Source of the DNA: Candidatus Aerophobetes bacterium Ae_b3b
GTDB taxonomy: Bacteria; Aerophobota; Aerophobia; Aerophobales; AE-B3A
DNA: 64,000 nucleotides
Reading direction: 5' to 3'
Assembly (NCBI GenBank): GCA_005223085.1
Contig: NJBP01000005.1
Coordinates: forward strand, 2,815 to 66,814
In this document: in pieces, positions 1 to 64,000 of the stretch
Position numbering within the stretch: the first letter of the stretch is position 1
How the letters are laid out: each line of letters starts with the position of its first letter
Translations under genes and position numbers: made by a program
Notes under the pieces: generated by a model
What the model saw: the letters and a program-made list of their open reading frames with translations, nothing else
The model's database searches: none
What the model was told of the DNA's origin: nothing

Positions 1-41
1 CAGTTTATTGAAGGGGAAAACCCTGAGGAGGGATTAAAAAG

Positions 42-431
42 ATGTCTTTGCAAATTAGATTAATGGCCATATTGGCGTCTTGCGTGATGCTGATAATTGT
101 GGTGGATCTTATCCGAAGAGAAAAACTGAGAGCCCAATATTCACTGTTCTGGCTTCTGGTGGGATTCATTTTTTTAATCTTTTCTCTCTGGACGAATTTG
201 TTGAACCTGGTGGCCAGAATTATAGGTATTTATACTCTTCCCAATGCTCTGTTCTTTATCGGATTCGTCGGGACAGTGGTTATTCTCCTTCATTTTTCAG
301 TCATCATCTCCACATTATCAATTGAAAATAAAAAGCTGGTAGAGAGATTGAGCATCCTCAGCTGGAGGGTAGAGGAGTTGGAAAAAGGTACAAAACCAAG
401 GGGGAAGCGTAAGAATAAATCAAATTCATAG
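42..431 (+). CDS. small integral membrane protein, DUF2304-like
   Basis: 129-aa ORF with several hydrophobic helices, motif 'DLIRREKLRAQYSLFWLL' and a charged C-terminal tail. It is the first gene of the co-oriented glycan locus. Confidence 0.45.
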   Translation: MSLQIRLMAILASCVMLIIVVDLIRREKLRAQYSLFWLLVGFIFLIFSLWTNLLNLVARIIGIYTLPNALFFIGFVGTVVILLHFSVIISTLSIENKKLVERLSILSWRVEELEKGTKPRGKRKNKSNS

Positions 432-468
432 TCGTTTCAAAGGTCTCTCACTAGGTGAGCTTCTTCCC

Positions 469-2451
469 ATGATGAGAAGTCTGGTAAGGAAGATTGGCTG
501 GATCGTACTGGCTGGTTGGGTGGTCTTTATCTACGGTAGTTATCTTCGGCGGGGAATAGATGTCTGGGTGAGAGTAGGAGAGACCTTTTTCAGAATCTTT
601 CTTCTTTTGCTTTTTATTCTGGTAGCGGCCGGCCTGGGAAGAAAGATTTTAAAAAGGTTACGGTTTGAGGCTAGTTTTCCCTTAGAATTTTCGTTATTTG
701 CTTTGGCTATAGGCTTAGGAGTATTTACTTATCTACTCATCGGTTTTGGCCTCGTGGGGCTTTTTAGCCCCTGGGCTGTAAATCTCATCATAGGAGGGAT
801 GTTCTTTTTTACTTATAGAGAGATAAGAGAGATTGTTCAGGAGACGAAGGCTAAATTCCAAAGCTTAATTACCTCAAAAATACCCCTCATAGAGACAGCA
901 TTAATCCTGGTTTTTTTTGTCCAGTTAGTTTTTAATTTAGTGGGAGCTTTGGTTCTGCCTTCCAGTTGGGATGGCCTGGGTCAGCACCTTGCCATTGCTA
1001 AAGAATGGGTGCGGCATCAGCGTCTGGCCTGGGTTCCCTATATTGATATCGGTCGTAACCTGGAGCCATTTAACATTCCTGTTCTATATGGGATGGCCCT
1101 GCTGGTTAAAGGCGCTATCCTGGCGAAGCTCGTTCACTTTACTTTTGGTGTCTTAACCGCAGTGGCAGTGTATACTCTGGGCAGAAGATATCTCTCCCAT
1201 CAAATGGGATTGTTGGCTGGCACAATCTTTTATACCGTGCCGATTGTTGGCTGGGAATCCACCACAGCCCTGGTTGACTTAGGATTTACTTTCTATGCCA
1301 TCCTGTCAGTCTACGCTCTCGTTAATTGGATTGTTTCCCGTAGGAGGGGTTGGTTGGTGATCTCAGCGGTGATGAGCGGCCTGTCTCTTGGTTCTCATAA
1401 TGCAGGGTTTTTGCCCATGGCGATTCTCTCTCTGGGGATTCTGCTAAGCGGCTGGCCCTTTAACCGAGGAAAATTGGTAATGGCATTCAAAGGTCTTATT
1501 TTATTTGTCGCCGTAGCTGGATTAATCGGTTGTTTCTGGTATCTGAGGCACTTCATCTTTAGCGGAGAGTCGATTTTTGATTTTTTGCACTCCTATTCCT
1601 GGAGTTTTAGACATTTATTTAGGCGGCTATTTTCGTTGGTTACCGGAACACCGGCTTTGGCCAGTGGTTTTCGTCTTCGTCCTCTGACACCATATTTTCT
1701 TCTTCCCTGGAAGATTACCGTGTATCCCGGTAAATTCCATGGTCTTGGTGCCATTGGATTCTCCTTCCTCGTCTTTTTGCCATTTCTCGTTTTCACCCGA
1801 ATCTGGGAAGATAGGCCGCTAAGGTTCATCCTATACTATTCCGCGGTGTATTTTGTCTTCTGGGCCGTTTGTGCATCTGACAAGCACTACCTGGTACCAC
1901 TCCTGCCTTTTTTTAGCATCCTGGCAGCCTATGTAGTAGGGGAGTTCTCGCGTTCCGGTAGGGTGCTTAAGGGTGGTCTTTTTACTTTTCTTATCCTCAC
2001 CTTTGTCTTTCAGATGGTTTATCAGGCCCCTGAGGGCCTGGATAAAGTGCATCAGCGATTCTTGGTTTTTGCTGGTTTGAAATCCCAGGAAGATTACATT
2101 TTGGAGAATGAGGAGACTTACCCTGTCTATAATTGGATCAATGAGAACCTGCCCTCTCAGGCCAAAATCTTTGTGGTAAATGACCTTCGTGCTTTTTACT
2201 GTGATCGTTCTTATGTTACAGCTATCATTGAGGGAAAGAAGCCCCTTAATTACTCCTCACTTCAAAATGGCCTGGAACTTCTGGCAAAATTCAAGCAGGC
2301 CCAAATTACTCACGTGGTAATTAATCAATATCGCTGGGATGTTCGTTTTGGTAAAGATAGGTGGCCTAAGCTTATGGAAGAGCTTAGAAAAGAGCACCTC
2401 CAGATTCTTTACCATCGATATCCTTTTCGAGTCCTCAAAGTAATCTACTAA
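469..2451 (+). CDS. GT-C fold membrane glycosyltransferase (ArnT/PMT_2-like) with C-terminal soluble domain
   Basis: 660-aa ORF. The N-terminal ~520 aa are polytopic and aromatic-rich; the C-terminal ~130 aa are hydrophilic. A polyprenyl-P sugar synthase lies nearby. Confidence 0.5.
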   Translation: MMRSLVRKIGWIVLAGWVVFIYGSYLRRGIDVWVRVGETFFRIFLLLLFILVAAGLGRKILKRLRFEASFPLEFSLFALAIGLGVFTYLLIGFGLVGLFSPWAVNLIIGGMFFFTYREIREIVQETKAKFQSLITSKIPLIETALILVFFVQLVFNLVGALVLPSSWDGLGQHLAIAKEWVRHQRLAWVPYIDIGRNLEPFNIPVLYGMALLVKGAILAKLVHFTFGVLTAVAVYTLGRRYLSHQMGLLAGTIFYTVPIVGWESTTALVDLGFTFYAILSVYALVNWIVSRRRGWLVISAVMSGLSLGSHNAGFLPMAILSLGILLSGWPFNRGKLVMAFKGLILFVAVAGLIGCFWYLRHFIFSGESIFDFLHSYSWSFRHLFRRLFSLVTGTPALASGFRLRPLTPYFLLPWKITVYPGKFHGLGAIGFSFLVFLPFLVFTRIWEDRPLRFILYYSAVYFVFWAVCASDKHYLVPLLPFFSILAAYVVGEFSRSGRVLKGGLFTFLILTFVFQMVYQAPEGLDKVHQRFLVFAGLKSQEDYILENEETYPVYNWINENLPSQAKIFVVNDLRAFYCDRSYVTAIIEGKKPLNYSSLQNGLELLAKFKQAQITHVVINQYRWDVRFGKDRWPKLMEELRKEHLQILYHRYPFRVLKVIY

Positions 2452-2467
2452 GTGATTATGAATACAG

Positions 2468-2610
2468 TGGTAAATGCTTAGTAAACGCCGTGTCACATTG
2501 AATTTTCAGGGTAGCCGCACCCTTTAGGGTGCGCATAAACGCAGGCTAAGATTTTGCGCAGGCTGAAGCCTGCGACTACCAAAAATGACGGGGTTCACTG
2601 AATACTTACG
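2468..2610. repeat. MITE-like palindromic element with REP-doublet core (copy 1)
   Basis: Near-identical to 36764-36882. Core REPs are GGTAGCCGCACCCTTTAGGGTGCG (2510-2533) and CGCAGGCTGAAGCCTGCGACTACC (2557-2580). The outer arms are imperfect inverted repeats, and the element is flanked by direct TACAG (2463-2467, 2611-2615). Confidence 0.75.
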
Positions 2611-2651
2611 TACAGGGAAAGCAACTTGTAATCATTTAAGGAAAGAAAGGT

Positions 2652-3980
2652 ATGAGTAAGATAAAGAGAATCGCCGGATTTTTTAAAGGCTCCTATTTGA
2701 ACTTAATTCCCTCTACATATCGCCAGGATGCATCGGAGCTAACTACCCTATATAAGTGGCTCTTGATTGGGCTTTTAATTAGATTAGCCTTTATGCCTTT
2801 CACCGTCTATTATCCTGATCTTTTGGCGCTTTACTGGCGTTCTTCCTGGATAGCCTACCAAGGACGAGTTCACACCATAGGTGGAGGTGATCTAATTATT
2901 CATTTTTTCCATGCCTTTTTTTTATGGATCTTCAAGCCGTTAATGCCTTATTTTGACACAATTCTTAACGACCCAAAAATGGGTCCCGCCGCCACCTACC
3001 GAATGTTTCAGACTTTCGGTATGCATCCGTATGTGTTCCGAACGCTCTTCCTTTTTAAGGTACCCTACTTGATTTTTGATTTAGGATGCGCATTTTTGTT
3101 TTTGCACCTTTTTAAGGACCGTAAAAAAGGATCAGCAGCCTTTAAGTTTTGGATGGTCAATCCCATTGTTATATTTGCCACCTATATTGCAGCAAGATAT
3201 GAATCAGTGGTTATATTCTTTGTTCTATTAAGTTTATACTTTGCTAAAAATAACCAATGGCGAAAATCAGCCCTCTGTCTGGGCGGAGGTATCATTATCA
3301 AATTCTATCCCCTTTTTTTCTTGCCTTTGTTCATAATTCTTCGGGGAAAGAAGTGGCTAAAATCTCTAGAGTTTGCCTTCCTGGCTTTCATTCCTTACGC
3401 ATTCCTACTTTTTTTAGCTCACTCATTTCAGCGGGCCGGAGAAGTAGTAGGAGTGGTCAGAATTTATAATGTGGATCATCTCTTAAGAATGAATTTTTCT
3501 CTTGTAGGATTGGATGTCATATTTGTTTTTGTGGCAGCATACATGGTCATACTGTTGTCCCTTGCCACTTATTCAGAGTACTCATACGAGAAACTATGGA
3601 AATCTATGTTTGTGGTAATGTTGCTCCTTTTTGCCACCTGTCATTTCCATGTCCATTATTTTATGTGGCTAATTCCATTGTTAACGCTTCAAGTTGCAGA
3701 AGATAAAAGATTCACCAGACTCTTTATTGTTCAGGTTCTATGTTTTGTGGTTTATAGCTGGCAGTGGAACAGACATTTTTTTGGTTACCTCTTTACCCCG
3801 CTTAACTTCCCTTATTTTGCCTGGGGGGTACCAAATCCACTGGATATTGTAGCTCGATTTTATTCATATACCAGAACTCTGGGTATTGCTCGTAGTATAT
3901 TTTCGGCAGTTTGTATCTGGATGATATATTTGGTGGTGAGAGACGCTTTCATAAAAAAGGCAAAGCTTGGTGAATTATAA
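2652..3980 (+). CDS. polytopic GT-C-like membrane glycosyltransferase (DUF2029/GT87-like), paralog A
   Basis: 442-aa, ~12-TM ORF. Shares 'LIGLLIRLAFMPF', 'FKPLMP', 'LFLFKVPYLIFDLGCAFLF' and 'FKFWMVNPIVIFA' blocks with the ORF at 6041-7354. Confidence 0.45.
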   Translation: MSKIKRIAGFFKGSYLNLIPSTYRQDASELTTLYKWLLIGLLIRLAFMPFTVYYPDLLALYWRSSWIAYQGRVHTIGGGDLIIHFFHAFFLWIFKPLMPYFDTILNDPKMGPAATYRMFQTFGMHPYVFRTLFLFKVPYLIFDLGCAFLFLHLFKDRKKGSAAFKFWMVNPIVIFATYIAARYESVVIFFVLLSLYFAKNNQWRKSALCLGGGIIIKFYPLFFLPLFIILRGKKWLKSLEFAFLAFIPYAFLLFLAHSFQRAGEVVGVVRIYNVDHLLRMNFSLVGLDVIFVFVAAYMVILLSLATYSEYSYEKLWKSMFVVMLLLFATCHFHVHYFMWLIPLLTLQVAEDKRFTRLFIVQVLCFVVYSWQWNRHFFGYLFTPLNFPYFAWGVPNPLDIVARFYSYTRTLGIARSIFSAVCIWMIYLVVRDAFIKKAKLGEL

Positions 3981-4103
3981 AAATTCCCGGATTGTATGGT
4001 GGTAGGTCTCCTTCAACAGATGGTGTGTTGCAGGATTATGGGAATCTGGTAAATTAGGGGTATTGAGGAAAGACGGCAGAAAAATCGGAGGCTACGTATT
4101 CTC

Positions 4104-4835
4104 ATGGCCAAAATTTCAGTGATTTTACCAACCTACAACGAAAAAGGAAACATAGTGAAGCTCATAGAGAAGATCTTCAGCAACTTACCTGAAGATATCG
4201 AGATAATTGTGGTTGATGACGATTCTCCGGATGGGACCTGGAAGGTGGTAGAAAACATCAGCAAAAGAGATGGCAGAGTAAAATTAGTCAGAAGAATTAA
4301 CCAACGGGGTTTAACGAGTGCTATTACCCAGGGAATTTCCTCATCTAAAGGACAAATAGTTGTTTGGATGGATGGTGATTTCTCTATGCCTCCAGACGTT
4401 CTTCCTCGACTGGTGGGAGAAATAGGTGCTTTTGATATTGTAGTTGGCTCACGCTATGTTAAGGGTGGAAAGGATATGAGATCTTCGCGTTTTAGAGTCC
4501 TGATCAGTAAGGTATTTGATACACTTGCTCAGGTATTTCTCCAGGTGCCGGTCAGGGATCTTACTACCGGTTTTGTATCGGCCAAAAAAGAAGTCTTTAA
4601 TACAGTTAGTATATCGGGAGAGTATGGGGAGTATTGTGTAGATTTTCTGTACCGGGCTGTAAAACAAGGATTCAAAGTAAAGGAGATCCCATACGTATGT
4701 CTACCCAGATTGACAGGGCAAACCAAGACCAACCCCAATATTTTTAAACTCATCCGACACGGATGCATATATATATGGACAGTCCTGAAATTAAGGTTCT
4801 CTAGACATAGTTTATCTACTAAAAGGAGAGGTTAG
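4104..4835 (+). CDS. GT2 polyprenyl-phosphate sugar synthase (Dpm1/ArnC-like)
   Basis: 'ISVILPTYNEKGNI' and 'IIVVDDDSPDGT' GT-A motifs in a 243-aa ORF, the usual size for dolichyl/undecaprenyl-phosphate glycosyl synthases. Confidence 0.7.
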   Translation: MAKISVILPTYNEKGNIVKLIEKIFSNLPEDIEIIVVDDDSPDGTWKVVENISKRDGRVKLVRRINQRGLTSAITQGISSSKGQIVVWMDGDFSMPPDVLPRLVGEIGAFDIVVGSRYVKGGKDMRSSRFRVLISKVFDTLAQVFLQVPVRDLTTGFVSAKKEVFNTVSISGEYGEYCVDFLYRAVKQGFKVKEIPYVCLPRLTGQTKTNPNIFKLIRHGCIYIWTVLKLRFSRHSLSTKRRG

Positions 4836-4839
4836 TCGA

Positions 4840-6036
4840 ATGATCAAAAAGATCGAGCTAAATTTGAAAGAGTTAGGAGATTTGGCGAAGATAATTCCCG
4901 GTCCAGAGCCAAGATTAAGAGTCTCACCAACTCTGGGCAGGATCATCCCCGTTTGCGAGCCAAAATTGGATGGCAACGAATCTACATACGTGGCCAGATG
5001 TCTGGAGACAAACTGGATTTCCTCTACCGGAAATAATATTGAGCAATTTGAAAAAAAATTCGCCAGATGTTGTGGGACCAGATATGGAATATCCTGCACT
5101 AGTGGAACTACCGCTTTACACTTAGCTTTAGTCACCCTGGGTATTGGAAAAGGAGATGAGGTCATCATACCAACATTTACTATGATCGCTACGGCTAACG
5201 CGGTTACCTATACAGGCGCAACACCTGTTCTCGTCGACGCAGAGCCTGATACCTGGAATATAGATACAGAACAAATTGAAGAGAAGATAACCGAAAGAAC
5301 CAGGGCCGTAATAGTGGTTCATACCTATGGTCATCCGGCAGATATGGATAAGATCCTGAGTATAGCAAAAAAATATCATTTATATGTGGTAGAAGATGCG
5401 GCTGAAGCTCACGGAGCTGAGTACAAGGGAAAAAAAATAGGAAGCATCGGGAATATTGCCTGCTTCAGTTTCTATGCTAACAAGATTATCACCACCGGGG
5501 AAGGTGGTATGCTTACCACTAATGATAAGAAGATAGCTGAAGTAGCAAAAGAACTCAGAAGTCATGCATTTTCAAAAGAGAGACATTTCTGGCACCAGTA
5601 TATTGGTTACAACTACCGCATGACCAATCTCCAGGCAGCTATCGGTCTTGCACAGGTGGAAAGATTTGATGAATTTGTCCAGTTGAGAATAGAACACGCC
5701 AGGTTATATAATTCTATGTTGAAAGGGATAAAAGGGATAACCCTTCCTCCTGAAACCAAGGATGTAAAGAACGTTTATTGGATGTATTCAATTCTGGTAG
5801 AAGATGAGCTTGGCATTAGTAGAGATGAGCTCAGAGGGAGGCTGGCAGAAAGAGGGGTAGAGACCCGGACATTTTTCATCCCCATGCACCTGCAGCCGAT
5901 TTATTTCCGCAGATACCCTCAAAGGTTTCCCATAGCTGAGGAACTATGCCGAAAGGGAATGTATCTTCCCTCCGCTTCCAGTCTAACAGAGAAAGAGATT
6001 AATTACGTTGTGAAATCGATAATATCTGTGATCTAA
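4840..6036 (+). CDS. DegT/DnrJ/EryC1/StrS-family PLP-dependent sugar aminotransferase
   Basis: 398-aa ORF with 'GDEVIIPTFTMIATANA', 'VVEDAAEAHGAEYKGKKIGS' and 'SFYANKIITTGEGGM' (PLP-lysine region). Starts 5 nt after the previous gene. Confidence 0.8.
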   Translation: MIKKIELNLKELGDLAKIIPGPEPRLRVSPTLGRIIPVCEPKLDGNESTYVARCLETNWISSTGNNIEQFEKKFARCCGTRYGISCTSGTTALHLALVTLGIGKGDEVIIPTFTMIATANAVTYTGATPVLVDAEPDTWNIDTEQIEEKITERTRAVIVVHTYGHPADMDKILSIAKKYHLYVVEDAAEAHGAEYKGKKIGSIGNIACFSFYANKIITTGEGGMLTTNDKKIAEVAKELRSHAFSKERHFWHQYIGYNYRMTNLQAAIGLAQVERFDEFVQLRIEHARLYNSMLKGIKGITLPPETKDVKNVYWMYSILVEDELGISRDELRGRLAERGVETRTFFIPMHLQPIYFRRYPQRFPIAEELCRKGMYLPSASSLTEKEINYVVKSIISVI

Positions 6037-6040
6037 GGTT

Positions 6041-7354
6041 ATGGCTAGCACAAAGGGAATTTCTTTCAGAAAGCTGGTGGTCTTTGTAACGTGGATCTAT
6101 CGAATGTTCATAATGAGAGTGTTTCCTGAGGAAGATCGACTCATTTTTCTAAAATGGACTCTCATCGGTCTTCTTATCCGCCTGGCATTCATGCCTTTTG
6201 CCCTGCATGGAGACCTGGTGGGTATAAATAAGTTCGCCTTCCTTTTGATTCATCGAGGCTATATTCCTTCTGCTCGAATGGACTATCCCCCTCTAGCTTA
6301 TTTTAGTATAGCTTTTTTCCAGTTTTTGTTTAAACCACTCATGCCGGACTTCGGATATGCTCTAGATTCGGGAAATCCTCTTTGGGGTGAGAGTCCCCAT
6401 CTTTTCAGGTATCTTTTCCTTTTAAAGTTCCCTTATCTCATTTTTGATTTCGGAATCGCATTTTTACTGCTTCGGTTGGTAGACAATAGAGAAAAAAGAC
6501 TGACGGTTTTCAAATTGTGGATGCTAAATCCCCTCATAATTTTTGCCTGTTACCTTCATGGACAGTTTGACATTATGCCCACTTTCCTGGTAGCATTGAG
6601 CCTTTATTATGTTTGGAAGGGAAAGTTAACCGTCTCCCTTATTTTATTGGGACTGGGGGCCTCCTTGAAGCAGTTTCCCCTCTTGTTTTTGATTCCAGCT
6701 CTTATCCTTCTCGGAAGGACTAAGCTGCAGAAATTCAGGCTCTTGCTTTGGGCGGTAGTTCCTTACCTGCTTCTGACCTTTCCCTATTGGGGAGCTGGCG
6801 GCTTTAGACAAATTTTTACCACCGGGGGTGGCTACGATGAGAGAGTTTTAGAGTTATATGTAAACATAGGTTCTCACAGGGTATATGTCTTTGTAATAGG
6901 ATACGCAATAATCTTGGCCTTTATCTATTTTCACAGCCTTGCTAGGAGTTCTAAACAAGCATTTCAAAAATTATTACTAGCTGAACTGGTAATCTGTTTG
7001 TGGTTCTATGCTACAGTTTATTTTCACCCCCAGTGGGTTGTCTGGATAATGCCTATGCTAACTCTTTTTGTGGTAGGACACAGGAAGCTAACTACTCTTT
7101 ACTGGATGCTAATTATTTGCGTTTTCGTTTATTTTACCCTGGAGTGGGGTGGGTTGTTAACAACCTGGCTCTTTAGTCCCATCGACCGAGTCTTTTTTCA
7201 TTCCCTCATAGGTCCGGGTGAAATTGTTTCTTATTTTTATCCCTCTCGTAAGTTTCTCTATATTTTTCATAGTATTTTCATCGGAATATCGTTTTGGCTA
7301 ATATATCAAGCTTTCAGGAGTTTTCTCCAGGAGAGGAGCGAAAATGAAGAATAA
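6041..7354 (+). CDS. polytopic GT-C-like membrane glycosyltransferase, paralog B
   Basis: 437-aa ORF, collinear with 2652-3980: 'LIGLLIRLAFMPF', 'FKPLMPDF', 'LFLLKFPYLIFDFGIAFLL', 'FKLWMLNPLIIFA'. Confidence 0.45.
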   Translation: MASTKGISFRKLVVFVTWIYRMFIMRVFPEEDRLIFLKWTLIGLLIRLAFMPFALHGDLVGINKFAFLLIHRGYIPSARMDYPPLAYFSIAFFQFLFKPLMPDFGYALDSGNPLWGESPHLFRYLFLLKFPYLIFDFGIAFLLLRLVDNREKRLTVFKLWMLNPLIIFACYLHGQFDIMPTFLVALSLYYVWKGKLTVSLILLGLGASLKQFPLLFLIPALILLGRTKLQKFRLLLWAVVPYLLLTFPYWGAGGFRQIFTTGGGYDERVLELYVNIGSHRVYVFVIGYAIILAFIYFHSLARSSKQAFQKLLLAELVICLWFYATVYFHPQWVVWIMPMLTLFVVGHRKLTTLYWMLIICVFVYFTLEWGGLLTTWLFSPIDRVFFHSLIGPGEIVSYFYPSRKFLYIFHSIFIGISFWLIYQAFRSFLQERSENEE

Positions 7355-8912
7355 GAAAATTATTTTAGCGGCTGTAACATTACTACTGCCAGTGGCTTTT
7401 GGCTATTTTTGGGGCACAGGATCAAGAGGTTCTCAGATTGGTTCAGATAATCTCGTTCTCAACGGCGGTTTTGAGACTCTAAGCAGGGGCCGACCTGTTT
7501 CCTGGAAAGAGAGTAGGAAGAGGGGCTGGAAGATTGAGACAGAGCAACCTTATGAGGGAGATAGGACCATGCAGGCCACCATAGCCTGGAGTTGGCTCCA
7601 GCAAGAAATTAAGGCCAAAGCTAACAGAAATTACATCCTGAAAGCTTATATAAGATCGGATATCGCTATACCTGAGAAGGAAGATTATGCCAATACTTTT
7701 CTAACTCTGGAGTGTCTGAATTGGAGAAAAAAGATTATCAAAAGGGATTATGGCATCGTTAATGCTGCCTCTTCCTGGCAATTAAAAATAAAAGAGATTC
7801 ATGCTCCTTCAGGGACCAGGAAAATCAGAATAAAGCTAGCCAAAAGGCAGGGAGAGGGAAGTGTTTGGTTTGATGAGGTTAAGTTATTTGAAGTGCCACC
7901 AAGCTTGGTACTTAATCCCAGTTTTGAAGTTCTAAAGAAGGACAGGCCTGTTTCCTGGAAAGAAGATCCTCTGGGTGGCTGGAAGATTGAGACAGAGCAG
8001 CCTTATGAGGGAGATAGGGCCATGCAGGCCACCATAGCCTGGAGTTGGCTCCAGCAAAAAGTTCAGGTTAAACCAGGCAAGTACTATCTCCTGCAAGCTT
8101 ATGTAAGATCGAATATAGCTATACCTGAAAAAAAAGATTATGACAACACTTTCCTTGGCCTGCAGTGCCTGGATGAGAAGGGCCAGCTTATCAAAGAAAA
8201 CTACGGTATTACTAATGCTACTTCTTCCTGGCAGCCAAAGATGCAGCAAATCTATACTTCTCTTAAGACAAAGAAGATCAGAATAAAGCTAGCCAAAAGA
8301 TTGGGAGAGGGTTCTGTTTGGTTTGATAATGTCAAATTGTTTGAGATTCCTTTCTGTGTAGTCTTTAACCCCGGATTTGAAATTCTATCCGGGGATAAAC
8401 CGGATTCCTGGAGGGAAGATCCTAAGGGAGGATGGAAGGTTACCACAGAGGAGCCTCACGCAGGGAAAAACTGCATGCAAGCTACCACAGCCTGGAGTTG
8501 GTTATGGCAGGATATTTCGATCAGACCTAGAAAATACTATATTTTGAGAGCCTACGTGAGGTCAAATATTATTGTGGTTGGGAAAGAAGACCGTGACAAT
8601 GCTTTTTTCTCTCTTGAGTGCTTAGACAAAAAGAGTAAGGTCATTACACAGACATACCAGACTTTTAATGCTAATTCTTCCTGGGAGCAAAAGGAAGGGG
8701 CTATCTGGACCGCGGAAGACACCGATAAGATCAGAATAAAGCTAGCTAAAAGGCAGGGAGAGGGAAGTGTTTGGTTTGATGATGTCGAGCTGGTAAAACA
8801 TCCAGTCGTGGCCAACATTTTCAAGGATAAAGGATTCTTTATCTTCTACATTTCTCTATATCTGATCCTGGGAATATCTCTCCTGAGGCTGGTTCTGAAG
8901 AAAGGTGGTTGA
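7344..8912 (+). CDS. bitopic protein with three tandem CBM4_9/galactose-binding-like modules
   Basis: 522-aa ORF with an N-terminal hydrophobic anchor or signal and a C-terminal TM ('FFIFYISLYLILGISLL'). It carries three 151-aa repeats, each opening 'N(G/P)(G/S)FE' and ending 'GEGSVWFD.V.L'. Overlaps the upstream gene by 11 nt. Confidence 0.6.
   Translation: MKNKKIILAAVTLLLPVAFGYFWGTGSRGSQIGSDNLVLNGGFETLSRGRPVSWKESRKRGWKIETEQPYEGDRTMQATIAWSWLQQEIKAKANRNYILKAYIRSDIAIPEKEDYANTFLTLECLNWRKKIIKRDYGIVNAASSWQLKIKEIHAPSGTRKIRIKLAKRQGEGSVWFDEVKLFEVPPSLVLNPSFEVLKKDRPVSWKEDPLGGWKIETEQPYEGDRAMQATIAWSWLQQKVQVKPGKYYLLQAYVRSNIAIPEKKDYDNTFLGLQCLDEKGQLIKENYGITNATSSWQPKMQQIYTSLKTKKIRIKLAKRLGEGSVWFDNVKLFEIPFCVVFNPGFEILSGDKPDSWREDPKGGWKVTTEEPHAGKNCMQATTAWSWLWQDISIRPRKYYILRAYVRSNIIVVGKEDRDNAFFSLECLDKKSKVITQTYQTFNANSSWEQKEGAIWTAEDTDKIRIKLAKRQGEGSVWFDDVELVKHPVVANIFKDKGFFIFYISLYLILGISLLRLVLKKGG
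7449..8804 (+). repeat. in-frame tandem repeat, 3 x 453 nt (151 aa)
   Basis: Units start at 7449, 7902 and 8355. About 85 nt (7524-7610 vs 7977-8063) differ at only 2 positions between units 1 and 2. Confidence 0.9.
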
Positions 8913-9017
8913 GAATTAGAAAAAGCTAGTCGGTGGTTTTAATATAGGCCCGGATACAGAAGGCTGAATTTTCTCATAAAAACAAGGGAGTATCCAATTA
9001 CAGAAGAAACTAGGGGA

Positions 9018-10562
9018 GTGTATCGAAAACAGATAGCCAGAGCTACAATGGTGGTGGCATTAGTGGTGGTTACCAATAAATTATTAGTTTTTGTACTAGA
9101 GATTCTACTGGCGGCCTGGTTTGGCACTACCTTCATCAAGGATGCTTATCTGGTAGCTCTAGTGATACCAAATCTTATTTTTATAGTTGGAGTTGAGGCA
9201 ATCACTGTCACTTTGGTTCCCTTGTTTATGAGGTTGTTGTCCAGAGAAAACTCCGAGGAGACCTGGTCCATTGTCAGCTCAATAGTCAACATTACCTTAA
9301 TTTCTTTAGGTGGAATCTGTGTAGTCTACGTTCTTTTAGCTCCCTGGATAATTTCTCTGATCGCCCCCGGGTTTAGCCAGCAAAATCTGGTCTTGGCCAC
9401 TAAATTGACCCGTATCATCTCTCCTATCATAATCTGGGGAGGACTCATAGGACTTTTGGTTGGCATACTAAACTCCTTTAAGCGATTTACACTCGCTGCC
9501 TTTAGACTAACTTTCTACAATCTAATAGTCATTGGTTTTGTTTACCTTTTTCATTCTCGATGGGGTATAATTTCATTGGCCCTGGCAGTTACTGGAGCCT
9601 CATTCTTTCAGGTGGTGGTACTTTTATTAGGTCTGTGGGAGAAAAGGAGGAACTATAGACTGAGTATAGATATTAGTCATCCTCCCCTTAAGGGAATGGC
9701 AATGGCAATGACTCTCGTCATATTAGGAGTTACTCTAACCCAGTTGAATTTCCTCATCGAGCGGGCCATGGCCTCGGGATTGGCAGAGGGGAGCATTTCC
9801 TCTCTTGATTTTGCCTATAAGCTAATGAGGATGCCGTTTGAGATCTTCGCCGTAGCCATAGCTACGGTAGTTTTCCCCAATATTACCGGCTTGGTCATTA
9901 CTGAGGATGCTTCTAAACTAAGAGAACTTTTTGCTTCAGCGTTAAGAATGACCGCTTTTATTACTATACCGGCGACGGTTATTCTGATAGCACTCAGGAC
10001 CCCGCTCATTCGAATATTGTTTGAACGAGGAGAATTTAGCGCCGGTTCCACCCGGATGACAGCCACGGCATTGTTCTATTATTCTTTTGGTTTGCTCTTC
10101 CACGGACTGAATTATGTCATTATTCGAACCTACTATGCTTTCAAAGATTACAAGACACCTCTCAAGATGGGTTTAATAGCCATAGGGTTATATATTCTTT
10201 TTAATTTAGTTCTGGTTCGTCGTCTGGCTCATGGGGGACTCGCACTCGGTTGTTCTCTGGCTGCTATGTCTTACACGGTGATGCTGCTGAAGAATATCAA
10301 GATAAAGATGAAGGATTTACAAGCCATTATTTTTTTAAAACCGCTGGCTAAAATAGTAGTTAGTTCAGCTCTTATGGGTGGGGTATTTATTTTTATGAGT
10401 AGAGCGCCCATTTATTCTCCCATCCTGAGATTTGTGCTGATTCTAGGAGCAGGTGGGCTGACCTATTTTACCGTCTGCTTTTTCTTAAAGGTCCAGGAAG
10501 CATCACAGATTCTCAAGACATCAATTGAATTTATAAGGGGAACTAATATCCGAAGTCTGTGA
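9018..10562 (+). CDS. murJ: MurJ/MviN-family lipid II (or lipid-linked glycan) flippase
   Basis: 514-aa, ~14-TM ORF with N-terminal 'FGTTFIKDAYLVALVIPNLIF', matching the MurJ signature FG..DAF.VAF.IPN. GTG start; start position uncertain. Confidence 0.7.
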   Translation: MYRKQIARATMVVALVVVTNKLLVFVLEILLAAWFGTTFIKDAYLVALVIPNLIFIVGVEAITVTLVPLFMRLLSRENSEETWSIVSSIVNITLISLGGICVVYVLLAPWIISLIAPGFSQQNLVLATKLTRIISPIIIWGGLIGLLVGILNSFKRFTLAAFRLTFYNLIVIGFVYLFHSRWGIISLALAVTGASFFQVVVLLLGLWEKRRNYRLSIDISHPPLKGMAMAMTLVILGVTLTQLNFLIERAMASGLAEGSISSLDFAYKLMRMPFEIFAVAIATVVFPNITGLVITEDASKLRELFASALRMTAFITIPATVILIALRTPLIRILFERGEFSAGSTRMTATALFYYSFGLLFHGLNYVIIRTYYAFKDYKTPLKMGLIAIGLYILFNLVLVRRLAHGGLALGCSLAAMSYTVMLLKNIKIKMKDLQAIIFLKPLAKIVVSSALMGGVFIFMSRAPIYSPILRFVLILGAGGLTYFTVCFFLKVQEASQILKTSIEFIRGTNIRSL

Positions 10563-10670
10563 GATGAATCAAAGCAATTGTTAGATACATTTTCCCAAAT
10601 TCCCATTGCAGTAAGGAATTTTCTCCCTGAATATCTTGAAGAAATATAAGAAGAATTAAGAAAGACTCTC

Positions 10671-12116
10671 ATGAATGAGGCCATAATCAAAAAGTTAGGT
10701 TTGTCTTTATATAAGGATAAGCGATTGCTGATACTGGCGGTAATAGTTTTCTGCCTTACTCTTAGCATTCTTTACTCCCTGGAAATTTTATCACTAGAAT
10801 TGGTGTTTGCCATGTCAATTCTACCTTTTCTTCCGTGCTTGTTTCTCCTTCGTCAAGAGGCGCTACTCCTTGCATTAGTGGCTACTTATTTTGGTGCCAC
10901 ATATTTTTCTAGCAGTCTAGTAATAGAAGGTTTGATAAGAGGGCTATTTTTATTGTTCATAGGACTAGTATTATTACTAAAGTCAGGAGCAAAAAAAGTT
11001 ATCACCCGAATTTCAACCCCTCTGGATAAGATAATTGTTATCTGGTTCATTATTATTTTGTTTTCCTTCATCTATGGTTTCTTTTTCAAACATAATAATG
11101 GCAGGTATCTCATGGGGGATCTATATAAATTTGTGGAAATATTCTTGGTATTCTGGCTGACCACTTTAATCGTTAAAAATGATAGACAGACCAGGTTCCT
11201 CATCTGGGGGTTTTTGATGCTTGCCCTTATGTTCGGAGCTGTTGATTCGATAATTTTTTTAAAGAGATGGTCTCTAGTGGGTAGCGCTCTCCTGGCAAGA
11301 GTGAGGGCGGCAGCTCAATTCTCTTCAATTTTCGCCTTGATATTAGGGATCTGTTTAATTTTGCATGAAAGAAGAATAATAGTTAGAGCTGTTTTAATGT
11401 TTTTGAGCTTTGGTCTTCTAGTTAGCTTTCTTTTGACTTTCCTTAGAACAGGCTATATCGTTCTTCCTGCCACTGTTTCCTTTGTTATCTTTTTGTATCT
11501 ATATAAAAACAGGAGATATCCTTGGGCAGGCATTATGAAGTTCATCATTTTTGGAGTGTTTTTATTGATATTCGTGGGTTTGTTTAATCTGATTGTCGCC
11601 AGTATTTATCCCGGCATGGACATAATCAAAAGTACCTCAGCTCGTTTTGGTTCCCTTGTTGATCCTGTAGGAGCTGATCCCATGGGGGTTAGAATGCTGG
11701 AAATTAATTCTATAATCTCTGGAGTGATAGCTCTCAGTCCTTTCCTCGGAAATGGATTGGGGGGAGAATATTATAGTGCTACTTTGGTCGATGGAGAGCT
11801 ACAATGGGGTATGAAACATTTTGTCCACAACAATTATTTTGACTTTCTGGTAAGAACAGGGATGCTTGGACTGATTGTATTTTTAGTTTTTGTCTTTATC
11901 TATTTAAGAAATTCCATAAAGTTCTACCTGAGATCAAGTAGTGGTTTTCACCAGGGAGTGTTATTAGGTACTATAGGAATTTTTGTTTCTTCTTGTCTGA
12001 TCGCTTTGTCTACCAGTCCCATTTATTCTCCCTTCCTGTTTATGATGGTGGCCTTAACTTACTGTGTGACACACTTAGAAGAGAAAAGGACTCCAGGGGA
12101 GCCGAAGGTTGAATGA
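10671..12116 (+). CDS. O-antigen ligase/polymerase-like (Wzy_C domain) membrane protein
   Basis: 481-aa polytopic ORF with a periplasmic loop 'GNGLGGEYY...HFVHNNYFDFLVRTGMLGL' typical of the Wzy_C/O-antigen ligase family. Very AT-rich. Confidence 0.6.
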   Translation: MNEAIIKKLGLSLYKDKRLLILAVIVFCLTLSILYSLEILSLELVFAMSILPFLPCLFLLRQEALLLALVATYFGATYFSSSLVIEGLIRGLFLLFIGLVLLLKSGAKKVITRISTPLDKIIVIWFIIILFSFIYGFFFKHNNGRYLMGDLYKFVEIFLVFWLTTLIVKNDRQTRFLIWGFLMLALMFGAVDSIIFLKRWSLVGSALLARVRAAAQFSSIFALILGICLILHERRIIVRAVLMFLSFGLLVSFLLTFLRTGYIVLPATVSFVIFLYLYKNRRYPWAGIMKFIIFGVFLLIFVGLFNLIVASIYPGMDIIKSTSARFGSLVDPVGADPMGVRMLEINSIISGVIALSPFLGNGLGGEYYSATLVDGELQWGMKHFVHNNYFDFLVRTGMLGLIVFLVFVFIYLRNSIKFYLRSSSGFHQGVLLGTIGIFVSSCLIALSTSPIYSPFLFMMVALTYCVTHLEEKRTPGEPKVE

Positions 12117-13086
12117 GATAGATCTTGCGGTAGTTATGGTAAGTTATAATACGAAGGAGTTGCTCAAGAGGAGTCTGAAATCAATTTATCAGAATGTTAA
12201 AGGAATTAGTTTTGAGATTATAGTGGTGGATAATGGCTCCAGCGATAATAGTGTGAAGATGATTAGAAATAAGTTTCCTCAAGTCAGGTTAATTGAAAAC
12301 CGAGAAAATCTCGGATTTGCCAGGGCTAATAACCAGGCAATTGAGCAAAGTAGAGCCAGGTATTTTCTTTTGTTTAATCCTGATAGTAGCTTCAAGGCCA
12401 GTTCACCTCATAAAATGATTAAATTTATGGATAATCATCCTGAAATAGGTATCCTTGGATGCAGGATCTTGAACACTGATGGAACGATTCAACCATCCAA
12501 TAGTAGTTTTCCTAATCTGTTTACTGAATTTTTGCGAGCCTTTCAGTTAAAGAAGTTAATTTCCGGGGTAAGATTAAGGGAAAAAATTGGAGAAAAATGG
12601 AGCGGGATATTAGGCTCGACGTTGAGAGAATACTTTCGAGTTTACTGGGATTCCGAAAGAATCAGAGAGGTTGATTGGGTAACCGGTGCCTGTTTACTGG
12701 TCAGAAGAAAGGCTATAGAGGAGGTGGGGCTGCTGGATGAGAATTTCTTTATGTACTATGAAGATGCTGATTGGTGCTACCGAATGAGAGAAAAAGATTG
12801 GAAGACCCATTATTTTCCTTTCTTTGAGGTGGTTCATTATGTTGGCAAAAGCAATAGTAGATTTAGTCCCAGGACTTTCATTGAACGACACAAAAGTATG
12901 TATCATTATTTCAGGAAACATAAGGGTAAGAAAGCAGTTTTTTTGCTGAGACTCTTTATCTTTGGTGGTTTAGCTCTGAGGTGGGTAGGATTATTGGTGA
13001 TTTATCCATTTACTAAGAAAAAACAAGCGGAATTAAGAAACAGGCTTTACGCTTATTTAAAGGTCATTGAGGTAAAAGGCTTCTAA
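12109..13086 (+). CDS. GT2 family glycosyltransferase
   Basis: 'VVMVSYNTKELL' and 'IIVVDNGSSDNS' plus the 'DED/YYEDADW' region. TTG start overlaps the previous stop by 8 nt. Confidence 0.75.
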   Translation: MNEIDLAVVMVSYNTKELLKRSLKSIYQNVKGISFEIIVVDNGSSDNSVKMIRNKFPQVRLIENRENLGFARANNQAIEQSRARYFLLFNPDSSFKASSPHKMIKFMDNHPEIGILGCRILNTDGTIQPSNSSFPNLFTEFLRAFQLKKLISGVRLREKIGEKWSGILGSTLREYFRVYWDSERIREVDWVTGACLLVRRKAIEEVGLLDENFFMYYEDADWCYRMREKDWKTHYFPFFEVVHYVGKSNSRFSPRTFIERHKSMYHYFRKHKGKKAVFLLRLFIFGGLALRWVGLLVIYPFTKKKQAELRNRLYAYLKVIEVKGF

Positions 13087-13102
13087 AGTTTTAAAAAAAA
13101 AT

Positions 13103-13813
13103 ATGAAGGCTGTGATATTGGTCGGAGGTTTAGGCAAGCGGTTAAGAAAGGTAGTAAGGGATAAACCTAAATCGATGGCTCCTGTGCTGGGAAAACCTTT
13201 CCTGCAGTATCAGATTGAACAGTTGAAAAAATATAATATAATCGAGATAGTGCTCTGCGTTGGCTATTTGGCAAATCAGATTAAGAATTATTTCAAGGAT
13301 GGAGCAAAATTTGGTGTGAATATTAGATATGCAGAGGAAGAGAGACCTCTGGGAACGGCCGGGGCTCTTAAAAATTCTCGAGATTATCTAGAGGATGAGG
13401 CATTTCTGGCTTTGAATGGTGACTCTTATTCAGAGGTTGACTTTCTTAAATTCATTCAATTTCATAGAGAAAAAAAGGGGATGGGAGCGATTCTTTTAAC
13501 CAGAGTTTCTCGCCCGGAAGATTATGGGTTGGTGAAGATGGATGAGGATAACCGGATCACCGGGTTCTTTGAAAAGCCTGGAAAGACCCCCTCCAGCAGC
13601 ATAATTAATGCTGGAGTTTATTTTCTGGAACCCCGGGTTTTGAACTATATCCCTGAGGGAAGGCAAATCTCTTTAGAAAGAGAAATCTTTCCCCATCTTT
13701 TGGAAAAGAAGGTACCTTTATTTGGCTATCTAACTTCTGATTACTTTATTGATATTGGATCACCCCAAAAATATGCTCAAATTCAAAAGGACATGAAGGA
13801 AATGATAAGATGA
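13103..13813 (+). CDS. hddC: D-glycero-alpha-D-manno-heptose 1-phosphate guanylyltransferase-like nucleotidyltransferase
   Basis: 'MKAVILVGGLGKRLR' NTP-transferase P-loop in a 236-aa ORF. Immediately followed by hddA and gmhA. Confidence 0.7.
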   Translation: MKAVILVGGLGKRLRKVVRDKPKSMAPVLGKPFLQYQIEQLKKYNIIEIVLCVGYLANQIKNYFKDGAKFGVNIRYAEEERPLGTAGALKNSRDYLEDEAFLALNGDSYSEVDFLKFIQFHREKKGMGAILLTRVSRPEDYGLVKMDEDNRITGFFEKPGKTPSSSIINAGVYFLEPRVLNYIPEGRQISLEREIFPHLLEKKVPLFGYLTSDYFIDIGSPQKYAQIQKDMKEMIR

Positions 13814-14823
13814 TGGTGAGAAGTAAAGCACCCTTAAGAATTAGTTTTGCTGGGGGAGGAACCGACGTTCCGCCATATCCTCAGGAGCGAGGGGGGATGG
13901 TACTTAGCGCTACCATAAACAAATATGTCTATTCTTCCCTGATTCCTCTTAAAGGTAAAAATCGGGTAGAGGTTAATTCTCTGGATTACAATATGACAGT
14001 AAAGTATGAAAATGAAGAGGATTTAAAATACAACGGACAGTTGGATCTGGTAAAATCGGTACTCAAGAAAATGAAAGTTATGGGGAAAGGAATTAGGATT
14101 TATCTTCACAGTGATGCTCCGCCTGGGTCAGGATTGGGTGCTTCATCCACCATGGTCGTCTGTTTAATTGGCCTTTTCAAGCACTGGCTGAATAAACCCT
14201 TAACTAACTATGATATTGCTGATTTGGCCTATGAGATTGAAAGAGTCGATTTAGGAATAAAAGGAGGGCTGCAGGACCAATATGCAGCAACATTTGGGGG
14301 ATTTAATTTTATCGAGTTCCTCAAGGATGCTATTATTGTCAATCCTTTAAAAATCCCTCCGGATACCGTTAATGAACTCAATTATAATTTGCTCCTTTGT
14401 TACACTGGTAGAAGAAGGCTATCCGCCCACATTATTGAAGAGCAGGTCGAAAGATTTGTAAAAAAGAAAAAAGGGGTAGTCAAAGCCATGGATGAGCTAA
14501 AGAAAGTTACTATTGAAATGAAAAATGCTCTTCTTCAGGTAAGACTGGATGACTTTGGGAAGCTTCTGCGCTGTGCCTGGGAAAATAAGAAGAAGATGGC
14601 CAGCAAGATCACGGCACCTTTTATAGATGAGATGTATGAGACTGCCCTCAAGAGAGGAGCCCTGGGTGGTAAGATCTTAGGAGCCGGTGGGGGAGGTTAC
14701 CTTTTACTCTATGTCCCTTTTAACAAAAAACAGGCAGTTGCTGAGGGTCTGGAACTACTGGGAGGCCGAATGGTTGACTTCAATTTTGAGTTTGAGGGAC
14801 TTCGAACCTGGGAGGTTAAATAA
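13810..14823 (+). CDS. hddA: GHMP kinase, D-glycero-alpha-D-manno-heptose 7-phosphate kinase-like
   Basis: 'SKAPLRISFAGGGTDVPPY' and the GHMP motif 'PPGSGLGASS'. ATGA overlap with hddC. Confidence 0.75.
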   Translation: MMVRSKAPLRISFAGGGTDVPPYPQERGGMVLSATINKYVYSSLIPLKGKNRVEVNSLDYNMTVKYENEEDLKYNGQLDLVKSVLKKMKVMGKGIRIYLHSDAPPGSGLGASSTMVVCLIGLFKHWLNKPLTNYDIADLAYEIERVDLGIKGGLQDQYAATFGGFNFIEFLKDAIIVNPLKIPPDTVNELNYNLLLCYTGRRRLSAHIIEEQVERFVKKKKGVVKAMDELKKVTIEMKNALLQVRLDDFGKLLRCAWENKKKMASKITAPFIDEMYETALKRGALGGKILGAGGGGYLLLYVPFNKKQAVAEGLELLGGRMVDFNFEFEGLRTWEVK

Positions 14824-14843
14824 GCTCGGAAGGAGAGCGAGAA

Positions 14844-15434
14844 GTGGATAAAATCATCAAACAAATCTTAAGCGAGAGTATCAAAGTCAAAAACAAAATA
14901 CTTGATGATCCATCTTTGCTGGATCAAATCGGGAAGATATCCTCAGTAATTATAGAGGCTTACAAAAGGAAGAATAAAGTGATTTTGTTTGGGAACGGAG
15001 GTAGTGCTGCCGATGCTCAGCATGTAGCAGGAGAACTGGTGAATAAGTTCCAATTGGAACGAGAGGCTCTACCGGCAATTGCCCTTACTACAGATAGCTC
15101 GGTATTAACTTCCATCGCCAATGACTATGATTACTCCAGAATTTTCGCCCGTCAAGTAGAGGCTTGGGCTAAAGAAGGTGACGTGGTGATCGGCATAAGT
15201 ACCAGTGGAAATTCGGCCAATGTAATGGAGGCAGTAAAGGTAGCCAAAGAAAAAGGGGCAAAAACAATAGGTTTTACGGGAAGAAGTGGAGGAAAACTGG
15301 CTAAACTAGTGGATCTTGCGGTAAGAGTGCCTTCTGATGAGACCCCGAGAATTCAGGAAAGTCATATTACCATTTTGCATATCATTTGTTATCTGGTAGA
15401 AAGAGGACTGTTTGGTTCTCAGTCTAGGGCTTAA
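14844..15434 (+). CDS. gmhA: phosphoheptose (sedoheptulose-7-P) isomerase, SIS domain
   Basis: 'GNGGSAADAQHVAGELVNKF', 'ALTTDSSVLTSIANDYDY' and 'GISTSGNS'. GTG start. Confidence 0.85.
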   Translation: MDKIIKQILSESIKVKNKILDDPSLLDQIGKISSVIIEAYKRKNKVILFGNGGSAADAQHVAGELVNKFQLEREALPAIALTTDSSVLTSIANDYDYSRIFARQVEAWAKEGDVVIGISTSGNSANVMEAVKVAKEKGAKTIGFTGRSGGKLAKLVDLAVRVPSDETPRIQESHITILHIICYLVERGLFGSQSRA

Positions 15435-15435
15435 T

Positions 15436-16611
15436 ATGAAGAAAATTTTAATTTTATGCTCCCGGATTCCCTATCCCTTGATTGGGGGAGATAGAATAAG
15501 AATTTACAACACTGGCAAAGTCCTTTCCAGCCAATATAAGGTTGATTTGGCCTGTATAAGCGAGGGAGAAGTGAGAAAGGAGTATGTTGAGGAGCTAAAA
15601 GAGATATTCCATAAAGTCATTCTCTTTTCATATCCTCGCTCAAAATTCAGATGGAATACTTTTAAAGGAATTTTTTCCAACGAGCCCTTGCAAGCTCATT
15701 ATTATTACTTTCCTGAGGTTCAAAACTGGATAGATAAAAACTTTGGAAGTTATGACTTGATATTTGCCCATCACATTCGTACAGCAAAATACATAGAGCA
15801 TATTGATCGTCCCAAAGTAGTCGATTTACATGATGCCATCTCAATGAATTACCTCAAAGCGGTAAAGAAGGTGAATGGTTTGTGGAAGCTTATTTATGGG
15901 ATTGAAAATAGGAGAGTTTTGCCCTATGAAATAAAGACCATTAACTGCTTTAATAGATCGTTCATTGTATCAGATGTGGACAGAAATTACTTCATTGAGC
16001 ACGGAGCCGATCAAGAAAAGATTATCACTATACCGGTAGCGGTGAAGGATGAAGTGATTAATAGATCCCCCCAGGTAAAAGAAAAAAACCAGATTGTCTT
16101 TTTAGCAAAAATGGATACTCTCGCTAATAGGGATGCCGCTATTTATTTTGCCAAAAAGGTATTGCCGTTGTTAAAGAAGGAAAACAAAAAGATAAGTTTT
16201 TTCATCGTAGGGGCTAGACCTCCTGAGGAGGTTCTTAATTTGGGGAAAATAGAAGGGATTAAAGTGACCGGGTTTGTAAAGGATCCTTATGAATATCTTG
16301 AGGCATCGAAGGTAGTTGTAGCACCCATACGATTTGGTGCCGGGATACAAAACAAGGTCCTGGAGGCTATGGCATTAAGAAAACCGGTAGTGACCAGCTC
16401 CCTGGGAGCACAAGGAATTAAGGGAAAAGATGGCGAACATTTCTTAGTTGCCGACAGGGCGGAGGAGATGACCGAGAAGATATTAAGTCTATTAGAAGAT
16501 AGGGAGAAGAGAAAATCTATGGGAAAGAAAGCCAGGGCTTTAATAGAAAAAGAGTATACCTGGGACACTATCGGAGAAAAATTTTTAACGGAAATTGAAC
16601 AGATTATTTAA
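15436..16611 (+). CDS. GT4 (GT-B fold) glycosyltransferase
   Basis: C-terminal 'RFGAGIQNKVLEAMALRKPVV' EX7E-type motif. ATG at 15436 ('MKKILILCS') is preferred to the ORF-track start at 15412, which overlaps gmhA. Confidence 0.75.
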   Translation: MKKILILCSRIPYPLIGGDRIRIYNTGKVLSSQYKVDLACISEGEVRKEYVEELKEIFHKVILFSYPRSKFRWNTFKGIFSNEPLQAHYYYFPEVQNWIDKNFGSYDLIFAHHIRTAKYIEHIDRPKVVDLHDAISMNYLKAVKKVNGLWKLIYGIENRRVLPYEIKTINCFNRSFIVSDVDRNYFIEHGADQEKIITIPVAVKDEVINRSPQVKEKNQIVFLAKMDTLANRDAAIYFAKKVLPLLKKENKKISFFIVGARPPEEVLNLGKIEGIKVTGFVKDPYEYLEASKVVVAPIRFGAGIQNKVLEAMALRKPVVTSSLGAQGIKGKDGEHFLVADRAEEMTEKILSLLEDREKRKSMGKKARALIEKEYTWDTIGEKFLTEIEQII

Positions 16612-16677
16612 AAGTCACTCGTGATTTATAAGTAAATCCCAACTTAGTAAGCTAATTGGGAAGAGAGTGATTGCATT

Positions 16678-16706
16678 TTGACTTTTTTAGCAAAGGTTGC
16701 TATATT
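16678..16706 (+). promoter_or_regulatory. sigma70-like promoter (TTGACT-17-TATATT)
   Basis: TTGACT 16678-16683, 17-nt spacer, TATATT 16701-16706, about 37 nt upstream of the WecA/MraY-family start. Confidence 0.4.
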
Positions 16707-16742
16707 GTAACATCGATTATCCTGCTTCGAGCGAGATTGTAA

Positions 16743-17801
16743 ATGTGGCCCAAATTCCTGACAGTGTTTGCTATTGCCCTTATTTCCACTATGTCCTTAA
16801 CTCCTCTAGTGAGAAAGCTTGCCTTAAAATTTGGTATTGTAGATAAATCTAACCCGCGCAAATCACACAAGAGGGTTATCACCTGTCTGGGGGGAGTGGC
16901 TATATATGCTGGTTTTATCATAAGTTTGGTCTGCGCCTCCTTTCTCTTCCTTGGAAATCTTAACTCCTCTTTTCTTCGCAATCTGGTTGGTCTACTTAGC
17001 GGAGCTACCGTTATTTTGATTTTAGGATTAATTGATGATACGTACGGTACCACTGCTCCGGTGAAAGTTGGATTACAGGTAGCGGCGGCTCTGGTGACAT
17101 CCGCTATCTTCGGTATTAAGATAACCTACTTGATTCTTCCTACTTTAGGAAAGATCGATTTTGGAATATTAAGCGTACCTATCACTCTTATCTGGGTGGT
17201 AGGTTTAACCAATGCTCTCAATTGGGCAGATGGTTTGGACGGTTTGGCAGCAGGGATTACCTCCATTGCTTGCGTTTCTCTACTCATAATTGGCTGGCGT
17301 GGAGGAGAATTAGTTAGCGTCGTAATAATAATTGCTCTTCTGGGAGCCACCTTAGGTTTTTTAAAGTATAACTTTTATCCAGCTAAGGTGTTTATGGGAG
17401 ACACGGGAAGTAATTTTTTAGGCTTTGTTCTGGCCAATGTGGCTATCATGGGAAGCCTTAAGTCGGCAGCCGTCCTTTCTTTAATGATTCCGATTCTAAT
17501 TCTGGGTGTTCCCATTTTTGATAGCCTATTTTCGGTGTGGCGAAGATTGCGTTTAAAAAGAAGTCCTATCGAGCCAGATAGAGATCATTTTCATTATCGC
17601 TTGCTTAAGTTAGGACTCACTCATCGACAGGCCGTTTTGGTAATTTATGCCATATGTGGTGTTTTAAGTCTATGTGCTATCTTTCTGCATCGAAGTCCTA
17701 CCCTTACTTCCGTGGCCGGTGTTGTCTTAATTGTGGGTCTGCTGGTGGTGGCCGCCTGGAGACTGAATCTGCTCTCCGTAGCTTTTAAAAACGATAGATA
17801 G
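16743..17801 (+). CDS. polyprenyl-phosphate HexNAc-1-phosphate transferase (MraY/WecA/TagO family)
   Basis: 352-aa, ~10-TM ORF with 'NALNWADGLDGLAAG', 'YPAKVFMGDTGSNFLGF' and 'PIFDSLFSVWRR'. Confidence 0.8.
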   Translation: MWPKFLTVFAIALISTMSLTPLVRKLALKFGIVDKSNPRKSHKRVITCLGGVAIYAGFIISLVCASFLFLGNLNSSFLRNLVGLLSGATVILILGLIDDTYGTTAPVKVGLQVAAALVTSAIFGIKITYLILPTLGKIDFGILSVPITLIWVVGLTNALNWADGLDGLAAGITSIACVSLLIIGWRGGELVSVVIIIALLGATLGFLKYNFYPAKVFMGDTGSNFLGFVLANVAIMGSLKSAAVLSLMIPILILGVPIFDSLFSVWRRLRLKRSPIEPDRDHFHYRLLKLGLTHRQAVLVIYAICGVLSLCAIFLHRSPTLTSVAGVVLIVGLLVVAAWRLNLLSVAFKNDR

Positions 17802-17841
17802 AGTTATCGAGCATAAGATTGGTTTTACGGGATAGACAAGA

Positions 17842-18981
17842 ATGTACGATGTTGTAGTCGTGGGAGGTGGACCCATTGGTGGCTATACGGCGTGCCAACT
17901 TGCCGACCAGGGATTTGAGGTATGTCTCTTTGAGGAAGATGATGAAGTTGGTAAGGATGTTATCTGTACCGGAGTGATAGGGACTGAGGCCTTCAGGCAT
18001 TTTAACCTTCCGCAAACCGCTATAATCCGCGGGATAAAGTCTATTATTTTTTTCTCACCCTCTTTTCTTACCTTTGATTATACTCCATCTGATACTTTTG
18101 CCTACGTGGTGGATAGAGGTATATTCGACAGCAAAATCTTAGAATGGGCCAGGGAAAAGGGAGTAGAGGTTCATTTGGGCAGGCAAGTCCGCCGGATCAA
18201 AATAAATGAGAATTTGGCTGAGGTAGAGATTGGGAATGAGGATTCTTCTCAAACTGTCCAGGCGAGGGTCATAGTGCTGGCCACAGGGATCAAGTACCAG
18301 CTTCATAAAAGCTTGGGACTAAGGGGGCCTCCGGCTTTTCTCCAGGGAGTTCAGGTGGAGACAGAGGTAAAGGATCTTTCCTGTACCGAGATCTATGTGG
18401 GTAGTGAAGTTTCCCCAGGATCTTTTGCCTGGGCCGTGCCTCTTGATCATCAAAGGGCACGCATAGGCCTTTTAACCGGAAAAAGAGGGACTTTTTATCT
18501 TAATAATTTCCTTAAAAGTAGGTTTAAAGGCAGGATTAATGAGCCGAATCCGAAAATTTTACAGAAAAGCATAGCCCATGGTCCAGTCCAGGGAAGTGTC
18601 GGTGATCGTATCTTAGCGGTGGGTGAAGCGGCGGGGCAGGTAAAGACCACTACCGGGGGTGGTATCTACTACGGCCTTTTATGCTCTGAAATAGCTGTCG
18701 AGGTTCTTAAACAATCCCTCCATAAAGGAGATTTGAGCCTCAAGCAGTTGGTTAAATATGAAAATCTATGGAAGTCGAAACTGGGAGGAGAATTCAGAGC
18801 TGGACTCTGGGCCAGAAAAATTATGGGTAAACTCAGCGACCAACAGATAGATATGATCTTTAAGTTTGTTCAAAAAAAGCCAAAGGTAAAAGAGCTTATG
18901 GAAAGGAAGGTTAAGTTCGATTATCACTCAGACCTGATTTCCTTCGGACTAAAACTTCTCAAGGGATTCATTCTGGGTTAA
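17842..18981 (+). CDS. geranylgeranyl reductase-family FAD-dependent oxidoreductase
   Basis: 'MYDVVVVGGGPIGG' dinucleotide fold and 'LAVGEAAGQVKTTTGGGIYYG'. 379 aa. Confidence 0.65.
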   Translation: MYDVVVVGGGPIGGYTACQLADQGFEVCLFEEDDEVGKDVICTGVIGTEAFRHFNLPQTAIIRGIKSIIFFSPSFLTFDYTPSDTFAYVVDRGIFDSKILEWAREKGVEVHLGRQVRRIKINENLAEVEIGNEDSSQTVQARVIVLATGIKYQLHKSLGLRGPPAFLQGVQVETEVKDLSCTEIYVGSEVSPGSFAWAVPLDHQRARIGLLTGKRGTFYLNNFLKSRFKGRINEPNPKILQKSIAHGPVQGSVGDRILAVGEAAGQVKTTTGGGIYYGLLCSEIAVEVLKQSLHKGDLSLKQLVKYENLWKSKLGGEFRAGLWARKIMGKLSDQQIDMIFKFVQKKPKVKELMERKVKFDYHSDLISFGLKLLKGFILG

Positions 18982-19100
18982 GGAAAGGCGAGGGAGCAAA
19001 TTATTTGATATTAATACCAGTTTTTTGAAAATTCTGCCTCGCTAAGAACTCTCTCACCAGAAGCTTTTTGAGATTCTCGAGGAACTCCCAGGTATAGATA

Positions 19101-19128
19101 TTGACATTTGATGTTGAATCCATATGCT
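19101..19128 (+). promoter_or_regulatory. sigma70-like promoter with repeated GATATTGA boxes upstream of vapBC
   Basis: TTGACA 19101-19106, 16-nt spacer, TATGCT 19123-19128. GATATTGA occurs twice (about 19097 and 19129), possibly an antitoxin operator. Confidence 0.35.
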
Positions 19129-19164
19129 GATATTGATCATCATACTGATAAGGAGGTTCTTATT

Positions 19165-19416
19165 ATGGCTACTCTAACTAAAAAGACTCAGATCCTTTTT
19201 TCTGAGGAGCAACTGGAACTGTTGAAAAAGATAGCTGAGGAAAAGGGTACCTCCATGGGGGCTCTAATTCGGGAAGCGGTGGAGAAGGTATATCTGAAAG
19301 AAATTAAATACCAGCGTCTGGAAATAGCAAAACGCCTTATAAATATGCAGCTTCCGGTGGATGAGTGGGAAAAAATGGAGAAAGAAATAACCGATGGAGC
19401 CAGGGAGGAGCGATGA
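19165..19416 (+). CDS. vapB: ribbon-helix-helix (CopG/VapB-like) antitoxin
   Basis: ATG at 19165 preceded by AAGGAGG. 'TQILFSEEQLELLKKIAEEKGTSMGALIREAVEKVY' is an RHH fold pattern. The stop overlaps the next start (ATGA). Confidence 0.7.
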   Translation: MATLTKKTQILFSEEQLELLKKIAEEKGTSMGALIREAVEKVYLKEIKYQRLEIAKRLINMQLPVDEWEKMEKEITDGAREER

Positions 19417-19835
19417 TATTTATTGACGCTAATATTGTGATGTACGCAGTAGGTAGGCCTCATAGGTACAAGGAGGCATGTGCCAGGATCATAGTGGATA
19501 TTTCAGAGGGCAAAATTCCTACAGTTACTGATTGCGAAATTCTGCAAGAAATTCTTTATCGGTACTGGTATATCCGTGAACTGGAAAAAGGCCTTCAGGT
19601 GTTTGAAGATTTTCAAAACTTGGTACCTAAAATCTTTCCCATCGGGAGGGAGGATTTAATTGAGAGTGCTCAGATTTTAAGAGAAAATTTCCCCGTTTCT
19701 CCAAGAGATGCCTTGCATGTGGCGGTAATGAGAAATAATGGTGTGAACAGCATCTTGAGTACTGATACACATTTTGACCTTATCCCTAGAATTCAGCGTA
19801 AAGACCCCCTGACCATGAGTGATGAATCTGTATGA
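19413..19835 (+). CDS. vapC: PIN-domain ribonuclease toxin
   Basis: 'MIFIDANIVMYA', 'SPRDALHVAVM' and 'STDTHFD' supply the conserved acidic PIN residues. Confidence 0.75.
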   Translation: MIFIDANIVMYAVGRPHRYKEACARIIVDISEGKIPTVTDCEILQEILYRYWYIRELEKGLQVFEDFQNLVPKIFPIGREDLIESAQILRENFPVSPRDALHVAVMRNNGVNSILSTDTHFDLIPRIQRKDPLTMSDESV

Positions 19836-19947
19836 TTGCTCCTTTGGTGGCCGAAGAAGAAAGCTTCAGTACTGAAGAGGATAAAAAATTCTGGGACAAT
19901 TAACCTTTTGAGCCATCAGGTGTGAGCTGGAAAAGGAGGTGTAAGCG

Positions 19948-20502
19948 ATGACCAGATTAAACATGAAGATTAAGTTCACCTATAAGGACTACAAGAGCCT
20001 ACCAGAGTCCGAAACCAAGCGCTACGAACTTATAGAGGGAGAGTTAATTATGGTTCCATCGCCAAATGAATATCACCAGCGTATCTCAGGAAGACTTGAG
20101 TTTATTCTGCGAGCATTTGTGGAGGGTAAGAACCTGGGAAGAGTTTATGATGCGCCTTTCGATGTTGTCTTTTCCAAGGAGGATGTTGTTCAGCCAGATA
20201 TTCTCTTTATCTCTAAAGCTCGTTCTAAGATTATCACGAAGGAGGAAATTCTGGGAGCACCTGATTTAGTGATAGAAATTCTTTCCCCAGCTACAGCTGA
20301 GAGAGATCGCACTTATAAGAAGACGCTTTATGCCCGACACGGCGTCCGGGAGTACTGGATTATAGATCCAGAAGAGAAAACCGTCGAAGTAATGACTCTG
20401 GGCAAGGCAGGATTTGAGTCCTCCGGGGTCTACGGGAAAATGGACACCTTGAAGTCCACCATCTTTCTTGGCTTAACCATCAACCTTTCTGATGTTTTTT
20501 GA
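19948..20502 (+). CDS. Uma2-family (DUF820) restriction-endonuclease-like protein
   Basis: 'YELIEGELIMVPSP...H', 'PDILFIS', 'PDLVIEILSPATAERDRTYKKTLYARHGVREYWIIDPEEKTVEV'. Confidence 0.8.
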   Translation: MTRLNMKIKFTYKDYKSLPESETKRYELIEGELIMVPSPNEYHQRISGRLEFILRAFVEGKNLGRVYDAPFDVVFSKEDVVQPDILFISKARSKIITKEEILGAPDLVIEILSPATAERDRTYKKTLYARHGVREYWIIDPEEKTVEVMTLGKAGFESSGVYGKMDTLKSTIFLGLTINLSDVF

Positions 20503-20559
20503 CCCCGGACATAGGACTTCGGACCTCGGACTTGAGGCAGTTTTTCATGGAGATAGAAG

Positions 20560-21249
20560 ATGAAAAAAGGCATCCTTTATCCGGTAGGAACTCCTATCGG
20601 AAATTTGAAGGATATTAGTTTAAGAGCCTTGGAGCTCTTAAAGGAGGTGAGCCTCATTGCCGCCGAAGACACCAGACACACCCGTAAGCTTTTGTCCCAT
20701 TATGATATTCACACTTCTTTAACCAGCTTCTATGAGCATAACCAGCTACGAAAAATTCCCTATTTAATCAAAAAGTTAACCACAGGAAAAGACATTGCAT
20801 TAGTGAGTAAAGCAGGAATGCCAGGAATCTCAGATCCTGGTTATCATCTGATAAAAGAAGCAGTAAAGGAGGGAATTGAGGTTGTTCCTATTCCTGGTCC
20901 CACTGCCTTGGCTCTTGGCCTGGTTGCCTCAGGTCTTCCCACTCAGAGTTTTGTCTTTGAGGGATTTCTGGGAAGAAAGAAGGTTGAATGGTTAAAGAAG
21001 CTAAACCGATTGAAAGAAGAGGAAAGAACCATTGTCATCTATGAAGCACCTCACAGGATAAGAAAGATTTTGCCGGAAATTCGAAAGATTCTGGGAGATC
21101 GTCAGATAGCGGTAGCCAGGGAACTCACCAAAAAATTTGAGGAGATAATAAGAGGGAAGGTAAGTGAAGTAGAGGCTGTCTTTGAGGAGAAAAAACCCAG
21201 GGGGGAATTCACCCTAATCATTGAAGGTAAATCTCTTACAATGACCTGA
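20560..21249 (+). CDS. rsmI: 16S rRNA (cytidine1402-2'-O)-methyltransferase
   Basis: 'GILYPVGTPIGNLKDISLRALELLKEVSLIAAEDTRHTRKLL' and 'SDPGYHLI'. Confidence 0.85.
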   Translation: MKKGILYPVGTPIGNLKDISLRALELLKEVSLIAAEDTRHTRKLLSHYDIHTSLTSFYEHNQLRKIPYLIKKLTTGKDIALVSKAGMPGISDPGYHLIKEAVKEGIEVVPIPGPTALALGLVASGLPTQSFVFEGFLGRKKVEWLKKLNRLKEEERTIVIYEAPHRIRKILPEIRKILGDRQIAVARELTKKFEEIIRGKVSEVEAVFEEKKPRGEFTLIIEGKSLTMT

Positions 21250-21286
21250 TTACATTTGTCAGTTCTTGCTGGACAAGTGAAGGACC

Positions 21287-22000
21287 ATGGATTCTTTTAA
21301 GGATATGAAAAGATTCTTTTCTCTAGTTATAGCAGAAACGGTGCTTTCCCTTCTTTTCCTTATTCCGGCCTCTGGTGAAGCTGGTTTAAATCTAGGAATA
21401 TCCACTGGTTACTACCTTCCCAGTTTTGGGAGAATCAATCAACAATTGGTACGGTATTACAACAATGTCTACGGAACAAATTTGAAACTCAGAGATGGCT
21501 TGGTCTCAGGAGTGCAGGTTGAACTTGAATTTCCCTCGGGATTTAAGATCCGAGTGGAAAACTTCTCTTTCAAAGCAATTACCCAGGACTCTTACAGTGT
21601 TGATTCTGCTCCCTATCGTCAACAAGTTGACCACGACATAAAAGTAACTACTAATCCCTTTTTCATAAGTGGCATCTGGGATGTTTCCTTGGAAGAGAGT
21701 TTCTCTCTTTACCTGGGATGTGGGATTGGGATCTTTCCTACTGACGTGAGACTTTTTGGAACTACTAAATACTACTCTGGTTCTACTCTGGTCAGCCAAG
21801 AATCGTGGGCAGATTGGCAGCGTAGCGACCCTATAGGATTTCAGTATCTAGGCGGATTTCGACATACCTTTAAGGGCGGCTTAACCATATCCGGAGAAAT
21901 GAAGATTTTTGCTGTGGCAATGGCGGAGTTAGATAATCTGTCTACTAGCGTAGACTGGAACGGCCCCCTTTTTTCTCTGGTTGCTAGTTATCGATTCTAG
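21287..22000 (+). CDS. putative outer-membrane beta-barrel protein
   Basis: Signal-like N-terminus, alternating amphipathic strands, aromatic C-terminus '...LVASYRF'. No family recognised. Confidence 0.4.
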   Translation: MDSFKDMKRFFSLVIAETVLSLLFLIPASGEAGLNLGISTGYYLPSFGRINQQLVRYYNNVYGTNLKLRDGLVSGVQVELEFPSGFKIRVENFSFKAITQDSYSVDSAPYRQQVDHDIKVTTNPFFISGIWDVSLEESFSLYLGCGIGIFPTDVRLFGTTKYYSGSTLVSQESWADWQRSDPIGFQYLGGFRHTFKGGLTISGEMKIFAVAMAELDNLSTSVDWNGPLFSLVASYRF

Positions 22001-22108
22001 GGGTCTTCCGAACTGTCTCTTACTGCTCCCATTGAATACGATATTGAATTGAGCTCCACTTGACATGTTATGAGGATAAGATAGGGTGATAACGACAATA
22101 AGAGAAAG

Positions 22109-22672
22109 ATGAGGGTATTTATAGCGGTAGAGATTTCTGACTCCATCAGGAGCACGATAGCTCAGATTCAAGGTAAGCTTAGAGGAACAGAAGATAAAAT
22201 TAAATGGGTGGATCCATCTTTAATTCATCTTACCCTAAAGTTTTTAGGGGAAGTAAGAAAAGAGAGACTGGGAGCGGTAATTGAGGTGGCACAAAAAATA
22301 GCTCCCAAGTTTTCTCCTTTCTTTATGGAAGTTAAAAGAGTGGGTGCTTTTCCTACTTCCTCTTCTCCCAGAGTTATATGGCTGGGAGTGGATAGGGGGA
22401 GCACTAATCTGCAAAGACTAGCTAGCGAGCTGGAAAACCATCTAGCAAAGGATGGGTTTTCTAAAGAAAAGAAGAAGTGGACTCCCCACCTAACTCTCGG
22501 CAGGGTGAAATCGTTAGTAGAACCACAGAAATTAAGTGGTCTTATCTTAGGAGAAAAAGAGGTTGTGGCAGGAGAGATGGAGGTAAAGGAGATCAGCGTA
22601 ATTGAGAGTCGCCTCACTCCCAGTGGACCAATTTATACTGTTTTAGAGCGAATCAGGCTAAAGGGAATGTAG
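22109..22672 (+). CDS. thpR: RNA 2',3'-cyclic phosphodiesterase (2H family, LigT/ThpR)
   Basis: Two HxTx motifs, 'IHLTLKFLG' and 'PHLTLGR'. 187 aa. Confidence 0.85.
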   Translation: MRVFIAVEISDSIRSTIAQIQGKLRGTEDKIKWVDPSLIHLTLKFLGEVRKERLGAVIEVAQKIAPKFSPFFMEVKRVGAFPTSSSPRVIWLGVDRGSTNLQRLASELENHLAKDGFSKEKKKWTPHLTLGRVKSLVEPQKLSGLILGEKEVVAGEMEVKEISVIESRLTPSGPIYTVLERIRLKGM

Positions 22673-22758
22673 GATATAAAAAGTACAAAGTTGAGAGATC
22701 GGACCATTTGCTAAGATTCTGAGACCCTTGAGAGTAGCAGGAAAATATTAGCATTCAG

Positions 22759-22970
22759 GAGATTTATACGCGTATCGAGGGACTTTGCCCGAAGGAGCCT
22801 TATATCAGCCACCTTAACGAGTCTTCGAGTTAAGGAAGAAGAAAGACGTGATGTCTGAGGAGCGGAGCGAGGAGTTTCACGTCTTTCCCGAGACGAGAAG
22901 ACGAGCAGAAACAATCGAAAGTCGATATACAGCGACGAAGGGGAACAGTCCCGAGATATCCTTGAGGAGG
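22759..22970 (+). repeat. structured intergenic element, copy A (abuts the recA start)
   Basis: Aligns with 31961-32218. Conserved hairpin GAAAGACGTGA(22841-22851)/TCACGTCTTTC(22877-22887). The ends TATCGAGGGAC (22773-22783) and GTCCCGAGATA (22948-22958) are complementary. The 3' end supplies GAGGAGG, 6 nt before the recA ATG. Confidence 0.75.
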
Positions 22971-22976
22971 ATAGAT

Positions 22977-24011
22977 ATGAGAGAAGAGAAGATGAAAGCT
23001 CTGGATATAGCCAGGCAGCAGATAGAGCGCCAATTTGGCAAAGGATCACTTATGCGCCTGGGGGAAAGAGCGGCCAGGATGGATGTGGATGTAATTCCCA
23101 CAGGGAATATTGCCGTGGACGCGGCTCTGGGTATAGGAGGGCTTCCCCGGGGAAGAGTAGTGGAGATATTCGGTCCTGAAGGGGGTGGTAAAACTACTCT
23201 GGCTTTGCATGCTGCTGCTGAAGCTCAAAAAATGGATGGAGTAGTTGCTTTTATTGATGCGGAGCACGCCTTAGATCCTACCTATGCAAAAAATTTGGGG
23301 GTGGATATGGAAAACCTTCTCATCTCCCAGCCTGACTCTGGAGAGGAGGCTCTGGAGATAGCTGAACTTTTAGTACGCAGTAATGCCATAGATTTGATTA
23401 TCATAGACTCAGTGGCTGCTCTGGTTCCCCGGGCCGAGCTGGAAGGGGATATGGGTGATTCCCACGTTGGGCTTCAGGCAAGGCTTATGTCTCAAGCACT
23501 TCGTAAGTTAACCGGAGCGATAAGCAATTCTAAGACCTGTACCATCTTTGTCAATCAATTGAGAATGAAGATTGGAGTAATGTTTGGCAATCCAGAGGTA
23601 ACTCCAGGAGGTCGGGCTCTCAAGTTTTATGCCAGCATAAGAATAGATATTCGAAGGAAAGCATCTTTGACCAAGGGGGATGTGCAGATAGGCAACAGAA
23701 CCAAAATCACTGTGGTTAAGAACAAGCTCGCTCCACCTTTCAGGAAAGCTGAATTTGACCTACTTTTTGGAGAGGGGATGTCTCAGGAGGGAAGCATTTT
23801 GGATCTGGGAGAAGATCTTGGCATTCTTAAAAAATCGGGAAGCTGGTATTCTTACGGAGATACCCAATTGGGGCAGGGAAAGGAAAGTGCCCGAGAGTTT
23901 CTTAAGGATGTAAAAAATGCTACTCTGAGGAACGAAATTGAGCAAAAAATTGGGGGAAAATTGGGTTTTATAAGAAAAAAGAAGGAGACGGTTAAGGCTA
24001 AGGTTGAGTAA
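22977..24011 (+). CDS. recA: recombinase RecA
   Basis: '[23 protein letters not shown]', Walker A 'GPEGGGKTT', '[10 protein letters not shown]', 'IIIDSVAAL'. The ATG at 22977 with its GAGGAGG SD is preferred to the 22848 ORF start, which reads through the repeat. Confidence 0.95.
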
Positions 24012-24054
24012 AACAGCACCAGATTCAAGTAAGACACATAGAAGTTGAAGCAGA

Positions 24055-25209
24055 ATGAATAAGATCAGCAAAATATTAATCCTTCTTGCTTCTTTACTCT
24101 TGTTCGCTTCTTCCGCAAAGGCCTATCAAGATTATGGAGTTGAGAAAGTAGGTTTTCACTCCTATCTCACCTATACCCGGATAGTTCTGGAGATATCTGG
24201 CGAAGTTGGTTACATTGTCAGGGATCTAACCAGTCCACCTCGATTGCTGATTAACCTTTATCCGGCTAAACTTACTTCTTTGGAGCGAAAAATTGATGTA
24301 AAAGATAGATTTATTAGGGGGCTTCGTCTCTCGCAGGATAGCAAACATGTGACCAGGGTCGTCCTGGATTTAACGAATTTTGAGTCTACCTATAATATCT
24401 TTTCCTTGAAGGGGCCTCATCGTCTAGTTATCGAGGTAAAAAGTCCGAAGAAAGATCCAATAGCGGATCTATTGAAACCACAAGGATTTCCTTACTATTT
24501 GCGTGAATCGGTTTCGGAGGAATACAGGAGAGTTTATAAAGTAATATTAGATCCTGGACATGGGGGGGAAGATCCGGGAGCAATTGGCCCCACTGGTTTA
24601 AAAGAGAAAGATGTTGCCCTTGCCGTGACCCTGGAGGTAGCTAATCTCTTAAAAGAGGAAGCAGGGATTGACATTTATCTAACCAGGACGGATGATTCTT
24701 TTATTCATCTGGATCTGAGGACAGAGTTGGCTAACCAATGGGGAGGGGATCTTTTTGTATCCATACATGCCAATGCAGCTTTTAACCAAAAGGCAAGCGG
24801 TATAGAGACTTTTTTTAATTCCCGGTACCCATATGGAGAAGGGGCAGCAGCAGTGGCGGCCAGAGAAAATACTTCTCTGGGAGCTGACGACGTTTCAGGG
24901 GAAATTAAGGCCATTCTCTGGGATTTAGTGCAGAATCGATATCGAGACGAAAGCAACGAATTATCCCATTTTGTGCAGAGGCAATTATGCCAGGCTATAG
25001 ACGTCGAGGATAGAGGGGTAAAATCAGCCGGATTTTATGTCCTAAGGGGAGCAGCCATGCCTGCTATTTTGGTAGAGATAGGATTTATCTCCAATCCCTG
25101 GGAGGAGCAAAAACTAAGAAAAGGTGAATTTAGAAAAAAAATTGCTCGGGGCATCTTTAGAGGAATAAAAGATTATCTTGAAAGTTATGATGAGAGATCA
25201 AGTAGGTAA
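24055..25209 (+). CDS. N-acetylmuramoyl-L-alanine amidase (Amidase_3) with N-terminal AMIN-like domain
   Basis: Signal peptide, 'ILDPGHGGEDPGAIG', 'VSIHANA', 'VLRGAAMPAILVEIGFISN'. Confidence 0.85.
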   Translation: MNKISKILILLASLLLFASSAKAYQDYGVEKVGFHSYLTYTRIVLEISGEVGYIVRDLTSPPRLLINLYPAKLTSLERKIDVKDRFIRGLRLSQDSKHVTRVVLDLTNFESTYNIFSLKGPHRLVIEVKSPKKDPIADLLKPQGFPYYLRESVSEEYRRVYKVILDPGHGGEDPGAIGPTGLKEKDVALAVTLEVANLLKEEAGIDIYLTRTDDSFIHLDLRTELANQWGGDLFVSIHANAAFNQKASGIETFFNSRYPYGEGAAAVAARENTSLGADDVSGEIKAILWDLVQNRYRDESNELSHFVQRQLCQAIDVEDRGVKSAGFYVLRGAAMPAILVEIGFISNPWEEQKLRKGEFRKKIARGIFRGIKDYLESYDERSSR

Positions 25210-25255
25210 ACCCTGTTAGATGATCACTACCTAACAGGGTAAATGAGAGGCTAAG

Positions 25256-25834
25256 TTGGCTTCACGCAAAAAGAGGCGAAAATATCTGTTAGTTTATATC
25301 CTCGTTGTAGTAGGGGTCTTTGTGGTGGGAGTATTGGTAGGTCCATTGCTCAGAGAAAAGGGATATCAGATTAAAGATTGGGTTATTCAGCCCCGTCCTC
25401 CTCGAGAGATGAAGGTGGTGAAACTGTACTTTTCTGATCCCCAAGCAGAACATCTCATCCTTGAGGAAAGAAAAGTGGTAGCCTTACCTGATATGAGTGA
25501 GGAGGCTAAAGAAATATTGAAAGAATTAATTAAAGGCCCTCTTGATAGCTCCCTTAAGCCAACCATTCCTCTTCAAACAGAGGTGGAAGATGTTTATTTG
25601 AAGGATGACTGTTTTTATGTAAATTTTTCTTTGGCTTTAAAAGAGAAGCATCCTGGAGGATCTAGCGGGGAACTACTTACTGTATACTCCATAGTTAATA
25701 CCCTCCTTATTAACTTTCCCTCCCAATCGCGGGTACAAATCTTAATCCAGGATAAACCTGTGGAAACTCTCGCCGGACACATTGATATTAGAAACCCTTT
25801 GCGCCAGAGACTCGATATTGCAAAGGAACCCTGA
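25256..25834 (+). CDS. GerMN domain-containing membrane-anchored protein
   Basis: N-terminal TM, 'VKLYFSD...LILEERKV', 'LKELIKGP', 'TLAGHIDI'. TTG start. The amidase-GerMN pairing is common. Confidence 0.55.
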   Translation: MASRKKRRKYLLVYILVVVGVFVVGVLVGPLLREKGYQIKDWVIQPRPPREMKVVKLYFSDPQAEHLILEERKVVALPDMSEEAKEILKELIKGPLDSSLKPTIPLQTEVEDVYLKDDCFYVNFSLALKEKHPGGSSGELLTVYSIVNTLLINFPSQSRVQILIQDKPVETLAGHIDIRNPLRQRLDIAKEP

Positions 25835-25838
25835 GAAG

Positions 25839-25982
25839 ATGAACTCCCGTTCAGAATCAGAAAGTGCAAGAATAGCTGTCTTTGACTCAGGTGTAGGAGG
25901 ACTTACTGTTGTTTCGGAAATAATGAAGCTTCTTCCTGGGGAGGGGAAGAGTCCCGAGATATTTCTTGATTTGGAAGGATAA
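25839..25982 (+). pseudogene. murI: glutamate racemase N-terminal fragment (truncated)
   Basis: 47 codons. 'RIAVFDSGVGGLTVVSEIMKLLPGE' matches the MurI N-terminal active-site region, after which the frame runs into the 19-nt repeat and stops. Full-length MurI is about 260 aa. Confidence 0.7.
25951..25969 (+). repeat. 19-nt dispersed motif GTCCCGAGATATTTCTTGA
   Basis: Exact copy, identical to 35049-35067. Lies at the point where murI similarity ends. Confidence 0.9.
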
Positions 25983-26001
25983 GGATAACTAAAGGATCAC
26001 C

Positions 26002-26679
26002 ATGTTTCAGGAGAAAAACTCAGTGATTTTCCAGGGAAAAGAATTTGCTTTTACCATTTTATGCAGCATCTTCATCGGGTCACTGGTGATTTCCGAGGTA
26101 TTGGCCAGTAAAATTGTTGCTCTAGGGGAGATCTACGTCCCGGCGGGAGTAGTTGCCTACGCGGTAACTTTTGCCATGACCGATACCATTGAAGAAATCT
26201 GGGGGAAGAGGTATGCCAGAGCCGTAGTGATTGGCGGACTTCTAACACTGGGTGTGGTTCTTTTTCTAATGTGGCTTGCCGTAATCTTGCCTTCTGCTCC
26301 ATTCTGGAAAGAAGAAAAAGCATTTACGCGTATTTTAGGAATAAAGGCAGGAGCAATCAGAATAACTATGGCTAGCATAGTTGCTTATTTTGTCAGCCAG
26401 TACCACGATGTCTGGGCCTTTAATTTTTGGAGACGGATCACCAGAGGACGATGGCTCTGGCTGCGTAATAACGCTTCCACCCTTGTTTCTCAGGCTATAG
26501 ATACTTCTCTGTTTATATCTTTAGCCTTCTATGGAGTTGTTCCCGTTGTGCCTTTAATTCTAGGACAGTATTTCGTTAAATTGTGTATTGCTCTCCTTGA
26601 CACTCCCCTGGTCTATCTCCTCGTCTACTGTGTGAGAGGGAAAACCACAGTGACCGAAGAGTCCCGCGGTGTTTCTTGA
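26002..26679 (+). CDS. yhhQ: queuosine-precursor transporter (YhhQ/DUF165, VUT family)
   Basis: 225-aa, 6-TM ORF with 'VPAGVVAYAVTFAMTDTIEEIWGKR' and 'NNASTLVSQAIDTSLF'. Confidence 0.7.
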   Translation: MFQEKNSVIFQGKEFAFTILCSIFIGSLVISEVLASKIVALGEIYVPAGVVAYAVTFAMTDTIEEIWGKRYARAVVIGGLLTLGVVLFLMWLAVILPSAPFWKEEKAFTRILGIKAGAIRITMASIVAYFVSQYHDVWAFNFWRRITRGRWLWLRNNASTLVSQAIDTSLFISLAFYGVVPVVPLILGQYFVKLCIALLDTPLVYLLVYCVRGKTTVTEESRGVS

Positions 26680-26745
26680 CAACTCTCCTTTTTTGTCTTA
26701 GAATTTATTTACCAATTCCGTCAAGCAGTTGCTAGGAGGCAGATT

Positions 26746-27918
26746 ATGATCAGTAAGGTGATAATGCCCAAGTTGGGAGAAACTATGGAGGAGGGAGAGA
26801 TTATCCAGTGGTTAAAACACCAGGGAGACAGAGTCAAGGAAGGAGAACCGCTCTTGGAAATTGCCACTGATAAGGCCAATATGGAGGTAGAGGCACTTTC
26901 TTCTGGATTCTTGAGAGAAATTGTTGCTCCGGCAGGTGAGATTGTACCAGTAACCAAAACCATTGCTTATATTGCCGATACTATGCAGGAAGAGATTTCT
27001 CAGGAGGCAGAGGCACCCGAGAAACCGGCTCAGAAAAAAGTCCCAGAAGAACCGCTCATCCAGTCACCTATTAAGGCCTCCCCCCTGGCCAAAAAGCTAG
27101 CCAGAGACTATGGGATTGACCTTTCTACTGTAAAGGGAAGTGGTCCAGGAGGAAGAGTGCTTAAGGAGGATGTAATTAAATTAGCCGAGGAAAAAGAAAC
27201 TGTCGCGGAAAAGGCAGTTTCTCTTTCGCGGATAGAAAAAGTCATGGTCCAGCGAATGGAGAAGAGCAAAAGGGAAATTCCCCATTTCTATCTTACTGTA
27301 GAAGTTGACTTCTCGAAATCCCAAGCCCTGCGAGATGATTTACTAAAAGAATTTGAGCAGAGAGAAAAAGTTCGACTTTCCTACACGGATCTATTAATTA
27401 AGTCTTGTGGCCGTGCTTTGAGTAAATTTCCCCGGGTAAATTCAACTTTCGAGGCCGGCAGAATCACTTCACACTCAGAGTTTAATGTAGGACGAGCTGT
27501 GGCTACACCCAAAGGGCTCATCGTCCCGGTGATTAAGGATGTAGATAAAAAAAATCTTTTCCAAATAGCTAGGAAAAGAAAAGAGTTGGTTAAAAAGGCA
27601 AATGAAGACCGTCTTTCTCTAGAGGAATTAGAGGGAGCCGCCTTCACTCTTTCTAACCTGGGAATGTTTGGAATTAAGACATTCGTTGCCATAATCAACC
27701 CTCCACAGGCATCTCTTCTAGCTACTGGAGAAATTAAAGAAAGGCCAGTGGCCATAGATAATAGAATAGAGATAAGGCCTATGATGGAGATGACTCTATC
27801 TTGCGATCATCGAGTGATGGATGGATACCTAGGAGCAAAATTCCTGCAGGAGATAAAGCGGGGATTGGAAAGGCCTTCTCTTTTATTAATTGAGATTGCT
27901 TCACTCCGTTCGCAATGA
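26746..27918 (+). CDS. 2-oxoacid dehydrogenase E2 (dihydrolipoamide acyltransferase)
   Basis: Lipoyl domain 'LLEIATDKANMEVEA', E3-binding 'SPLAKKLARDYGIDLSTVKGSGPGGRV', catalytic 'LSCDHRVMDG'. No E1 or E3 gene is adjacent. Confidence 0.85.
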   Translation: MISKVIMPKLGETMEEGEIIQWLKHQGDRVKEGEPLLEIATDKANMEVEALSSGFLREIVAPAGEIVPVTKTIAYIADTMQEEISQEAEAPEKPAQKKVPEEPLIQSPIKASPLAKKLARDYGIDLSTVKGSGPGGRVLKEDVIKLAEEKETVAEKAVSLSRIEKVMVQRMEKSKREIPHFYLTVEVDFSKSQALRDDLLKEFEQREKVRLSYTDLLIKSCGRALSKFPRVNSTFEAGRITSHSEFNVGRAVATPKGLIVPVIKDVDKKNLFQIARKRKELVKKANEDRLSLEELEGAAFTLSNLGMFGIKTFVAIINPPQASLLATGEIKERPVAIDNRIEIRPMMEMTLSCDHRVMDGYLGAKFLQEIKRGLERPSLLLIEIASLRSQ

Positions 27919-27965
27919 CCAGCGAGTGATCTCGCTCGTAATGACGTGGTTGAGTGAATACTTAG
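27897..27965. repeat. short variant of the MITE-like element (arms only)
   Basis: 'TGCTTCACTCCGTTCGCAATGA' and 'AATGACGTGGTTGAGTGAATACTTAG' resemble the left and right arms of copies at 2468 and 36764. The centre is replaced by the hairpin GCGAG-TGAT-CTCGC. Overlaps the last codons and stop of the E2 gene. Confidence 0.5.
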
Positions 27966-27977
27966 ATGGAGAGGGCC

Positions 27978-28616
27978 ATGTTTACCGGAATAATAGAGGA
28001 GATGGGGACAGTAGAAAAATTATGGATTGGCTCTTCTTATAGGTTGAGAATAAGAGCAAAGAAAGTATTGCCGGGAACCAAACCTTCCCACAGTATAGCG
28101 GTAGACGGGGTTTGTTTAACGGCGACTGAGGTAGACCGGGAAAGTTTCTCGGTCGAAATAATGGCTCAAACCCTGAATAAAACTAATTTATCTCTGATGA
28201 AAGAAGGAGATAAAGTCAACCTAGAAAGAGCGACATCTCTATCATCTCTCTTAGGGGGACATATAGTAACTGGGGATGTGGATGGAGTGGGCAGGATATC
28301 GAGAATAGATAAAAGGGTGGGGGAGACCGTAATGCAGATTGAATTTCTCCCACGTCTGGCAAAATATATAGTCAATCAAGGTCGTGTGTCTTTGGATGGG
28401 GTTAGTTTAACCGTAGCTGATTGTCGAGCTTCGAATTTTACCGTCCACCTTATTCCTTTTACCTTAAACAACACCACCCTGGGTCTAAAAAAAAGAGGGA
28501 ATTTGCTTAACCTGGAGGTAGATATAATTTCTAAATATATAGAGAAAATGATCCATAATCAAAGTGGTTCTGGCTCGAGAATAGATAGAGGATTTTTAAA
28601 AGCTATGGGGTATTGA
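27978..28616 (+). CDS. ribE: riboflavin synthase
   Basis: 'MFTGIIEEMGTV', 'SIAVDGVCLT', 'VSLDGVSLTV' (duplicated lumazine-binding repeats). ATG at 27978 preferred. Confidence 0.9.
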   Translation: MFTGIIEEMGTVEKLWIGSSYRLRIRAKKVLPGTKPSHSIAVDGVCLTATEVDRESFSVEIMAQTLNKTNLSLMKEGDKVNLERATSLSSLLGGHIVTGDVDGVGRISRIDKRVGETVMQIEFLPRLAKYIVNQGRVSLDGVSLTVADCRASNFTVHLIPFTLNNTTLGLKKRGNLLNLEVDIISKYIEKMIHNQSGSGSRIDRGFLKAMGY

Positions 28617-28683
28617 ACTGAAAACCAGAAAAGTGCCAATAAGAATTTGTAAGGTTCCCAAGTAATTTACAAGAGGTGAGATA

Positions 28684-29892
28684 ATGAAGTTTAATCCCAT
28701 AGATGAAATTATGAAGGACTTCAAAAAAGGTAAGATGGTGATCGTGGTGGACGACAAGGATAGAGAAAATGAGGGTGATCTTATAGTCCCCGCTTCCCAA
28801 GCCACTCCTGAGGTGATAAACTTTATGGCTAAATATGGAAGAGGGTTGATTTGTCTGGCTATCACTTCTGAGAGGGCCCGGGAGTTGGGGCTTAGTCCCA
28901 TGGTAAATGAAAACACCTCTCTCAAAGGGACTCCCTTTACTGTCTCCGTGGATGCCAAGCATAATACTACTACTGGAATATCTGCCTATGACCGAGCCCG
29001 GACTGTAGGAGTTCTCATTCACCCTCAGACTAAAGAGGAAGATCTGGCAAAGCCTGGTCATGTGTTCCCATTAATTAGTAAGAATGGAGGAGTTCTCGTA
29101 AGAGCCGGTCATACCGAGGCAGCGGTAGATTTAGCCAGATTAGCGGGATTTTACCCGGCAGGGGTTCTCTGTGAGATGATGGGAGAAGATGGCAGGATGG
29201 CCAGACTTCCTGAGCTTTTATCTTTCGCTGCTCACCATGGTTTGAAGATATGTAGCCTGGCCGACATCATATCATATCGTTGGAAGAAGGAAAAACTGGT
29301 TAAAAGAGAAGTTGTTACCGATCTTCCTACTCACTACGGGAATTTTAAACTCATCGCCTACAGGACTCTCCTCGAGGATAGGATTCATCTTGCTCTGATA
29401 AAAGGAAAAGTAAGAAATAAAGAGGATGTTCTGGTGAGGGTGCATTCTCAATGCCTTACGGGAGATGTTTTCAGATCCCTTCGCTGTGACTGCGGGGATC
29501 AGCTTGAGATTGCCTTATACATGATAGGAAAGGCAAGCCATGGCGTGGTACTTTACTTAAACCAGGAGGGGCGTGGAATCGGATTATTAAATAAGCTCAA
29601 AACATATGTGCTTCAGGACAGAGGGATGGATACGGTGGAGGCAAATCAGAAGCTTGGTTTTGAGCCAGATTTACGTAGTTATGGAATTGGAGCTCAGATC
29701 CTTGCCGATTTAGGACTTCACCGGATCAGACTTTTAACCAATAACCCTCGCAAAATAGTGGGTTTAGAGGGGTATGGGTTGGAGATTAGCGAACGCACTC
29801 CTTTAGAGATAAAGCCTAACCGCGTAAACAGGGAGTATTTGAAGACCAAGCAGAAGAAACTCGGTCACCTGCTGAGTTTCGATAAGGAATAG
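28684..29892 (+). CDS. ribBA: bifunctional 3,4-dihydroxy-2-butanone-4-phosphate synthase / GTP cyclohydrolase II
   Basis: '[14 protein letters not shown]', '[16 protein letters not shown]', '[24 protein letters not shown]', '[11 protein letters not shown]'. Confidence 0.95.
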
Positions 29893-29921
29893 TATTAAGT
29901 ACTAAGCATTAAGTACTAAGT

Positions 29922-30464
29922 GGTAGCCGCAGGCTTCAGCCTGCGTAGAGAAATGATAAACAGAAATGTTAGAGAAAAGAAACACCGGTTACCTCTGCAC
30001 TGCTACCTGGGGCAGGTAAGGGTAACCTTCACTCTTTGTATTGAAGACAAAAGACCCTTTTTTGTGGAAAAGGCAATAGTGGATAAGTTCATAGAAATCC
30101 TAAGAGAAGCGAAGGAAAAGTATAATTGTAAAAATTGGGTATATATGTTCATGCCAGATCATTTGCACGTCGTTAATGAAGGTATTTCAGACAGTTCTGA
30201 TTTATGGAAAATGATGAATTTTTTCAAACAAAAGACTGGTTTTTGGCTATCGCGGAATAAAAAAGGAACGAAATGGCAAAAAGATTTTTATGACCATGTT
30301 CATCGGAAAGAAGATGATTTAAAGAAGCACATAATCTACATTCTGGATAATCCAGTAAGAAAAGGGTTAGTCTCTGATTGGAAAGATTATCCTTCCAAAG
30401 GGTCACTGGATTTTAGCTTGGAAGATATTATTTCATGAAACGCAGGATAAATCCTGCGGCTACC
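29922..30464 (+). mobile_element. REP-RAYT unit (tyrosine transposase gene bracketed by inverted REP hairpins)
   Basis: REP-L is GGTAGCCGCAGGCTTCAGCCTGCG (29922-29945). REP-R is CGCAGGATAAATCCTGCGGCTACC (30441-30464), the reverse complement of the same head plus hairpin. The unit sits between ribBA and ribH. Confidence 0.8.
29953..30438 (+). CDS. REP-associated tyrosine transposase (IS200/IS605 TnpA-like Y1 HUH enzyme)
   Basis: HUH motif 'MPDHLHVV' and C-terminal '[32 protein letters not shown]' (catalytic Tyr region). ATG at 29953 is preferred to GTG at 29920, which lies inside REP-L. Confidence 0.75.
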
Positions 30465-30515
30465 AATTCAAAAAAGGCAAATATTTTTGACAATACCGCC
30501 GAATGGGAGGAAGTT

Positions 30516-30983
30516 ATGAAAAATTATAAAGGGAAGATAAGGGGTAAAGGACTAAGATTTGGAATAATAGTTTCACGTTTTAATGAGTTTGTCACTGAGA
30601 AACTTTTGGAAGGAGCCCTGGACGCACTCGAGAGGCATGAGGTGGAGGAAGAAAATATTGAGATTATTTGGGTTCCTGGTTCTTTTGAAATCTCGGCTCT
30701 AGCCTCAAAGCTAGCCAAAAAGGAAAGATTTAATGCTCTGATCTGCTTGGGGGCTATTATTCGGGGTGAGACACCTCATTTTGAGCTGATATCATCTCAA
30801 GTAGCTCGAGGAATCGCCACCTTAGCTTTAAAGGAAGAAATCCCCGTTATTTTTGGAGTCATTACTGCCGATACTTTGGAGCAGGCAATCGAGAGAGCAG
30901 GTACTAAAGCAGGAAACCGAGGTTGGAACGCAGCCGTGTCTGCTATGGAAATGGTGGATCTTTATCAACAGGTGCAGAAATAG
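30516..30983 (+). CDS. ribH: 6,7-dimethyl-8-ribityllumazine synthase
   Basis: '[20 protein letters not shown]', 'IWVPGSFEI', '[13 protein letters not shown]'. ATG at 30516 with a GGGAGG SD. The ORF-track start at 30435 reads through REP-R. Confidence 0.9.
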
Positions 30984-31888
30984 CTAGAGGAAATACAAAG
31001 AGGGCCAACACCAAGATCTGGACAGTTAAGAAGAGCCTCAAGTGGGCTACCCGGTATTTGGAAGAAAGAGGAATCGAGAATCCCTGCCTGACCTCGGAAC
31101 TTCTACTGAGTCAACTTTTACAGAAGAAACGTTTCCATCTTTATCTTGACGGGGATCGAGATCTTCCTGGTTCAGTTCGTACCCTTTTCCTAAATTTGGT
31201 CAAAAAGCGTGGTCAATATGTCCCCCTATCTTATCTTACCGGCAGCCAAGATTTCATGGGTTACAGTTTCAAGGTGAATCCGAGGGTCTACATACCCCGT
31301 CCTGAGACCGAGATATTAGTAGAAAAGGTTCTTGAAGTAACTAGTTTGCCAAGAGGAAGAGAATTTATTGCCGTTGATCTGGGAACGGGCTGTGGAAATA
31401 TTGCCATAACTTTAGCCAAGCAATTAGAAAGATCAAGGATCTGGGCGGTCGATATTTCACCCGAGTCTTTGGAAGTCGCCAGATGCAATGCCCAATTGCA
31501 TTATGTGGATAAAAAGGTTGAGTTTTTAAGGGGAGATTTATTTACTCCTCTTATCAGGCTAGGCTTAGAGAGAAGAGTTGATTTAGTAATTTCCAATCCT
31601 CCCTATGTAGCCTCCACTCAGATGAAGAATTTGCCACCTGAGGTAAGAAAAGAACCGAAGGTGGCTCTGGAAGGCGGGGAAGAAGGATTGAGTGTGCATA
31701 GAAGAATTATCTGGCAAGCTCCTCGTTTTTTGAATAGAGGAGGTCTTCTTGCTCTAGAGATTGGATGCGGTCAGGTCAAGATTATAAAGGATTTAATTTC
31801 GGCCCAACCTCAGCTTTTACCTCCTAAGATTGTCTCGGATTACCAAGGAAAGGAACGGGTAGTGCTTACAAGGAAAAGAAGTGATTAG
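30923..31888 (+). CDS. prmC: release-factor glutamine N5-methyltransferase
   Basis: '[11 protein letters not shown]' SAM motif and 'VISNPPYV' (NPPY). The start is uncertain: the TTG at 30923 overlaps ribH by 61 nt, and no canonical start occurs after the ribH stop. Confidence 0.8.
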
Positions 31889-31960
31889 TGGTCAGGGTTT
31901 AATGAAAAACCAAGAGAGTTACCTAAGGCCTTGATTTCTTGATCAATAGTTTCTTTTCTT

Positions 31961-32218
31961 GAGATTTAGGAATTTATACACTTGTCGAAAGACATTTTCT
32001 GGTCCGAAGGAGGCGCAGCCGGAGCCTTATAGGAGCTACCTTAACGAAGCTTCGAGTTGAGGAAAAAGAAAGACGTGATGTCTGAGGAGCAGAGCGACGA
32101 GTTTCACGTCTTTCCCGGCCGTTAAGGTGCCGCAGGCAACGAGAAGCTGAGCAGAAATAATAAAAGGCTACTATACAGCGACGGAAGAAAATTGTCCTGA
32201 GACATTTTTTTGAGGAGT
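31961..32218 (+). repeat. structured intergenic element, copy B (abuts the mrdA start)
   Basis: Same architecture as 22759-22970. Hairpin GAAAGACGTGA(32068-32078)/TCACGTCTTTC(32104-32114). Ends TGTCGAAAGAC (31983-31993) and GTCCTGAGACA (32194-32204). Carries extra sequence around 32117-32140. Confidence 0.75.
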
Positions 32219-32223
32219 AAATT

Positions 32224-33990
32224 TTGGTTCCAGTAAGAGGCAAAAGAAAGAGATTTGAGACAAGGATTAAGATTTTATGGGTTGTCATAGTCTGTAGTTT
32301 TCTCATTCTTCTGGCAAGGATAGCCTGGCTGCAATTAATAGAAGGAGAAAGATATCTTCGTATTTCTAAGAATTCTCGCCTTCAACTCCTTCCTCTTCCT
32401 TGTACCCGAGGTCTCATTTTGGATAGAAATGGTAAGAAGTTAACTCACAATGAGGCCTCATTTTCAGTAGGGGTAATTCCATCCAATGTAAGCAATCCAG
32501 ACCATCTTCTTGATCGTCTAGCTATTATCTTAAAGCTAGATAAAAAGGCTATTCTGGAAAGAATTCGCCGGGCCCCCAATCCTTTTAAACCTGTGGTGTT
32601 GAAAAAAAATGTGGGTATGTCTACCGTGACTTTTCTCCTGGAGAGAGAGGAAGAGTTTCCCGGAGTTGTCATTATTGCCCAACCAGTACGTACTTATCTT
32701 TACGGCGGACTCGCCTCTCATCTTCTTGGTCACCTGGGAGAGGTGAACCAAGCCGAGCTTGCCCTTAGTTCTGGCTATGGCATCGAGTTGGGAGATCTGG
32801 TGGGGAAGATGGGAGTAGAAAAGGTATGCAATAGATATCTACAAGGAGAAAAGGGAGGTAAACAAATAGAAGTAGATGCTCATGGCCGCGCCTTAAGAAC
32901 AATTTCCGAGAAAGATCCTGTCCCAGGTCATAGTCTCTATTTAACCATAGATCTTCGAATGCAGGAGATTGCTGAAAAAGAGTTGGGAGAAAGGAAAGGG
33001 GTGGTATTGATTGGTGATCCATATACCGGAGGGATCTTTGCTTTGGTGAGTTACCCTGGCTTTGATCCAAATCTTTTTTCCTGGGGTATATCAGAAAGTG
33101 AGTGGAATAGATTAAGAGATGAACCTTTGCATCCCCTGGAGAATCGAGCTACCAGGGGAGAATATCCTCTTGGTTCCGCTATTAAAGTCATAACTGCTTC
33201 AGCGGCTCTGGAGGAGGGAATTATTAGCAAGGAGGATACTTTCTTTTGTGGAGGGAATTTTACCATTGGTAACCGGGTGTTTAAGGGATGGAAAGAAGAA
33301 GGTCATGGGGAAATAAATCTGGAAGAGGCTATTATTCATTCCTGCAATGTCTACTTTTATCAACTGGGCTTGCGCCTGGGAGTAAAACGAATAATCCGAT
33401 ACGCTAGTCTCTTTGGTTTAGGGAAGCCCACCGGTATAGATCTTGGGTCTGAGAAGCCAGGGTTTTTACCCACTCGCGATTGGAAGAAGAAACACAAAGG
33501 GGAGGCCTGGTATGGAGGGGACACGGTCAATCTCTCCATTGGACAGGGGTATATCTTAGTTACCCCGGTTCAAATGCTTAAAGTCATCAGCGTTATAGCC
33601 AATGGAGGATATCTGATTAGGCCCTATTTGATAAAGAAAATAGTAAGTCCGAGAGGTGATCTTATTAAGGAATTTCAACCCCCAAAGATGGAAAGAGTTC
33701 CTCTTTCTTCAGCTACACTCAATTTTCTAAGAAGATCCTTAAGGGGCGTAGTGCGGGAAGGGACAGGGTGGCGGGCAGAAAGTAAAACAGTGGAAATTTC
33801 CGGGAAAACCGGTACGGCAGAGCTATCCGAAGGCGAGAAACCCCATAATTGGTTCATAGGCTATGCTTCATCTACTCATCTCCGTCTGGCTATCGTGGTT
33901 TTGGTAGAAAATCGAGAAGAAGATATACAGATTGCTCCCCAGATTGCCGGAAAAATTTTTTCCCAGATCTTCGAAAAAAATGTACCCTGA
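32224..33990 (+). CDS. mrdA: penicillin-binding protein 2 (elongasome transpeptidase)
   Basis: N-terminal TM, 'RGLILDRNGK', 'PLGSAIKV' (SxxK), 'SCN', 'SGKTGTA' (KTG). TTG start. Confidence 0.9.
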   Translation: MVPVRGKRKRFETRIKILWVVIVCSFLILLARIAWLQLIEGERYLRISKNSRLQLLPLPCTRGLILDRNGKKLTHNEASFSVGVIPSNVSNPDHLLDRLAIILKLDKKAILERIRRAPNPFKPVVLKKNVGMSTVTFLLEREEEFPGVVIIAQPVRTYLYGGLASHLLGHLGEVNQAELALSSGYGIELGDLVGKMGVEKVCNRYLQGEKGGKQIEVDAHGRALRTISEKDPVPGHSLYLTIDLRMQEIAEKELGERKGVVLIGDPYTGGIFALVSYPGFDPNLFSWGISESEWNRLRDEPLHPLENRATRGEYPLGSAIKVITASAALEEGIISKEDTFFCGGNFTIGNRVFKGWKEEGHGEINLEEAIIHSCNVYFYQLGLRLGVKRIIRYASLFGLGKPTGIDLGSEKPGFLPTRDWKKKHKGEAWYGGDTVNLSIGQGYILVTPVQMLKVISVIANGGYLIRPYLIKKIVSPRGDLIKEFQPPKMERVPLSSATLNFLRRSLRGVVREGTGWRAESKTVEISGKTGTAELSEGEKPHNWFIGYASSTHLRLAIVVLVENREEDIQIAPQIAGKIFSQIFEKNVP

Positions 33991-35047
33991 TTCTCGACCA
34001 TACGATTGGCTACTTCTATTGGCGGTCTTAGGTCTTTCTCTGGGTGGACTTTTCCACCTTTATACGATTTCTTTTGTTCATCAGTCTTATTATTTTTTTC
34101 GCCAGATAGCCTGGGTGGGGATAGGATTGGGACTGCTAGTTCTATTTTCTTATCTTCGGATCAGTCTATGGGAGAAGGTAGCTCATCTTTTTTATTTGGC
34201 AATTTTTATTACCCTCCTTTTGGTATTATTTAGAGGAGAAGGTGCACATGGTGCACAGAGGTGGTTCAGGCTGGGGACATTTAGTTTCCAGCCCTCTGAG
34301 TTTGCTAAACTCAGCCTCATCATTGTTTTAGCTAAGTTGCTGGCTGCCAAGGATAATATAGGATGGAGACAAATAGGTCTATCTTTTTGTTTTACTTTCC
34401 CTTTCCTTATCTTAGTCGCCCTGCAACCTGATCTGGGAAGTGCTCTCATTTTGCTTCCACTTTGGCTGGGGATGCTCTTTTTGGCCGGTGTCTCTCCGAG
34501 AAAGCTTCTTACCATTCTGGGAATAGGGGCATCTTCCTTTCCATTTTTTTATTTATTGTTACGTCCCTATCAAAAGATGCGTATTCTGACCTTTTTGAAT
34601 CCCGGTCGAGATCCTCTTGGCACAGGGTGGGCCGTCCTACAGTCTAAGGTTGCTCTAGGTTCAGGAAAATTAGTAGGCAAAGGTATTGGAGGAGCTCTTC
34701 ATACCCAACTCAGTTTTCTTCCTCAACCCTTTACGGATTTTGTATTCGCCAGCATTGGTGAAGAGTGGGGATTTGTTGGAACAGGGATTTTTATAGGACT
34801 GTATTTTGTCATTATAACTAGAGGCATGAAGATAGCTAGACAATCTACCAATGGTTTTACCAGGCTGGTAAGTGGTGGTCTGATCATTCTATTATTTTTC
34901 CAGGTTTTTATTACCGTGGGAATGACGATAGGGATCATGCCTGTTACCGGTATGCCTTTACCTCTGGTGAGCTATGGGGGAAGTTCTATTATAATGTTTT
35001 TTCTGGGGATGGGATTATTGCTCAGTATGAAGAGATTCGGGGAATAG
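33980..35047 (+). CDS. rodA: SEDS-family peptidoglycan glycosyltransferase RodA
   Basis: 'FSFQPSEFAKL', 'QPDLGSALI', 'LPQPFTDFVFASIGEEWGF', 'MPLPLVSYGGSS'. ATG at 33980 overlaps the mrdA stop. Confidence 0.9.
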   Translation: MYPDSRPYDWLLLLAVLGLSLGGLFHLYTISFVHQSYYFFRQIAWVGIGLGLLVLFSYLRISLWEKVAHLFYLAIFITLLLVLFRGEGAHGAQRWFRLGTFSFQPSEFAKLSLIIVLAKLLAAKDNIGWRQIGLSFCFTFPFLILVALQPDLGSALILLPLWLGMLFLAGVSPRKLLTILGIGASSFPFFYLLLRPYQKMRILTFLNPGRDPLGTGWAVLQSKVALGSGKLVGKGIGGALHTQLSFLPQPFTDFVFASIGEEWGFVGTGIFIGLYFVIITRGMKIARQSTNGFTRLVSGGLIILLFFQVFITVGMTIGIMPVTGMPLPLVSYGGSSIIMFFLGMGLLLSMKRFGE

Positions 35048-35048
35048 A

Positions 35049-35067
35049 GTCCCGAGATATTTCTTGA
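35049..35067 (+). repeat. 19-nt dispersed motif GTCCCGAGATATTTCTTGA
   Basis: Exact copy starting 2 nt after the rodA stop. Its TTGA forms part of the TTGACA -35 box. Confidence 0.9.
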
Positions 35068-35091
35068 CAGTTTTATATCCTTCTGTATATT
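35064..35091 (+). promoter_or_regulatory. sigma70-like promoter (TTGACA-16-TATATT)
   Basis: TTGACA 35064-35069 and TATATT 35086-35091, about 190 nt upstream of the leuC start. Confidence 0.45.
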
Positions 35092-35186
35092 GAATGCACC
35101 TGAGGTATAGAATTTCAATAATTTCTCTGAATTGTTATCAAGTAAACCTTGGCAATCGAGATATCAGAAAAAAAAGAGGGGAGCAG

Positions 35187-35281
35187 GCTCGACTTGCTCG
35201 AGCGAAGCGAGAGTCGGCTTTGCCGATCGAGCCGTCGAGGGGGGATATTTCCCCCCTCGAGTATCTTGGTGGGGGATGGGA
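35187..35281 (+). promoter_or_regulatory. hairpin-rich 5' leader of leuC with a possible SD-sequestering switch
   Basis: Hairpins GCTCGA/TCGAGC (35187-35203) and TCGGC-TTT-GCCGA (about 35213-35227). A further 11-bp stem TCGAGGGGGGA/TCCCCCCTCGA (35235-35260, loop TATT). The C6 tract could alternatively pair with the G-rich SD at 35268-35280. Confidence 0.4.
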
Positions 35282-36562
35282 ATGACTTCTGGTTTCACCA
35301 TGCCAATGACCATTACTGAGAAAATCCTAGCTTCTCATTCTGGAACCACCGAGGTGAAAGAAGGAGAATTTGTCGAGGCTCAAGTCGATCTTGCATTTGC
35401 TAATGACATTACTGCTCCCTTGGCCATAAAGAAGTTTGAGGAGTGGGATGGACAGCGAGTTTTTGATTCAGAAAAAGTGGCTTTTGTACTCGATCATTTC
35501 ACACCCAATAAGGATGTAATCACGGCAGACCAATGCAGATTGGTCCGGGAATTTGCGCAGTGCCAAAATATCACCCATTATTTTGAGGCAGGAGCCTGCG
35601 GCATAGAGCATGTTTTGCTCCCGGAAAAGGGACTGGTTCTCCCGGGAGATCTGGTAATTGGAGCTGACTCTCATACCTGTACTGCTGGAGCTTTGGCTGC
35701 CTTTGCCAGTGGAGTAGGCAGTACAGATCTAGCTGCTGTCATGATCACCGGTAAGATCTGGCTTAGGGTCCCCTCAACCATTAGGTTGACATATCATGGT
35801 GAACTTCAGCCATGGACTAGTGCCAAGGATCTGATCCTTTATACAATTGGGGATATAGGCGTTGATGGAGCATCTTATCGGAGTATGGAATTCACCGGCA
35901 GGGTTCTCTCCAGGCTACGCATGGCGGGGCGATTTACCATGTGTAACATGGCTGTAGAAGCCGGAGCCAAGAATGCCATTGTCGAGCCAGACGAGGTTAC
36001 CTTAAATTATATTAAGGGGAGAGGAGAAAGGGATTTCAGCCTTTATTACAGTGATCCTGAGGCTGAATATCTGGAGACGAGGGATTACAATGTTAGGAAA
36101 ATTGAGCCTCAGGTGGCCTTACCGTCTCTACCCGCCAATGTTAGGGGAATATCAGAAGTGGAATCAGTAGCCATCGATCAGACGGTTATAGGTAGTTGTA
36201 CTAATGGTCATCTGGAAGACCTAAGAGTTGCTGCAGGAATATTGAAAGGAAAGAAGGTTCATTCAGAGGTTAGGCTGATAATTGTTCCAGCTACTCCTTT
36301 GGTTTACCTCGAGGCTCTAAAAGAAGGATTACTTCAGATTTTCTCAGAGGCAGGTGCACTGATTAGTCCTCCCACCTGTGGACCTTGCATTGGAGGACAT
36401 ATGGGCGTACTGGGGAAAGGGGAGGTGGCAATTGCCACCACCAATCGTAATTTTAGAGGAAGAATGGGTCATCCTGAAAGTGAAGTTTATCTAGCTGGTC
36501 CAGCAATAGCCGCTGCTTCATCAATTAAGGGCAGGATTGCAGGTCCTGATGAGATAAAATAA
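35282..36562 (+). CDS. leuC: 3-isopropylmalate/homoaconitate dehydratase large subunit (aconitase family, archaeal-type LeuC/HacA)
   Basis: 'MTITEKILASHSG', 'DHFTPNKD', 'GADSHTCTAGALAAFASGVGSTD', 'GSCTNG', 'PTCGPCIGGHMG'. No small-subunit gene follows. Confidence 0.85.
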   Translation: MTSGFTMPMTITEKILASHSGTTEVKEGEFVEAQVDLAFANDITAPLAIKKFEEWDGQRVFDSEKVAFVLDHFTPNKDVITADQCRLVREFAQCQNITHYFEAGACGIEHVLLPEKGLVLPGDLVIGADSHTCTAGALAAFASGVGSTDLAAVMITGKIWLRVPSTIRLTYHGELQPWTSAKDLILYTIGDIGVDGASYRSMEFTGRVLSRLRMAGRFTMCNMAVEAGAKNAIVEPDEVTLNYIKGRGERDFSLYYSDPEAEYLETRDYNVRKIEPQVALPSLPANVRGISEVESVAIDQTVIGSCTNGHLEDLRVAAGILKGKKVHSEVRLIIVPATPLVYLEALKEGLLQIFSEAGALISPPTCGPCIGGHMGVLGKGEVAIATTNRNFRGRMGHPESEVYLAGPAIAAASSIKGRIAGPDEIK

Positions 36563-36688
36563 AAGAGTGAAGAGAATGATGCCGGTAGCAGAAAGAATCA
36601 GAAGAATTCCTCCTTTGAGAAAAGAATGCAAGAAGCGGTGGAACGAATTGGGTCAGTATTAACCTGATACCCACAGGAAAAATTCGTC

Positions 36689-36717
36689 TTGACAGTTGGG
36701 AGAGGTTTTGTTAAAAT
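36689..36717 (+). promoter_or_regulatory. sigma70-like promoter (TTGACA-17-TAAAAT)
   Basis: TTGACA 36689-36694 and TAAAAT 36712-36717. The downstream transcript would include MITE copy 2 before the coiled-coil gene at 36977. Confidence 0.45.
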
Positions 36718-36763
36718 AACTTTAAAATCGAAGATATTCGACATACACATAAATAGGTGGGCG

Positions 36764-36882
36764 TGTAAATGCTCAGTAAACGCCGTGTCACATTGAATTT
36801 TCAGGGTAGCCGCACCCTTTAGGGTGCGCAGGCTCTGAGCCTTGCGACTACCAAAAATGACGGGGTTCACTGAATACTTACG
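36764..36882. repeat. MITE-like palindromic element with REP-doublet core (copy 2)
   Basis: Arms near-identical to 2468-2610. REPs at 36805-36828 and 36827-36852. Flanked by direct TGGGCG (36758-36763, 36883-36888). Confidence 0.75.
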
Positions 36883-36976
36883 TGGGCGTTAGGTAAAAAG
36901 CTGATGATTTGTTGGGAAAGGAGGTGAAAGTAAGGTTTTTTCAAAAATACTTGACGAACGGAGGAGGTTCTGAGAA

Positions 36977-37849
36977 ATGTTAACCAAGACTTTTTTGAAA
37001 AGATGTGGGATGGTAGGATTATTAGCATTCGGTATTCTCTGGACTCAGATGCCGGTTAAGGCCCAAGAAAAGTCGGTGAGAGAACAACTCGCAGAAGCTA
37101 AAGCGGCAATTGCTGATCAGGTATGGGTAATCGAGCAGATGAAGGATAATTTCTTCAAAGTAACCGGCCAACTAGAGACAGAGATCAAAAAGCTAAGAGC
37201 AATCAATATCGAACAAGCCAGAAAGATTGAAGAGGTCACCAATGTCTATTCGAGAAAAATTCAAGAGTTGGGAGGTGAACTGGATCGTCTTAAGGCAGCG
37301 TACACTAATCTCGAGGCTGTCAATGTTGAGCAGGCTCAAACCATCAAGCAGATCACCGATAACTACTTTGAGGTAACCGGGAAGCTTGGTGAGGAGCTTG
37401 CTATACTCGAGGCTGCCAATGCTGAGCAGGCTCAAACCATCAAGCAGATCACCGATAATTTCTTTAAGGTAACTGGAGAACTCAACAGCAAACTGGGTTC
37501 ACTCGAGGCTGCCAATGCTTCACTCGAGGCTGCCAATGCTGAGCAGGCTCAAACCATCAAGCAGATCACCGATAATTTCTTTAAGGTAACTGGAGAACTC
37601 AACAGCAAACTGGATTCACTCGAGGCTGCCAATGCTTCACTCGAGGCTGCCAATACCGAGCAGGCTCAAACCATCGAACAGATGAGGGATAATTTCTTGA
37701 AGGTAACAGGTAAGCTAAACGAAGAGGCAAATATGCTCAAGGTGACCATAGACGAGCAAGCTGCCACCATCAAAAAACTTAAAGGTCAGAGAATGCTTCT
37801 CGGTCTTGGATTCCTAATAGCCACAGCTGTATTAATAAGTTGTGACTAA
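36977..37849 (+). CDS. secreted repetitive coiled-coil protein with C-terminal membrane anchor
   Basis: Signal-like N-terminus ('LLAFGILWTQMPVKAQE'). Six or more copies of '..EQAQTIKQITDNFFKVTGEL..' and a C-terminal 'MLLGLGFLIATAVLISCD'. Confidence 0.6.
   Translation: MLTKTFLKRCGMVGLLAFGILWTQMPVKAQEKSVREQLAEAKAAIADQVWVIEQMKDNFFKVTGQLETEIKKLRAINIEQARKIEEVTNVYSRKIQELGGELDRLKAAYTNLEAVNVEQAQTIKQITDNYFEVTGKLGEELAILEAANAEQAQTIKQITDNFFKVTGELNSKLGSLEAANASLEAANAEQAQTIKQITDNFFKVTGELNSKLDSLEAANASLEAANTEQAQTIEQMRDNFLKVTGKLNEEANMLKVTIDEQAATIKKLKGQRMLLGLGFLIATAVLISCD
37310..37715 (+). repeat. in-frame tandem repeats (96-nt then 117-nt units)
   Basis: 'CTCGAGGCTGCCAATGCTGAGCAGGCTCAAACCATCAAGCAGATCACCGATAA...' recurs at 37406, 37523 and 37640, a 117-nt period. 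Units 2 and 3 are nearly identical; a diverged unit starts at 37310. Confidence 0.9.
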
Positions 37850-38081
37850 GATCATTTGAGAATGACGTGGAAAGAGCCGATTTAATGAAACGTATTTCCT
37901 CTGTTGTAAGACCATTGGAGTTTCAATAAAATTCCTATGGCTAAAAAAAACAACATTTAGAGGACAAGACGTTTGAGGTTAGGCTCATATAAAGAATGAG
38001 TAGTGTTTCAATAAAAATGATAGGTTGTTATTATGGATGTGGGAATCATTTGGTAAATAAGTCTTCAAGGGGGTGAAGAAG

Positions 38082-38942
38082 ATGCTTAGGAATGCTGGAA
38101 TAGGAATCTTAGTTTTGGGAACCGGATTGTTTTTGATGAGCGGCATTGGATTAGCCGGGCAGTCTTCCATGGTAAACCTAGAGGAAGCCTTGGCCCAATG
38201 GGAGGGACTTCAGAAGGAAGTCGTTCAGACCGGAAAAATTGCAGCAGAAGCAAAAGAACTTTCTGTAGATACGGTATTGAGAGCTGCTGAGTTTAAGGAA
38301 ATTGTACTGGCCAAGCTGGGGCTGTGGCGAGCAAAAATGGCGGAAGGACTCATGACGACCATAGAAGCAAGAGAAATAGCCCGTAGAGCAGAAGAACAGA
38401 TGAAAATTAATAAGAAACTACAGGGAGATATGGCTACTCTACAAGGAGATGTGACTACTCTACAGGGAGATATGACTACTGTGCAGGAAAAAGTAAAAGG
38501 TCATGAAAAGATCCATCAGGTTCTGAAGAAAGATGTGAAGGATCTTCAGACCAGTGTTTCCGTGGCTAAAGAAATGGCCGCCACTGCAAAAATGGAGGCT
38601 GATCAGGCTAGAAAGGAAATCAAACAATTAGCAAGAGATACACAGGAGAAGACAGATCTATTATTTGCCAAGCTAAACAGTCTGGAAAAGAGGGTAAGAG
38701 CCCTAGAACAGCGAGTGGGAAAAAAACCTCTTAAACTTAAGCCTAAAAAACTCTACCCGGTGAAAAAAATCGGGAAGCTTTATGAAGTGAAGAAAGGTGA
38801 GAGTCTCTGGCGTATCTCAGGACACAAAGATGTTTACAACGACCCTTCCAAATGGAAAAAGATATACGAGGCTAACAAGAATAAGATTGCTAATCCGAAT
38901 GTTGTCTATCCAGGTCAGCGATTGGTAATACCTCCGGAATAA
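38082..38942 (+). CDS. secreted coiled-coil protein with C-terminal LysM peptidoglycan-binding domain
   Basis: N-terminal hydrophobic segment, a long heptad-rich middle containing 'LQGDMATLQGDVTTLQGDMTTVQ' (21-nt x3 at 38418-38486). C-terminal LysM 'YEVKKGESLWRISG...IYEANKNKIANPNVVYPGQRLVIP'. Confidence 0.7.
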   Translation: MLRNAGIGILVLGTGLFLMSGIGLAGQSSMVNLEEALAQWEGLQKEVVQTGKIAAEAKELSVDTVLRAAEFKEIVLAKLGLWRAKMAEGLMTTIEAREIARRAEEQMKINKKLQGDMATLQGDVTTLQGDMTTVQEKVKGHEKIHQVLKKDVKDLQTSVSVAKEMAATAKMEADQARKEIKQLARDTQEKTDLLFAKLNSLEKRVRALEQRVGKKPLKLKPKKLYPVKKIGKLYEVKKGESLWRISGHKDVYNDPSKWKKIYEANKNKIANPNVVYPGQRLVIPPE

Positions 38943-38988
38943 ATAAGGAGGTGTAGCAGACAGAAAAGATAAGGTATTTCCCCGGCCT

Positions 38989-39204
38989 TCAGGTTTGTTT
39001 GGAGGGTGGTTGTTGATACTTTTGTTGGAACTTTTTTATTCTTCCTCCGCTGTCAAGAAATTTCTGTTTACCAGTAAAGAAAGGATGGCAACGGGAGCAT
39101 ATTTCTACCCGCAAGTTCTGCTTGGTAGACCTTGTCTTATATTCTGCACCACAGGCACATCTAATAATTGTCTCCTGGTAAGGGGGGTGTATTTCTTTCT
39201 TCAT
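38989..39204 (-). CDS. rpmE: 50S ribosomal protein L31
   Basis: '[19 protein letters not shown]...[28 protein letters not shown]' (Zn-ribbon type). Confidence 0.95.
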
Positions 39205-39213
39205 GTTATTCTC

Positions 39214-40473
39214 CTAGCTTTTGGAGTTTTTCCCTAGATGAGAAATGACCTCCAGAAATCGTTCATTGTTCTCGGTTTTTTTCATTACTTCTATTAACGC
39301 CTCAATGGGCTCTTTAAGGTTCTGTCGATTAAGATAATCTCGGAGGGTCCATATCATCTTAAGTTCCCTTTCACTCAGCAATAGTTCTTCCTTTCTCGTA
39401 CCCGAGCGGTTAATATCAATGCAAGGGAAGATTCTTCGCTCAGCTAATTCCCTGGTTAGTCGTAGTTCCATGTTGCCTGTCCCCTTAAATTCTTCAAAGA
39501 TAACCTCGTCCATTTTACTTCCTGTTTCTACCAGAGCAGTAGCTAAAATAGTTAAACTTCCGCCTTCTTCTATGTTCCGAGCCGCCCCGAAGAATCTTTT
39601 GGGATAGTGTAAAGTATTAGCATCTATTCCCCCTGAAAGAATTTTACCAGAAGTGGGGACAACCAAGTTATAGGCTCGAGCTAATCTGGTAATGCTGTCT
39701 AAGAGAATTACTACATCGTATTTTTGCTCTACTAATCTTTTAACCTTTTGGATAACTAATTCTGCTACTCGGATATGACGTTTTGGAGGCTCGTCAAAGG
39801 TGGAAAAGGCGATTTCCCCAACCACGGATCGTTGCATATCGGTGACCTCTTCCGGTCGTTCATCAATCAAAAGGACTATAAGTTCTATCTCTGGAAAATT
39901 GGCGGTAATGCTGTTAGCGATTTTTTGCAGTAACATAGTTTTTCCCGTCTTGGGAGGTGCAACAATGAGACCTCTCTGTCCCTTCCCTAAGGGTGCAATA
40001 AGATCAATCAAACGAGGAGAAATGTCACCAGAAGCATCTTCCAGGGTGATGCGTTCTTGAGGATAAAGAGGAGTTAGGTTTTCAAAGATAGTTCTTTTTC
40101 TTGCTTCTTCGGGATCCTTTCCGTTTACCGACTCTACCTTTAACAAGGCAAAGTAATTTTCACCCTCCTTGGGTGGTCTAATCTGGCCACTTACCGTGTC
40201 TCCTTCACGTAGGTCAAATCTTTTAATTTGTGAGGGGGAAACATATATATCATCCGGCCCAGAGACATAGTTTGATCTCAAGAATCCGTATCCCTCAGCA
40301 AGAATATCTAAGACCCCGCATCCGTAAGCTACTTTTTCGCGATCAATCTCATTCTGTATTATCTTAAATATGAGATCCTGTTTTTTCAGATAGCGATAAT
40401 TCTCAATCTTCCTCTCTTCTGCCATCTGATGCAGCTCAGCAATATTTTTCTTTTGTAGCTCAGCAATATTCAC
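39214..40473 (-). CDS. rho: transcription termination factor Rho
   Basis: 'GYGFLR', '[19 protein letters not shown]', Walker A 'PPKTGKT', '[10 protein letters not shown]', '[14 protein letters not shown]'. GTG start. Confidence 0.95.
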
Positions 40474-42019
40474 TTTTCACCCTCCTTATGGCGTCAGGGA
40501 GATTCTCTAAGACATCCCCAGCTATGAGGCTTGTTTCTCCCCTTTTTTGAGCAGCAAGGTCTCCGGCGAGTCCATGAAGATATACCCCAATCTGGGCTGC
40601 TAACAAAGGTGAGAACCCCTGTACTAATAGACCAGCAATGGTACCGGTGAGAACATCTCCGGTTCCTCCACTAGCCATTCCTGGATTGCCAGTGGAGTTG
40701 ATCCAGCTGTTACCTTCTTTGTCAGCTATTATTGTTCCAGCCCCTTTTAGTACAGCAATGGCTCCCGTTTCTCTAGCCAGAGCGACAGTAGATTCAATTC
40801 TATCCTTTTGAACCTCTTCTACCTCAATTTCTAAAAGTCTGCTCGTTTCCCCTGGATGAGGGGTAATGATTAAAGGGGCTCTATATTTTTGGAGTAGAGA
40901 AATTTCACCCACAAGGTTGTTTATCCCATCTGCATCAAGGACCAGAGGAATGTTTAACCCTCTCATAATCATTTTCACCAGTTTTTTAGTTTCCTCGTCT
41001 ACCGAGATACCCGGACCTAAAGCTATTGCCCTACATCTACCACTAAATTCTTCAATTTTTCCGAATGCCCCGGAAGATAAAGTCTTTTGTGAGGTCTCGG
41101 GAAGAGGTAGAGTCATCACTTCAGTCAGTTTGATTTCTAAGATTGGATTTAAACTTTCTGGAATTCCTAATGTTACCAGCCCTGCCCCTACCCTCAGAGC
41201 AGAAAGAGCTGTTAAGGTAGCTGCTCCTGTCATGCCGGGCGATCCAGCAATTATCAAAAGGTGCCCAAAATTTCCCTTGTGAGAAGAGGGTTTTCTGTAA
41301 AATAAATCTTTTTGGATATCAGAGGAGGTAAGAAGATTACATTTGATCCTTTCCTCGCCTAGAAACGAAGGAATTCCTATATCCGCGACTTCTATTTTTC
41401 CCGTATAGTTTATGCCTGGATAAAGATATAGCCCCCTTTTGGGATAGGCAAAGGTCACCGTAACATTTGCCTTAATAGCCTCTCCCGGTACCTCACCCGT
41501 GTCAGCGTGTAAGCCGGTAGGAAGATCTACGGCCATAGTATAGCTTGAGCACTGGTTGATTAAGTCAACGGCTTCTCTCATTAATCCTCTAAGGGGAAGA
41601 GTGGAACCGGTTCCCAGAAGGGCGTCTACAATTATATCAGCATGGGGGAGTTCCTGGCGTAAGAGCTTTAGATCCTGAGCAGAGTTAATTTCCTTTATCT
41701 CTATCCCCAATTTCTCAGCTATGGATAGATTTGTAGCCGCATCTCCTTTGACTCTGTTTTTCTTGGCCAAAAGGAACACTTTTACTCTCACTCTCCGGTT
41801 AAAAAGGTGCCTGGCTATTACCATTCCGTCTCCTCCGTTGCTACCCGGTCCACAGAGGATATAGACTGACTTTTCAGGAAGTGGCGAGTATTCTTTTTCT
41901 ATCACTTCTACTACCTTGATACCAGCATTTTCCATAAGCACTATACTGGGTATTCCTATCGTCTTTATGGTAAGTTCGTCTAACCTTTTCATTTCTTGTG
42001 AGGTAACCACCTTCATCAT
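40460..42019 (-). CDS. nnr: bifunctional NAD(P)H-hydrate epimerase / ADP-dependent dehydratase
   Basis: YjeF_N '[10 protein letters not shown]' plus the C-terminal carbohydrate-kinase motifs '[14 protein letters not shown]' and '[16 protein letters not shown]'. Confidence 0.85.
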
Positions 42020-42393
42020 TGATCCTTTTCCTCTCCAATTGCTATAGCTTGAGCTATAGCATAATCATTATCATGCGATAGACTAATCAAGATCTTTTTT
42101 ACTCCTTTTTGGTCAGCAATTATTTTCATCTTCTTCTGGAGCACAATGTAGGGCTTGTTGTTTTTCTCTGCTAAAACCTCAATATCTTGCCAATATCCAC
42201 CAGTTCCCAGAGATTTGAACACAGCTTCTTTGGCAGCAAATCTTCCTGCTAGATAAGTGAGTCTTGTTCTCCCTTGACTGGCATTAATCTCTTCAGGGGT
42301 AAAAACCTTTCGCTCGAGTCGAGTTCCCCATCTCTGCAAAGCTTTTTTTAATCTCTCTATTTTAATAATGTCTATTCCTATTGCTCTAATCAT
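42016..42393 (-). CDS. acpS: holo-[acyl-carrier-protein] synthase
   Basis: 'MIRAIGIDIIKIERL', 'FAAKEAVFKSLG', 'LSHDNDYAIA'. The internal ATG at 42393 is preferred to the 42459 start, which overlaps pdxJ. Confidence 0.8.
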   Translation of the reverse strand: MIRAIGIDIIKIERLKKALQRWGTRLERKVFTPEEINASQGRTRLTYLAGRFAAKEAVFKSLGTGGYWQDIEVLAEKNNKPYIVLQKKMKIIADQKGVKKILISLSHDNDYAIAQAIAIGEEKDQ

Positions 42394-42401
42394 AAGGGCC
42401 C

Positions 42402-43118
42402 TTACCGGCCAACTAATCTTACCATCTCCCTTACCGCTTCCTTCATTCCGACCAGACATGCCCGGGCAACGATAGAGTGGCCTATACTAACTTCCTCTAT
42501 CTCTTCTATAAGGCAAATTTTTCTTGCGTTCTGGTAGTTTAAACCATGTCCGGCATGCACTTCCAGATCGAGCTTTTTGGCCAGGGCGGCGGCCCCGGCA
42601 ATTCTCTCCAGTTCGGTGGCTGAATCGAGGAAACTAGTTGCTTCGGCATAAGGTCCGGTATGGAGCTCCACTACATTTGCTCCCAATTTGTGTGCTTTTC
42701 TTACACTGTTTGGAGTTGGATTTATGAAGAGAGAAACCGGGATTTCCATTTGGTGAAGGAGGGAGATCACTTCTTTTAACCTGGGGTCTTCTTGGGAAAG
42801 ATCGAGCCCCCCCTCGGTAGTTATCTCGGTCTCTTTTTCTGGAACCAAGGTAGCCAGATCGGGCTTTGTTTTTAAGGCAATTTTCACTATCTCCTCGCTA
42901 GTTCCCATCTCAAGATTCAATTTAGTGTGTATCATCATCCGCAAAAGATCCAAGTCACGCGGCTGGATATGCCTTCTATCTCGTCTTAGATGAATGGTTA
43001 TTCCTTCTGCTCCGCCTAGTTCTGCTAAAAGTGCGGCAGCTGCTGGATCTGGCTCCTTAACTTTTCTAGCCTCACGCAAAGTAGCTACATGGTCAACATT
43101 TACACTTAATCTTGGCAT
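42402..43118 (-). CDS. pdxJ: pyridoxine 5'-phosphate synthase
   Basis: 'LSVNVDHVATLREAR', 'ITIHLRRDRRHI', 'VELHTGPYA', 'VHAGHGLNY'. Confidence 0.9.
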   Translation of the reverse strand: MPRLSVNVDHVATLREARKVKEPDPAAAALLAELGGAEGITIHLRRDRRHIQPRDLDLLRMMIHTKLNLEMGTSEEIVKIALKTKPDLATLVPEKETEITTEGGLDLSQEDPRLKEVISLLHQMEIPVSLFINPTPNSVRKAHKLGANVVELHTGPYAEATSFLDSATELERIAGAAALAKKLDLEVHAGHGLNYQNARKICLIEEIEEVSIGHSIVARACLVGMKEAVREMVRLVGR

Positions 43119-44301
43119 TTAGAAACTCCCTGCTTATCAAATTATCAGCTCTAATTCTTTTTACTGCCTCCTCTAGTCTCTCTTCACTTACTGTCAAGGC
43201 TATTCTAATATAACCCTCTCCGCAGGAGCCAAAGCCAATGCCGGGAGTGACTATCACTCCACACCTCTCCATGAGGAGCTCAGCAAATTCTAAGGAAGAA
43301 AATCTTGAGGGGATCTTTAGCCAGAGATAAAAGGTAGCTTTGGGTAGTTGAATCTGCCAATTTATTCTGGCCAGCCCTTCAGTCAAGATATTTCTTCTTC
43401 TCTGGTAAATCTCTTGTGTCTTTTTCAGGGCGTGTTCGTTCATCCTCAAAGCCTCTATTCCTGCTTCCTGGACAGCCTGAAAAACACCTGAATCTATATT
43501 GGTTTTTACCTCATTCAGAGTCTCAATTATGGCTTTGTTTCCCACGGCAAACCCGATGCGCCAGCCGGTCATGTTAAAAGTTTTTGATAAAGAATGAAAC
43601 TCTATGGCTACTTCCTTAGCCCTTTTTATTTCCATAATGCTGGGGGGTGAGTATCCGTCAAAAGAGATTTCTGAATAAGCAAGATCATGGCAGACAACTA
43701 TATTAAACTCTTTAGCAAAATCTACTATACTCTGAAAGAAATCCTTTGTTGTTACCGCTCCCGTGGGATTGTTAGGATAGTTGATGAATAAAATCTTTGC
43801 TCTCTGGGCTACTTTTTTGTCTATTTTTTCTAGACAGGGTAAAAAGTGATTTTCCTTCCGGAGAGGCAGGAGGTAGGATTTTCCTCCAGCAAATATAACA
43901 CCTGCCCCGTAGACAGGATAAGCTGGATCAGGTACCAAAGCAATATCTCCGGGATTAATCAAGGCTAAAGATATATGAGCTATCCCTTCTTTAGAGCCGA
44001 TAAGGGTAAGGACTTCTTTCTCTGGATCAAGTCCAACCCCAAACCTCCTCTGGTACCATTGAGAGACCGCCCGGCGAAAGGAAAGAAGACCTTGGTAAGA
44101 AGGATAACGATGATTCCGGGGATTCTCAGCCGCCTGGGATAATCTCTTGATAATAGGAGAAGGAGTAGGAAGGTCAGGATCTCCTACTCCCAGGTCGATA
44201 AGATCCTTTCTTTCTTCCCTTAGGCGAGATTTCATTTTGTTTAACTTGGCAAATAAATAGGGTGGAAGTTTGGTTAGCCTTTTCGCTTTATCTATTTTCA
44301 T
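43093..44301 (-). CDS. dapL: class I/II aminotransferase, LL-diaminopimelate aminotransferase-like
   Basis: 'LPPYLFAKLNK', 'IDLGVGDPDLPTP', 'NYPNNPTG', 'SLSKTFNMTGWRIG'. Overlaps dapB, which supports a lysine/DAP role. Confidence 0.55.
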   Translation of the reverse strand: MKIDKAKRLTKLPPYLFAKLNKMKSRLREERKDLIDLGVGDPDLPTPSPIIKRLSQAAENPRNHRYPSYQGLLSFRRAVSQWYQRRFGVGLDPEKEVLTLIGSKEGIAHISLALINPGDIALVPDPAYPVYGAGVIFAGGKSYLLPLRKENHFLPCLEKIDKKVAQRAKILFINYPNNPTGAVTTKDFFQSIVDFAKEFNIVVCHDLAYSEISFDGYSPPSIMEIKRAKEVAIEFHSLSKTFNMTGWRIGFAVGNKAIIETLNEVKTNIDSGVFQAVQEAGIEALRMNEHALKKTQEIYQRRRNILTEGLARINWQIQLPKATFYLWLKIPSRFSSLEFAELLMERCGVIVTPGIGFGSCGEGYIRIALTVSEERLEEAVKRIRADNLISREFLNAKIKCKC

Positions 44302-45091
44302 AATTTCCCTTTTTTAATCCTAATACATCCTGAAGGTCATAGAGCCCCTTTTCTTTGTCTATGATAAACTTTGCTGCTAGAATAGCTCCCCGGGCAAAGA
44401 TACCTCTAGATTCGGCTCGGTGAATGATTTCCAGTCGTTCTCCAGGTCCGGCAAAGAGAACCATGTGGTCCCCGACTACACTTCCTCCTCTTACAGCATG
44501 GATACCAATCTCATCCGGCCTTCTTATTTCTTTTACTCCCTTTCTTCCATACACCCCTACCTTAGCCAGATCTGCGTCTTTCATTCTAGCTATGATTTGA
44601 GCAATTTTTCTTGCTGTGCCGCTGGGTGCATCGGCCTTATTTCGGTGGTGAATTTCTATAATTTCTGCATCAAAATCTTCTCCCAGAACGCTGGCTGTCT
44701 GTTCTACTATTTTGTAAAAGAGGTTAATACCCACACTCATGTTTGGGGAAAGAACCAGAGGGATACTGTGGGAAGCTTCTTTTATTTTCCCATATTGTTC
44801 TCCTTTGAACCCGGTAGTGCCTATGACCATGGGAACCCTTTTGCTTTTAGCGACTTCAAGATGTTCAAGTGTTGCCTGGGGAGTAGTAAAGTCGATTATT
44901 ACAGTATCTGGTCTTATTGCTTCTTCTAGGTCAGGAATAACTTTGATTCCCTTTTCGATTTCTTTGCCTAAAGAAGCATGATTACGAGCCTCTATTGCTC
45001 CAATTAATTTCATCCCCTTTGCCCGATGGACTTTAAAGGTAATCTCCTTACCCATTCTTCCCCGAGCACCACAAACAATAATATTTAGCAT
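44288..45091 (-). CDS. dapB: 4-hydroxy-tetrahydrodipicolinate reductase
   Basis: 'IIVCGARGRMGK', 'VIGTTGF', 'EIIEIHHRNKADAPSGTA'. Confidence 0.9.
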   Translation of the reverse strand: MLNIIVCGARGRMGKEITFKVHRAKGMKLIGAIEARNHASLGKEIEKGIKVIPDLEEAIRPDTVIIDFTTPQATLEHLEVAKSKRVPMVIGTTGFKGEQYGKIKEASHSIPLVLSPNMSVGINLFYKIVEQTASVLGEDFDAEIIEIHHRNKADAPSGTARKIAQIIARMKDADLAKVGVYGRKGVKEIRRPDEIGIHAVRGGSVVGDHMVLFAGPGERLEIIHRAESRGIFARGAILAAKFIIDKEKGLYDLQDVLGLKKGNYENR

Positions 45092-45325
45092 CTTATGAAT
45101 CCTCGATTAAAAACCTGTGGGAAATAGCCGATAAGGTCGGGGGTTTAGATTTTGAACAGCAAACTAGATAAGTTCTGGTGGACTAAACTTTGGCCTGCCA
45201 TCTTAAAAACCATGATGCTATCTTTATTTTACGCATTCTAAGGCGCATTTTTTCCCCAACGGAAAAGAGAGTAGTAAGCAGAATTTGGAAAAACGGTACC
45301 CACTTTTTGATTAGAGGAAGGTATC

Positions 45326-45684
45326 TGGTGGAGGCGGAGGGAATCGAACCCTCGTCCAGAGACAAAACCATCGGAACATCTACATATTTAGTCTACATTT
45401 TGAATTCATCTTTCCTCCCTCCTGTAGACGAGATGAAGGAAAGACTAGCAGCTCTCGAGTATTCGCTTTGTTTCCCATCTGCCTGGAAACAAAGCTAGCT
45501 CTACTTTCTCACGCCTCTTTTACTCCGTAGAGCAAAAGTAAGGAGACGTAGCTACTTAGTTGTAGCTAAAAGCTAACGTTGGATTAGCGTTTAAGTTTAG
45601 TTGCCGGATGGATTTACAAGGTGTCCGGCGACCCTTGCTATGCCATTCCGATTTTTCTATCCCTGTCGAAACCGTTTCGCCCCC
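45326..45684 (-). ncRNA. ssrA: transfer-messenger RNA (tmRNA, SsrA)
   Basis: The reverse complement starts GGGGGCGAAACGGTTTCGACAGGGATAG and ends GGACGAGGGTTCGATTCCCTCCGCCTCCACCA. The acceptor stem has G3:U, and a T-arm is present. It lies 11 nt downstream of smpB. Candidate tag ORF GCT AAT CCA ACG TTA GCT TTT AGC TAC AAC TAA. Confidence 0.9.
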
Positions 45685-45695
45685 TTTCTTCATTT

Positions 45696-46148
45696 CTAAT
45701 GAGGATAGTATCTTTTTCGTTCCTTTAATGTGCGTTTTATTTCCCGGTCTATGGAGATTTCTCGAAGCTTTCTTCTTTTATCATACAATCGTTTTCCTTT
45801 TGCCAAACCTATCCCTACTTTAACTTTCCCTTTTTTAAAGTATATACTTAATGGAATTAATGTCAAGCCCTTCTGAGATAAAGTTCCTATTAGCTTTCTT
45901 ATTTCACCGTGGTGCAGAAGGAGTTTTCGGGGTCTTTTGGGATCAAGATTTGGCTGGCTGGTACGAGCATAGAGAGCTATATGAAGGTTATGTAAAAATA
46001 GCTCTCCGGAGATTACTCGGACAAAAGAATCAATGAAGTTTACTTTCCCCTCCCGGATGGATTTAACTTCTGATCCTTTAAGCACAACTCCTGCCTCCCA
46101 TCTTTCTAATATATGGTAATCATGAGTTGCCTTCTTGTTGGTAATCAT
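45696..46148 (-). CDS. smpB: SsrA-binding protein
   Basis: 'NKKATHDYHILERWEAGVVLKGSEVKSIREGKVN', 'RPRKLLLHHGEIRKL', 'LIPLSIYFKKGKVKVGIGLAKGK'. Confidence 0.95.
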   Translation of the reverse strand: MITNKKATHDYHILERWEAGVVLKGSEVKSIREGKVNFIDSFVRVISGELFLHNLHIALYARTSQPNLDPKRPRKLLLHHGEIRKLIGTLSQKGLTLIPLSIYFKKGKVKVGIGLAKGKRLYDKRRKLREISIDREIKRTLKERKRYYPH

Positions 46149-46153
46149 TTTTT

Positions 46154-46756
46154 TTAACTTCTTCTTTTGGTGAGTACATTTATCAAACCTATTAGTATTC
46201 CCAGGGTGAGAAAGGCACCGGGGGGAAGAATCATAATTACCCAGGGCCGAAAAGAACCACCAAGAATCTGCAAGCCAAATATGGAACCTGAACCCAACAG
46301 TTCCCTTATAGATCCCAGAATAACCAAAGCGCCGGTAAAACCTGCTCCCATGCCAAGAGCATCAACTAAAGATGAAAGAGGGGGATTCTTGGAGGTAAAG
46401 GCCTCTTGTCTTCCTAAGATTATACAATTTACCACAATCAAGGGAAGGTAGGGACCTAATGCCTTGCTTATGGAGGGGTGGTTGGCCTTGAAAAAGTAGT
46501 CAATTATAGTGACGAAACTGGCAATAATTATGGTAAAGGTAGCAATCCTCACTTCGCGAGGAATGAATTTTCTGAATGAGGAGATGATCAGACCTGAGCA
46601 CACCAAGACAAAAATCACCGCAGTCCCCATAGAAAATCCATTTATAGCGGAGTTAGTTACTGCTAAGGTTGGACACATCCCCAGAAGCTGAACAAAGACA
46701 GGATTCTGTTTCCATAATCCCTTAGCGAATTCACCGTAAAGCTGATAAGATTTCAC
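46154..46756 (-). CDS. rnfE: RnfE/NqrD-family ion-translocating oxidoreductase membrane subunit
   Basis: 'NPVFVQLLGMCPTLAVTNS' and 'PLIVVNCIILGRQEAFTSKN'. 200 aa, GTG start. No other rnf or nqr genes are adjacent. Confidence 0.8.
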   Translation of the reverse strand: MKSYQLYGEFAKGLWKQNPVFVQLLGMCPTLAVTNSAINGFSMGTAVIFVLVCSGLIISSFRKFIPREVRIATFTIIIASFVTIIDYFFKANHPSISKALGPYLPLIVVNCIILGRQEAFTSKNPPLSSLVDALGMGAGFTGALVILGSIRELLGSGSIFGLQILGGSFRPWVIMILPPGAFLTLGILIGLINVLTKRRS

Positions 46757-46803
46757 TTATTTCTGTCTCCCTGGCTCCTTTTTTAGAAATCCTTCCCTTA
46801 AGA

Positions 46804-46831
46804 ATATTAATTTTTTCTCCCATAAAGTCAA
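46804..46831 (-). promoter_or_regulatory. sigma70-like promoter for rnfE-smpB-ssrA (TTGACT-16-TAATAT on the minus strand)
   Basis: Plus-strand AGTCAA at 46826-46831 and ATATTA at 46804-46809, about 45 nt upstream of the rnfE GTG. Confidence 0.4.
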
Positions 46832-46863
46832 GGGGTACCTCGAAGCCCGAGAAATCGAGGGGG

Positions 46864-46891
46864 TTGACAAAGCATAAATAGGCCGTATAAT
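46864..46891 (+). promoter_or_regulatory. near-consensus sigma70 promoter (TTGACA-16-TATAAT)
   Basis: TTGACA 46864-46869 and TATAAT 46886-46891. The predicted TSS falls about 7 nt downstream, at the GTG that opens the 46899 ORF. Confidence 0.5.
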
Positions 46892-46898
46892 AGTACAC

Positions 46899-47240
46899 GT
46901 GCACGAAAGCTTAGGAAAAGGATATTGTATAAATACCTTATTAATAAATCATTATCCTCCGGAGGAGTATGCTTTTACCAACCTCACCGTTGCATGTCGG
47001 GGGAACATTGAAGTGTTAGCAAGACAGCATGCCAAGAACCTGCGTATGGTAGATAGTCACCTTCTAGAGAAAGTATCGTATTCTGAAAGAAGGAAAACTC
47101 CCACTGTTAGCGGCCAACCACAAAAATATTCAGAGGACTATATTGAAATTCCTGACTCTATTAAAAGACGAGATAAAAGGAGAGTTCGGGAAAATCACGA
47201 TCACTCAGCCGGTATTAAAGAAGACCTGCTAGCTGGGTGA
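46899..47240 (+). CDS. hypothetical protein (113 aa) or untranslated RNA; unresolved
   Basis: Only long ORF in a 780-nt gap. GTG start with no SD, coincident with the predicted TSS. No recognisable motifs. Contains the palindrome CCTCCGGAGG. Confidence 0.25.
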   Translation: MHESLGKGYCINTLLINHYPPEEYAFTNLTVACRGNIEVLARQHAKNLRMVDSHLLEKVSYSERRKTPTVSGQPQKYSEDYIEIPDSIKRRDKRRVRENHDHSAGIKEDLLAG

Positions 47241-47350
47241 ATAAGTGACAGGACAAAAATTCTCTGAAAAAATTTCTGACCATTAAAGATCGAACCAAAA
47301 TCTAACTATTGAGTAATTTTGTTTGGAATTTCTCTTAAGAGAGCCAGACC

Positions 47351-47538
47351 AGCTAAAAATAGGGCCAGGAGGAGGTAAGAGATAAGAAAGTAAATAGGCC
47401 ATCAGCTGGGACAAAAGGAAAGCTTTCTAAAAAGGAGGAAAACGTTAAATAACTAAATTTCTTTTTGGAAGCCTTCACGGAAAAATGAATTATGTGGGTA
47501 AAAGAATTATCTAGAAACCAACAAAAGGAGGCAGTAGT
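47351..47538 (+). promoter_or_regulatory. conserved leader, copy X (upstream of the sugar ABC operon)
   Basis: Shares blocks AGCTAAAAATAGGGCCAG, AGCTGGGACAAAAGGAAAGCTT, CGTTAAATAACTAAATTTC and the AAAAGGAG SD context with 58353-58526. Confidence 0.6.
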
Positions 47539-48522
47539 ATGAAAACTTGGTTAAGGATGTTGGTGGTTTCAATCCTGGTAGCAGGATTGGTAATTGGTAT
47601 TGGAGGAAGTTCCCTAGCGCAGGCACGAAAGTACACGGTTTATGTGATAGTGCACGGCGGTATTGCGGATCCGTTCTGGAAGGTTTGTGAAAAAGGCGCA
47701 AAGGATGCAGCTGCCCTATATCCCGATCTAGATGTAACCTATGTTGGACCAGCAGTATATAAGTTTGAAGAGTTCATGACCTATGTAGAGTCAGCCATAG
47801 CATATAATCCTGATGCCCTGGTTGTTACCTTGACTGACCCTCCAGCTATGGATGAGTCCCTTCGCGCGGCCATTGCCGCGGGATTACCGGTAGTGGCGAT
47901 CAATGCTCCGGACCTAAGGGAGCCTGTTGAAGCGAGGATACCTGTAATAACTTATGTCGGCGAAGACAGCTATGTGATCGGGGTGACTGCAGCAAAAGAA
48001 ACGTTAGAGCGATTCACCCCCAAACGGGCAGTGTTCGCTAACCACCACCCAGGAGCCGTTAATATTGAGGCAAGAGGAAGAGGCTGGGTAGATACCATGA
48101 AGGAAAAAGGTATACCCGCAGAGCAGCTAGATATCACTGAGGACGCAGTTAAGGGAGCTGAGATAACAGCAGCCTATCTGAGGACACATCCTGACACTGA
48201 TGCCATCTTTGTTTCAAATACACTTCGCACAGAAACGATCGTACCGCGTCTAGAATCAGATGGCATTAAGGTAGGGGTTGAGGTAAAGATTGCTCAAATG
48301 GATATATCCCCGAAGATCCTCGAATACATCGGAGCTGGCAAGGTAATGTTCACAATGGACCAGCAGCAGTATCTGCAAGGTTACCTGGGGGTACTGTTCG
48401 CGTACTTGCACGTGAAATATGGGTTTACACCTCCACCAGCACCAGTCTCGACAGGACCGGGAGTCGTAACCAAAGCGGAGATTCCTGTGCTGGCAACATT
48501 ATCCGAGCAAGGGTATAGATAA
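47539..48522 (+). CDS. sugar ABC transporter substrate-binding protein (Peripla_BP/RbsB-like)
   Basis: Signal peptide, 'VYVIVHGGIADPFW', 'VVAINAPD'. Followed by an RbsC-like permease and an ATPase. Confidence 0.75.
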   Translation: MKTWLRMLVVSILVAGLVIGIGGSSLAQARKYTVYVIVHGGIADPFWKVCEKGAKDAAALYPDLDVTYVGPAVYKFEEFMTYVESAIAYNPDALVVTLTDPPAMDESLRAAIAAGLPVVAINAPDLREPVEARIPVITYVGEDSYVIGVTAAKETLERFTPKRAVFANHHPGAVNIEARGRGWVDTMKEKGIPAEQLDITEDAVKGAEITAAYLRTHPDTDAIFVSNTLRTETIVPRLESDGIKVGVEVKIAQMDISPKILEYIGAGKVMFTMDQQQYLQGYLGVLFAYLHVKYGFTPPPAPVSTGPGVVTKAEIPVLATLSEQGYR

Positions 48523-48560
48523 GGCAGCAACGTTAGGTGCGGAAGTGCTCGGTAGTTCAG

Positions 48561-48593
48561 GTTAGACGGCGTCCGTACCGGACGCCGTCTAAC
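48561..48593 (+). other. perfect 15-bp intercistronic stem-loop
   Basis: GTTAGACGGCGTCCG-TAC-CGGACGCCGTCTAAC, 38 nt after the SBP stop. No U-tract follows, so it is more likely an mRNA-stabilising or partial terminator hairpin. Confidence 0.6.
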
Positions 48594-48634
48594 ACACTGA
48601 TACCTCGGTTACATTTAATCACAGACAAGGATTG

Positions 48635-49630
48635 ATGATGGACAACGTAGATACGGGTATAGGAAGGGTAAAGGAAAATTTGTCTTTATCTCTTTCTCGG
48701 ATACGCCGGTGGCCCGAATTTGGCGTGATACTTGCTTTCTCAACCATATTTATGGTCTTCTCTCTTCTTGCCCCTAAGTTTGTTACTTTGCGTAACCTTA
48801 CCGGGGTATTCACCATAGTATCGGAGTTAGGGATCATAACCATCGGTGTGGCTTTCCTCATGATCGCCGGAGAGTTCGATCTTTCAGTAAGCAGCGTCTA
48901 CGCATTATCAGGTTTCCTCTTTGTGACACTAGCGAACAGCTTTAATTCGCTTTTAGCCCTTATCATCACCCTGGTGGCTGCTGCCTGCATTGGTTTCCTC
49001 AATGGAACGATAACTCTACGAGCCGGCATCCCTTCATTCATAACGACCTTGGGCACGATGATGTTTTTAAGGGGGATCATGCTGGCAGTAACCGGGGGAC
49101 GTTCCGTTGTCTATAATGGTGACCTCATTGTTCCAACCATGCTAACCCGATTTATAGGCCGTGGGTTTCGCCCTTCGCATATTTGGTTCCTCGCCCTGGC
49201 CCTGTTCTTCTCGCTCATACTTACCCGAACACGTTACGGGAATTGGGTATTTGCCACCGGGGGAAAGAAGGAAGTGGCAAGGGCAATGGGGGTAAATGTA
49301 AACAGGGTGAAGGTAGTAAACTTTATGATATCATCGGTGATGGCAGGACTTGCAGGTTGTATTGTCATCAATAGATTTGGGGTAGCAAACGCATCATTTG
49401 GAATGGGGATGGAGTTAGAGGCCATCGCCTCGGCCGTTATCGGGGGAACCTTCTTGATGGGAGGCTATGGCACCATCATTGGGGCATTCTTTGGGGCATT
49501 CCTCATGGGCATGATGAGGACTGGGCTGGTAATGGTTGGAGCACCCGCCTATTGGTACCAGGCATTCGTGGGAGCAATCTTAGTCATAGCAGCAACGATC
49601 AATATTAAGCTGAGGCGCCTGGAGATGTAG
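48635..49630 (+). CDS. sugar ABC transporter permease (BPD_transp_2, RbsC/AraH-like)
   Basis: About 10 TM segments, 'GEFDLSVSS', 'NRFGVANASFGMGMELEAIASAVIGG'. Start ambiguous among 48632, 48635 and 48638. Confidence 0.8.
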   Translation: MMDNVDTGIGRVKENLSLSLSRIRRWPEFGVILAFSTIFMVFSLLAPKFVTLRNLTGVFTIVSELGIITIGVAFLMIAGEFDLSVSSVYALSGFLFVTLANSFNSLLALIITLVAAACIGFLNGTITLRAGIPSFITTLGTMMFLRGIMLAVTGGRSVVYNGDLIVPTMLTRFIGRGFRPSHIWFLALALFFSLILTRTRYGNWVFATGGKKEVARAMGVNVNRVKVVNFMISSVMAGLAGCIVINRFGVANASFGMGMELEAIASAVIGGTFLMGGYGTIIGAFFGAFLMGMMRTGLVMVGAPAYWYQAFVGAILVIAATINIKLRRLEM

Positions 49631-49647
49631 AAGGAGGTTATAGGGCG

Positions 49648-50397
49648 ATGCAGCAGGATTTACCGTTAGTAAGAATGGTAAACATAAATAAGAGATTTGG
49701 CGCGGTCGAGGCATTGAACAATGTGAGTATCGAAGTCCGGCAGAAGGAGGTTTTGGGACTTCTAGGAGATAACGGGGCGGGTAAATCCACTCTGATAAAG
49801 ATCCTGGCAGGTGTGTTTCCTCCGGACGGGGGCGAGATCTATTTCAATGAAGAGCCGTTAAAATTTTCATGCCCAAAAGAGGCCAGGGCAAGGGGGATTG
49901 AGACGGTCCACCAGGAGTTATCATTAGTAGATATGATGACTATCTCGCGGAATTTCTTCCTGGGAAGGGAGCCAACCAAAGGGATAGGCTCAATCGCCCT
50001 GCTTGATAAGAAGAAGATGGACAAAGAGTGCAGGAGGGTTATAGCAGAGATTGGCATAAGGGTAAGGTCACCGAACGAATATGTATCGATCCTATCGGGA
50101 GGGGAGAGACAAGCGATATCAATAGGAAGAGCGATGTATTTTGGGGCCAAGCTCCTCATCCTGGATGAGCCTATGAACGCCCTGTCGGTGAAGGAGACAA
50201 GGATAGTGATAGGGCATATAGAAAAGGCGAGAAAGTTAGGAACTTCGATCATATTCATAACGCACAACGTATACCACGTGTATCCAGTCGCTGACAGATT
50301 CGTGATATTGGACAAAGGGCTCAAGATAGGAGAGTTTGACAAAAAAGAGGTTGAAACTAAGGATATCATAGAAATGATAGCTAGGGGCAAGGTATAA
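49648..50397 (+). CDS. ABC transporter ATP-binding protein (single NBD)
   Basis: Walker A 'GDNGAGKST', signature 'LSGGERQ', Walker B 'LLILDEP'. Confidence 0.85.
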   Translation: MQQDLPLVRMVNINKRFGAVEALNNVSIEVRQKEVLGLLGDNGAGKSTLIKILAGVFPPDGGEIYFNEEPLKFSCPKEARARGIETVHQELSLVDMMTISRNFFLGREPTKGIGSIALLDKKKMDKECRRVIAEIGIRVRSPNEYVSILSGGERQAISIGRAMYFGAKLLILDEPMNALSVKETRIVIGHIEKARKLGTSIIFITHNVYHVYPVADRFVILDKGLKIGEFDKKEVETKDIIEMIARGKV

Positions 50398-50415
50398 GAC
50401 TATGACTTCGTTAGA

Positions 50416-50434
50416 GTCCCGAGATACTTCTTGA
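50416..50434 (+). repeat. 19-nt dispersed motif (GTCCCGAGATACTTCTTGA, 1 mismatch)
   Basis: Intergenic, between two ABC operons. Inverted partner at 57310-57328. Confidence 0.85.
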
Positions 50435-50531
50435 AGAAATTTTGTCCATTAAAAGGAGGTGGTGAATGGGAGAGAGATCAAGATGAGAGGAGATGAGAGT
50501 AGTAGAGATCGTCTAAAAAAGGAGTGTTAAA

Positions 50532-51911
50532 ATGAAGAAATTAAGAGCAAAAAGCGGGATAATGGTAGTTGCCTTGGCGGTAGGTTTGCTTCTGGTGGGA
50601 GGAGCAGTCTCGTATACTCAGGAGACTGAGACTATTACCGTTACTGTCCGTTGCCGGGCGAAACCGCCCATGGAAAACTGGCGCGGTGATAACTTCCTTC
50701 TAGCGACTGAGGAGCTCAATGCTGATCTGAAGGCCGCAGGTGACCCCCGACGGGTTGAGATCGAACTTATACAGGACAACATGGACTGGGGTCCTTACCT
50801 AAGCGAGTTCGTGCTCGGCTTTGGGGCTGGTGAGGCGCCGGACATCTGGCTTACCGGACACGAGTACATCGGTGCTCAGGCCGAGGCGGGCCGGATCATT
50901 GCCCTGGACGAGATGTTGAAGGAGTTCCCCACATTCAACCTTATCATTGACGGCCTCTGGGATTCCACCACGTACAAGGGCAAGATCTGGGGGATCCCCC
51001 AGGATGCTGAGGCTCGACCCCTCTACTTCAACAAGGCTTTGTTGAAGAAGCTCGGTTGGTCCGATGCAGAGATCGCGGCCCTGCCGGGGAAGATCGAGAA
51101 GGGTGAATTCACCCTCTACGACATGCTGGAGACGGCCAAGGAGGCCGTGGCCAGGGGTATCGTCGAGCTGGGCAATGGTTTCTGGACTCGCCCCAAGAAC
51201 GGCCCCGACTTCACTGCCTTCTACTATGCCTTCGGCGGGGAGACCATCGATCCTGCGACCGGCAAGCTGGTCTTTGATACGGCGGCGGGGCTGAAGTACT
51301 ACCAGTTCTTCTACGACGCCGCGCAGACCTACGGGTCAATGGGCTGCCTTGGCTTAGGTTGGGGCGAGGCCTGGCATCCTGGGGTCTCCGGGAGTAAGGT
51401 TCTGTTCTGGATCGGCGGGACGTGGCAGTGGGCCGAGTGGGCAGAGATTTACCTCAAGGACCTCGGCGGTGAGGCCTACATGTGGGAGAACTTCGGCTTC
51501 GGATTGATCCCGGCTGCGGAGAAGGGTGACAAGCCGAACTCCCTCACGCACCCGCTGGCCTATCTTATCAGCTCCCAGTGTAAATACCCGGACCTGGCGC
51601 TGGCCCTAATTGCCAAGGTTAGTAACTATGGACCCAACACCCGTCATGCGATCGCCAGCACCCATCTGGGTATCCTCAAGGGCCAGACAGAGTACAAGTT
51701 CTACAAGGTATCCCGCCTGCTGAGCGAGACTCTCTACATGCTCGATTACACTACTTTTCTGCCCAACAACCCCTACTGGGGCCCCTATTCCACCATTACC
51801 TACGAGGCCCTGGCAGCGGCGGTGGGGGGCGAGTTCACCCCCGAGGAGGCGGTAGACTTCGTGGTAGATGGGCTCCAGCGTGAGCTGGGCGACAAGGTGA
51901 TCATTCGGTGA
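50532..51911 (+). CDS. extracellular solute-binding protein family 1 (carbohydrate ABC SBP)
   Basis: Signal or lipoprotein-like N-terminus, 459 aa, W/Y-rich. Markedly GC-rich relative to the rest of the window. Confidence 0.7.
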   Translation: MKKLRAKSGIMVVALAVGLLLVGGAVSYTQETETITVTVRCRAKPPMENWRGDNFLLATEELNADLKAAGDPRRVEIELIQDNMDWGPYLSEFVLGFGAGEAPDIWLTGHEYIGAQAEAGRIIALDEMLKEFPTFNLIIDGLWDSTTYKGKIWGIPQDAEARPLYFNKALLKKLGWSDAEIAALPGKIEKGEFTLYDMLETAKEAVARGIVELGNGFWTRPKNGPDFTAFYYAFGGETIDPATGKLVFDTAAGLKYYQFFYDAAQTYGSMGCLGLGWGEAWHPGVSGSKVLFWIGGTWQWAEWAEIYLKDLGGEAYMWENFGFGLIPAAEKGDKPNSLTHPLAYLISSQCKYPDLALALIAKVSNYGPNTRHAIASTHLGILKGQTEYKFYKVSRLLSETLYMLDYTTFLPNNPYWGPYSTITYEALAAAVGGEFTPEEAVDFVVDGLQRELGDKVIIR

Positions 51912-52915
51912 AGAAAAAGGGACAAACCGGGGAGGGGGAGCTCCCCCTCCCCATTTCTTCCAAGGCAAAAAACCGGACCTTCTCCCGGTTACAAGGACGA
52001 TTGGCACCGTACGCTTTTCTCGCCCCCGCACTTATAGTAGTAACTCTGTTTTTCTTCATTCCCCTAGTTATGGTTTTTATCTTGAGCTTTACTAACTTGG
52101 ACATGACTAACTTCGGAATCCTTGAGTGGTGGAGACCGGCAAATTGGAGTTTGGATAATTATGTAAAGATCTTCACCAACAGGTTCTTTCCCAAGATTCT
52201 GGGCAATACTCTCATCTATGTAGCCCTGACCCTGGCCTTCTTTAACGTGGGAATGGCCCTGGTTATCGCCCTGATAACCACTCACATCAACCGCCAGGCT
52301 GGCTTTGCTTTCCGAGCACTGTGGCTCCTGCCACGTATTACCCCGGTGGTTGTCTATATAATGATGTGGAAGGCCCTGTCTGGGCCCGCCCCCATGGGCA
52401 TTATAAATAACTTTCTTGGTGTTTTAGGCATCGGTAGGGGAGAATATTTGCTCAACACCCATCCGTGGGTCTTTGTCATCCTGGTCAATGGGTTCATCGG
52501 CGCCTCATTTGGCATGATTCTCTTCTCCTCAGCCATTGAAGCCATTCCCAAGGACTACACCACGGCCTCCAAAGTGGATGGGGCTACAACCTGGCAGACT
52601 ATTCGTTACGTCATTCTTCCCATGATCAAATGGCCACTCCTTTTCGTGACCACCTATCAGACTCTGTCCCTTTTGACTTCTTTCGAGCAAATCATGCTCC
52701 TTACTGATGGAGGTCCCAGACTTTACCAGACTGAAGTTTGGGCTTTGACCGCTTATCACCGGGCTCTAACCAGCTATTTCGGGAATACCCAGTGGGGTTA
52801 TGGCTCGGCCTGGGCGGTGGCGTTGGTAGTCATCGGCATAATAATGGCCATTATATACCTGCGGGTTTTCAAGTTCGGCGAGTTGGTGGAGGAACCGAAG
52901 ATAGATCGGCTATAA
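51908..52915 (+). CDS. carbohydrate ABC permease (MalF/UgpA-like, BPD_transp_1)
   Basis: 'YAFLAPALIVV' and the EAA-type loop 'IEAIPKDYTTASKVDGATTWQTIRYVILP'. GTGA overlap with the SBP gene. Confidence 0.8.
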   Translation: MKKKGQTGEGELPLPISSKAKNRTFSRLQGRLAPYAFLAPALIVVTLFFFIPLVMVFILSFTNLDMTNFGILEWWRPANWSLDNYVKIFTNRFFPKILGNTLIYVALTLAFFNVGMALVIALITTHINRQAGFAFRALWLLPRITPVVVYIMMWKALSGPAPMGIINNFLGVLGIGRGEYLLNTHPWVFVILVNGFIGASFGMILFSSAIEAIPKDYTTASKVDGATTWQTIRYVILPMIKWPLLFVTTYQTLSLLTSFEQIMLLTDGGPRLYQTEVWALTAYHRALTSYFGNTQWGYGSAWAVALVVIGIIMAIIYLRVFKFGELVEEPKIDRL

Positions 52916-52943
52916 TGATGTATACAAGCAAAGGTGCCATAAG

Positions 52944-53834
52944 ATGACCTTACGACAAAAGCTGAGGCCTGCGCTTGCTTACCTGGCTTTAATCGTGCCT
53001 AGCGCCCTCATCCTCCTCGGTTTTCTCTGGCTGTTTATCACCAGCTTCTCGACCAGGACCGAAGGGTTGAGGTCACTGGGATGGACCTGGCGCAACTGGA
53101 GTTTCCTGTGGGAGTCACCTTTCGGTCCCCACTATCCCAGTATCTGGTGGGTAACTTTAAATACATTGGTAATGTCTTTGATCATGACCCTTATCGTGGT
53201 GGCAGTTTCGTCCATGACCGCCTATGCCCTCTCGCGGATGAAATTTGCTGGACGGAAGAGTTTCCTTTCCTTGACCTTGATCCTTCACGCTTTCCCCAGT
53301 GTAACACTGCTGATCCCCATCTATTTTGTGCTCCTTTGGGTCTCGAAAATCCCGGTCATCGGGCGAGGTGTCCCGCTTCTCGGAGGTTTGGGGTATAATA
53401 CCATAGGCGGTGTAGCTTTGGTTATGGTTGCTTTCCAACTCCCATTTGGCATCTGGGTGATGAAGGGCTTTTTTGACAACATATCCTGGGATATGGAGCG
53501 TTCAGCTCTGATCGATGGTGCTTCCCGGTTTAAGGTGTGGTGGCAAATTATGATGCCTAATATCAAGCCGGGTATTGCTGCATTGTCTATCTTTTCTTTC
53601 ATCACTGCCTGGAATGCCTACTTAATCCCACTTACTTTCACCGCAGGTCGTGCTGGAAAGTCCGCGGTTTTATCTCTTTACCTACAGAATTTTATAAGTG
53701 AATCTGTAATGACCGAATGGAACGCGGTAGCAGCGGTAGGGTTATTCCAGCTCATCCCGGTGGTGATCTTTTTCCTCTTCACCCAGCAGGCACTACTCAA
53801 CATCTACGGCGGAGGGAAGAAGGGAGGAGTATAA
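52944..53834 (+). CDS. carbohydrate ABC permease (MalG/UgpE-like)
   Basis: EAA loop 'MERSALIDGASRFKVWWQIMMP'. Six TM segments. Confidence 0.8.
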   Translation: MTLRQKLRPALAYLALIVPSALILLGFLWLFITSFSTRTEGLRSLGWTWRNWSFLWESPFGPHYPSIWWVTLNTLVMSLIMTLIVVAVSSMTAYALSRMKFAGRKSFLSLTLILHAFPSVTLLIPIYFVLLWVSKIPVIGRGVPLLGGLGYNTIGGVALVMVAFQLPFGIWVMKGFFDNISWDMERSALIDGASRFKVWWQIMMPNIKPGIAALSIFSFITAWNAYLIPLTFTAGRAGKSAVLSLYLQNFISESVMTEWNAVAAVGLFQLIPVVIFFLFTQQALLNIYGGGKKGGV

Positions 53835-53869
53835 TTTAAATAGGAACGATGCATCGAGGAAAACAATAA

Positions 53870-54961
53870 ATGAAGATAGCTTTCAAACATTTGTCTAAGT
53901 ATTTTGGCAAAGTGAAGGCGGTTGACAACCTCAATCTGGAGGTGGGGGACGGGGAGTTTGTGGCCTTACTAGGGCCCTCGGGCTGCGGGAAGACCACCAT
54001 CCTTTTGATGATTGCGGGAATATATAAACCCACCAAGGGTTTAATTTATTTTGACCAGAGAGTGGTCAACAATGTCTTACCTAAGGATAGAAAAATAGGC
54101 ATGGTATTTCAGAGTTATGCCCTTTATCCTCATATGGCCGTCTTTGATAACATTGCTTATCCTCTGAAGTTAAAGAAGGTGCATAGGAAGGAAACGAAGG
54201 AAAGAGTTCAGAGGGTTGCTGATATGATGGGGATCGGAGAACTCCTGGATCGTAAGCCAGCCCAGCTCTCTGGTGGCCAGCAGCAGCGGGTGGCTCTGGC
54301 GCGAGCCCTGATTAAAGAGCCAGAGATACTTCTTCTGGATGAGCCTCTTTCTAATCTGGATGCCAGGCTGAGAATAATGATGAGATCGGAGCTCAAGAGG
54401 TTGCAAAAGGATTTGGGTATTACCACCGTTTTTGTGACCCATGATCAACTGGAGGCTCTGACCATGGCTGACAGGGTAGCGGTAGTGAATTTAGGATGCT
54501 TTCAGCAATTCAGCACCCCTGATGAGCTTTACAACCATCCCAAAAACTTATTTGTGGCCGGTTTTATCGGCAGTCCTCCCATTAATTTCATCAATGTCTC
54601 TTTAGAGAAATCCGATGGCAGGTTTCTTTTGAAAAGCAGGGATTTGGAGATACCGCTTCCTAAAGAATTAGGTTCAAAGGCAGGAAATAACTCTACCAGC
54701 TCTGAGGTAGTACTCGGTATCAGACCCGAACATATCCTAATTAATGAAAAGGAGGGTATAGATACCGAGATCTATGTGGTTGAGCCTCTGGGAAGGGAGA
54801 TCCTGGTTAGTGCAAAACTGGGGGACTCGATGATTAAAGTTCTTACCTCACCACCCTTTAAAGCTAATATGGGAGATAGAGTCAGGTTAAGTTTTAACTT
54901 AGACAAAATTATGTTGTTTGATAAGAAAACCGAAAAATCGCTGTTATTAGATAAAGATTAG
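53870..54961 (+). CDS. carbohydrate ABC ATP-binding protein (MalK/UgpC/MsmX-like)
   Basis: 'GPSGCGKTT', '[15 protein letters not shown]', '[11 protein letters not shown]', and a C-terminal TOBE-like domain. Confidence 0.9.
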
Positions 54962-55043
54962 AAGTTGGCCGTGCAGATAACTAATTTTATTATCTTAGAT
55001 ATTAGCTAGCCAGTTCGGTAGAAACTGTGTGGAGTAAACAGAG

Positions 55044-55934
55044 TTGCCGATAAAAGGGGTAGGCATAAATGCTCATTCATACAGAATAAAGGGTGACCCT
55101 GAGTTCCTTGAGGCCGATTTGGCTTTTTTTGAGGAGGTTGGATTTGAATATGTGGAGATACCTATTCACGGCGTAGATGGAGTAGTAGGTGGTGAGCTTA
55201 ACCTCAAGAGCATGGAAAAGGTTAAAGAAGCTTTGGAAAAGCATCGTTTAAAGGCTACTGTCCATTGTCCCGATCCCTTAAATTTAAGAGAGGGAGATTT
55301 TGAGCTGAGCCAAAAAGTTTTTAAATCTTGTATCGAGTTTACCTCAAAGCTAGAAGCGGAAATTCTGGTATACCATGATGGCAATTTTAAAAGAACAAGA
55401 CAAAGGTCGCAGCATCAAGATTTGGCTAGACGAAAGGAAATTGAGGCACTAGAGTCCCTGAGTGATTTTGCGGCTGAGAGAGGAGTCCAGATTTGTGTTG
55501 AAAATGTTGCGGGTTCTCTGGAGGAATTAGTGAGGATGGTGGGGGAGGTAGATAGGGAAAATGTGGGAATAACTTGTGATTTTGGACATGCTTTTCTTTT
55601 CTATAGCGCCTGCGGCAGAAAAGGGGGTTTCTTGGAATCTATTGAGAAAACTGTTCCTTACCTGAGACATGTCCATATTCACGACAATTTCGGTAGATTC
55701 ACTTCAGATTTTGTTCTCGATTCCTTAACCACTCCGTACATTGATAGGCTTCCTTTTGGAGAAGGAGATCTCCATATGCCTCCCGGGATGGGAAAGATAC
55801 CCTATAACAAGATCATTCCCTTGATAAAGGGTTATCGAGGCGTGGTCATAATGGAGATCGATCCAAGATATAAAGATTTTTACCAGGAGGCATTAACCTC
55901 GATTAAGAAAATTTTCGAGGAGAAGTCAAAATAG
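55044..55934 (+). CDS. sugar phosphate isomerase/epimerase (xylose isomerase-like TIM barrel)
   Basis: 'VEIPIHG', 'ICVENV', 'HVHIHDN', 'VIMEI' metal-ligand pattern. TTG start. Confidence 0.65.
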   Translation: MPIKGVGINAHSYRIKGDPEFLEADLAFFEEVGFEYVEIPIHGVDGVVGGELNLKSMEKVKEALEKHRLKATVHCPDPLNLREGDFELSQKVFKSCIEFTSKLEAEILVYHDGNFKRTRQRSQHQDLARRKEIEALESLSDFAAERGVQICVENVAGSLEELVRMVGEVDRENVGITCDFGHAFLFYSACGRKGGFLESIEKTVPYLRHVHIHDNFGRFTSDFVLDSLTTPYIDRLPFGEGDLHMPPGMGKIPYNKIIPLIKGYRGVVIMEIDPRYKDFYQEALTSIKKIFEEKSK

Positions 55935-55942
55935 ACCTAACG

Positions 55943-57238
55943 ATGAGAGGAGATAAAGATCTAAAAGGTAAAGGAGAAAAGGTAATCTCAGGACTAAAGG
56001 GAAATTGTATCGTTGCTCAATCGGGTGGCCCCACCGCAGTCATTAATGAGAGTCTATGTGGAGTTATCCAGGAAGCTCAAAGACACGAAGAAATAGAGGA
56101 AATATACGGGGCCAGAGATGGAATTTTGGGTCTACTTAAGGGAGAATTAATCAATTTAAGAAAAGAGAAGAGCTCTACCATTGATGGCTTGAAAACCGCT
56201 CCCGGGGCGGCATTAGGAAGCTGTAGATACCGCTTGAAGTCATGGAGCGAATCCGGTAAGGATTTTGAAAAGATTATCGAGATTTGCAGGAGATACCATC
56301 TTCGGTATTTTTTCTACATCGGGGGTAATGATTCTATGGATACTGCCAATAAGGTAGATGAGGCAGCTAAGAGAATGAACTACCAGCTGGTGGTCATTGG
56401 AATTCCCAAGACAGTAGATAATGATCTTGTCTTTACCGATCACTGCCCGGGTTTTGGTAGCGCAGCAAAATATTTAGCAATTTCAGTAATGGAAGCGGGA
56501 CGTCACCTAGAAAGCCTTTACGATTCGGAGTCGGTAATCATACTGGAGACGTTAGGAAGAAATACCGGTTGGCTTGCTGGATCCTGTGCGCTGGCTAAGC
56601 GGTCCCCAGAGGATGCTCCTCACTTGATTTATTTTCCAGAAATACCCTTTTCTCTGGATAAGTTTATCAAGGATGCACGCGAGGTTTATCACAAGATTGG
56701 CGGGGTCTTTATTGTGGTAAGTGAGGGTCTTCGAGATGAGAAGGGAAATTACGTTTGTGCCAGGAAGGACAGGATATCTACCGATGCTTTTGGTCATCCG
56801 GAGCTAGAAGGAATTTCCAATTACTTAAAGGAAGTGATAGAATCTCAACTCAAACTAAAGACCAGGACTATCAAACCAGATGTCTGTCAGCAGAGCGCCG
56901 TGCATTTTGCCTCCAAGGTCGACATGGAAGAAGCATATTTGGTGGGAAGGCAAGCTGTTAAGTCGGCACTGGAGGGTAAAAGTGGCTACATGATTACCAT
57001 AAGGAGAGAAAAAGGAAGAGTTTATAAGCGAAGAACTTCTAGAGCTAAGCTCTCTCTAGTTGCTAACATGGAAAAGAGAGTTCCCCCAGGATGGATAAAC
57101 AGAAAGGGAAATTTTGTGACTAAGGAATTCATCGACTACGTGCGTCCTCTTATTCAAGGAGAGGTCGATGTCCCTGTTCAGAAGGGGCTTCCTTACTATC
57201 CTAGATTAGAGAAAAGGAAAATTCTGGCTAAGAAATGA
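55943..57238 (+). CDS. phosphofructokinase-family enzyme, probably PPi-dependent type
   Basis: 'AQSGGPTAVIN', 'IGGNDSMDTA', 'IGIPKTVDNDL'. The Lys in PKTxDND is the residue associated with PPi use. 431 aa. Confidence 0.7.
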   Translation: MRGDKDLKGKGEKVISGLKGNCIVAQSGGPTAVINESLCGVIQEAQRHEEIEEIYGARDGILGLLKGELINLRKEKSSTIDGLKTAPGAALGSCRYRLKSWSESGKDFEKIIEICRRYHLRYFFYIGGNDSMDTANKVDEAAKRMNYQLVVIGIPKTVDNDLVFTDHCPGFGSAAKYLAISVMEAGRHLESLYDSESVIILETLGRNTGWLAGSCALAKRSPEDAPHLIYFPEIPFSLDKFIKDAREVYHKIGGVFIVVSEGLRDEKGNYVCARKDRISTDAFGHPELEGISNYLKEVIESQLKLKTRTIKPDVCQQSAVHFASKVDMEEAYLVGRQAVKSALEGKSGYMITIRREKGRVYKRRTSRAKLSLVANMEKRVPPGWINRKGNFVTKEFIDYVRPLIQGEVDVPVQKGLPYYPRLEKRKILAKK

Positions 57239-57309
57239 AGGGATCGTTTCTCGCGGTACCCAAAGTGTAAGTACTCATCCCTAATTTGTAGTGGTTACCC
57301 CAAGGGTTT

Positions 57310-57328
57310 TCAAGAAATATCTCGGGAC
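57310..57328 (-). repeat. 19-nt dispersed motif, reverse orientation (exact)
   Basis: The plus strand reads TCAAGAAATATCTCGGGAC. Directly abuts the TTG start of the PfkB-family gene. Confidence 0.9.
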
Positions 57329-58279
57329 TTGAATATGCTGGATTTAATAGTGGTGGGAAATTTATCCTATGATGCTATATCGACGCCCAACGGCCGTCGA
57401 AAAGCGGCTTTTGGTGGTTCGGTTGCCTATGCCAGTCTTTGTGCCAGCTACCTTGGTGAGCGAGTGGGTGTGGTAGCTAAGGCTGGCAAAGATTATCACC
57501 TTAAAGATTTGGATAGACTTGTGCGTCGGGACATCGATATTGAGGGAGTAAAGATAGTTTCCCTCGGTCTCACCACTAGATTTGAGAATGTGTATGATGA
57601 GAATGAAAGTAGAAAACAGAGATTGTTAGGCAGAGGCGATCCCATATTTCCTGAGGATGTACCGGATGGGTATCTGAATGTGGATAAGGTATGTTTTTTG
57701 CCAATCTTTCAGGAGTTACCTTGCCAAACGGTGGAAAAGCTTACCAAAAATGGAAAATGTGTCTGCCTGGATCCCCAAGGTTATATCAGGACAACCGGCA
57801 AGGCCGGAGAAATAGTACTGACCGATTGGAAAGAAAAAGAAAAGATTCTTAGAAAAGTGGATATCCTAAGCACAAGTGCTCCGGAACTAAATGCTGTTGC
57901 AGCCACAGCTGATGCTTTAAGTGCCGCTGAAAAACTGAGCAGTCTTGGTCCAGAAATAGTATTTATTACTAGAGAAGGGGGATCAAAGAGTTCTTTGCTC
58001 TATTTTGATGAGAGGTTGGAGGAGGTGCCGATTATCCCTCCCCAGGTTTTTGTGGATCCCGGAGGGGTAGGGGATGCTTCAGCGGTTGCTTTTCTGGTGG
58101 AATATGAAAAAACACACGATCCCTGGTGGTCAGCTTTCTTTGCCTCAGCAGCCTCCTCTTTTGTTATGGAAGCCTACGGAGCCGATAGTTTTGGGAACAG
58201 AGACCAAATTTTAACCAGAATAAAGATTTTTGTCAGTCATAATCGACAGTACCGGGGTTTATGCCAGGGTTTTCTCTAA
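57329..58279 (+). CDS. PfkB/ribokinase-family carbohydrate kinase
   Basis: 'DLIVVGNLSYDAI', 'GGSVAYAS', 'DPGGVGDA'. The start is either TTG 57329 or ATG 57335. Confidence 0.7.
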   Translation: MNMLDLIVVGNLSYDAISTPNGRRKAAFGGSVAYASLCASYLGERVGVVAKAGKDYHLKDLDRLVRRDIDIEGVKIVSLGLTTRFENVYDENESRKQRLLGRGDPIFPEDVPDGYLNVDKVCFLPIFQELPCQTVEKLTKNGKCVCLDPQGYIRTTGKAGEIVLTDWKEKEKILRKVDILSTSAPELNAVAATADALSAAEKLSSLGPEIVFITREGGSKSSLLYFDERLEEVPIIPPQVFVDPGGVGDASAVAFLVEYEKTHDPWWSAFFASAASSFVMEAYGADSFGNRDQILTRIKIFVSHNRQYRGLCQGFL

Positions 58280-58352
58280 TCTTATAAAAAGTAGACTCTG
58301 CTTGACTTGGTGAACATGAAACAAGATGGCAGGGTAATAATGGCAAGGGAAG

Positions 58353-58526
58353 AGCTAAAAATAAGGCCAGAGGGAGGTGAAAAGCAGGTAGGTCGTTAGC
58401 TGGGCAGAAGGAAAGCTTCCCAGAAAGAGGAAGCCGTTAAATAATTAAATTTCCTCAGAGGAAGTTTCAGAAAATAGCTCAGCTATCTCAGCAAAAAGAT
58501 GGGAAAACAAAAAGGAGAGAGTTAAT
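58353..58526 (+). promoter_or_regulatory. conserved leader, copy Y (upstream of the Fe3+-type ABC operon)
   Basis: AGCTAAAAATAAGGCCAG, AGCTGGGCAGAAGGAAAGCTT, CGTTAAATAATTAAATTTC and AAAAAGGAG SD, collinear with 47351-47538. Confidence 0.6.
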
Positions 58527-59561
58527 ATGTTTAGACGATTGCTGGTATTCAGTTTAACGGCAGCCCTACTTTTTGGTCTGGCTGCCACAGGATTTACGGC
58601 CAAAAAGACTCTCCATGTGTATACAGCTTTTGACGTAGACGAGGCTAATATATATATAGAAGCCTTCAAGAAATCGTATCCCGACATAGACGTTAAATGG
58701 GTGCGGATGTCTGCGGGAGAGGTTTTGGCCCGAGTAAGGGCGGAGGCAAAGAATCCTCAGGCGAGTATCTGGTTTGCCGGTCCCAGCACTTCCCACATAG
58801 CTGCCGCGGGACATGACCTACTGGACCCCTATACCGAATCCTTGGCCTGGCAGTACCTTCCCGCTGACTTCAAGGACCCCGAGGGGCGTTGGACTGGCTT
58901 TTACACCGGATTCATCGGCTTCGCTACTAACAAAGAATTTCTCAAAAAGCATGGTGTGGAAGCTCCTACCTCATGGAATGACCTTCTTAAACCGGTGTTC
59001 AAAAAAGAAATCTCCAAAGCCTATCCCTATACTTCAGGTACCGCTTACACCACCTTAATTTCACAGCTTCAAGCTATAGGCCCCAAAAAGCTCGGTTGGG
59101 ACCAGGAAGATGAGGAATATATCAAGAAACTGAGCGCGCAGATACACCACTACACCAAGGCGGGCTCAGCCTGTGTAACCGAAGCAGGGTTGGGTGAGGT
59201 GGCAGTGGGTATTGCCTTCTCTCATGATATCGTGGCCAAGGGTATCGCCAAAGGATATCCGGTGGTGATGAGTTTTCCTAAAGAGGGAACAGGTTACGAG
59301 ATCGGGGCTGTTTCCTTGATCAAAGGCGGGCCTGAACCGCAACTGGCCAGGGTATTCTTTGATTGGCTCATGAGTGCTGAGGCTCAAAGTCTATTTAAGA
59401 AATGGAACAGAGTTCCTTTGAACCCGCAAGCGGAGCTCGCCGAAGGCCTGGTAACAGCGGCCCAGGTCCCGGTAATCGAAGGCTTCGGGGGACAAATCAC
59501 CTGGTATGGTCAGCGCAAGGACGAGATTATCGACCGATGGAGACAAATCACCGGTCGATAA
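58527..59561 (+). CDS. ABC substrate-binding protein, Fe3+/AfuA-FbpA-like (SBP_bac_6-like)
   Basis: Signal peptide, 'LHVYTAFDVDEANIYIEAFKKSYPDIDVKWVRMSAGEV', 'IWFAGPS'. Confidence 0.65.
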   Translation: MFRRLLVFSLTAALLFGLAATGFTAKKTLHVYTAFDVDEANIYIEAFKKSYPDIDVKWVRMSAGEVLARVRAEAKNPQASIWFAGPSTSHIAAAGHDLLDPYTESLAWQYLPADFKDPEGRWTGFYTGFIGFATNKEFLKKHGVEAPTSWNDLLKPVFKKEISKAYPYTSGTAYTTLISQLQAIGPKKLGWDQEDEEYIKKLSAQIHHYTKAGSACVTEAGLGEVAVGIAFSHDIVAKGIAKGYPVVMSFPKEGTGYEIGAVSLIKGGPEPQLARVFFDWLMSAEAQSLFKKWNRVPLNPQAELAEGLVTAAQVPVIEGFGGQITWYGQRKDEIIDRWRQITGR

Positions 59562-59646
59562 TGGAGACTTGGTTCAAACCCAACCGGAGAGGGGAGGATC
59601 TTCTCCTCTCCGGTCCTCTTAATGTCGAGGTCATCGAGGAGATCTA

Positions 59647-61332
59647 TTGAAAATTACTATCTACTTAAGAGAAAGTAGGAACGAAATCAAGAGGTTAATT
59701 AAAGATCCGGTTTTACTTATTAGCATTGTTTTCATCTCCGGACTTCTTTTCCTTTTCATTGCATTTCCACTAATAAAGGTTTTCCAGTACAGCCTCTGGC
59801 CGCGTGGGGAGTTCTCTGCCAAGTATTTTGTGGAATTCTTTCAAAGATCATATCGATGGCGGCCCCTGATTAACAGTTTGACCGTGGGAGCCCTGGTGGC
59901 TCTTCTGGGAACTGTTATTGGCTTCATCTACGCCTATGGGATCACTCGTACAGACATACCATTTAAACGGTTTTTCCGAACCGTAGCCATCTTTCCCATT
60001 ATCTCCCCTCCCTTTCTTATCGCGCTGGCCGCTATTTTTGTTTTTGGAAATCATGGGGTTATAACCGATCTCTTTAACTTAGATTGGGATATATACGGCT
60101 TGGACGGGCTGGTTATGACTGAGACTCTGGCCTACTTCCCCCTCGCCTTTATGGTCCTGGAAGGGGTTCTTTCCAAGGTGGATCCAGCTATGGAAGAGGC
60201 TGCCCTTGACCTGGGGGCATCCAAGCTGAGGACTTTTTTTACGGTAACCCTGCCCCTGGCCACTCCCGGAATAGCCACTGCCCTGCTTTTAGTCTTTATT
60301 AGATCCTTAGAAGATTTTGGTAATCCCATTGTAATTCAGGGTGATTTTCCGGTGCTTACCGTGGAGGCTTTTTTGGCTATTACGGGAATGTACAATATGC
60401 CCTTAGGGGCGACTCTGGCCATCTTTTTACTGGTGCCGACAATGATAATCTTTGTGGTGCAAAAATATTGGGTTTCCCGAAAGTCGTACGTGACTGTGAC
60501 CGGCCGACCATCGGGAGCTGGACTTCTAAGCACAGAAAAACACGCCAAATACCCTGTGATGGTAGCTATGATATTCCTAAGCTCATGTGTACTTCTTTTT
60601 TATGGGGTGGTCTTGTACGGTTCCTTTACCAGACTATGGGGAGTGGACAACAGCCTAACCCTGGAAAACTACCGGTATGTCTTTACAGTAGGCGGTCAAT
60701 ACATTAGCGATACTCTCACCATCGCCCTGATAGCAACGCCTATAGGCGGAATATTAGCCATGATAATAGCCTATTTGGTGGCAAGAAAAAAATTCTTGGG
60801 CAAAGGAGTTATGGATTTTGTCTCCATGCTCAATTTTGCCGTACCGGGGGTGGTGGTGGGCATCGCTTACATATTGGCTTTCAACACCCGCCCTCTACAG
60901 CTTACCGGAACCGCCCTGATTATAATATTGGTCTTTATCTTCCGGAGAATGCCGGTGGGGATAAGAGATGGAATAGCTCAACTGCAACAGATAGATCCGG
61001 GTATTGATGAGGCCTCTACCGACCTGGGAGCTGGTATGTTCAGAACATTTGGGAGGATCACCTTGCCCCTGATTGCTCCCGCCTTTCTCTCGGGTATGGT
61101 TTATATGTTTGTAAGGTGTATGACGGCAATAAGTGCAGTTATCTTTGTTGTTTCTGCTGATTGGCAGCTTCTTACGGTGGCCCTACTTCACGAAGTGGAC
61201 AATGCTGATCTTGCCCAGGCTGCCGCTTACGGATATGTAATCATTGTTATTGTATTAACTGCAATAATTGGGCTGAGACTGGTAGTTGGGGGTTTGTTAG
61301 GCAGAAGAACTACTTTGTTCCAGCCAGAATAA
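59647..61332 (+). CDS. two-domain ABC permease (FbpB/AfuB-like)
   Basis: 561 aa, 12 TM segments, two EAA loops ('MEEAALDLGASKLRTFFTVTLP' and 'IDEASTDLGAGMFRTFGRITLP'). TTG start. Confidence 0.8.
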   Translation: MKITIYLRESRNEIKRLIKDPVLLISIVFISGLLFLFIAFPLIKVFQYSLWPRGEFSAKYFVEFFQRSYRWRPLINSLTVGALVALLGTVIGFIYAYGITRTDIPFKRFFRTVAIFPIISPPFLIALAAIFVFGNHGVITDLFNLDWDIYGLDGLVMTETLAYFPLAFMVLEGVLSKVDPAMEEAALDLGASKLRTFFTVTLPLATPGIATALLLVFIRSLEDFGNPIVIQGDFPVLTVEAFLAITGMYNMPLGATLAIFLLVPTMIIFVVQKYWVSRKSYVTVTGRPSGAGLLSTEKHAKYPVMVAMIFLSSCVLLFYGVVLYGSFTRLWGVDNSLTLENYRYVFTVGGQYISDTLTIALIATPIGGILAMIIAYLVARKKFLGKGVMDFVSMLNFAVPGVVVGIAYILAFNTRPLQLTGTALIIILVFIFRRMPVGIRDGIAQLQQIDPGIDEASTDLGAGMFRTFGRITLPLIAPAFLSGMVYMFVRCMTAISAVIFVVSADWQLLTVALLHEVDNADLAQAAAYGYVIIVIVLTAIIGLRLVVGGLLGRRTTLFQPE

Positions 61333-61347
61333 ACTTGGGAGATACCA

Positions 61348-62433
61348 ATGGCAGAGGCCGAACTAATCCTACAGCATGTGAGCAAGATTTTTGCAGAGGG
61401 TACAACAAGAGAGGTCAAGGCAGTGGACGATCTTTCTCTAGAGGTGAAGAAAGGACTTCTAGTTACGCTCCTGGGACCATCTGGATGTGGAAAAACCACC
61501 ACTTTGAGAATGATTGCCGGATTTGAGTATCCTACCAGAGGAAAAATTTTTATGGGAGATAAACTCATAAATGACATTCCGCCTCAGCGTCGAGACTCAG
61601 CTATGGTTTTCCAGAGTTACGCCCTTTTTCCTCATATGACTGTATTTGAAAACGTAGCCTATGGTTTAAAGGTGAGGAGATTTTCTCGTCAGGAGATTAA
61701 GAGAAAAGTAGTCCAGGCTTTGAAATTGGTCGATCTGGAAGGTCTTGAGGACCGGCCTCCTGGACAACTTTCCGGCGGCCAACAGCAAAGGGTTGCTCTT
61801 TCCAGAGCTCTGGTGACTGAGCCAAAAGTATTATTGTTTGATGAACCCCTTTCCAATCTCGACGCTAAACTAAGGGTGAGTACCAGAGAAGAACTAAGAA
61901 GATTACAGCAGAAACTCTCTATAACCAGTATTTATGTTACCCATGATCAGGCAGAGGCTATGACCATTTCCGATGAGATAACTGTGATGAAAGATGGCCG
62001 GGTCCAGCAAATCGGATTTCCAGAGCAAATTTACCTTCATCCTGAGAATAAATTTGTGGCTGATTTCATTGGCGAGGCCAATTTCTACCGGGGGACCATC
62101 ATCAAATCACAGGATGGCCGCGTTGAGGTCAAGATGTTGGACAGGTTAATAACTATTAATCAGGATGGGGATTTTCACCCCGGGGATGAAGTAGAGGTAG
62201 TGGTGAGACCAGAGACCGTAGATATAGTTGCCCAAGGAAAAGGCGATTTCGACGGAGTGGTAAAATTCTCCCATTATACAGGATCGGCGGCCACTTACCA
62301 CCTAGAATTAAGAGGAGGGCAGAAGATGGAGGTAAAGGTACTAAACCCGCAAGAAAAAGGGCTGCTCAGAGATGAGGAGGTGGTGGGGGTAAAGCTTCAT
62401 AGAAATAACATCCATCTTCTAACTGGGAAGTAA
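61348..62433 (+). CDS. ABC ATP-binding protein (FbpC/PotA-like)
   Basis: 'GPSGCGKTT', '[15 protein letters not shown]', '[11 protein letters not shown]', and a TOBE-like C-terminus. Confidence 0.9.
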   Translation: MAEAELILQHVSKIFAEGTTREVKAVDDLSLEVKKGLLVTLLGPSGCGKTTTLRMIAGFEYPTRGKIFMGDKLINDIPPQRRDSAMVFQSYALFPHMTVFENVAYGLKVRRFSRQEIKRKVVQALKLVDLEGLEDRPPGQLSGGQQQRVALSRALVTEPKVLLFDEPLSNLDAKLRVSTREELRRLQQKLSITSIYVTHDQAEAMTISDEITVMKDGRVQQIGFPEQIYLHPENKFVADFIGEANFYRGTIIKSQDGRVEVKMLDRLITINQDGDFHPGDEVEVVVRPETVDIVAQGKGDFDGVVKFSHYTGSAATYHLELRGGQKMEVKVLNPQEKGLLRDEEVVGVKLHRNNIHLLTGK

Positions 62434-62553
62434 TTGTTTATAAGCTGATGAACTCGACATGAAGATATTCCTCTACATGGAAAACTTTTGGAAATGATCG
62501 AGAAGGCGTTGGAAAAGATGAAGAACAAGAAATAAACGAAAGGGAGGCTATAA

Positions 62554-63747
62554 ATGGGAAAGATGAAGACCGTTACCTTATTTGCTGACTGGGAACCAAA
62601 AAGTGATTTTAAGTTAGGCTTGAAAGATGTGGAAGGAAAGCTCACTTACCTCGGAAGTAAGGTCTGGAAAAATCCTATCCTTAAGATAATGGAAAAGGAT
62701 ATCCCTGAAATTGGTCTTACTGAAGTTCTCATTAAGGTAAAAGCATGCGGTATCTGTGGCAGTGATGTTCATATGGCCCAGTCTGACAATGAGGGATATA
62801 TCTGGTATCCTGGGCTTACCGCCTTTCCTTGTAGTCTGGGACACGAGTTTTCCGGAGTAGTAACTAAAGCGGGAAAGGCCGCAATTAACAAAAGAACCGG
62901 AAAAAAATATGAAGAGGGTGAACCGGTTACCTCGGAGGAGATGCTCTGGTGTGGAGCCTGCCGACCATGCGCTGATGGTTACCCTAACCACTGTGAGGCA
63001 CTGCAGGAGTTGGGTTTTTCCTGTGATGGAGCCTTCGCCGAATATGTGAAGGTAGATGCGAAGTACACCTGGAGTCTGGAGGAGTTAAAGGGAAAATATT
63101 CCGGTGATCAAATATTTTTGGCCGGAAGTCTGGTCGAACCAACGTCGGTGGCCTTTAATGCCGTCATAGAACGGGGAGGTGGTATTCGTCCTGGAGATAA
63201 TGTGGTTATTTTGGGTGGAGGTCCTATTGGTCTGGCAGCGGTGGCTGTTTTAAAAAGGGCAGGAGCGGCTAAGCTAATATTATCGGAACCCTCTGAGTCA
63301 AGAGCAAAGCTAGCCAAAAAGATGGGCGCCGACCATATTATTAATCCCTTAAAAGAGAACTTCACTGAATCTGTATTAAAGTTAACCAATGGTCTGGGGG
63401 CAAAATTGTATCTCGAGGCGACCGGTATTCCGGACAGGGTCTTCGGCGACATAGAACAAACTATCTGGGAAGGAAAGCAGTTGAATAGTGTAGTGGTGAT
63501 TGTGGCCAGGTCAGCTCAAAAAATTCCCCTTACCGGTGAGGTGTTTCAGGTAAGGAGAGCATCCATTGTTGGTTCTCAGGGACACTCCGGTCATGGAACC
63601 TTCCCCAGGGTTATCAGCTCTATGGCGTCAGGAATGAATATGCTTCCCTTAATTACTAAGAGAGTTACTCTAGATGAAGTTCCGGAAAATATAGTTATGC
63701 TCCAGAGTAATCGAACAGAATGTAAAATTACGGCAGTTTTGGAGTAA
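62554..63747 (+). CDS. Zn-dependent medium-chain dehydrogenase, long-N-terminus polyol/ketose type
   Basis: 'CGICGSDVHM', 'GHEFSGVV', structural-Zn Cys cluster 'CGACRPCADGYPNHC', 'ILGGGPIGL'. 397 aa. Confidence 0.75.
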   Translation: MGKMKTVTLFADWEPKSDFKLGLKDVEGKLTYLGSKVWKNPILKIMEKDIPEIGLTEVLIKVKACGICGSDVHMAQSDNEGYIWYPGLTAFPCSLGHEFSGVVTKAGKAAINKRTGKKYEEGEPVTSEEMLWCGACRPCADGYPNHCEALQELGFSCDGAFAEYVKVDAKYTWSLEELKGKYSGDQIFLAGSLVEPTSVAFNAVIERGGGIRPGDNVVILGGGPIGLAAVAVLKRAGAAKLILSEPSESRAKLAKKMGADHIINPLKENFTESVLKLTNGLGAKLYLEATGIPDRVFGDIEQTIWEGKQLNSVVVIVARSAQKIPLTGEVFQVRRASIVGSQGHSGHGTFPRVISSMASGMNMLPLITKRVTLDEVPENIVMLQSNRTECKITAVLE

Positions 63748-63800
63748 GGAAAACTGTTTTTCTGAATAGGTGTAGTTCGACGTACGAGAAAATGGGGCAG

Positions 63801-63821
63801 GGTAGCCGCAACCTTAAGGTG
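63801..63821 (+). repeat. solo REP-like hairpin
   Basis: GGTAGCCGCAACCTTAAGGTG has the same GGTAGCCGCA head as the REPs at 2510, 29922 and 36805. Confidence 0.5.
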
Positions 63822-63827
63822 ATTTAA

Positions 63828-64000
63828 ATGAAAAAGATGTTGGCAGCAGTCTTTGAAGGGGAAGGGAAACTGGCCTTAAAGGAGATTCCGGTTCCCGAGA
63901 TAAAGACCGAAGATGAGGTCTTGTTAGAAGTGGAAGCAGCAGGTATTTGTGGGACAGATGTGCACATTTTGGAGGTGCCTCCTGGCCATCCAGCTACGCC
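63828..64000 (+). CDS. Zn-dependent alcohol/polyol dehydrogenase (5' partial, runs off the window)
   Basis: 'MKKMLAAVFEGEGKLALKEIPVPE...LLEVEAAGICGTDVHI'. Confidence 0.7.
   Translation, partial: MKKMLAAVFEGEGKLALKEIPVPEIKTEDEVLLEVEAAGICGTDVHILEVPPGHPAT

Follow-up and report, generated by a model that had tools for sequence, protein, structure and literature searches.

A REP-containing repeat of an uncultured Aerophobetes bacterium is probably a MITE mobilised in trans by an IS66-family transposase

Two look-alike palindromic repeats, each enclosing a pair of opposed REP hairpins, were found on the same stretch of DNA as the gene of a REP-associated tyrosine transposase (RAYT), and the question raised by this locus is whether the repeats move and, if so, which enzyme moves them. 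The stretch that was analysed (the window) is 64,000 nt long and corresponds to G000:C37:2815-66814, where G denotes a MAG, C a contig and L a contig found by searching. The host is an uncultured sediment bacterium (Candidatus Aerophobetes), and its MAG, G000, comprises 2.04 Mb in 86 contigs, with 43% G+C and an estimated completeness of 88.6%. Four other MAGs of the genus, G001, G002 and G003 among them, were used for comparison, together with MAGs of other genera and families. The initial annotation of this DNA described the repeats as a non-autonomous family mobilised in trans and implied that the RAYT moves them as BIME-like doublets. The first statement was borne out by the multiple copies, the absence of coding capacity, the 8-bp duplications and the empty sites described below. 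The second was not, because the element has inverted repeats, a constant 8-bp duplication and arms that match the ends of IS66-family elements. Judging from these sequence features, we propose that the element is very probably a non-autonomous MITE moved in trans by an IS66-family DDE transposase, with a REP doublet captured as its core, and that the RAYT is unlikely to be its mobiliser.

Copy 1 occupies positions 2470-2609 on the plus strand (140 nt) and is a long-core form of the repeat family that we call family A, and copy 2 occupies positions 36765-36881, also on the plus strand (117 nt, short-core form); the extents given previously, 2468-2610 and 36764-36882, were corrected to these ends. 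The element starts with GTAAATGCTCAGTAAAC and finishes with GTTCACTGAATACTTAC (GTAAAT... and ...CTTAC), and each copy consists of a 40-nt left arm GTAAATGCT(T/C)AGTAAACGCCGTGTCACATTGAATTTTCAG, the REP GGTAGCCGCACCCTTTAGGGTGCG, an opposite REP and a 29-nt right arm AAAAATGACGGGGTTCACTGAATACTTAC. In copy 1, the left arm (2470-2509, plus strand) is followed by REP 1 (2510-2533, plus strand, GGTAGCCGCACCCTTTAGGGTGCG), by a degenerate extra hairpin present only in long-core forms (2540-2558, plus strand, CGCAGGCTAAGATTTTGCG), by the inverted REP 2 (2559-2580, minus strand, with the head GGTAGTCGC on that strand) and by the right arm (2581-2609, plus strand). The corresponding parts of copy 2 are the left arm at 36765-36804, REP 1 at 36805-36828, the inverted REP 2 at 36829-36852 and the right arm at 36853-36881. 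In each copy the second, oppositely oriented REP hairpin terminates in GCGACTACC. The first 22 nt of the left arm and the last 24 nt of the right arm are the terminal inverted repeats, which resemble the right end and the left end of an IS66-family element, respectively. Both copies were present with near-identical arms as had been claimed, the identities being 39/40 for the left arm and 30/30 for the right arm, and position 10 of the left arm is T in copy 1 where the family consensus has C. The arms are also imperfect inverted repeats of each other, as had been noticed, with 17/22 matching positions over their outer 22 nt (GTAAATGCTCAGTAAACGCCGT and GTAAGTATTCAGTGAACCCCGT).

A search of the whole assembly by BLASTN, which the initial annotation had suggested, showed that the family is multi-copy. 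About 15 full-length family A copies and several truncated ones, with arms that are 95-100% identical, were found in G000, and the two look-alike repeats of the window are not a chance pair. The commonest form is 115-117 nt long, with copies 95-100% identical to each other, and copy 2 is 100% identical over 117 nt to a copy at G000:C11:34033-34149. The size of the element is 104-181 nt overall and about 117-181 nt in G000, where the core classes are 117, 140-149 and 181 nt; the long forms (140-181 nt) vary in the core only, which contains one or two additional REP-like units. No long ORF fits inside the element, and it is non-coding. Among the truncated copies are those on C68 and C6, one of which keeps the left arm and both REPs without the right arm, and the other of which is reduced to the right arm and a part of the core. 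Three of the four congeneric MAGs contained 12-21 matching stretches each. No full-length copy was found in the MAGs of other genera and families, where the REP part alone or the terminal 26 nt alone was matched. A family A copy of 115 nt, perfect and flanked by the 8-bp duplication TTCAGCAG, was observed on L057 (JAZGAR010000002.1), a 2666-nt contig of a MAG labelled as a Thermoplasmata archaeon; rather than archaeal DNA, this is most likely a mis-binned contig from the bacterial genus.

The direct repeats flanking the two copies had been read as target-site duplications of 5 nt (TACAG) and 6 nt (TGGGCG). With the ends correctly placed, both duplications are 8 bp long, TACAG and TGGGCG being the visible parts of the 8-mers, and the worry over their unequal lengths is thus gone. 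The duplication of copy 2 is perfect (8/8, GTGGGCGT at both 36757-36764 and 36882-36889), and that of copy 1 has decayed to 6/8 (ATACAGTG at 2462-2469 and GTACAGGG at 2610-2617). Across family A in G000 the 8-bp duplication is perfect in 10/15 copies, 7/8 in two more and 6/8 in copy 1; the corresponding figures for the congeners G001-G003 are 11/18 perfect and six with 7/8. Pooled, 21/33 copies have a perfect 8-bp duplication and eight more have 7/8. Empty sites were searched for with the joined flanks, from which the element had been removed, and uninterrupted matches were found in congeners. Precise empty sites with a single 8-mer were aligned for eight copies (copy 2, A_C9, A_C39, A_C61, A_C86, A_C23, A_C80 and B_C10). 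At the site of copy 2, G000 reads ...ataaataggtgggcgt(element)gtgggcgttaggt... and G003:C47 reads ...ataaacaggtgggcgttaagt..., with one GTGGGCGT. The site of A_C9 is occupied in G000, G001 and G002; in G003, with flanking sequences of 98% identity, it is empty. The flanks of copy 1 are too diverged, and no empty site was found for it at the nucleotide level; synteny is seen at the protein level only: in G003 the same two genes are neighbours (their products being 48% and 52% identical), and the spacer of about 27 nt between them holds no element. The 8-bp repeats abutting the family ends and the single 8-mers at the empty sites confirmed the flanking repeats as target-site duplications. Only two copies and no empty sites is the outcome that had been named as contrary to mobility; many copies and precise empty sites in congeners were found, and hence the element is mobile. 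Regarding the insertion sites, the expected empty sites were present in relatives and the consensus that had also been looked for was not: no target consensus was found among the target 8-mers, which are modestly purine-rich on the sense strand (65.5% versus 56.6% in the intergenic background).

A related group, family B, has about ten copies of 114-177 nt in G000, with the same terminal repeat and the same long REP core as in family A and with longer arms of an older type. They include C10:15300-15476, C41:24792-24954, C62:6809-6975, C50:5069-5244, C29:36829-37001, C71:37118-37266, C47:12125-12238 and C25:41809-41945. A perfect 8-bp duplication was observed in only 2/8 copies, and one of these two has a precise empty site in G001. 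Where the duplication is missing, the corresponding site of congeners contains either the same insertion (B_C41 in G001) or some other short filler sequence, and these sites therefore appear, from the alignments, to be old and rearranged. At the site orthologous to B_C41 in G003 (G003:C4:55300-55780), about 32 nt, tttactgaccactgatggctgaatgcctacta, stand in place of the MITE, and their right part resembles a MITE end; they may represent the footprint of an excision or a remnant that has decayed.

An IS66-family partner was found in the same genus. Contig G001:C287 encodes a 580-aa IS66 transposase (PF03050, E=1.7e-55), and about 195 nt after this gene lies an IS end, ...ACGGGGTTTACTGAGTATTTAC (...CTAACGGGGTTTACTGAGTATTTAC). 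Full-length IS copies were obtained by a metagenome search with this transposase: the metagenome contigs L089 (transposase 98% identical) and L091 (90%) carry a 3047-bp element (L089:20-3066 and L091:1893-4939) with the left end GTAAATATTCAGTGAACCCCGTCTAAGATTTT (GTAAATATTCAGTGAACCCCGTC...) and the right end GTAAATACTCAGTAAACCCCGTTAGAAATCC (GTAAATACTCAGTAAACCCCGT...). The left arm of the MITE matches the right end of this IS at 20/22 positions (GTAAATGCTCAGTAAACGCCGT, the family consensus, versus GTAAATACTCAGTAAACCCCGT), and the right arm of the MITE matches the left end at 23/24 positions (GTAAGTATTCAGTGAACCCCGTC versus GTAAATATTCAGTGAACCCCGTC). The two unlike arms of the MITE thus correspond to the two unlike ends of one IS, and past these matches no similarity was found in the alignment of MITE and IS. 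Between the ends, both L089 and L091 encode the IS66 transposase (PF03050, E=7e-55; NF033517, 277 bits for L089 versus a cut-off of 180). Classical IS66 elements have tnpA and tnpB upstream of the transposase, whereas the partner has at this place a 295-aa DruA/DUF4338-like ORF (PF14236, E=3e-48). A 401-bp internally deleted derivative with both ends was present on L070, in G021.

In G000 itself, whose assembly is 88.6% complete, no IS66 transposase gene was found by PF03050 search or tblastn, and there was no pair of MITE-like ends 1-3 kb apart that could belong to an autonomous partner. MAG assemblies frequently miss long repeats. A right end of the IS, 30 nt long and unaccompanied by a transposase gene, stands alone at G000:C26:3574-3603 and shows that the IS66-family element was once present in the lineage. 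The IS itself showed no 8-bp duplication in about 10 full-length or internally deleted copies, all of them on metagenome contigs; chimeric assembly across a multi-copy repeat in short-read contigs may account for this. According to PMC11946415, which cites TnCentral, IS66 elements have 8-bp direct repeats and 20-30-bp inverted repeats that start with GTAAGCG. The MITE agrees with this description in the 8-bp duplications, in the length of its inverted repeats (22-24 nt), in ends that start with GTAA and in a partner that encodes an IS66 DDE transposase. It departs from it in lacking coding capacity and in ends that start with GTAAAT or GTAAGT instead of GTAAGCG, so that 4-5 of 7 bases are common with the canonical start, and only at GTAA(G/A).

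MITEs with a terminal repeat in common, GTAAATAWTCAGTSAAC, were also observed in other genera of the family, on L046 and L054 (SOIS01 contigs) and on L063 and L065 (in G009 and G011). Both copies on SOIS01 contigs are flanked by perfect 8-bp duplications, CATCTATT and CTCCTCTC. The cores of these MITEs, which have TGTCATTGCGAG...GCAATCTC...GAGATTGC as their framework, are unrelated to REPs.

Terminal inverted repeats with a constant 8-bp duplication are the mark of a DDE transposase, and together with arms that match IS66 ends they point to an IS66 DDE transposase, not the RAYT. On these sequence grounds we infer that the MITE is moved by the IS66 transposase. Weighing against this, besides the orientation bias described below, are the lack of an IS66 transposase gene in the G000 assembly, the lack of duplications around the IS copies, the partial match of the ends to GTAAGCG and the low share of family B copies (2/8) that keep a duplication. 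Both arms, as terminal inverted repeats of about 22-24 nt, are the predicted binding sites of the transposase, which would be supplied in trans by the 3047-bp IS of the same genus, with its DruA/DUF4338-like ORF and 580-aa IS66 transposase. The enzyme would bind both ends and insert the unit of 117-181 nt between genes, nicking the two target strands 8 bp from each other, and repair of these staggered cuts would produce the 8-bp duplication. The REP doublet (REPIN-like, GTAG-headed) would be cargo, captured once and now spreading with the MITE, and MITEs now harbour more than half of the REPs in the genome.

The RAYT gene lies at 29953-30438 on the plus strand and is the only copy in the assembly, with one locus detected by tblastn; its product scored 90.2 bits with NCBIfam NF047646 (cut-off 80) and 32.4 bits with Pfam Y1_Tnp (cut-off 23). 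It is preceded by a REP at 29922-29945 (plus strand, GGTAGCCGCAGGCTTCAGCCTGCG) and followed by an inverted REP at 30441-30464 (minus strand, GGTAGCCGCAGGATTTATCCTGCG on that strand), and the heads of the two opposed hairpins in the MITE match those of these REPs, in agreement with the initial annotation. The 24-mer GGTAGCCGCAGGCTTCAGCCTGCG is the inverted REP of most long-core MITE copies, and in copy 1 the inverted REP deviates from it at a single base of the head. About nine 56-nt REP doublets without arms, GGTAGCCGCAACCTTTAGGTTGCG...CGCAGGCTAAAGCCTGCGRCTACC, are also dispersed in G000 and have no conserved flanks; their first hairpin has CAACC where that of the MITE has CACCC. Altogether 54/99 REP-like hairpins found in G000 lie within 130 nt of a MITE end. 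By sequence, the MITE core is identifiable as a REP doublet of the GTAG-headed family, related to the REPs flanking the RAYT and to the arm-less doublets. Since the same ends enclose non-REP cores elsewhere and arm-less doublets exist in G000, we infer that the core is an exchangeable passenger. The simplest history would be that an older MITE lineage gained a REP doublet core in this genus and then multiplied. The two REPs of a pair at G000:C2:30018-30068 are connected by a leftover of the beginning of the RAYT gene, GGTAGCCGCAGACTTCAGCCTGCGTAGAGAAATGATAAATCCTGCGGCTACC. The arrangement resembles a RAYT locus that lost its gene through a deletion between short GATAAA repeats and was thereby reduced to a REPIN-like doublet.

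The common REPs raise the possibility that both enzymes act, the IS66 transposase moving the unit and the RAYT recognising the internal REPs, with core length variants or released arm-less doublets as the result. The cores do vary (one, two or three hairpins; 117, 140-149 and 181 nt) around constant arms, the 24-mer of the RAYT 5' REP is present inside the long cores, and the truncated copies on C68 and C6 each lack one arm. However, slippage between the repeated GCGCAGGCT motifs or recombination between copies could also yield such variants, and the CAACC in the first hairpin of the arm-less doublets, instead of CACCC, shows that these are not simply released MITE cores. We consider a contribution of the RAYT of this kind rather unlikely.

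Several IS families give 8-bp duplications, and the MITE could in principle belong to another DDE family with duplications of this length (e.g., ISL3, IS256 or IS1595), its likeness to IS66 ends being coincidental. The duplication length is indeed not peculiar to one family, and G000 has no IS66 transposase gene. Coincidence is nevertheless highly improbable, given that two unlike arms match two unlike ends of one IS66-family element at 20/22 and 23/24 positions, that the transposase of the 3047-bp element occurs in the same genus and a solo IS end in G000, and that no other candidate with MITE ends was found in G000.

The view that the whole element is a REPIN- or BIME-type doublet, moved by the RAYT (HUH, 29953-30438) through single-stranded DNA, is hardly tenable. 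It would fit the core, a REP doublet whose head is of the same GTAG type as in the RAYT-flanking REPs, the RAYT itself, which is a bona fide family member (NF047646), and the strict orientation bias described below, a strand asymmetry of the kind seen in single-strand transposition and familiar from the IS200/IS605 family. However, the conserved unit reaches 30-40 nt past the REPs on each side and has inverted repeats at its ends, and a constant 8-bp duplication abuts these ends, whereas IS200/IS605-type transposition is not known to make a target-site duplication. About nine REP doublets in the same genome lack such flanks, the arms match an IS66-family element, and MITEs with the same ends and no REP occur in genera outside this one. 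In comparison with the REPINs and RAYTs of Pseudomonas fluorescens (PMC3116915, PMC3337134), inverted GTAG-headed REPs, a single-copy RAYT flanked by the same REPs and dispersed arm-less doublets are common to both systems, but REPINs have no inverted repeats beyond the REPs and no duplication, whereas the present element has 30-40-nt arms and 8-bp duplications. With arms and duplications outside the REPs, the element as a whole is therefore not a REPIN or BIME. The BIMEs of Escherichia coli are likewise mosaics of oppositely oriented REPs in intergenic regions; they are not known to carry terminal inverted repeats or duplications, nor to be moved by a DDE transposase.

Every copy lies outside genes, in many cases within a 150-300-nt spacer that separates two co-directional genes. 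Copy 1 lies between the co-directional ORFs 469-2451 and 2652-3980, 18 nt past the stop of the former and 42 nt ahead of the start of the latter. A strong sigma-70-like promoter, identified by consensus match only (TTGACA, 17 nt, TAAAAT, with TG), is located upstream of copy 2 at 36689-36717 on the plus strand, and if it is used, copy 2 would be in the 5' leader of the gene starting at 36977. Promoter and terminator scans found nothing inside copy 1 or copy 2. The orientation of family A is strongly biased. In G000, 11/11 informative copies are co-oriented with the flanking genes, and in the congeners 14/14 are, representing 13 independent insertions, which gives 24 independent informative copies co-oriented versus 0 opposite (two-sided binomial p ~1e-7). 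Family B does not have such a bias, with one copy co-oriented and four opposite. Two simple causes were rejected: the purine bias of the target (65.5% versus 56.6%) is too weak, and regional GC skew predicts the orientation of family A less well than local gene direction does.

When folded as RNA and as single-stranded DNA, as had been suggested for this element, it was predicted to adopt a single long hairpin in which the arms pair with each other, with z about -3.5 versus shuffled sequence. For copy 2 the predicted fold is more stable in the antisense than in the sense orientation (-49.4 versus -41.7 kcal/mol; z -5.8 versus -3.5). The antisense form has a near-continuous terminal helix of 17-18 bp, because three A-C mismatches become G-U pairs, and the sense form is interrupted by mismatches. 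The difference between sense and antisense folding is small for copy 1. We suggest that selection may act against the antisense orientation in transcribed spacers, e.g., by cleavage of the long helix, and RNA-level selection would then lie behind the orientation bias; the alternative is a strand-specific insertion mechanism. Insertion in one fixed orientation would not be expected of a DDE transposase, and thus the 24/24 bias counts against our reading of the element as an IS66-moved MITE. An immobile cis-regulatory structure, conserved as RNA or DNA at fixed positions in orthologous loci, would suit the intergenic position of every copy, the co-orientation of the informative copies with transcription and a fold better than that of shuffled sequence (z about -3.5), but can practically be dismissed, since insertion sites differ among congeneric species and precise empty sites exist, the genes neighbouring the copies are unrelated to one another, orthologous conservation across species was not seen for most copies, and an Rfam search gave only a chance-level match (ALIL, 12.6 bits versus a threshold of 50).

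Among known systems, the closest precedent for the present element is QMITE2 of Coxiella burnetii, a MITE with a GTAG REP (PMC5896051). QMITE2 is described there as a 150-190-bp MITE with terminal inverted repeats and 7-11-nt direct repeats, with a GTAG-type REP inside, located in intergenic and 3' regions and with short versions that look like bare REPs. The two elements are alike in being small MITEs with terminal inverted repeats, direct repeats, a GTAG REP and an intergenic position. In the passages considered, PMC5896051 names no partner IS or transposase for QMITE2, whereas the present element has an IS66-family partner and a constant 8-bp duplication. It is further distinguished from QMITE2 by a full inverted REP doublet, by the orientation bias, by a RAYT in the same genome that is flanked by REPs of this kind and by separate doublets that lack arms. 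The hosts are unrelated lineages, Coxiella being a gammaproteobacterium and the present host belonging to the Aerophobetes. Correia/NEMIS, ERIC, RUP, Chunjie and Nezha elements are likewise small, structured MITEs of intergenic regions that are often co-transcribed, have terminal inverted repeats and duplications, and move in trans (PMC10969869, PMC3733652), but they derive from different parent IS families, differ in the length of the duplication and do not contain a REP doublet. No description of an IS66-derived MITE was found in the literature searched, the coverage of which was incomplete.

These results indicate that a REP- or REPIN-like repeat can be a DDE-type MITE, which matters where REPs are taken as markers of RAYT activity. 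Since 54/99 REP-like hairpins lie near MITE ends, counts of REPs would overstate RAYT-driven spread in G000. They also provide a MITE with an identified IS66-family partner, one that carries a DruA/DUF4338-like ORF, and whether a given site is occupied by the MITE can serve as a strain marker in an uncultured sediment lineage. The complete orientation bias poses the question of whether mRNA-structure selection or strand-specific insertion decides which insertions survive. We tentatively entertain, as a possibility short of an even chance, a wider reading in which a RAYT-type substrate was captured as the core of an IS66 MITE and most REPs spread in that way, with the strict co-orientation arising by RNA-level selection or by an undescribed strand-specific mode of insertion.

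Another dispersed repeat, the third, is about 165 nt long (GGGGGGAAATATCCCCCCTCGACGGCTCGA...) and was observed in about 18 copies in G000 and in many copies in the congeners. One copy is in the window at 35103-35268 (G000:C37:37917-38082), just upstream of an aconitase-family gene, and others adjoin MITE copies on C73 and C11.

Follow-up and report, generated by a model that had tools for sequence, protein, structure and literature searches.

Two related stretches of DNA upstream of recA and mrdA in the uncultured sediment bacterium Candidatus Aerophobetes bacterium Ae_b3b (copies A and B) are very probably members of a lineage-specific, ORF-less interspersed repeat of Candidatus Aerophobetes, which is the best explanation of the observations as a whole. 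The repeat is new: it is a non-autonomous, orientation-specific structured element that targets promoters. As no transposase or recombinase was found in the examined loci, the case for its mobility is a comparative one. The initial annotation of the window (the whole stretch of 64,000 nucleotides analysed here) had recognised the similarity between both copies and had offered two readings of it, either a structured RNA (cis-regulatory, or an sRNA) common to recA and mrdA, or a MITE with terminal inverted repeats able to fold as single-stranded DNA.

Copies A and B and the limits of the repeated unit

The segments originally singled out (22759-22970 and 31961-32218) could be aligned from end to end, with 79% identity over a slightly wider stretch and with two additional blocks of 17 and 19-21 nt in copy B compared to copy A. 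The identical 11-bp stem described for them (GAAAGACGTGA/TCACGTCTTTC) was found in both copies, at 22841-22887 in A and at 32068-32114 in B, and a 23-mer containing its 5' arm has exactly two occurrences in the window, against an expectation of 0 from shuffled sequences. The second hairpin was also as claimed (CCTTAAC...GTTAAGG in A, with GTTGAGG as 3' arm in B), and the complementarity between the ends of each copy was verified (TATCGAGGGAC/GTCCCGAGATA in A, TGTCGAAAGAC/GTCCTGAGACA in B). The two double changes that distinguish the terminal helix of B from that of A, A:T to G:C and G:C to A:T, are real; the helix of copy B has in addition one G:C to A.C mismatch that had gone unmentioned, and a tandem G.A/A.G is invariant in both copies. 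The bounds first given to the repeated unit were too narrow, as it extends to CTTGA at the left and to CTTGA (A) or TTTGA (B) at the right. The resulting limits, together with those of the helices in copy A and of the remnants present in the window, are collected in Table 1.

Table 1. Copies, helices and remnants of the repeat located in the window
Feature	Position	Strand	Remarks
Degenerate 3' remnant	22033..22063	+	Ends GAGCTCCA + CTTGA, which supplies the -35 of the ligT promoter TTGACA-N16-TAGGGT
Putative degenerate copy directly upstream of copy A	22668..22726	+	Starts AGGATATAAAAAGTAC (5'-region-like), ends TTCTGAGAC (B-type-like 3' end), then C + CTTGA of copy A
Copy A, A-type	22727..22965	+	Left CTTGA 22727-22731, 5' region of ~30 nt, core 22763-22956, right CTTGA 22961-22965
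P1 5' strand, copy A (TATCGAGGGACTTTGCCC)	22773..22790	+	Partner 22940-22958; RNAalifold consensus
P3 hairpin, copy A (CCTTAAC...GTTAAGG)	22812..22835	+	Loop GTCTTC 22821-22826; possible pseudoknot with GAAGAC 22897-22902
P4 central hairpin, copy A	22841..22887	+	Invariant 11-bp stem, purine-rich 25-nt interior
P1 3' strand, copy A (GGGGAACAGTCCCGAGATA)	22940..22958	+	Followed by pyrimidine-rich linker and right CTTGA
Solo 3' end (GGAGGGGAAGAGTCCCGAGATATTTCTTGA)	25940..25969	+	Upstream of Vut_1-family gene; nhmmer, model positions 183-211; conserved in L001, L002, L034
Copy B, B-type, short 5' region	31958..32213	+	Left CTTGA 31958-31962, then GATTTAGGAA, core 31973-32202, right TTTGA 32209-32213
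Solo 3' end (GGGAATAGAGTCCCGAGATATTTCTTGAC)	35040..35068	+	Overlaps rodA stop codon; TTGACA, 16 nt, TATATT
Solo 3' end (AGAGTCCCGAGATACTTCTTGA)	50413..50434	+	Intergenic
Solo 3' end (AGTCCCGAGATATTTCTTGA)	57310..57329	-	Only minus-strand copy or remnant in the window

Both copies abut the translation signals of the gene that follows. The right CTTGA of copy A overlaps the Shine-Dalgarno sequence of recA (GAGGAGG, 22964-22970), whose ATG is at 22977 and whose product (22977-24008) is identical to TKJ46011.1. In copy B the Shine-Dalgarno sequence of mrdA (GAGGAG, 32212-32217) comes directly after the right end, and the gene starts with the TTG at 32224; optional modules occupy two sites of this copy, 32001-32020 and 32117-32137. 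A protein-coding role was considered, since from the GTG at 22848 onwards copy A shares the reading frame of recA, and was rejected because other copies lose the frame through indels of 17, 19 and 85 nt. Long antisense ORFs in the element were likewise discarded, being a consequence of its purine-rich plus strand.

Comparison of all copies defined a unit of ~235-330 bp without any ORF. Its core, from TTTATAC to ...CCCGAGA, measures exactly 194 nt in most copies and is preceded by 12-45 nt of element sequence. In A-type copies the similarity begins at CTTGAT, ~45 nt before TTTATAC, and in B-type copies (window copy B, L026, L028 and L031) it begins ~12 nt before TTTATAC. At the right end, ...GAGAT is followed by a few variable, pyrimidine-rich nucleotides (3-6 nt to CTTGA) and then by (C)TTGA; YTTG follows the element in most of 23 loci, and TTGA is found within 14 nt in 15 of the 23. 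The left CTTGA(T) is better conserved than the right CTTGA, and conservation of the target is limited to YTTGAY.

The right junction coincides with a promoter at 11 of the 23 distinct loci, compared with a background of 7% for any TTGA (p = 1.2e-7). These promoters are of the sigma-70 type and have the form TTGAC-N16-TAnnnT, with the right CTTGA contributing the -35 hexamer and a spacer of 16 nt in 10 loci and 18 nt in one. The other copies, A and B among them, are followed instead by a ribosome-binding site and a start codon 10-25 nt downstream. The promoter at the right junction is host DNA, since that of ligT is present in the window without a full element and that of yicC is present in the empty loci L056, L057 and L058. 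Simple scans called no promoter or terminator belonging to the element itself. A-type copies have CTTGAT-N14/15-TAGTAT ~10 nt before the conserved leader, which the scan did not call as a promoter due to its spacer of 14-15 nt, and B-type copies lack that region.

Apart from the common CTTGA, left and right flanks showed no covariation (permutation test, p = 0.18). CTTGA occurs once in the empty locus L056 and twice in L054, and the flanks beyond the motif are no more alike within copies than between them. As the flanks do not covary and the left CTTGA is the better conserved one, a 5-bp duplication is indistinguishable from an element-borne CTTG lying beside a host CTTG. No enrichment of targets resembling the 3' end of the element was detected upstream of the left cores.

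Dispersal, variable occupancy and decay

An 18-mer from the central hairpin was used to scan genome and metagenome collections. It matched 44 metagenome loci, of which ~32 are true copies with the other conserved blocks, many of the matches lying at contig ends, as happens with repeats. A single match was obtained in a collection with one genome per species, in another Aerophobetes MAG, and three patterns searched in viral contigs returned no true copies. With a profile search (nhmmer), L016 was recognised as a recombinant copy and L017 as one with an internal deletion, and short 3' ends were retrieved as well. Nothing relevant was found in the literature on repeats in Aerophobetes.

The genes downstream of the copies are unrelated, and include yicC, ligT, recA, mrdA, an aspartyl-tRNA synthetase-type gene, a tRNA isopentenyltransferase (MiaA-type) and a Mur ligase, as well as genes for an archease, MotA/ExbB, a B12-binding protein, solute-binding proteins and a winged-helix regulator. 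The element is on the same strand as the downstream gene at all loci except L049. Some copies are located between divergent genes (L029, L040), where read-through from an upstream gene is not possible.

Occupancy varies between very closely related strains. Six contigs encode a RecA 100% identical to that of the window, and in all those that reach upstream the gap between ligT and recA is 12 bp, copy A is absent and the ligT stop codon overlaps the ribosome-binding site of recA. In total, the strains that are empty at recA miss ~290 nt of the window (22668-22958). Copy A is absent between near-identical flanks in L001-L006, L010 and L021, and present in the orthologous locus L034. The longest of the contigs with identical RecA (L001) also lacks copy B, with ~330 nt missing before mrdA, and in it prmC runs on and overlaps mrdA. 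Three loci without copy A (L010, L021, L002) do have an element between a methylase gene and ligT, an interval that in the window holds instead a 237-aa ORF with no Pfam match. The full element of these three loci lies at the same junction as the ligT-proximal remnant of the window (...CCCGAGATCTA CTTGACATG), and at this junction L001 and L034 read GAGATCCA CTTGACATG.

Truly empty sites were seen at the yicC locus: L056, L057 and L058 read ...GGAGTC CTTGA CAGGG...TATAAT, with a single CTTGA, a 40-nt remnant lies between two CTTGA in L054 and L055, and the full element is present in L007, L014, L024 and L037. Sites A and B are not simple insertions with respect to their empty alleles, as they contain 58-65 nt extra that match nothing elsewhere in the examined sequence, and the empty site there has ATTAA/TTTAA as its core in place of CTTGA. 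At site A, the 58 nt before the copy end in a 3'-end-like CTGAGAC followed by CTTGA, which suggests, as a reading of the sequence, that an older, decayed copy had regenerated the site and that the element then inserted there again, in tandem. This segment gave the sole match, in all sequence examined, to a junction pattern of 3' end, core and 5' region, and is otherwise unique.

Copies are modular. A ~19-nt module (GGCCGUAAGGUGCCGUAGGC and variants) is found at three positions, and a ~85-nt module with a G-rich hairpin is found at the P3 tip and also, in the case of L037, within P4; overall, the module sites are the tips of P3 and P4 and two junctions. When L008 was folded, its 85-nt module lengthened P3. 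Both the window (35161-35270) and L049 contain a related repeat of ~100 nt that stands alone. The L014 and L024 copies at yicC have identical flanks and cores that differ at 6 positions and by two modules, which shows that other variants overwrite existing copies.

Copies decay by internal deletion, and truncations that keep only the right end are frequent, with five solo or degenerate 3' ends in the window. Retention of the 3' end could be accounted for by selection to keep the -35 box beside it, and equally by polar copying. A test of purifying selection on orthologous copies gave mixed results overall: the cores of the pair L013/L041 are 97.9% identical, compared with 87-94% downstream, and the remaining pairs show no extra conservation of the core.

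A branched fold supported by covariation

A consensus structure was obtained with RNAalifold from 26 distinct copies. It consists of P1 (~18 bp, joining both ends and with an invariant tandem G.A), P2, the hairpins P3 and P4 and a small P5, and it includes 11 covarying pairs; no local hairpins appear within ~40 nt of either end. The P3 loop, GUCUUC, is complementary to a GAAGAC located after P4, and in B-type copies both partners change in concert (AGCUUC/GAAGCU, two compensatory pairs), making a pseudoknot of the P3 loop likely according to this model.

For the pairing test the pseudoknot was substituted for P5. Across the 26 distinct copies 97.3% of the cells were paired, and changes on both sides were found in 12 pairs, compared with 3.5 +/- 1.5 in shuffled alignments (0/500) and with at most 3 in slid controls, most of the covariation coming from two or three subfamilies. 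P1 showed such changes in 8 of 14 pairs. Its outermost pairs have undergone independent compensatory double changes in L049, L026, L031 and B-type copies, which favours base pairing over a pair of repeats bound by protein. Folding stability relative to shuffled sequences gave z = -3.1 for copy A and -1.8 for copy B, and values down to -4.7 for other tested copies. The selection on structure that had been proposed from two copies is thus supported by the enlarged set, in which pairing is far above chance and covariation exceeds all 500 shuffles and the slid controls.

The majority G.U pairs are on the plus strand. Among one-sided changes, those producing G.U (16 cells) outnumber those producing A.C (10 cells), an excess that is not significant and so does not prove RNA or plus-strand single-stranded DNA over other forms.

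The statement that no known RNA family is recognisable in these copies held: Rfam at the gathering threshold found only tmRNA in the window, and comparison of A, B, L040 and L037, module-bearing copies among them, with Rfam 15 at E <= 10 yielded nothing or chance miRNA and snoRNA matches far below threshold. A hammerhead ribozyme was considered on account of a CUGAGGA and rejected by eye, as there is neither a GAAA nor a proper stem II.

Relation to known elements, alternative readings and consequences

Among known elements, ERIC, YPAL and Correia, which are structured intergenic repeats, come closest. ERIC/IRU, YPAL/RU-2, Correia/NEMIS and RUP are small, gene-less, multi-copy elements with filled and empty sites between strains (PMC2229807), for which long stable stem-loop transcripts, size variants produced by indels and possible co-transcription with neighbours have been described, the stem-loops as predictions (PMC2229807). 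The Aerophobetes repeat resembles them in its small size, lack of genes, copy number, variable occupancy and size variants, and resembles YPAL in having inverted repeats that are internal, not terminal, and no TA ends (PMC2229807). It differs from ERIC, YPAL, Correia and RUP in a longer, branched fold, with five helices and a pseudoknot in place of one long hairpin, in its fixed orientation to the downstream gene, in the absence of TA ends or terminal inverted repeats, in the coincidence of the CTTGA junction with a -35 box and in its optional modules at helix tips. TTGAT is the target of ISDra2. Palindrome-associated elements derived from IS200/IS605 have hairpins near both ends, a target motif 5' of the left end alone and an orientation linked to replication. 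An element of this type was considered and rejected, as the motif is found at both junctions and there are no hairpins near the ends.

Two further types of dispersed sequence invite comparison. Putative mobile promoters are highly similar 5' regions located upstream of non-homologous genes in one genome (PMC3575422); unlike them, the unit described here is mainly a structured 194-nt domain, and the host promoter is kept at the junction, not replaced. In Pseudomonas putida, ssr9 is a stand-alone sRNA module mobilised by the transposase of ISPpu9, of the IS110 family (PMC12288879). Like ssr9, the present repeat is a small structured-RNA unit found as stand-alone copies, selfishly propagated, as we suppose in our case, by an enzyme encoded elsewhere. 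The transposase of ssr9 is known, its circles have been detected and its targets are REP sequences (PMC12288879); here, by contrast, the target is CTTGA/-35, and a test for flank reading of the bridge-RNA type gave a negative result.

That the unit is a multi-copy gene for a trans-acting sRNA of ~200 nt, starting near GAUUUAUAC and provided with its own promoter (CTTGAT/TAGTAT) and a terminator-like end, is unlikely. Such a gene would agree with the CTTGAT-N14/15-TAGTAT arrangement of A-type copies, with the UAUUUCUU (U7 in B-type copies) that follows P1, with the copies between divergent genes that are not readable from upstream, and with the conservation of some orthologous copies above their flanks (L013/L041). 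However, the spacing of this promoter is suboptimal and was not called by the scan, B-type copies lack the region, the terminator scan was empty and P1 encloses ~160 nt. Moreover, other orthologous pairs show no extra conservation, and dozens of copies accompanied by many decayed ones fit a selfish repeat better.

As for specific routes of mobilisation, we rank rolling-circle transfer of the IS91 type first and recombination at a core of the IS110 type second. IS91 is placed first given its CTTG target, absence of duplication and unlike ends (PMC13181058). Members of that family produce no target duplication, have two different ends and insert beside 5'-CTTG or 5'-GTTC (PMC13181058); in several of them the tetranucleotide at which the other end is cleaved is the same as the target, ~170 bp of the ends are enough for transposition, and a single-stranded DNA circle is the active intermediate (PMC13181058). 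The Aerophobetes repeat likewise has CTTG beside one end and the same or a similar sequence at the other, no demonstrable duplication and unlike ends, and a single-stranded intermediate would explain its strand-specific fold. A miniature IS91/ISCR-like (HUH) element, with the left CTTG as termination site, the right one as host target, the fold belonging to the single-stranded intermediate and the solo 3' ends arising as abortive copies, is nevertheless unlikely. The better conservation of the left CTTGA(T) beside a right CTTGA that is host DNA, the different left-end lengths of A- and B-type copies and the frequent right-end-only truncations in the window would all be expected from it. Against it, no HUH (Y2) transposase was seen in the examined loci, the ends pair with each other and have no local palindromes near them, the 3-6 nt linker between ...GAGAT and CTTGA varies as a precise origin end would not, and the strict co-orientation with genes would have to be explained separately. 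We know of no IS91-derived miniature elements of such form.

The MITE option of the initial annotation stood in part: the repeat is dispersed, gene-less and variable in occupancy, while its inverted repeat P1 is not terminal, no TA was found, no copy-specific duplication could be demonstrated, and no IS with matching ends was found in the examined loci. In its classical form, with a DDE transposase acting on P1 as terminal inverted repeats and with CTTGA as a 5-bp target-site duplication, this reading is improbable. P1 lies 12-45 nt inside the left boundary and 5-9 nt inside the right one, its outermost pairs have been changed repeatedly by compensatory double substitutions, and the left and right cores differ in an uncorrelated manner in many copies. 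Size, lack of ORFs and copy number do fit a MITE, as do an inverted repeat of 18-19 bp (TGTC...GACA in B-type copies), the duplicated CTTGA of L054 compared with L056, and an 8-mer near the ends that is also inverted-repeat-like (TCTCAGGA/TCCCGAGA). The remnant of an IS630-like transposase in L011 was considered as a possible partner and rejected, its inverted repeats being unrelated to the ends of the element. Furthermore, no repeated ORF (at least 120 aa, all-against-all comparison) was found in the ~350 kb of loci, nor any DEDD/Tnp recombinase in the loci examined.

An ORF-less derivative of IS110/IS1111, with the RNA as bridge or seek RNA and CTTGA as recombination core, is very improbable. 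IS110 elements lack terminal inverted repeats and recombine at a short core found at both junctions, a promoter spans the core, and a structured RNA of ~180 nt is located in the non-coding end (PMC11208160). The short core at both junctions and the lack of terminal inverted repeats are shared with IS110/IS1111, and a -35-like TTGAT spans the left core. However, the positions flanking the core are variable on both the element and the host side and the RNA loops are invariant, so that the loops cannot read the 4-7 nt on each side. In addition, only YTTGAY is conserved in the target, no DEDD recombinase was seen, and the RNA extends all the way to the right end, whereas that of IS110 is in the left end. 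Each route fails one tested feature: palindromes near the ends for the IS91-like, reading of the flanks by loops for the IS110-like and terminal repeats for the DDE one.

The other proposal of the initial annotation, a cis-regulatory RNA or an sRNA common to recA and mrdA, is hardly credible, whether as a riboswitch-like leader or as a site bound by a protein or sRNA that would co-regulate both genes: although both copies end 5-10 nt before a Shine-Dalgarno sequence, must be in the mRNA and have a conserved fold, they are missing in strains with identical RecA and near-identical flanks, ~30 unrelated genes are preceded by the same sequence, about half of the copies precede the promoter of the gene and thus are not in its mRNA, and decayed and recombinant copies persist.

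For an interspersed repeat of the kind favoured here, an enzyme provided in trans would carry out integration at YTTGA motifs. Both junctions would be left with CTTGA, so that the host promoter would be rebuilt at the right one and the insertion tolerated. The fold would be read in single-stranded form, most likely as a plus-strand transcript; a fold at the RNA level is favoured by the copies adjacent to ribosome-binding sites, which must be in an mRNA leader, and by the modules, which extend helices as in structured RNAs. At recA and mrdA the result would be an acquired 5' leader of ~240 nt that breaks their former tight coupling to ligT and prmC, with no dedicated sensor. We would suggest only tentatively, and hold it unlikely, that the branched RNA or single-stranded DNA actively helps its own integration at the -35 hexamer together with a recombinase or HUH partner, the solo 3' ends being products of abortive polar copying. 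A related possibility is that the host recruited copies as promoter-proximal insulators or leader RNAs.

These results remove a false lead, as there is no common riboregulator of recA and mrdA here, and add a repeat family to a phylum of which no member has been cultured. Assemblies break at the element, which also rearranges gene neighbourhoods and puts ~300 nt of structured spacer between genes that had been tightly coupled. It also alters gene ends: the last residue of LigT differs, and PrmC loses a C-terminal extension which, in the empty strain, overlaps with mrdA. If placement at the -35 box reflects a true choice of target, landing there in a fixed orientation would let a selfish element insert beside essential genes without killing its host, and would provide a handle for finding the enzyme. 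The branched, covarying fold with its modular helix extensions is far more elaborate than known bacterial intergenic repeats and could represent a new class of structured RNA, whose interest would be high if the fold takes part in integration or was recruited by the host.

Gene ends and sequence next to the insertions

The insertions of the main element, the gene-less structured repeat with a 194-nt core, have altered the ends of genes, as seen on comparing the window with the related locus L001 (see table). LigT ends in ...KGM* in the window versus ...KGN* in strains lacking the element at this site, and the stop codon of ligT and the ribosome-binding site of recA overlap in these empty strains. 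The window version of PrmC terminates in ...TRKRSD*, while its L001 counterpart is about 30 codons longer and overlaps the mrdA start. Three CTTGA motifs were detected within the 35 nt directly 5' of copy B, the element before mrdA (CCTTGATTTCTTGATCAATAGTTTCTTTTCTTGA), and might have been left behind by previous insertions at this site.

Features of the window and of related loci
Feature	Sequence	Positions	Strand	Remarks
Altered gene ends	window	22661-22672, 31870-31888
Altered gene ends	L001	3655-3666, 11975-12067
237-aa ORF	window	21287-22000	+	no Pfam match; between methylase gene and ligT
Triple CTTGA	window	31930-31962
Second small repeat	window	35161-35270
Second small repeat	L049	12295-12393
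tmRNA gene	window	45326-45684	-	Rfam RF00023, 184 bits, full length
Decayed IS630-family transposase	L011	5814-6863		~200 nt downstream of a main-element copy
40-nt yicC footprint	L054	2440-2480		also at the start of L055

Other repeat and transposase sequences

A second family of small repeats, about 100 nt long, was found at two loci, with 97% identity between the copies, and carries a perfect G-rich hairpin (GAGGGGGGATATTTCCCCCCTC). The window copy lies within the 5' region of the gene after rodA. Related to this repeat is the 85-nt module that some main-element copies contain. The IS630-family remnant in L011 comprises two distinct ORFs, the first helix-turn-helix and the second DDE, and comparison of its ends with those of the main element revealed no match.

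The yicC and ligT neighbourhoods

Full elements are present at yicC in L007 (JAUWXE010000106.1, an Aerophobetes MAG match with 722x coverage according to the contig name), L014, L024 and L037. The footprint in L054 and L055 retains the 5' region of the element and its last 8 nt, the deleted part being exactly the segment between the GAGAT direct repeats on either side of the 194-nt core. This could reflect a slippage deletion, or be the sign of a second recombination site. Upstream of yicC, L007 carries an epimerase-like gene (judged by eye) in contrast to HPPK in L014 and L024, and the breakpoint coincides with the 5' end of the main element.

The 237-aa ORF was found in the window, L001 and L034, whereas L010, L021 and L002 have a full main element at its position, indicating that the neighbourhood between the methylase gene and ligT has been rearranged around copies of the element.

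Follow-up and report, generated by a model that had tools for sequence, protein, structure and literature searches.

Among described systems, the closest kinds to the repeat family reported here are promoter-carrying intergenic repeats, namely the Correia elements (CREE/NEMIS) of Neisseria, ERIC and REPIN, also discussed as 'putative mobile promoters' (PMC2649163, PMC3575422). Transposons of the IS91 family offer a second point of reference; they target 5'-CTTG or GTTC beside a constant end without producing a duplication, and their one-ended transposition co-mobilises flanking DNA (PMC13181058). The stretch of 64 kb analysed here (the window) contains a dispersed 19-nt motif that is probably the right (3') terminus of a non-coding, structured and mobile repeat of Aerophobetes-like bacteria; this confidence, good but short of firm, applies to the explanation as a whole, in which the motif is an element end, coincides with promoter boxes, and persists in solo copies as a remnant. 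On this reading a single repeat family, from a phylum that is uncultured and little known, would account for the dispersed motif as its terminus.

The 19-nt motif and the repeat that carries it

The motif GTCCCGAGATATTTCTTGA occurs exactly at 25951-25969 (+), 35049-35067 (+) and 57310-57328 (-) of the window, and with one mismatch (T12>C) at 50416-50434 (+); these four copies had been reported in a first-pass annotation and were all recovered at the same coordinates. A three-mismatch copy at 26661-26679 (+), absent from that annotation, brings the matches with at most three mismatches to five, against 0.04 expected in the window; none of 100 shuffled sequences reached five. Diverged copies form, as had been claimed, the 3' ends of larger elements, repeats of roughly 200 nt, upstream of recA (22948-22965, GTCCCGAGATATCCTTGA) and mrdA (32194-32213, GTCCTGAGACATTTTTTTGA), and the core common to the window copies, AGAGTCCCGAGATAYTTCTTGA, is a little longer than the 19-mer. 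All copies had been called intergenic; the added copy is not, since it occupies the last six codons and the stop of a Vut_1-family gene. The reverse-strand copy had been placed against a TTG start of the PfkB-family gene; from the sequence, ATG at 57335 is the more likely start. A supposed looser relative near 46864 (46838-46891) has only short words in common with the motif and was rejected as a family member because it is a single copy in the DNA examined. The genes beside the window copies are functionally unrelated (a Germane-domain gene, a Vut_1 transporter, a 2-oxoacid dehydrogenase E2 gene, rodA, an aconitase-family gene, an ABC ATPase, an unknown gene, PFK and a PfkB-family gene); a regulon was rejected on account of this incoherence of the downstream genes, and nothing requires a regulator-binding role for the 19-mer.

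The full element reads 5'-CTTGA TAGTAC CAGGAAAGTATTAGCATTCAGGAGATTTATACGCG TATCGAGGGAC...interior helices...ACAGCGACGRAGGGGAAGA GTCCCGAGATATTT CTTGA-3'. Its long form measures about 240 nt, of which about 190 nt form the closing-helix core, exists in several interior variants, and leads into the motif as ...GATATACAGCGACGRAGGGGAAGA/motif (slashes mark junctions here and below). A short hairpin form of about 85 nt, with ...AGAAGATTTATACGCGTATCGAGGGGAAGA/motif as its upstream context, equals the long form minus its interior and shows one constant, precise junction, TATCGAGGG/GAAGAGTCCC. The solo form is a stump of 19-45 nt, with unrelated sequence beginning 0-13 nt upstream of the motif. Long, short and solo classes are found at the same promoter in different genomes.

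In an RNAalifold consensus of 12 full copies, motif bases 1-5 and 8-12 lie in the closing helix opposite GTATC..GGGAC; this helix is invariant among the 12 copies, and covariation therefore gives no test of it. The interior helices carry compensatory changes, with columns 55-220 changing from UA to GC in three sequences and columns 114-156 from GC to UA in three. Both G-U pairs and folding energy favour the + (gene-sense) strand (z of -2.8 vs. -0.7), and the 3' strand of the closing helix is better conserved than its 5' partner. Between the word TCAGGAGA of the 5' module and TTTCTTGA, 7.05 of 8 positions on average can pair, compared to 3.6 under the null, and motif bases 12-19 are predicted to be able to pair with TCAGGAGA farther 5'. 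A search of the whole window against Rfam at the gathering threshold returned tmRNA only, and the element region had no match at E ≤ 10. Element RNA is present in metatranscriptome contigs, which read through the motif into the downstream flank and show no transcript starts.

The motif, with T or C at base 12, was scanned for in genome contigs (one genome per species, the window's own genome not being among them) and in metagenome contigs. It was found several times each in six MAGs, three of them labelled Ca. Aerophobetes and one labelled Clostridia; a second Clostridia-labelled MAG had a single match inside conserved coding sequence, and eight further, unrelated single matches compare with about nine chance matches expected in the genome scan. 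The metagenome scan contributed 66 more stretches, 54 of them from the same clade. With 86 copies at 79 loci in six related MAGs and sediment metagenomes, and chance-level singletons only elsewhere, the motif is not confined to the window, a possibility that the first-pass annotation had raised. Orthology to the window amounts to about 90% for locus L013 and about 87% for L017, and several metagenome contigs are 95-98% identical; CAZIXA01 carries three plus and one minus copies of the motif on one contig, and by their flanks it is a species other than the window's. The repeat is thus one of uncultured sediment bacteria of the Aerophobetes group.

Promoters, empty sites and solo copies

A TAnnnT -10 box follows the TTGA of the motif after 16-18 nt at 29 of 48 independent sites (60%), compared to 4.4% at control offsets; the base after TTGA is C in 33 of the 48 non-redundant sites, and a co-oriented ORF start lies 20-190 nt downstream at about 33 of them. 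At about 60% of sites, then, the TTGA of the 19-mer is the true start of a -35 hexamer. Within the window, the predicted sigma-70 type -35/-10 arrangement is found at 26676 and 35064 and not at 22962, 32210, 50431 or 57313. The TTGACA-16-TATATT promoter previously noted at 35064 was confirmed in a promoter consensus scan, and so was the observation that other copies lack a -10 box and that one is inverted: no credible -10 box accompanies the copies at 22948, 32194, 50416 or 57310, the last of which is on the reverse strand. Of the four top-scoring promoter matches (11/12) in the interval 22-37.5 kb, three, all on the + strand, fall at 26676, 35064 and 36689, each a motif or former-motif site.

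The spacers and -10 boxes are non-homologous from site to site, and promoters are present without the motif at 36689 in the window, at the L013 equivalent of 26676, and at L057, where CCTTGACT-16-TATAAT occurs without an element and three other genomes have long copies; the repeat thus lands on existing promoters and brings none. The earlier judgement that a simple promoter role cannot account for every copy was sound, and can be refined: the TTGA is a true -35 start at about 60% of sites, in host promoters that exist without the motif. At recA and mrdA the copies instead adjoin the ribosome-binding site (TTGA/GGAGG). The association with promoters could have arisen because CTTGA/C is the core of a sigma-70 -35 box, so that the element's own TTGA would re-form the box, and because insertions within genes would presumably be lost, leaving survivors in register on pre-existing promoters and facing the downstream gene.

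Gain and loss of the element are evident at recA, where a 297-nt insertion (22668-22965, +) contains a full long element: its 5' boundary CTTGA is at 22727-22731, with about 57 extra nt 5' of it, the 5' module at 22738-22772, the 5' strand of the closing helix at 22773-22790, and the 3' end, GGGGAACAGTCCCGAGATATCCTTGA, at 22940-22965, with the ribosome-binding site and start codon of recA (ATG, 22977) directly behind it. Neither L013 nor L063 has the insertion, and in runs X1, X6 and X7 it co-occurs with an allele, present at about half depth, that lacks it; the unoccupied site is GGGAA/ATTAAGGAGGATAG, with TTAA in place of TTGA. The mrdA element (31929-32213, +), a long, diverged and 5'-truncated copy that ends in the sequence given above and is preceded by CTTGA-containing repeats at 31929-31962, is absent from two alternative alleles, one joining 31874, CA and 32204 (ATTTTTTTGAGGAG), the other having 63 nt in place of 315 nt. 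In all, presence and absence alternate between close relatives (95-97% identical) at five window sites. Read depth over the element interior is about 50 times the single-copy depth in run X1, a figure that sums all related organisms in the sample. Multi-copy, non-coding and variably present among close relatives, the family has the properties of a mobile repeat.

The solo copies are best read as remnants of the element with the 5' part deleted, as comparison with orthologous loci suggests; at three window promoters a relative carries a fuller counterpart. At 25938-25969 (+) a remnant of the element, GGGGAGGGGAAGA, stands before the 19-mer (25951-25969); there is no good -10 box after it, and the start of the Vut_1-family gene (26002) lies 32 nt downstream. 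The ortholog L013 (Ca. Aerophobetes CSMAG_2676) has kept a truncated long element, ..ATATACAGCGACGAAAGGGAAGA plus the 19-mer, and is unalignable farther upstream. At 35036-35091 (+) the 19-mer (35049-35067) begins one base past the rodA stop, and its TTGA opens the promoter of the aconitase-family gene, TTGACA(35064)-16-TATATT(35086-35091); the end of rodA and the 19-mer form a terminator-like hairpin (35036-35056), followed by ATATTTCTT. The ortholog L017 (b3.sp2_bin.56) has a full long element at the same promoter, and its difference from the window is bounded by AGA. At 50410-50436 (+) the C12 variant (50416-50434) separates the ABC ATPase gene from an unknown gene (459 aa) and has no -10 box at proper spacing; L071, with flanks 97% identical, has 91 extra nt corresponding to a short-form element, and this indel is edged on both sides by AGAG. 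Such counterparts, together with the presence and absence of elements between 95-97% relatives, support two options of the first-pass annotation, solo termini of a larger element and a recombination or transposition footprint.

The remaining window sites are more decayed or rearranged. A 5.3-kb segment that varies between strains (57237-62526), absent from L053 and a minority allele in run X1, contains the inverted solo copy (57310-57328, -) 72 nt in from its left edge; the copy is directed towards the 3' end of PFK, and its -10 box, TACAAA, is weak; in other strains, motif bases 1-2 are changed and the flank is replaced. The decayed copy at 26652-26704 (+) contains GTCCCGCGGTGTTTCTTGA at 26661-26679, and its TTGA opens TTGACA(26676)-17-TAGAAT(26699-26704), the promoter of the 2-oxoacid dehydrogenase E2 gene; three nucleotides are deleted here in L069, and L013 lacks 18 nt (GACCGAAGAGTCCCGCGG) yet keeps TATTGCTTGACA-17-TAGAAT (TTGACA-17-TAGAAT). 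At 36663-36717 (+) a degenerate remnant of 29 nt in the window (CCTGATACCCACAGGAAAAATTCGT, 36663-36694) precedes TTGACA(36689)-17-TAAAAT; L089 and L069 (96% relatives) carry a perfect 45-nt 3' block including the 19-mer, L045 has a different deletion, and the outgroup L017 has a diverged block with 4/19 mismatches in the motif. All five keep TTGACA-17-TAAAAT.

Across sites, homology upstream of the motif is anchored at its 3' end and graded, extending over 0, 1, 3-7, 9-11, 17-28 or 45 nt, or the full length. L093 retains the 5' half of the element where L016 retains only AAGA and the 19-mer, and at another site the solos still show a decayed 5' end of the element. Long forms would accordingly collapse to the short form of about 85 nt, in a probable direction from long to short to solo, and deletion of 5' parts, in two window cases between AGA or AGAG microhomologies, would leave the stumps of 19-45 nt, of which the window may hold four. 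Exact solos are nevertheless kept across species whose flanks are 71-83% identical (25951/L013, 35049/L017, L024/L032), which exceeds the neutral decay of a dead stump and argues for some selection or re-copying. The perfect block in L089, compared to a wreck in a 96% relative and a diverged copy in the outgroup, points to re-copying, either by gene conversion or by re-insertion at the same CTTGA. Words of the form ATAYTTCTTGA are preceded by GTCCCGAG in 86 of 87 cases, and internally truncated 19-mers are nearly lacking, counts of low power in loci that were fetched by the exact motif; for the same reason, perfect conservation was dropped as proof of selection. Copies found via the adjacent box show the variants TCCTTGA, -TTCTTGA and TTCCAGA.

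Element boundaries, insertion and rival readings

Ahead of the 5' module CAGGAAAGTATTAGC, separated from it by 5-7 nt (TAGTAC), lies (C)TTGA; TTGA stands there in 18 of 28 copies, against a background of 5.5%, and the full CTTGA in 15 of 28, against 1.4%, with TTTA, TTAA or TTAG in most of the remainder. The last five bases of the motif, CTTGA, recur in this way as a direct repeat at the left boundary, and they would also form the join to host DNA. In one clean pair, the empty site of L028 reads ..GAAGCATCTTGA/CAAAAG (junction word CATCTTGA) and the filled site of L007 reads ..GAAACTTCTTGA/TTTCTCAGG..(85 nt)..GAGATACTTCTTGA/CCGCAG, with the junctions ..CTTCTTGA/TTTCT..85 nt..GATACTTCTTGA/CCGCAG; the pair thus presents an element bounded by CTTGA direct repeats and an empty site with one CTTGA. 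These boundaries are equally compatible with a duplication of 5-9 nt and with an element ending in CTTGA that is joined after CTTGA. The C12 variant is also found in the left-flank copy in 4/4 informative cases vs. 2/12 (p about 0.008, by hand count), and some empty sites resemble the last 8-13 nt of the motif (AGATTTTTTGTGA in L016, ATTTTTTTGA at mrdA), so that part of the 19-mer could be a duplicated or recombined target. Element-borne sequence, on the other hand, is favoured by the right-hand copies, which agree with the family consensus also at sites whose empty form has GTGA, TTAA or TTCA; the empty sites at recA and L016 have TTAA and GTGA, respectively, in place of TTGA. A permutation test of similarity between flanks and ends (p = 0.006) was discarded, since 4 of 17 pairs were spurious internal matches.

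The complementary segments are placed asymmetrically, 36-55 nt from the 5' end and 0-14 nt from the 3' end. A classic MITE with terminal inverted repeats and target duplication was rejected, as the termini TAGTACCAGG and GAGATATTT are not inverted repeats. The asymmetric, subterminal pairing, the single orientation, the strand-specific fold and the fixed junction word give the family a resemblance to HUH single-strand elements, and we hypothesise that an HUH-type single-strand mechanism (IS200/IS605- or IS91-like), cutting and joining after CTTGA, fits best. By GC skew, the window copies lie on the lagging-strand template strand. A circle or tandem junction of the element would read GAGATATTTCTTGA/TAGTACCAGGAAAG. 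Searches of 630 kb of loci and of viral contigs turned up no transposase or recombinase gene with the element's ends and no ORF-bearing or tandem copies of the element; the sole Y1 gene of the window (Y1_Tnp, 29920-30438) is flanked by GGTAGCCGCAGGC-type REPs unrelated to the element. A further-reaching proposal, which we regard as doubtful, is a promoter-riding single-strand transposon that would cut and join after CTTGA, choose its site through complementarity of TCAGGAGA to TTTCTTGA, and re-create the -35 box with its right end, the stumps being products of aborted copying from the constant right end and not of later deletions. If true, a structured module of about 200 nt could be set before promoters without killing them, by a nucleic-acid-guided, -35-box-specific element.

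The evidence assigned here to an element end can be read in other ways. The 19-mer could itself be a cis-regulatory site, a UP-like module or an activator or repressor site near -42, that was spread by the element and is now selected at the solo copies. It spans about -51 to -32 of promoters with a correctly spaced -10 box, the solos at 25951, 35049 and L024/L032 are identical at 19/19 positions in their diverged flanks, copies truncated within the motif are rare, and the motif's strand of the closing helix is the more conserved one; part of the cross-species identity is, however, an artefact of the way the loci were fetched. Against such a site, the motif at 36663-36694 has decayed in the window and in L045, and is off at 4/19 positions in L017, with the -35 and -10 boxes intact; the copies at 26661 and 57310 vary between strains; the motif has no dyad symmetry, and about 40% of copies lack a -10 box; and no common function links the genes downstream (transporter, E2, aconitase-family, recA, mrdA, unknown). 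We consider such a cis-regulatory role of the 19-mer unlikely.

The boundary words also suit a reading in which host promoters already contained the 19-mer, or only its final 8-13 nt, as an attachment site beside which the element integrates by site-specific or guide-directed recombination, with the solos as unoccupied or vacated targets. Empty sites with CTTGA-like words, some of them T-rich upstream (L028 CATCTTGA, L016 AGATTTTTTGTGA, mrdA ATTTTTTTGA, L057 CCTTGAC), the occupation of the same site by different interior variants (L036/L099 vs. L088), and the complementarity of the 5' module to TTTCTTGA are in keeping with it; yet GTCCCGAGATA is found in no empty site examined, the solos keep upstream bases of the element (GGGGAAGA, AGA) or remnants of its 5' end, and an outgroup carries long forms at sites that are solo in the window, all of which makes an attachment site very unlikely. 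Least probable of all is a role at the RNA level, in which the closing helix or a local hairpin followed by AUAUUUCUU would act as a terminator or 3'-end stabiliser of the upstream gene and insulate the downstream promoter from read-through. The terminator-like hairpin at 35036-35056, followed by ATATTTCTTG in a consensus scan, the better folding of the element compared to shuffled sequence on the gene-sense strand, the location of elements between co-directional genes, and the element RNA in metatranscriptome contigs could be cited for it; those same contigs, however, read through the motif into the downstream flank, the stem beside the short U-rich tract is rich in A-U pairs, the solos at 50416 and 57310 have no hairpin partner, and the recA and mrdA copies abut the ribosome-binding site, where termination would silence essential genes.

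If the 19-mer is the end of a mobile repeat, as we prefer to read it, this repeat occupies the -35 box of many housekeeping promoters, for example those of the E2 and aconitase-family genes, and sits directly before recA and mrdA. From one near-identical strain to another, the same promoter may bear the 240-nt structure, the 85-nt hairpin or the 19-nt stump, or be empty, a potential source of regulatory variation. Joining specifically at CTTGA, if true, would be a natural case in which the choice of an insertion site coincides with a core promoter element, and might point the way to a new recombinase, HUH-type or guided. In annotating Aerophobetes-like genomes, the motif can serve as a marker for promoters and strain-variable sites.

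Comparison with known mobile repeats

The family has much in common with Correia-type repeats: it is short, gene-less, multi-copy, structured and intergenic, varies in presence between strains, lies next to genes, contributes promoter hexamers and is co-transcribed. There is no sequence similarity, however, and the construction is different. Correia elements have 26-bp terminal inverted repeats, a TA duplication, an IHF site and a Neisseria host, and their own ends create promoters; in contrast, the inverted segments of the repeats described here are subterminal and asymmetric, the boundaries are CTTGA direct repeats, only the start of the -35 box is supplied, and the host is Aerophobetes-like. 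Membership in the Correia/CREE group was rejected on these differences of ends, boundaries and host. An assignment to REP/REPIN repeats with a RAYT was likewise rejected, given the unrelated REPs around the Y1_Tnp gene of the window.

Among insertion sequences with fixed target words, IS608 inserts 3' of TTAC and ISDra2 inserts 3' of TTGAT. The left junction of the present family, cTTGAT/AGTAC, is comparable to these IS200/IS605 target words, and the resemblance to PATEs derived from IS200/IS605 elements extends to the single orientation, the fixed 4-5-nt word abutting one end without a clear longer duplication, the strand-specific structure that tolerates G-T pairs, and the placement of copies on the lagging-strand template strand. 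In contrast to IS200/IS605 elements, no cognate TnpA was found in the DNA examined, one helix connects both ends in place of a separate hairpin at each, and precise peel-and-paste excision would leave no solo stumps. With IS91 the family has in common a CTTG word beside one constant end and a related tetranucleotide at the other; an IS91-like, one-ended transposition could explain the extra 57 nt at recA and the copies that differ in length at one end. Yet no Y2 transposase gene or ORF-bearing copy was seen, the element of about 240 nt has no similarity to IS91 ends, and the likeness goes no further than the CTTG(A) word and the arrangement of the ends. Compared to all of these, the family is ordinary in kind and an undescribed variant, set apart by its distinct ends, by boundaries made of CTTGA, and by lying in register on -35 boxes that were already there.

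Interiors of the long element and a single-copy hairpin

The long form of the repeat (~240 nt), whose 3' end is the 19-nt motif, occurs with at least five interior variants among the loci compared from related genomes and metagenomes (L013/L035/L087, L036/L082/L095/L099, L044/L067, L005/L028/L052, and L093). Each interior is made up of short words repeated in tandem, among them CACGTTTCAC, CGCTATAC, ACGATTCAC, TAACGACT and GAACTATGAAC, and all variants are joined to an identical end, ACAGCGACGRAGGGGAAGA plus the 19-mer; different interior variants can stand at one promoter in different genomes.

The hairpin CCTCGA(N11)TCGAGG lies immediately 5' of a near-consensus promoter, TTGACA-17-TATAAT (46838-46891). 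Its candidacy for the motif family, the 19-mer copies whose TTGA starts a -35 box of host promoters at about 60% of sites, was rejected; the hairpin is single copy and therefore falls outside this family. The arrangement of a hairpin followed by a -35 box is the same in both.

Sequences 3' of two motif copies

Directly 3' of the promoter borne by motif copy 35049, the 5' leader of the aconitase-family gene carries an inserted 173-nt repeat (35099-35271). This insertion is missing from L045, L069, L089 and one contig of sequencing run X13, and a copy in L019 is 94% identical to it. Within the repeat lies the palindrome CTCGAGGGGGGATATTTCCCCCCTCGAG; some long elements (L088, L090, L098) have this palindrome nested in them as well. 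Between motif copy 50416 and the gene for an unknown 459-aa protein, a strong ribosome-binding site, AAAGGAGGTGGTGA, precedes a 6-codon mini-ORF, MGERSR* (50452-50486 in all); both are kept in L053 and in part in L071, and the mini-ORF may encode a leader peptide.

Strain-variable segments, the RAYT gene and REP repeats

Several gene segments vary among strains. A 1.6-kb segment (18930-20540), replaced by 41 nt in L063, holds a PIN-domain gene and part of a Uma2-family gene that runs on beyond 20540; the segment at 21236-22054 holds a 237-aa ORF (21287-22000) without a Pfam match, missing from L013 (Ca. Aerophobetes CSMAG_2676) and L063. The 5.3-kb segment at 57237-62526 has four genes, one of them for a PfkB-family kinase; L053 lacks the segment, and in run X1 it is a minority allele, with a depth of 23 vs 240.

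The insertion at 29892-30498 is likewise polymorphic, being represented by 42 nt in L069 and by the joint 29885>30499 in runs X1 and X6. It contains an IS200-like, RAYT-type Y1_Tnp gene (29920-30438), flanked on both sides by inverted REP hairpins of the GGTAGCCGCAGGC type. Two copies of a MITE-like REP-doublet repeat (2470-2611 and 36765-36883) have a head in common with the REPs around the RAYT gene; the second is missing from L069 and L089 over 36765-36878, where the depth reaches 25-30 times that of single-copy sequence.

Follow-up and report, generated by a model that had tools for sequence, protein, structure and literature searches.

Between ribBA, which ends at 29892, and ribH, whose ATG lies at 30516, the 64,000-nt stretch of DNA analysed here (the window) carries a 161-aa open reading frame that a first-pass annotation had read as a REP-associated tyrosine transposase (RAYT) with inverted REPs, inserted inside a riboflavin operon. 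The open frame is listed at 29920-30438, and the ATG conserved in relatives, at 29953, gives the 161-aa product. All of these coordinates hold, and the junction is built as follows.

28684-29892, plus strand: ribBA, DHBP synthase / GTP cyclohydrolase II (Pfam PF00926 and PF00925; compared with relatives L011, L012, L013 and L201)
29893-29920, plus strand: 14-nt tandem repeat ATTAAGTACTAAG(C/T), outside the mobile unit (repeat search, L012 alignment, L185 boundary)
29921-30497, plus strand: mobile REPtron unit of 577 bp, comprising left REP, RAYT gene, right REP and a 33-nt right end (blastn with L185; empty L201 junction)
29922-29945, plus strand: left REP, GGTAG-C-CGCAGGC-TTCA-GCCTGCG (repeat, motif and fold analyses)
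29953-30438, plus strand: RAYT / tnpA-REP gene, 161 aa (profiles, 4ER8 alignment, 42-sequence alignment, AF2, dN/dS)
30441-30464, minus strand: right REP, inverted (GGTAGCCGCAGGATTTATCCTGCG on the minus strand), starting 2 nt past the RAYT stop (repeat and fold analyses)
30465-30497, plus strand: right-end segment of the unit, AATTCAAAAAAGGCAAATATTTTTGACAATACC, 33 nt, common to L185
30498-30515, plus strand: native spacer remnant and ribH Shine-Dalgarno (GCCGAAT GGGAGGAAGTT), kept from the uninterrupted junction (alignment with L011, L012 and L201)
30516-30983, plus strand: ribH, lumazine synthase, intact (PF00885, 192.9 bits)

By Pfam the rib genes are ribE (Lum_binding), ribBA (DHBP_synthase and GTP_cyclohydro2) and ribH (DMRL_synthase). 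The ribBA gene and its counterpart in an Aerophobetes MAG are 81% identical, from which the host was judged to be Aerophobetes-like; the TAG stop of ribBA lies inside sequence that is missing from L011. The gene block E2-ribE-ribBA-ribH-prmC-PBP2 is otherwise conserved and the RAYT cassette is missing from it in relatives, which bears out the initial view that the cassette is an insertion within the rib operon. The same annotation had seen no ribD and no room for an FMN riboswitch ahead of ribE, and our scans agree: the deaminase zinc motif of ribD (H[AS]E...PCxxC) occurs in none of the six frames of the window, the riboswitch model RF00050 has no match in the window at the Rfam gathering score, nor any in 25000-31200 at E<=1, and the gap between E2 and ribE is 59 nt if MFTGII (27978) is the ribE start. 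Since the insertion-free relatives are also without both, their absence is, on this comparison, a trait of the lineage and not an effect of the RAYT insertion.

The gene at 29953-30438 is an intact class-2 RAYT/TnpAREP. In the profile search that had been proposed as a check, it scores 90.2 bits against NCBIfam NF047646 (REP_Tyr_transpos; curated cut-off 80) and 32.4 bits against Pfam PF01797 (Y1_Tnp; cut-off 23). phmmer aligns it with E. coli TnpAREP (4ER8) at E=2e-6, placing H70/H72 at E. coli H59/H61 and Y129/N133 at Y115/N119, residues whose roles have been described for the E. coli protein (PMC3479197). Foldseek returns 4ER8 as the top PDB match of an AF2 model (pLDDT 89.8, pTM 0.85), with a TM of 0.71 and an rmsd of 2.5 A over 140 columns; the IS200/IS605 TnpA structures reach a TM of about 0.52. 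The HUH motif, quoted earlier as PDHLHV, is present as PDH70-L-H72V, and both histidines are invariant in an alignment of 42 homologues, as are Y129 and N133 of the catalytic-tyrosine motif Y129-I-L-D-N133-P134, which has the Y-x3-N-P pattern that defines class 2 (PMC6006769). On the tyrosine the first reading was only half right: the segment it quoted is present, but the catalytic residue lies elsewhere and is Y129 in HIIYILDNP, not the Tyr of WQKDFYDH. The quoted segment is the conserved W/Q/D/H/R block (W108, Q109, D114, H115 and R118, assigned by alignment to E. coli TnpAREP), which in the E. coli protein contacts the GTAG guide (PMC3479197) and has a W at the position of that Tyr. The gene is under purifying selection relative to its relatives (dN/dS about 0.1). 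There is one RAYT copy within the 64-kb window and one, at a different locus, in 906 kb of related contigs. Some copies may be decaying, because the L005 RAYT has an invariant residue replaced (W143G) and no longer has its stop codon.

The left REP consists of a GTAG foot, a 1-nt spacer, a perfect 7-bp stem and a 4-nt loop, and ends 7 nt ahead of the RAYT ATG. As an inverted repeat of 29 nt, 29918-29946 pairs with 30440-30468 at 86% complementarity, and each REP arm folds into the 7-bp stem and 4-nt loop with z-scores of -3.3 and -3.1. Within the window GGTAGCCGCAGG occurs three times at <=1 mismatch (0.10 expected) and CGCAGGN6CCTGCG three times (0.02 expected). The concern raised at the outset that such hairpins might be absent elsewhere is answered by five further GGTAGYCGCA sites in the window. 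The right REP segment ACGCAGGATAAATCCTGCGGCTACCAA is identical in L001, despite a RAYT that is only 75% identical. A literature search on the REP sequence GTAGCCGCAGG gave no relevant match. The TTTGACAATAC motif is found again 3' of the right REP in L008 and L022, whose RAYTs are 71-74% identical; as a family-wide downstream feature it was rejected, since only the closest relatives have it (2 of 81 loci, equal to the overall background rate), and it is a right-end feature of a sub-clade only.

A second site delimits the unit. By blastn, 4391-4967 of another contig, L185, corresponds to window positions 29921-30497 at 98.3% over 577 nt, with unrelated flanks, and in L185 the unit lies between a class II aaRS gene and ilvE-ilvC. 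Comparison of the two sites places the left boundary of the unit at the GGTAG foot and its right boundary 33 nt past the right hairpin (...GACAATACC). With the boundaries set by L185, the flanking 8-mers mismatch at both the rib and the L185 site and no target duplication is found there; a candidate duplication, TAAGGAAT / TACCGAAT (6/8 match), had rested on wrong boundaries and was discarded.

The comparison with relatives suggested by the first-pass annotation found the rib junction free of a RAYT in all four. L201, whose DNA is ~97% identical, has a 47-nt spacer between ribBA and ribH; in L011 the two genes overlap by ATGA; in L013 they are 14 nt apart; and L012 has a 168-bp element at the junction with no RAYT in it. 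These alignments indicate that the cassette entered the rib junction recently, after the split from the ~97%-identical relative, and its absence here from close relatives together with its presence at a second site argues that it has been caught moving. The unit may have reached its second site by transfer from strain to strain instead of by transposition inside one genome. Relative to L201 the insertion is not clean, and the 29-nt left flank at the rib junction is unlike the L201 spacer, so that recombination or a replacement event may have been involved.

The 14-nt direct duplication reported upstream of the gene is real (the repeat search places tandem copies at 29891-29904 and 29905-29918, 93% identical), but it is not a target duplication, since the repeat lies upstream of 29921/29922, where the unit shared with L185 begins. 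It resembles part of the RAYT-less junction element of L012 (local alignment, shuffle p=0.016) and probably survives from an older palindromic element, now decayed, at the ribBA/ribH junction. It had also been argued that the rib genes must be co-transcribed through the insertion or have been uncoupled. Read-through is the reading we favor below, but the 47-nt spacer of L201 shows that translational coupling of ribBA and ribH was lost before the RAYT arrived.

The first-pass annotation further proposed the RAYT as the autonomous source of REP/MITE copies at 2.5, 27.9, 36.8 and 63.8 kb. These sites comprise the following.

2470-2609, plus strand: MITE with imperfect TIRs and an internal REP pair (2510-2533 plus, 2557-2580 minus) (repeat, fold and flank analyses)
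27919-27965, plus strand: decayed MITE arm (AATGACGTGGTTGAGTGAATACTTA and a different hairpin) without a GTAG REP; same E2/ribE junction in L110
36765-36881, plus strand: MITE of the same family as the 2.5 kb copy, with a REP pair inside and flanked by a perfect 8-bp target-site duplication
63801-63822, plus strand: truncated REP (GGTAGCCGCAACCTTAAGGTG...), what is left of a bare REP doublet; L132 has the intact doublet at the orthologous site

Cognate REP pairs do lie within the 2.5 and 36.8 kb elements, but the rest of the proposal proved too simple. Both are TIR-bounded MITEs with 8-bp target-site duplications: at 36.8 kb the duplication GTGGGCGT occupies 36757-36764 and 36882-36889 and the empty site is kept in L201, and at 2.5 kb the flanking 8-mers ATACAGTG / GTACAGGG match at 6/8. 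The 27.9 kb copy has no GTAG hairpin and is a MITE arm only, and that at 63.8 kb is REP sequence, as claimed, but only as a truncated remnant. The MITE family is non-coding and 114-149 bp long, with imperfect terminal inverted repeats GTAAATGCTCAGTAAAC / GTAAGTATTCAGTGAAC that start GTAAATG / GTAAGTA (element ends written as GTAAATGCTCAGTAAAC...GTTCACTGAATACTTAC). At least 120 contigs carry its arm, the 8-bp flanks match at >=7/8 in 52 of 66 copies versus 2.5% in controls, and on sequence evidence the MITEs of this lineage are demonstrably active. The window and 80 related contigs, 662 kb together, contain 186 GTAG hairpins, of which some are due to chance; most of the cognate ones lie inside MITEs. 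The REP at 2557-2580 (minus) matches the left REP of the RAYT at 23 of 24 positions, and long MITE subfamilies carry an extra REP, identical to this left REP at 24/24 and nested in an older REP. An 8-bp target duplication with TIRs is characteristic of DDE-type transposases and not of HUH enzymes. We infer which enzyme moves which element: given their TIRs and 8-bp duplications, the MITEs would be spread by a second, DDE-type transposase. A search for an autonomous element with the MITE TIRs yielded 22 TIR pairs 0.6-5 kb apart, which we judged likely to be neighbouring MITEs. The idea that the rib cassette itself sits in a MITE shell of the 2.5/36.8 kb family was tried and rejected, the alignments being marginal (p=0.05-0.06; 0.38 for the right flank in the window).

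The RAYT has relatives in more than 12 phyla. Among the best 80 RAYT loci of 532 genome matches, a set that does not include the host species, GTAG hairpins lie <=200 nt away in 72 and on both sides with their feet outward in 44; the dominant REP has the stem CGCAGGC and the loop TTYA. The RAYT is co-oriented with both neighbours at 48 of 68 loci (baseline 48%, p=1.5e-4), often between functionally linked genes and inside operons (nuoK and nuoL, lolD and lolE, hsdM and hsdS, mod and res). Nearly the same REP accompanies these relatives, and RAYTs that are 65-75% identical share it across different phyla and contexts. Three Planctomycetota loci (L029, L035 and L040) share a conserved upstream gene.

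We consider it likely that a compact REPtron, moving as a discrete unit, recently entered a ribBA/ribH junction that already held an older palindromic element. The usual description of RAYT genes is that they are domesticated, do not move and pass from parent to offspring by vertical inheritance. A copy of that kind, fixed here as a REP-maintaining housekeeping gene with no movement of its own, would accord with the low dN/dS, the one copy in the window, the conserved upstream gene in the three Planctomycetota loci and the literature, in which group 2 and 3 RAYTs are mostly single-copy and vertically inherited (PMC5581495). It is difficult to square with an empty rib junction in L201 and the other three relatives, with the same 577-bp unit at the unrelated L185 locus, or with 65-75% identical RAYTs that keep the same REP in other phyla and contexts; for the rib copy these comparisons largely refute it, and we judge domestication very unlikely here. 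The unit could also have been relocated passively, by recombination between repeat-rich junction elements or as in-trans cargo of the MITE system with its TIRs and 8-bp duplications. Such relocation would account for the left side, where a stretch of 29-32 nt has been replaced relative to L201, and for the MITE end that L132 and L134 have at the very nucleotide where the L185 unit ends; the MITEs are active, and the rib flanks weakly resemble their arms (p about 0.05). That resemblance is not significant, however, the segment common to both sites starts exactly at the GGTAG foot and has no MITE-type terminal repeats, and no 8-bp duplication surrounds the unit at either site. We regard passive relocation as rather unlikely.

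A further alternative makes this RAYT the engine behind the copying of the elements at 2.5, 27.9, 36.8 and 63.8 kb. IS200/IS605-type HUH transposition does not duplicate the target, and the RAYT unit itself shows no duplication, whereas the dispersed units have TIRs, 8-bp target duplications and a natural empty site, and the 27.9 kb site lacks a GTAG REP. The 23/24 match between MITE and RAYT-flanking REPs, the nested 24/24 REP in the long subfamilies, which looks like a REP-level insertion, and the existence of bare REP doublets all speak for such an engine, which we nevertheless hold to be unlikely. Finally, the element is almost certainly not an ordinary IS200/IS605 insertion sequence with a canonical TnpA, an identity ruled out by profile scores and motifs even though the Y1_Tnp match, the hairpin-framed gene and the lack of a target duplication would suit it. 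The protein scores 20 bits against NF033573 (transpos_IS200; cut-off 55) and has Y-x3-NP, not Y-x3-Q (PMC6006769); the GTAG-tagged hairpins are in inverted orientation; the gene has no tnpB next to it and is the only ORF between ribBA and ribH; and the structure is nearer to 4ER8 than to the IS608, ISDra2 or IS200 TnpA.

The kind of element is already known; what this locus adds is a filled and an empty natural site and a second site. Among described systems, the group 3 REPtrons of Quentin subclass 2.5 (S. maltophilia REPtron Sm, Marinomonas REPtron Mb and the P. fluorescens SBW25 RAYT/REPIN) are marked by DH[LF]H, WQ and YI[VI]ANP motifs, a length of about 151 aa and a short perfect REP (PMC6006769, PMC8266576). 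Our RAYT is similarly small (161 aa against a subclass median of 151), shares DHLH, WQ and an Asp at the E. coli E100 position, and has short perfect palindromic REPs, with GTAG 0-2 nt from the stem and foot, spacer and stem totalling 12 nt (published range 10-13 nt), that are paired in inverted orientation. It departs from the subclass in its YILDNP motif, in an Aerophobetes-like host and a clade spanning more than 12 phyla rather than xanthomonads and pseudomonads, in the near constancy of the REP across phyla, in the placing of the cassette inside operons, and in that most REP pairs here ride in MITEs with target duplications. By motifs and REP shape, we tentatively call it group-3-like.

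The best match in both sequence and structure among solved structures is the E. coli K-12 REPtron (TnpAREP/YafM, 4ER8, group 2, with y/z REPs and BIMEs). The HUH motif, the catalytic Tyr and the Asn ligand can be aligned, the gene lies between inverted GTAG-tagged REPs, REPs are intercistronic, and REPs of two subtypes form pairs in the manner of BIMEs, here the CGCAGGC type with a CGCACCC or CGCAACC type. However, identity to TnpAREP is 21%, the C-terminal tail with the E161 ligand is missing, K137 replaces H123, the hairpins are short and perfect with no bulge, and the gene is embedded in a biosynthetic operon. With IS200/IS605 elements (IS608, ISDra2) the unit shares the HUH/Y1 fold, a hairpin-framed gene, the lack of target duplication and asymmetric ends, the left at the hairpin foot and the right 33 nt past the hairpin; it differs in inverted rather than direct hairpins, Y-x3-NP, an IS200 profile score below the cut-off, the lack of tnpB and low copy number. 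The MITEs, for their part, agree with the IS66 family in having inverted repeats that start GTAA... and 8-bp direct repeats (PMC11946415). An IS66 origin is only a lead, as the autonomous partner was not found, and unlike bacterial MITEs derived from DDE insertion sequences these have as their core a GTAG REP pair cognate to a RAYT.

We envision a scenario in which the unit inserted into what was left of an older palindromic element by which ribBA and ribH were already separated. By homology with E. coli TnpAREP, the RAYT protein would bind the GTAG foot and hairpin on single-stranded DNA and would cut and rejoin it, with H70 and H72 of the HUH motif coordinating the metal and Y129 acting as nucleophile. 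Neither known site shows a target duplication, which fits HUH chemistry. In 27700-31200 our scans found no terminator-like site and promoter-like sites only at chance level, none of them inside the cassette, and at none of the three inspected loci is the TTGACA of the right end accompanied by a usable -10. Given the co-orientation, the lack of a terminator or of a convincing promoter of its own, and a left hairpin that abuts the start codon, the RAYT is most likely transcribed by read-through from ribE-ribBA and poorly translated, with ribH keeping its own ribosome-binding site. Most cognate REPs of the lineage are not bare but paired inside the 114-149-bp MITEs, and would be carried by a DDE-type transposase.

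To our knowledge, how REPs and RAYTs spread is still unresolved and movement of a RAYT in vivo has hardly been seen. The natural filled and empty alleles and the second, 98%-identical 577-bp site provide concrete substrates for cleavage assays. A bolder proposal, which we put forward tentatively and which may well not hold, is that this RAYT clade is not domesticated but a still-autonomous minimal (~0.58 kb) HUH transposon that moves within and between phyla with a near-invariant GTAG hairpin, inserts without target duplication into hairpin-rich operon junctions and depends on read-through transcription by the host; within the Aerophobetes-like lineage a DDE-type MITE would in addition have captured its REP pair, and most REP spread there would be independent of the RAYT. 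Apart from that proposal, the locus shows that REP pairs can be spread by a different transposition chemistry when packed in MITEs with 8-bp duplications, so REP copy number need not report RAYT activity. At the rib locus itself, an essential vitamin operon tolerates a transposase gene between two formerly overlapping cistrons.

The open reading frame between ribBA (5' side) and ribH (3' side), which the first-pass annotation had read as a REP-associated tyrosine transposase (RAYT) gene with inverted REPs (GTAG-tagged hairpins) inside the riboflavin operon, was borne out by the ORF list, Pfam searches, and inverted-repeat and fold analyses. The rib block in the window comprises:

26746-27918, E2 acyltransferase (Pfam)
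ribE, Lum_binding (Pfam)
28684-29892, ribBA, DHBP_synthase and GTP_cyclohydro2 (Pfam)
29920-30438, plus strand, RAYT ORF (ORF list), 161 aa from the conserved ATG at 29953
30516-30983, ribH, DMRL_synthase (Pfam)
prmC and PBP2, the remaining genes of the block (Pfam)

RAYT homologues start at the matching position (MINRN, MVNRH or MGNKN). The arms of the inverted repeat (29918-29946 and 30440-30468; 29 nt, 86% complementarity) each contain a GGTAG foot, set off by a single base from a hairpin with a perfect 7-bp stem and 4-nt loop (CGCAGGC-TTCA-GCCTGCG on the left, CGCAGGA-TAAA-TCCTGCG on the right; fold z-scores near -3); REP motifs occur in the window far more often than expected by chance. 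The 14-nt tandem repeat described upstream of the cassette proved real on repeat analysis. The reported lack of ribD and of an FMN riboswitch also held: neither was found in the window (Rfam for the riboswitch), and because the rib genes of relatives likewise adjoin neither, their absence is a lineage trait.

A search with the Y1_Tnp and RAYT profiles, proposed in the first-pass annotation, exceeded both cut-offs: 90.2 bits against a curated 80 for NCBIfam NF047646 ('REP-associated tyrosine transposase') and 32.4 against 23 for Pfam Y1_Tnp. The sole significant relative among solved structures is E. coli TnpAREP (4ER8; E=2e-6), which is also the best match (TM 0.71) of the AlphaFold model (42 homologues; pLDDT 89.8). 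An IS200/IS605 insertion sequence was ruled out, as the protein scores 20 against a cut-off of 55 with the IS200 transposase model and IS200/IS605 transposase structures reach a TM of only ~0.52. In pairwise alignment H70/H72 fall on H59/H61 of the E. coli enzyme, and Y129 and N133 (HIIYILDNP) on Y115 and N119; these E. coli residues are the HUH motif, catalytic tyrosine and metal ligand, respectively, of Messing et al. (PMC3479197). The tyrosine originally singled out as the 'Tyr region' lies instead where E. coli has tryptophan, in a block (W108, Q109, D114, H115 and R118) whose E. coli counterpart touches the GTAG guide (PMC6006769). H70, H72, Y129 and N133 are invariant across the family alignment. 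The dN/dS against relatives is ~0.1, and the protein is therefore under purifying selection. One 99% identical variant, on contig L005 (1564-2094), may be decaying: its stop codon is gone (TGA to TCA), which extends the protein to 176 aa, and W143G changes a residue that is invariant in the family.

The comparison of relatives that had been suggested supports an insertion within the rib block. The nearest named ribBA relative, from an Aerophobetes MAG, is 81% identical, and in contigs with ribBA 81-91% identical the block E2-ribE-ribBA-ribH-prmC-PBP2-rodA is conserved and lacks the RAYT. At their junctions ribBA and ribH overlap by ATGA (L011), are 14 nt apart (L013) or are separated by a 168-bp palindromic element (L012). 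The best comparator, contig L201, is collinear with window 25746-39504 at 94-97% DNA identity and reads ...GATAAGAAATAA-47 nt-GGGAGGAAGCTATG at the junction, also without the RAYT. L005, an independent contig, repeats the filled junction of the window, which is therefore no assembly artefact. Sequence to the left of the cassette, with the 14-nt tandem repeat, aligns to the interior of the L012 element (p=0.016), and the alignment of the window junction to that element is interrupted at the position of the cassette. The most economical history would have two steps: an older palindromic element separated the overlapping ribBA and ribH, and the RAYT cassette then entered its remains, later than the split from L201. 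Judged from these alignments, the cassette is a recent insertion, and the ribH Shine-Dalgarno sequence was kept despite it.

A scan of related metagenome contigs yielded one further copy, in L185, with 96.9% amino acid identity. L185:4391-4967 matches window 29921-30497 at 98.3% over 577 nt, with unrelated flanks; its neighbors are a class II aminoacyl-tRNA synthetase (aaRS) gene and ilvE-ilvC. The shared segment sets the boundaries of the unit: the left one is the GGTAG foot of its first REP, and the right one is ...TTTTTGACAATACC, 33 nt past the right REP. In L008 and L022, with RAYTs 71-74% identical, TTTGACAATAC likewise occurs after the right REP. Relocation as such is evident from the two loci on separate contigs. 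In the window and L185 sequences no direct repeat flanks the 577-nt unit at either site, as predicted by HUH/Y1 chemistry (IS200/IS605), in which insertion occurs without one. The cassette, which close relatives lack at the rib junction, is a discrete unit with defined ends that occupies two loci without target duplication, and it carries an intact RAYT gene with all catalytic residues and cognate hairpins. In L132 (94% identical to L185; 5140-5800, minus strand), the place of the unit between ilvE and the aaRS gene is taken by two small overlapping ORFs resembling a toxin-antitoxin pair; a MITE whose target duplication matches at 7/8 comes next. Like ribBA|ribH, the aaRS|ilvE junction is hypervariable.

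As Ton-Hoang, Siguier and colleagues use the term, the cassette is a REPtron. In form it resembles group 3 systems most closely, namely Quentin subclass 2.5, equivalent to Bertels group 3 (PMC6006769, PMC8266576), in its DHLH, WQ and Y-x3-NP motifs, Asp at the E100 position, 161-aa length, and short perfect REP with GTAG one base off the stem; its closest solved structure is E. coli TnpAREP. By analogy with TnpAREP and group-3 enzymes, the RAYT would recognize GTAG and hairpin strand-specifically on single-stranded DNA, and then cleave and rejoin it via Y129. Expression would occur by read-through from the rib operon, because orientation is shared, a scan of 27700-31200 found no terminator-like site, the left hairpin ends 7 nt short of the ATG, which has no more than a weak GAGA upstream, and the right one begins 2 nt past the stop.

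The RAYT had also been proposed as the source of repeats at 2.5, 27.9, 36.8 and 63.8 kb, which oversimplifies: REP pairs do lie within MITEs and a REP at 63.8 kb, but the 27.9 kb site lacks one and the MITEs bear 8-bp duplications. Besides the flanking copies, GGTAGYCGCA occurs in the window at 2510(+), 2571(-), 36805(+), 36843(-) and 63801(+); at 27.9 kb there is none, and only the arm AATGACGNGGTTNANTGAATACTTA, found in at least 120 metagenome contigs, is common with the other repeats. In full elements (114-149 bp), imperfect terminal inverted repeats (GTAAATGCTCAGTAAAC... and ...GTTCACTGAATACTTAC) enclose a REP pair with feet outward. Direct repeats of 8 bp, matching at 7/8 or better, flank 52/66 of them (2.5% in shuffled pairings), and at 36.8 kb the duplication, GTGGGCGT, is perfect; L201 offers the empty site with a single GTGGGCGT. 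These elements are therefore MITEs whose mover enzyme makes 8-bp staggered cuts. Their GTAA-starting ends and duplications recall the IS66 family, which has both features (PMC11946415); a search for pairs of these terminal repeats 0.6-5 kb apart found no autonomous partner. Long MITE subfamilies carry an extra REP, 24/24 identical to the left REP of the RAYT, nested in an older REP, possibly as a vestige of RAYT activity. Some REP doublets are bare, and the 63.8 kb remnant is a truncated orthologue of a doublet intact in L132. At the 3' end of the E2 gene (27886-27918), the last codons and stop (...IEIASLRSQ*) are apparently encoded by a decayed MITE arm, GAGATTGCTTC...CGCAATGA, resembling the arm of a second MITE 'shell' in L095, L096, L127 and L158.

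Several other features of the window were observed. A tmRNA gene (45326-45684, minus strand; RF00023, 184 bits) is the sole Rfam family found. A second intergenic repeat family without an Rfam match (22794-22959 and 32021-32205; ~165-185 nt, 91% identical over the first 97 nt) includes the hairpins CCTTAAC...GTTAAGG and GAAAGACGTGA...TCACGTCTTTC; the PBP2 gene follows immediately after one copy, and related copies occur in L128, L143, L148 and L113. The dispersed 20-22-nt motif AGAGTCCCGAGATATTTCTTGA (25948-25969, 26658-26679, 35046-35067, 50413-50434, 57310-57329 (minus) and 22939-22959) is intergenic or at gene 3' ends, 54-119 nt 5' of the next gene in 4/5 cases, and recurs in many related contigs, one copy being interrupted by a MITE in L106; it may be either a regulatory element or the terminal part of the 165-185-nt family. 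Three 453-nt and four 117-nt in-frame tandem units in coding regions (7455-8785 and 37130-37749) are presumably repeated protein domains.

RAYT relatives number 915 in a metagenome protein collection (E<=0.001) and 532 confirmed in species-representative genomes. The best 80 of these 532 loci come from Desulfobacterota, Clostridia, WOR-3, Omnitrophota, Elusimicrobiota, Planctomycetota, Nitrospirota, Ignavibacteriota, Bacteroidota, Uhrbacteria and others; 72/80 have GTAG hairpins within 200 nt of the RAYT, and 44/80 have them on both sides, feet outward. The dominant REP among them has stem CGCAGGC and loop TTTA or TTCA, and is often paired with a second subtype, CGCAACC or CGCACCC, much as two REP subtypes pair in E. 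coli BIMEs. The right REP of the window is identical in L001, though dS between the two genes exceeds 1. In L008 (735-845), three tandem same-orientation REPs spaced by 42 nt lie 3' of a 74% identical RAYT, and a called 69-aa ORF consists of REP sequence. The RAYT points the same way as both neighbors at 48/68 loci, where 48% would be expected from a baseline built on these loci with the same crude gene caller (p=1.5e-4). Inspected loci have functionally linked neighbors (nuoK|nuoL, lolD|lolE, hsdM|hsdS, mod|res, GH2|GH3 and two paralogous kinases). This placement mirrors where REPs classically lie, between cistrons.

REPtrons are already known, and this cassette adds one member to the kind. 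Its interest lies in natural alleles with and without the insertion and in a second site, from which the ends of a mobile RAYT cassette follow; in the near-identity of the REP over many phyla; and in REP pairs being carried by MITEs with another transposition chemistry.
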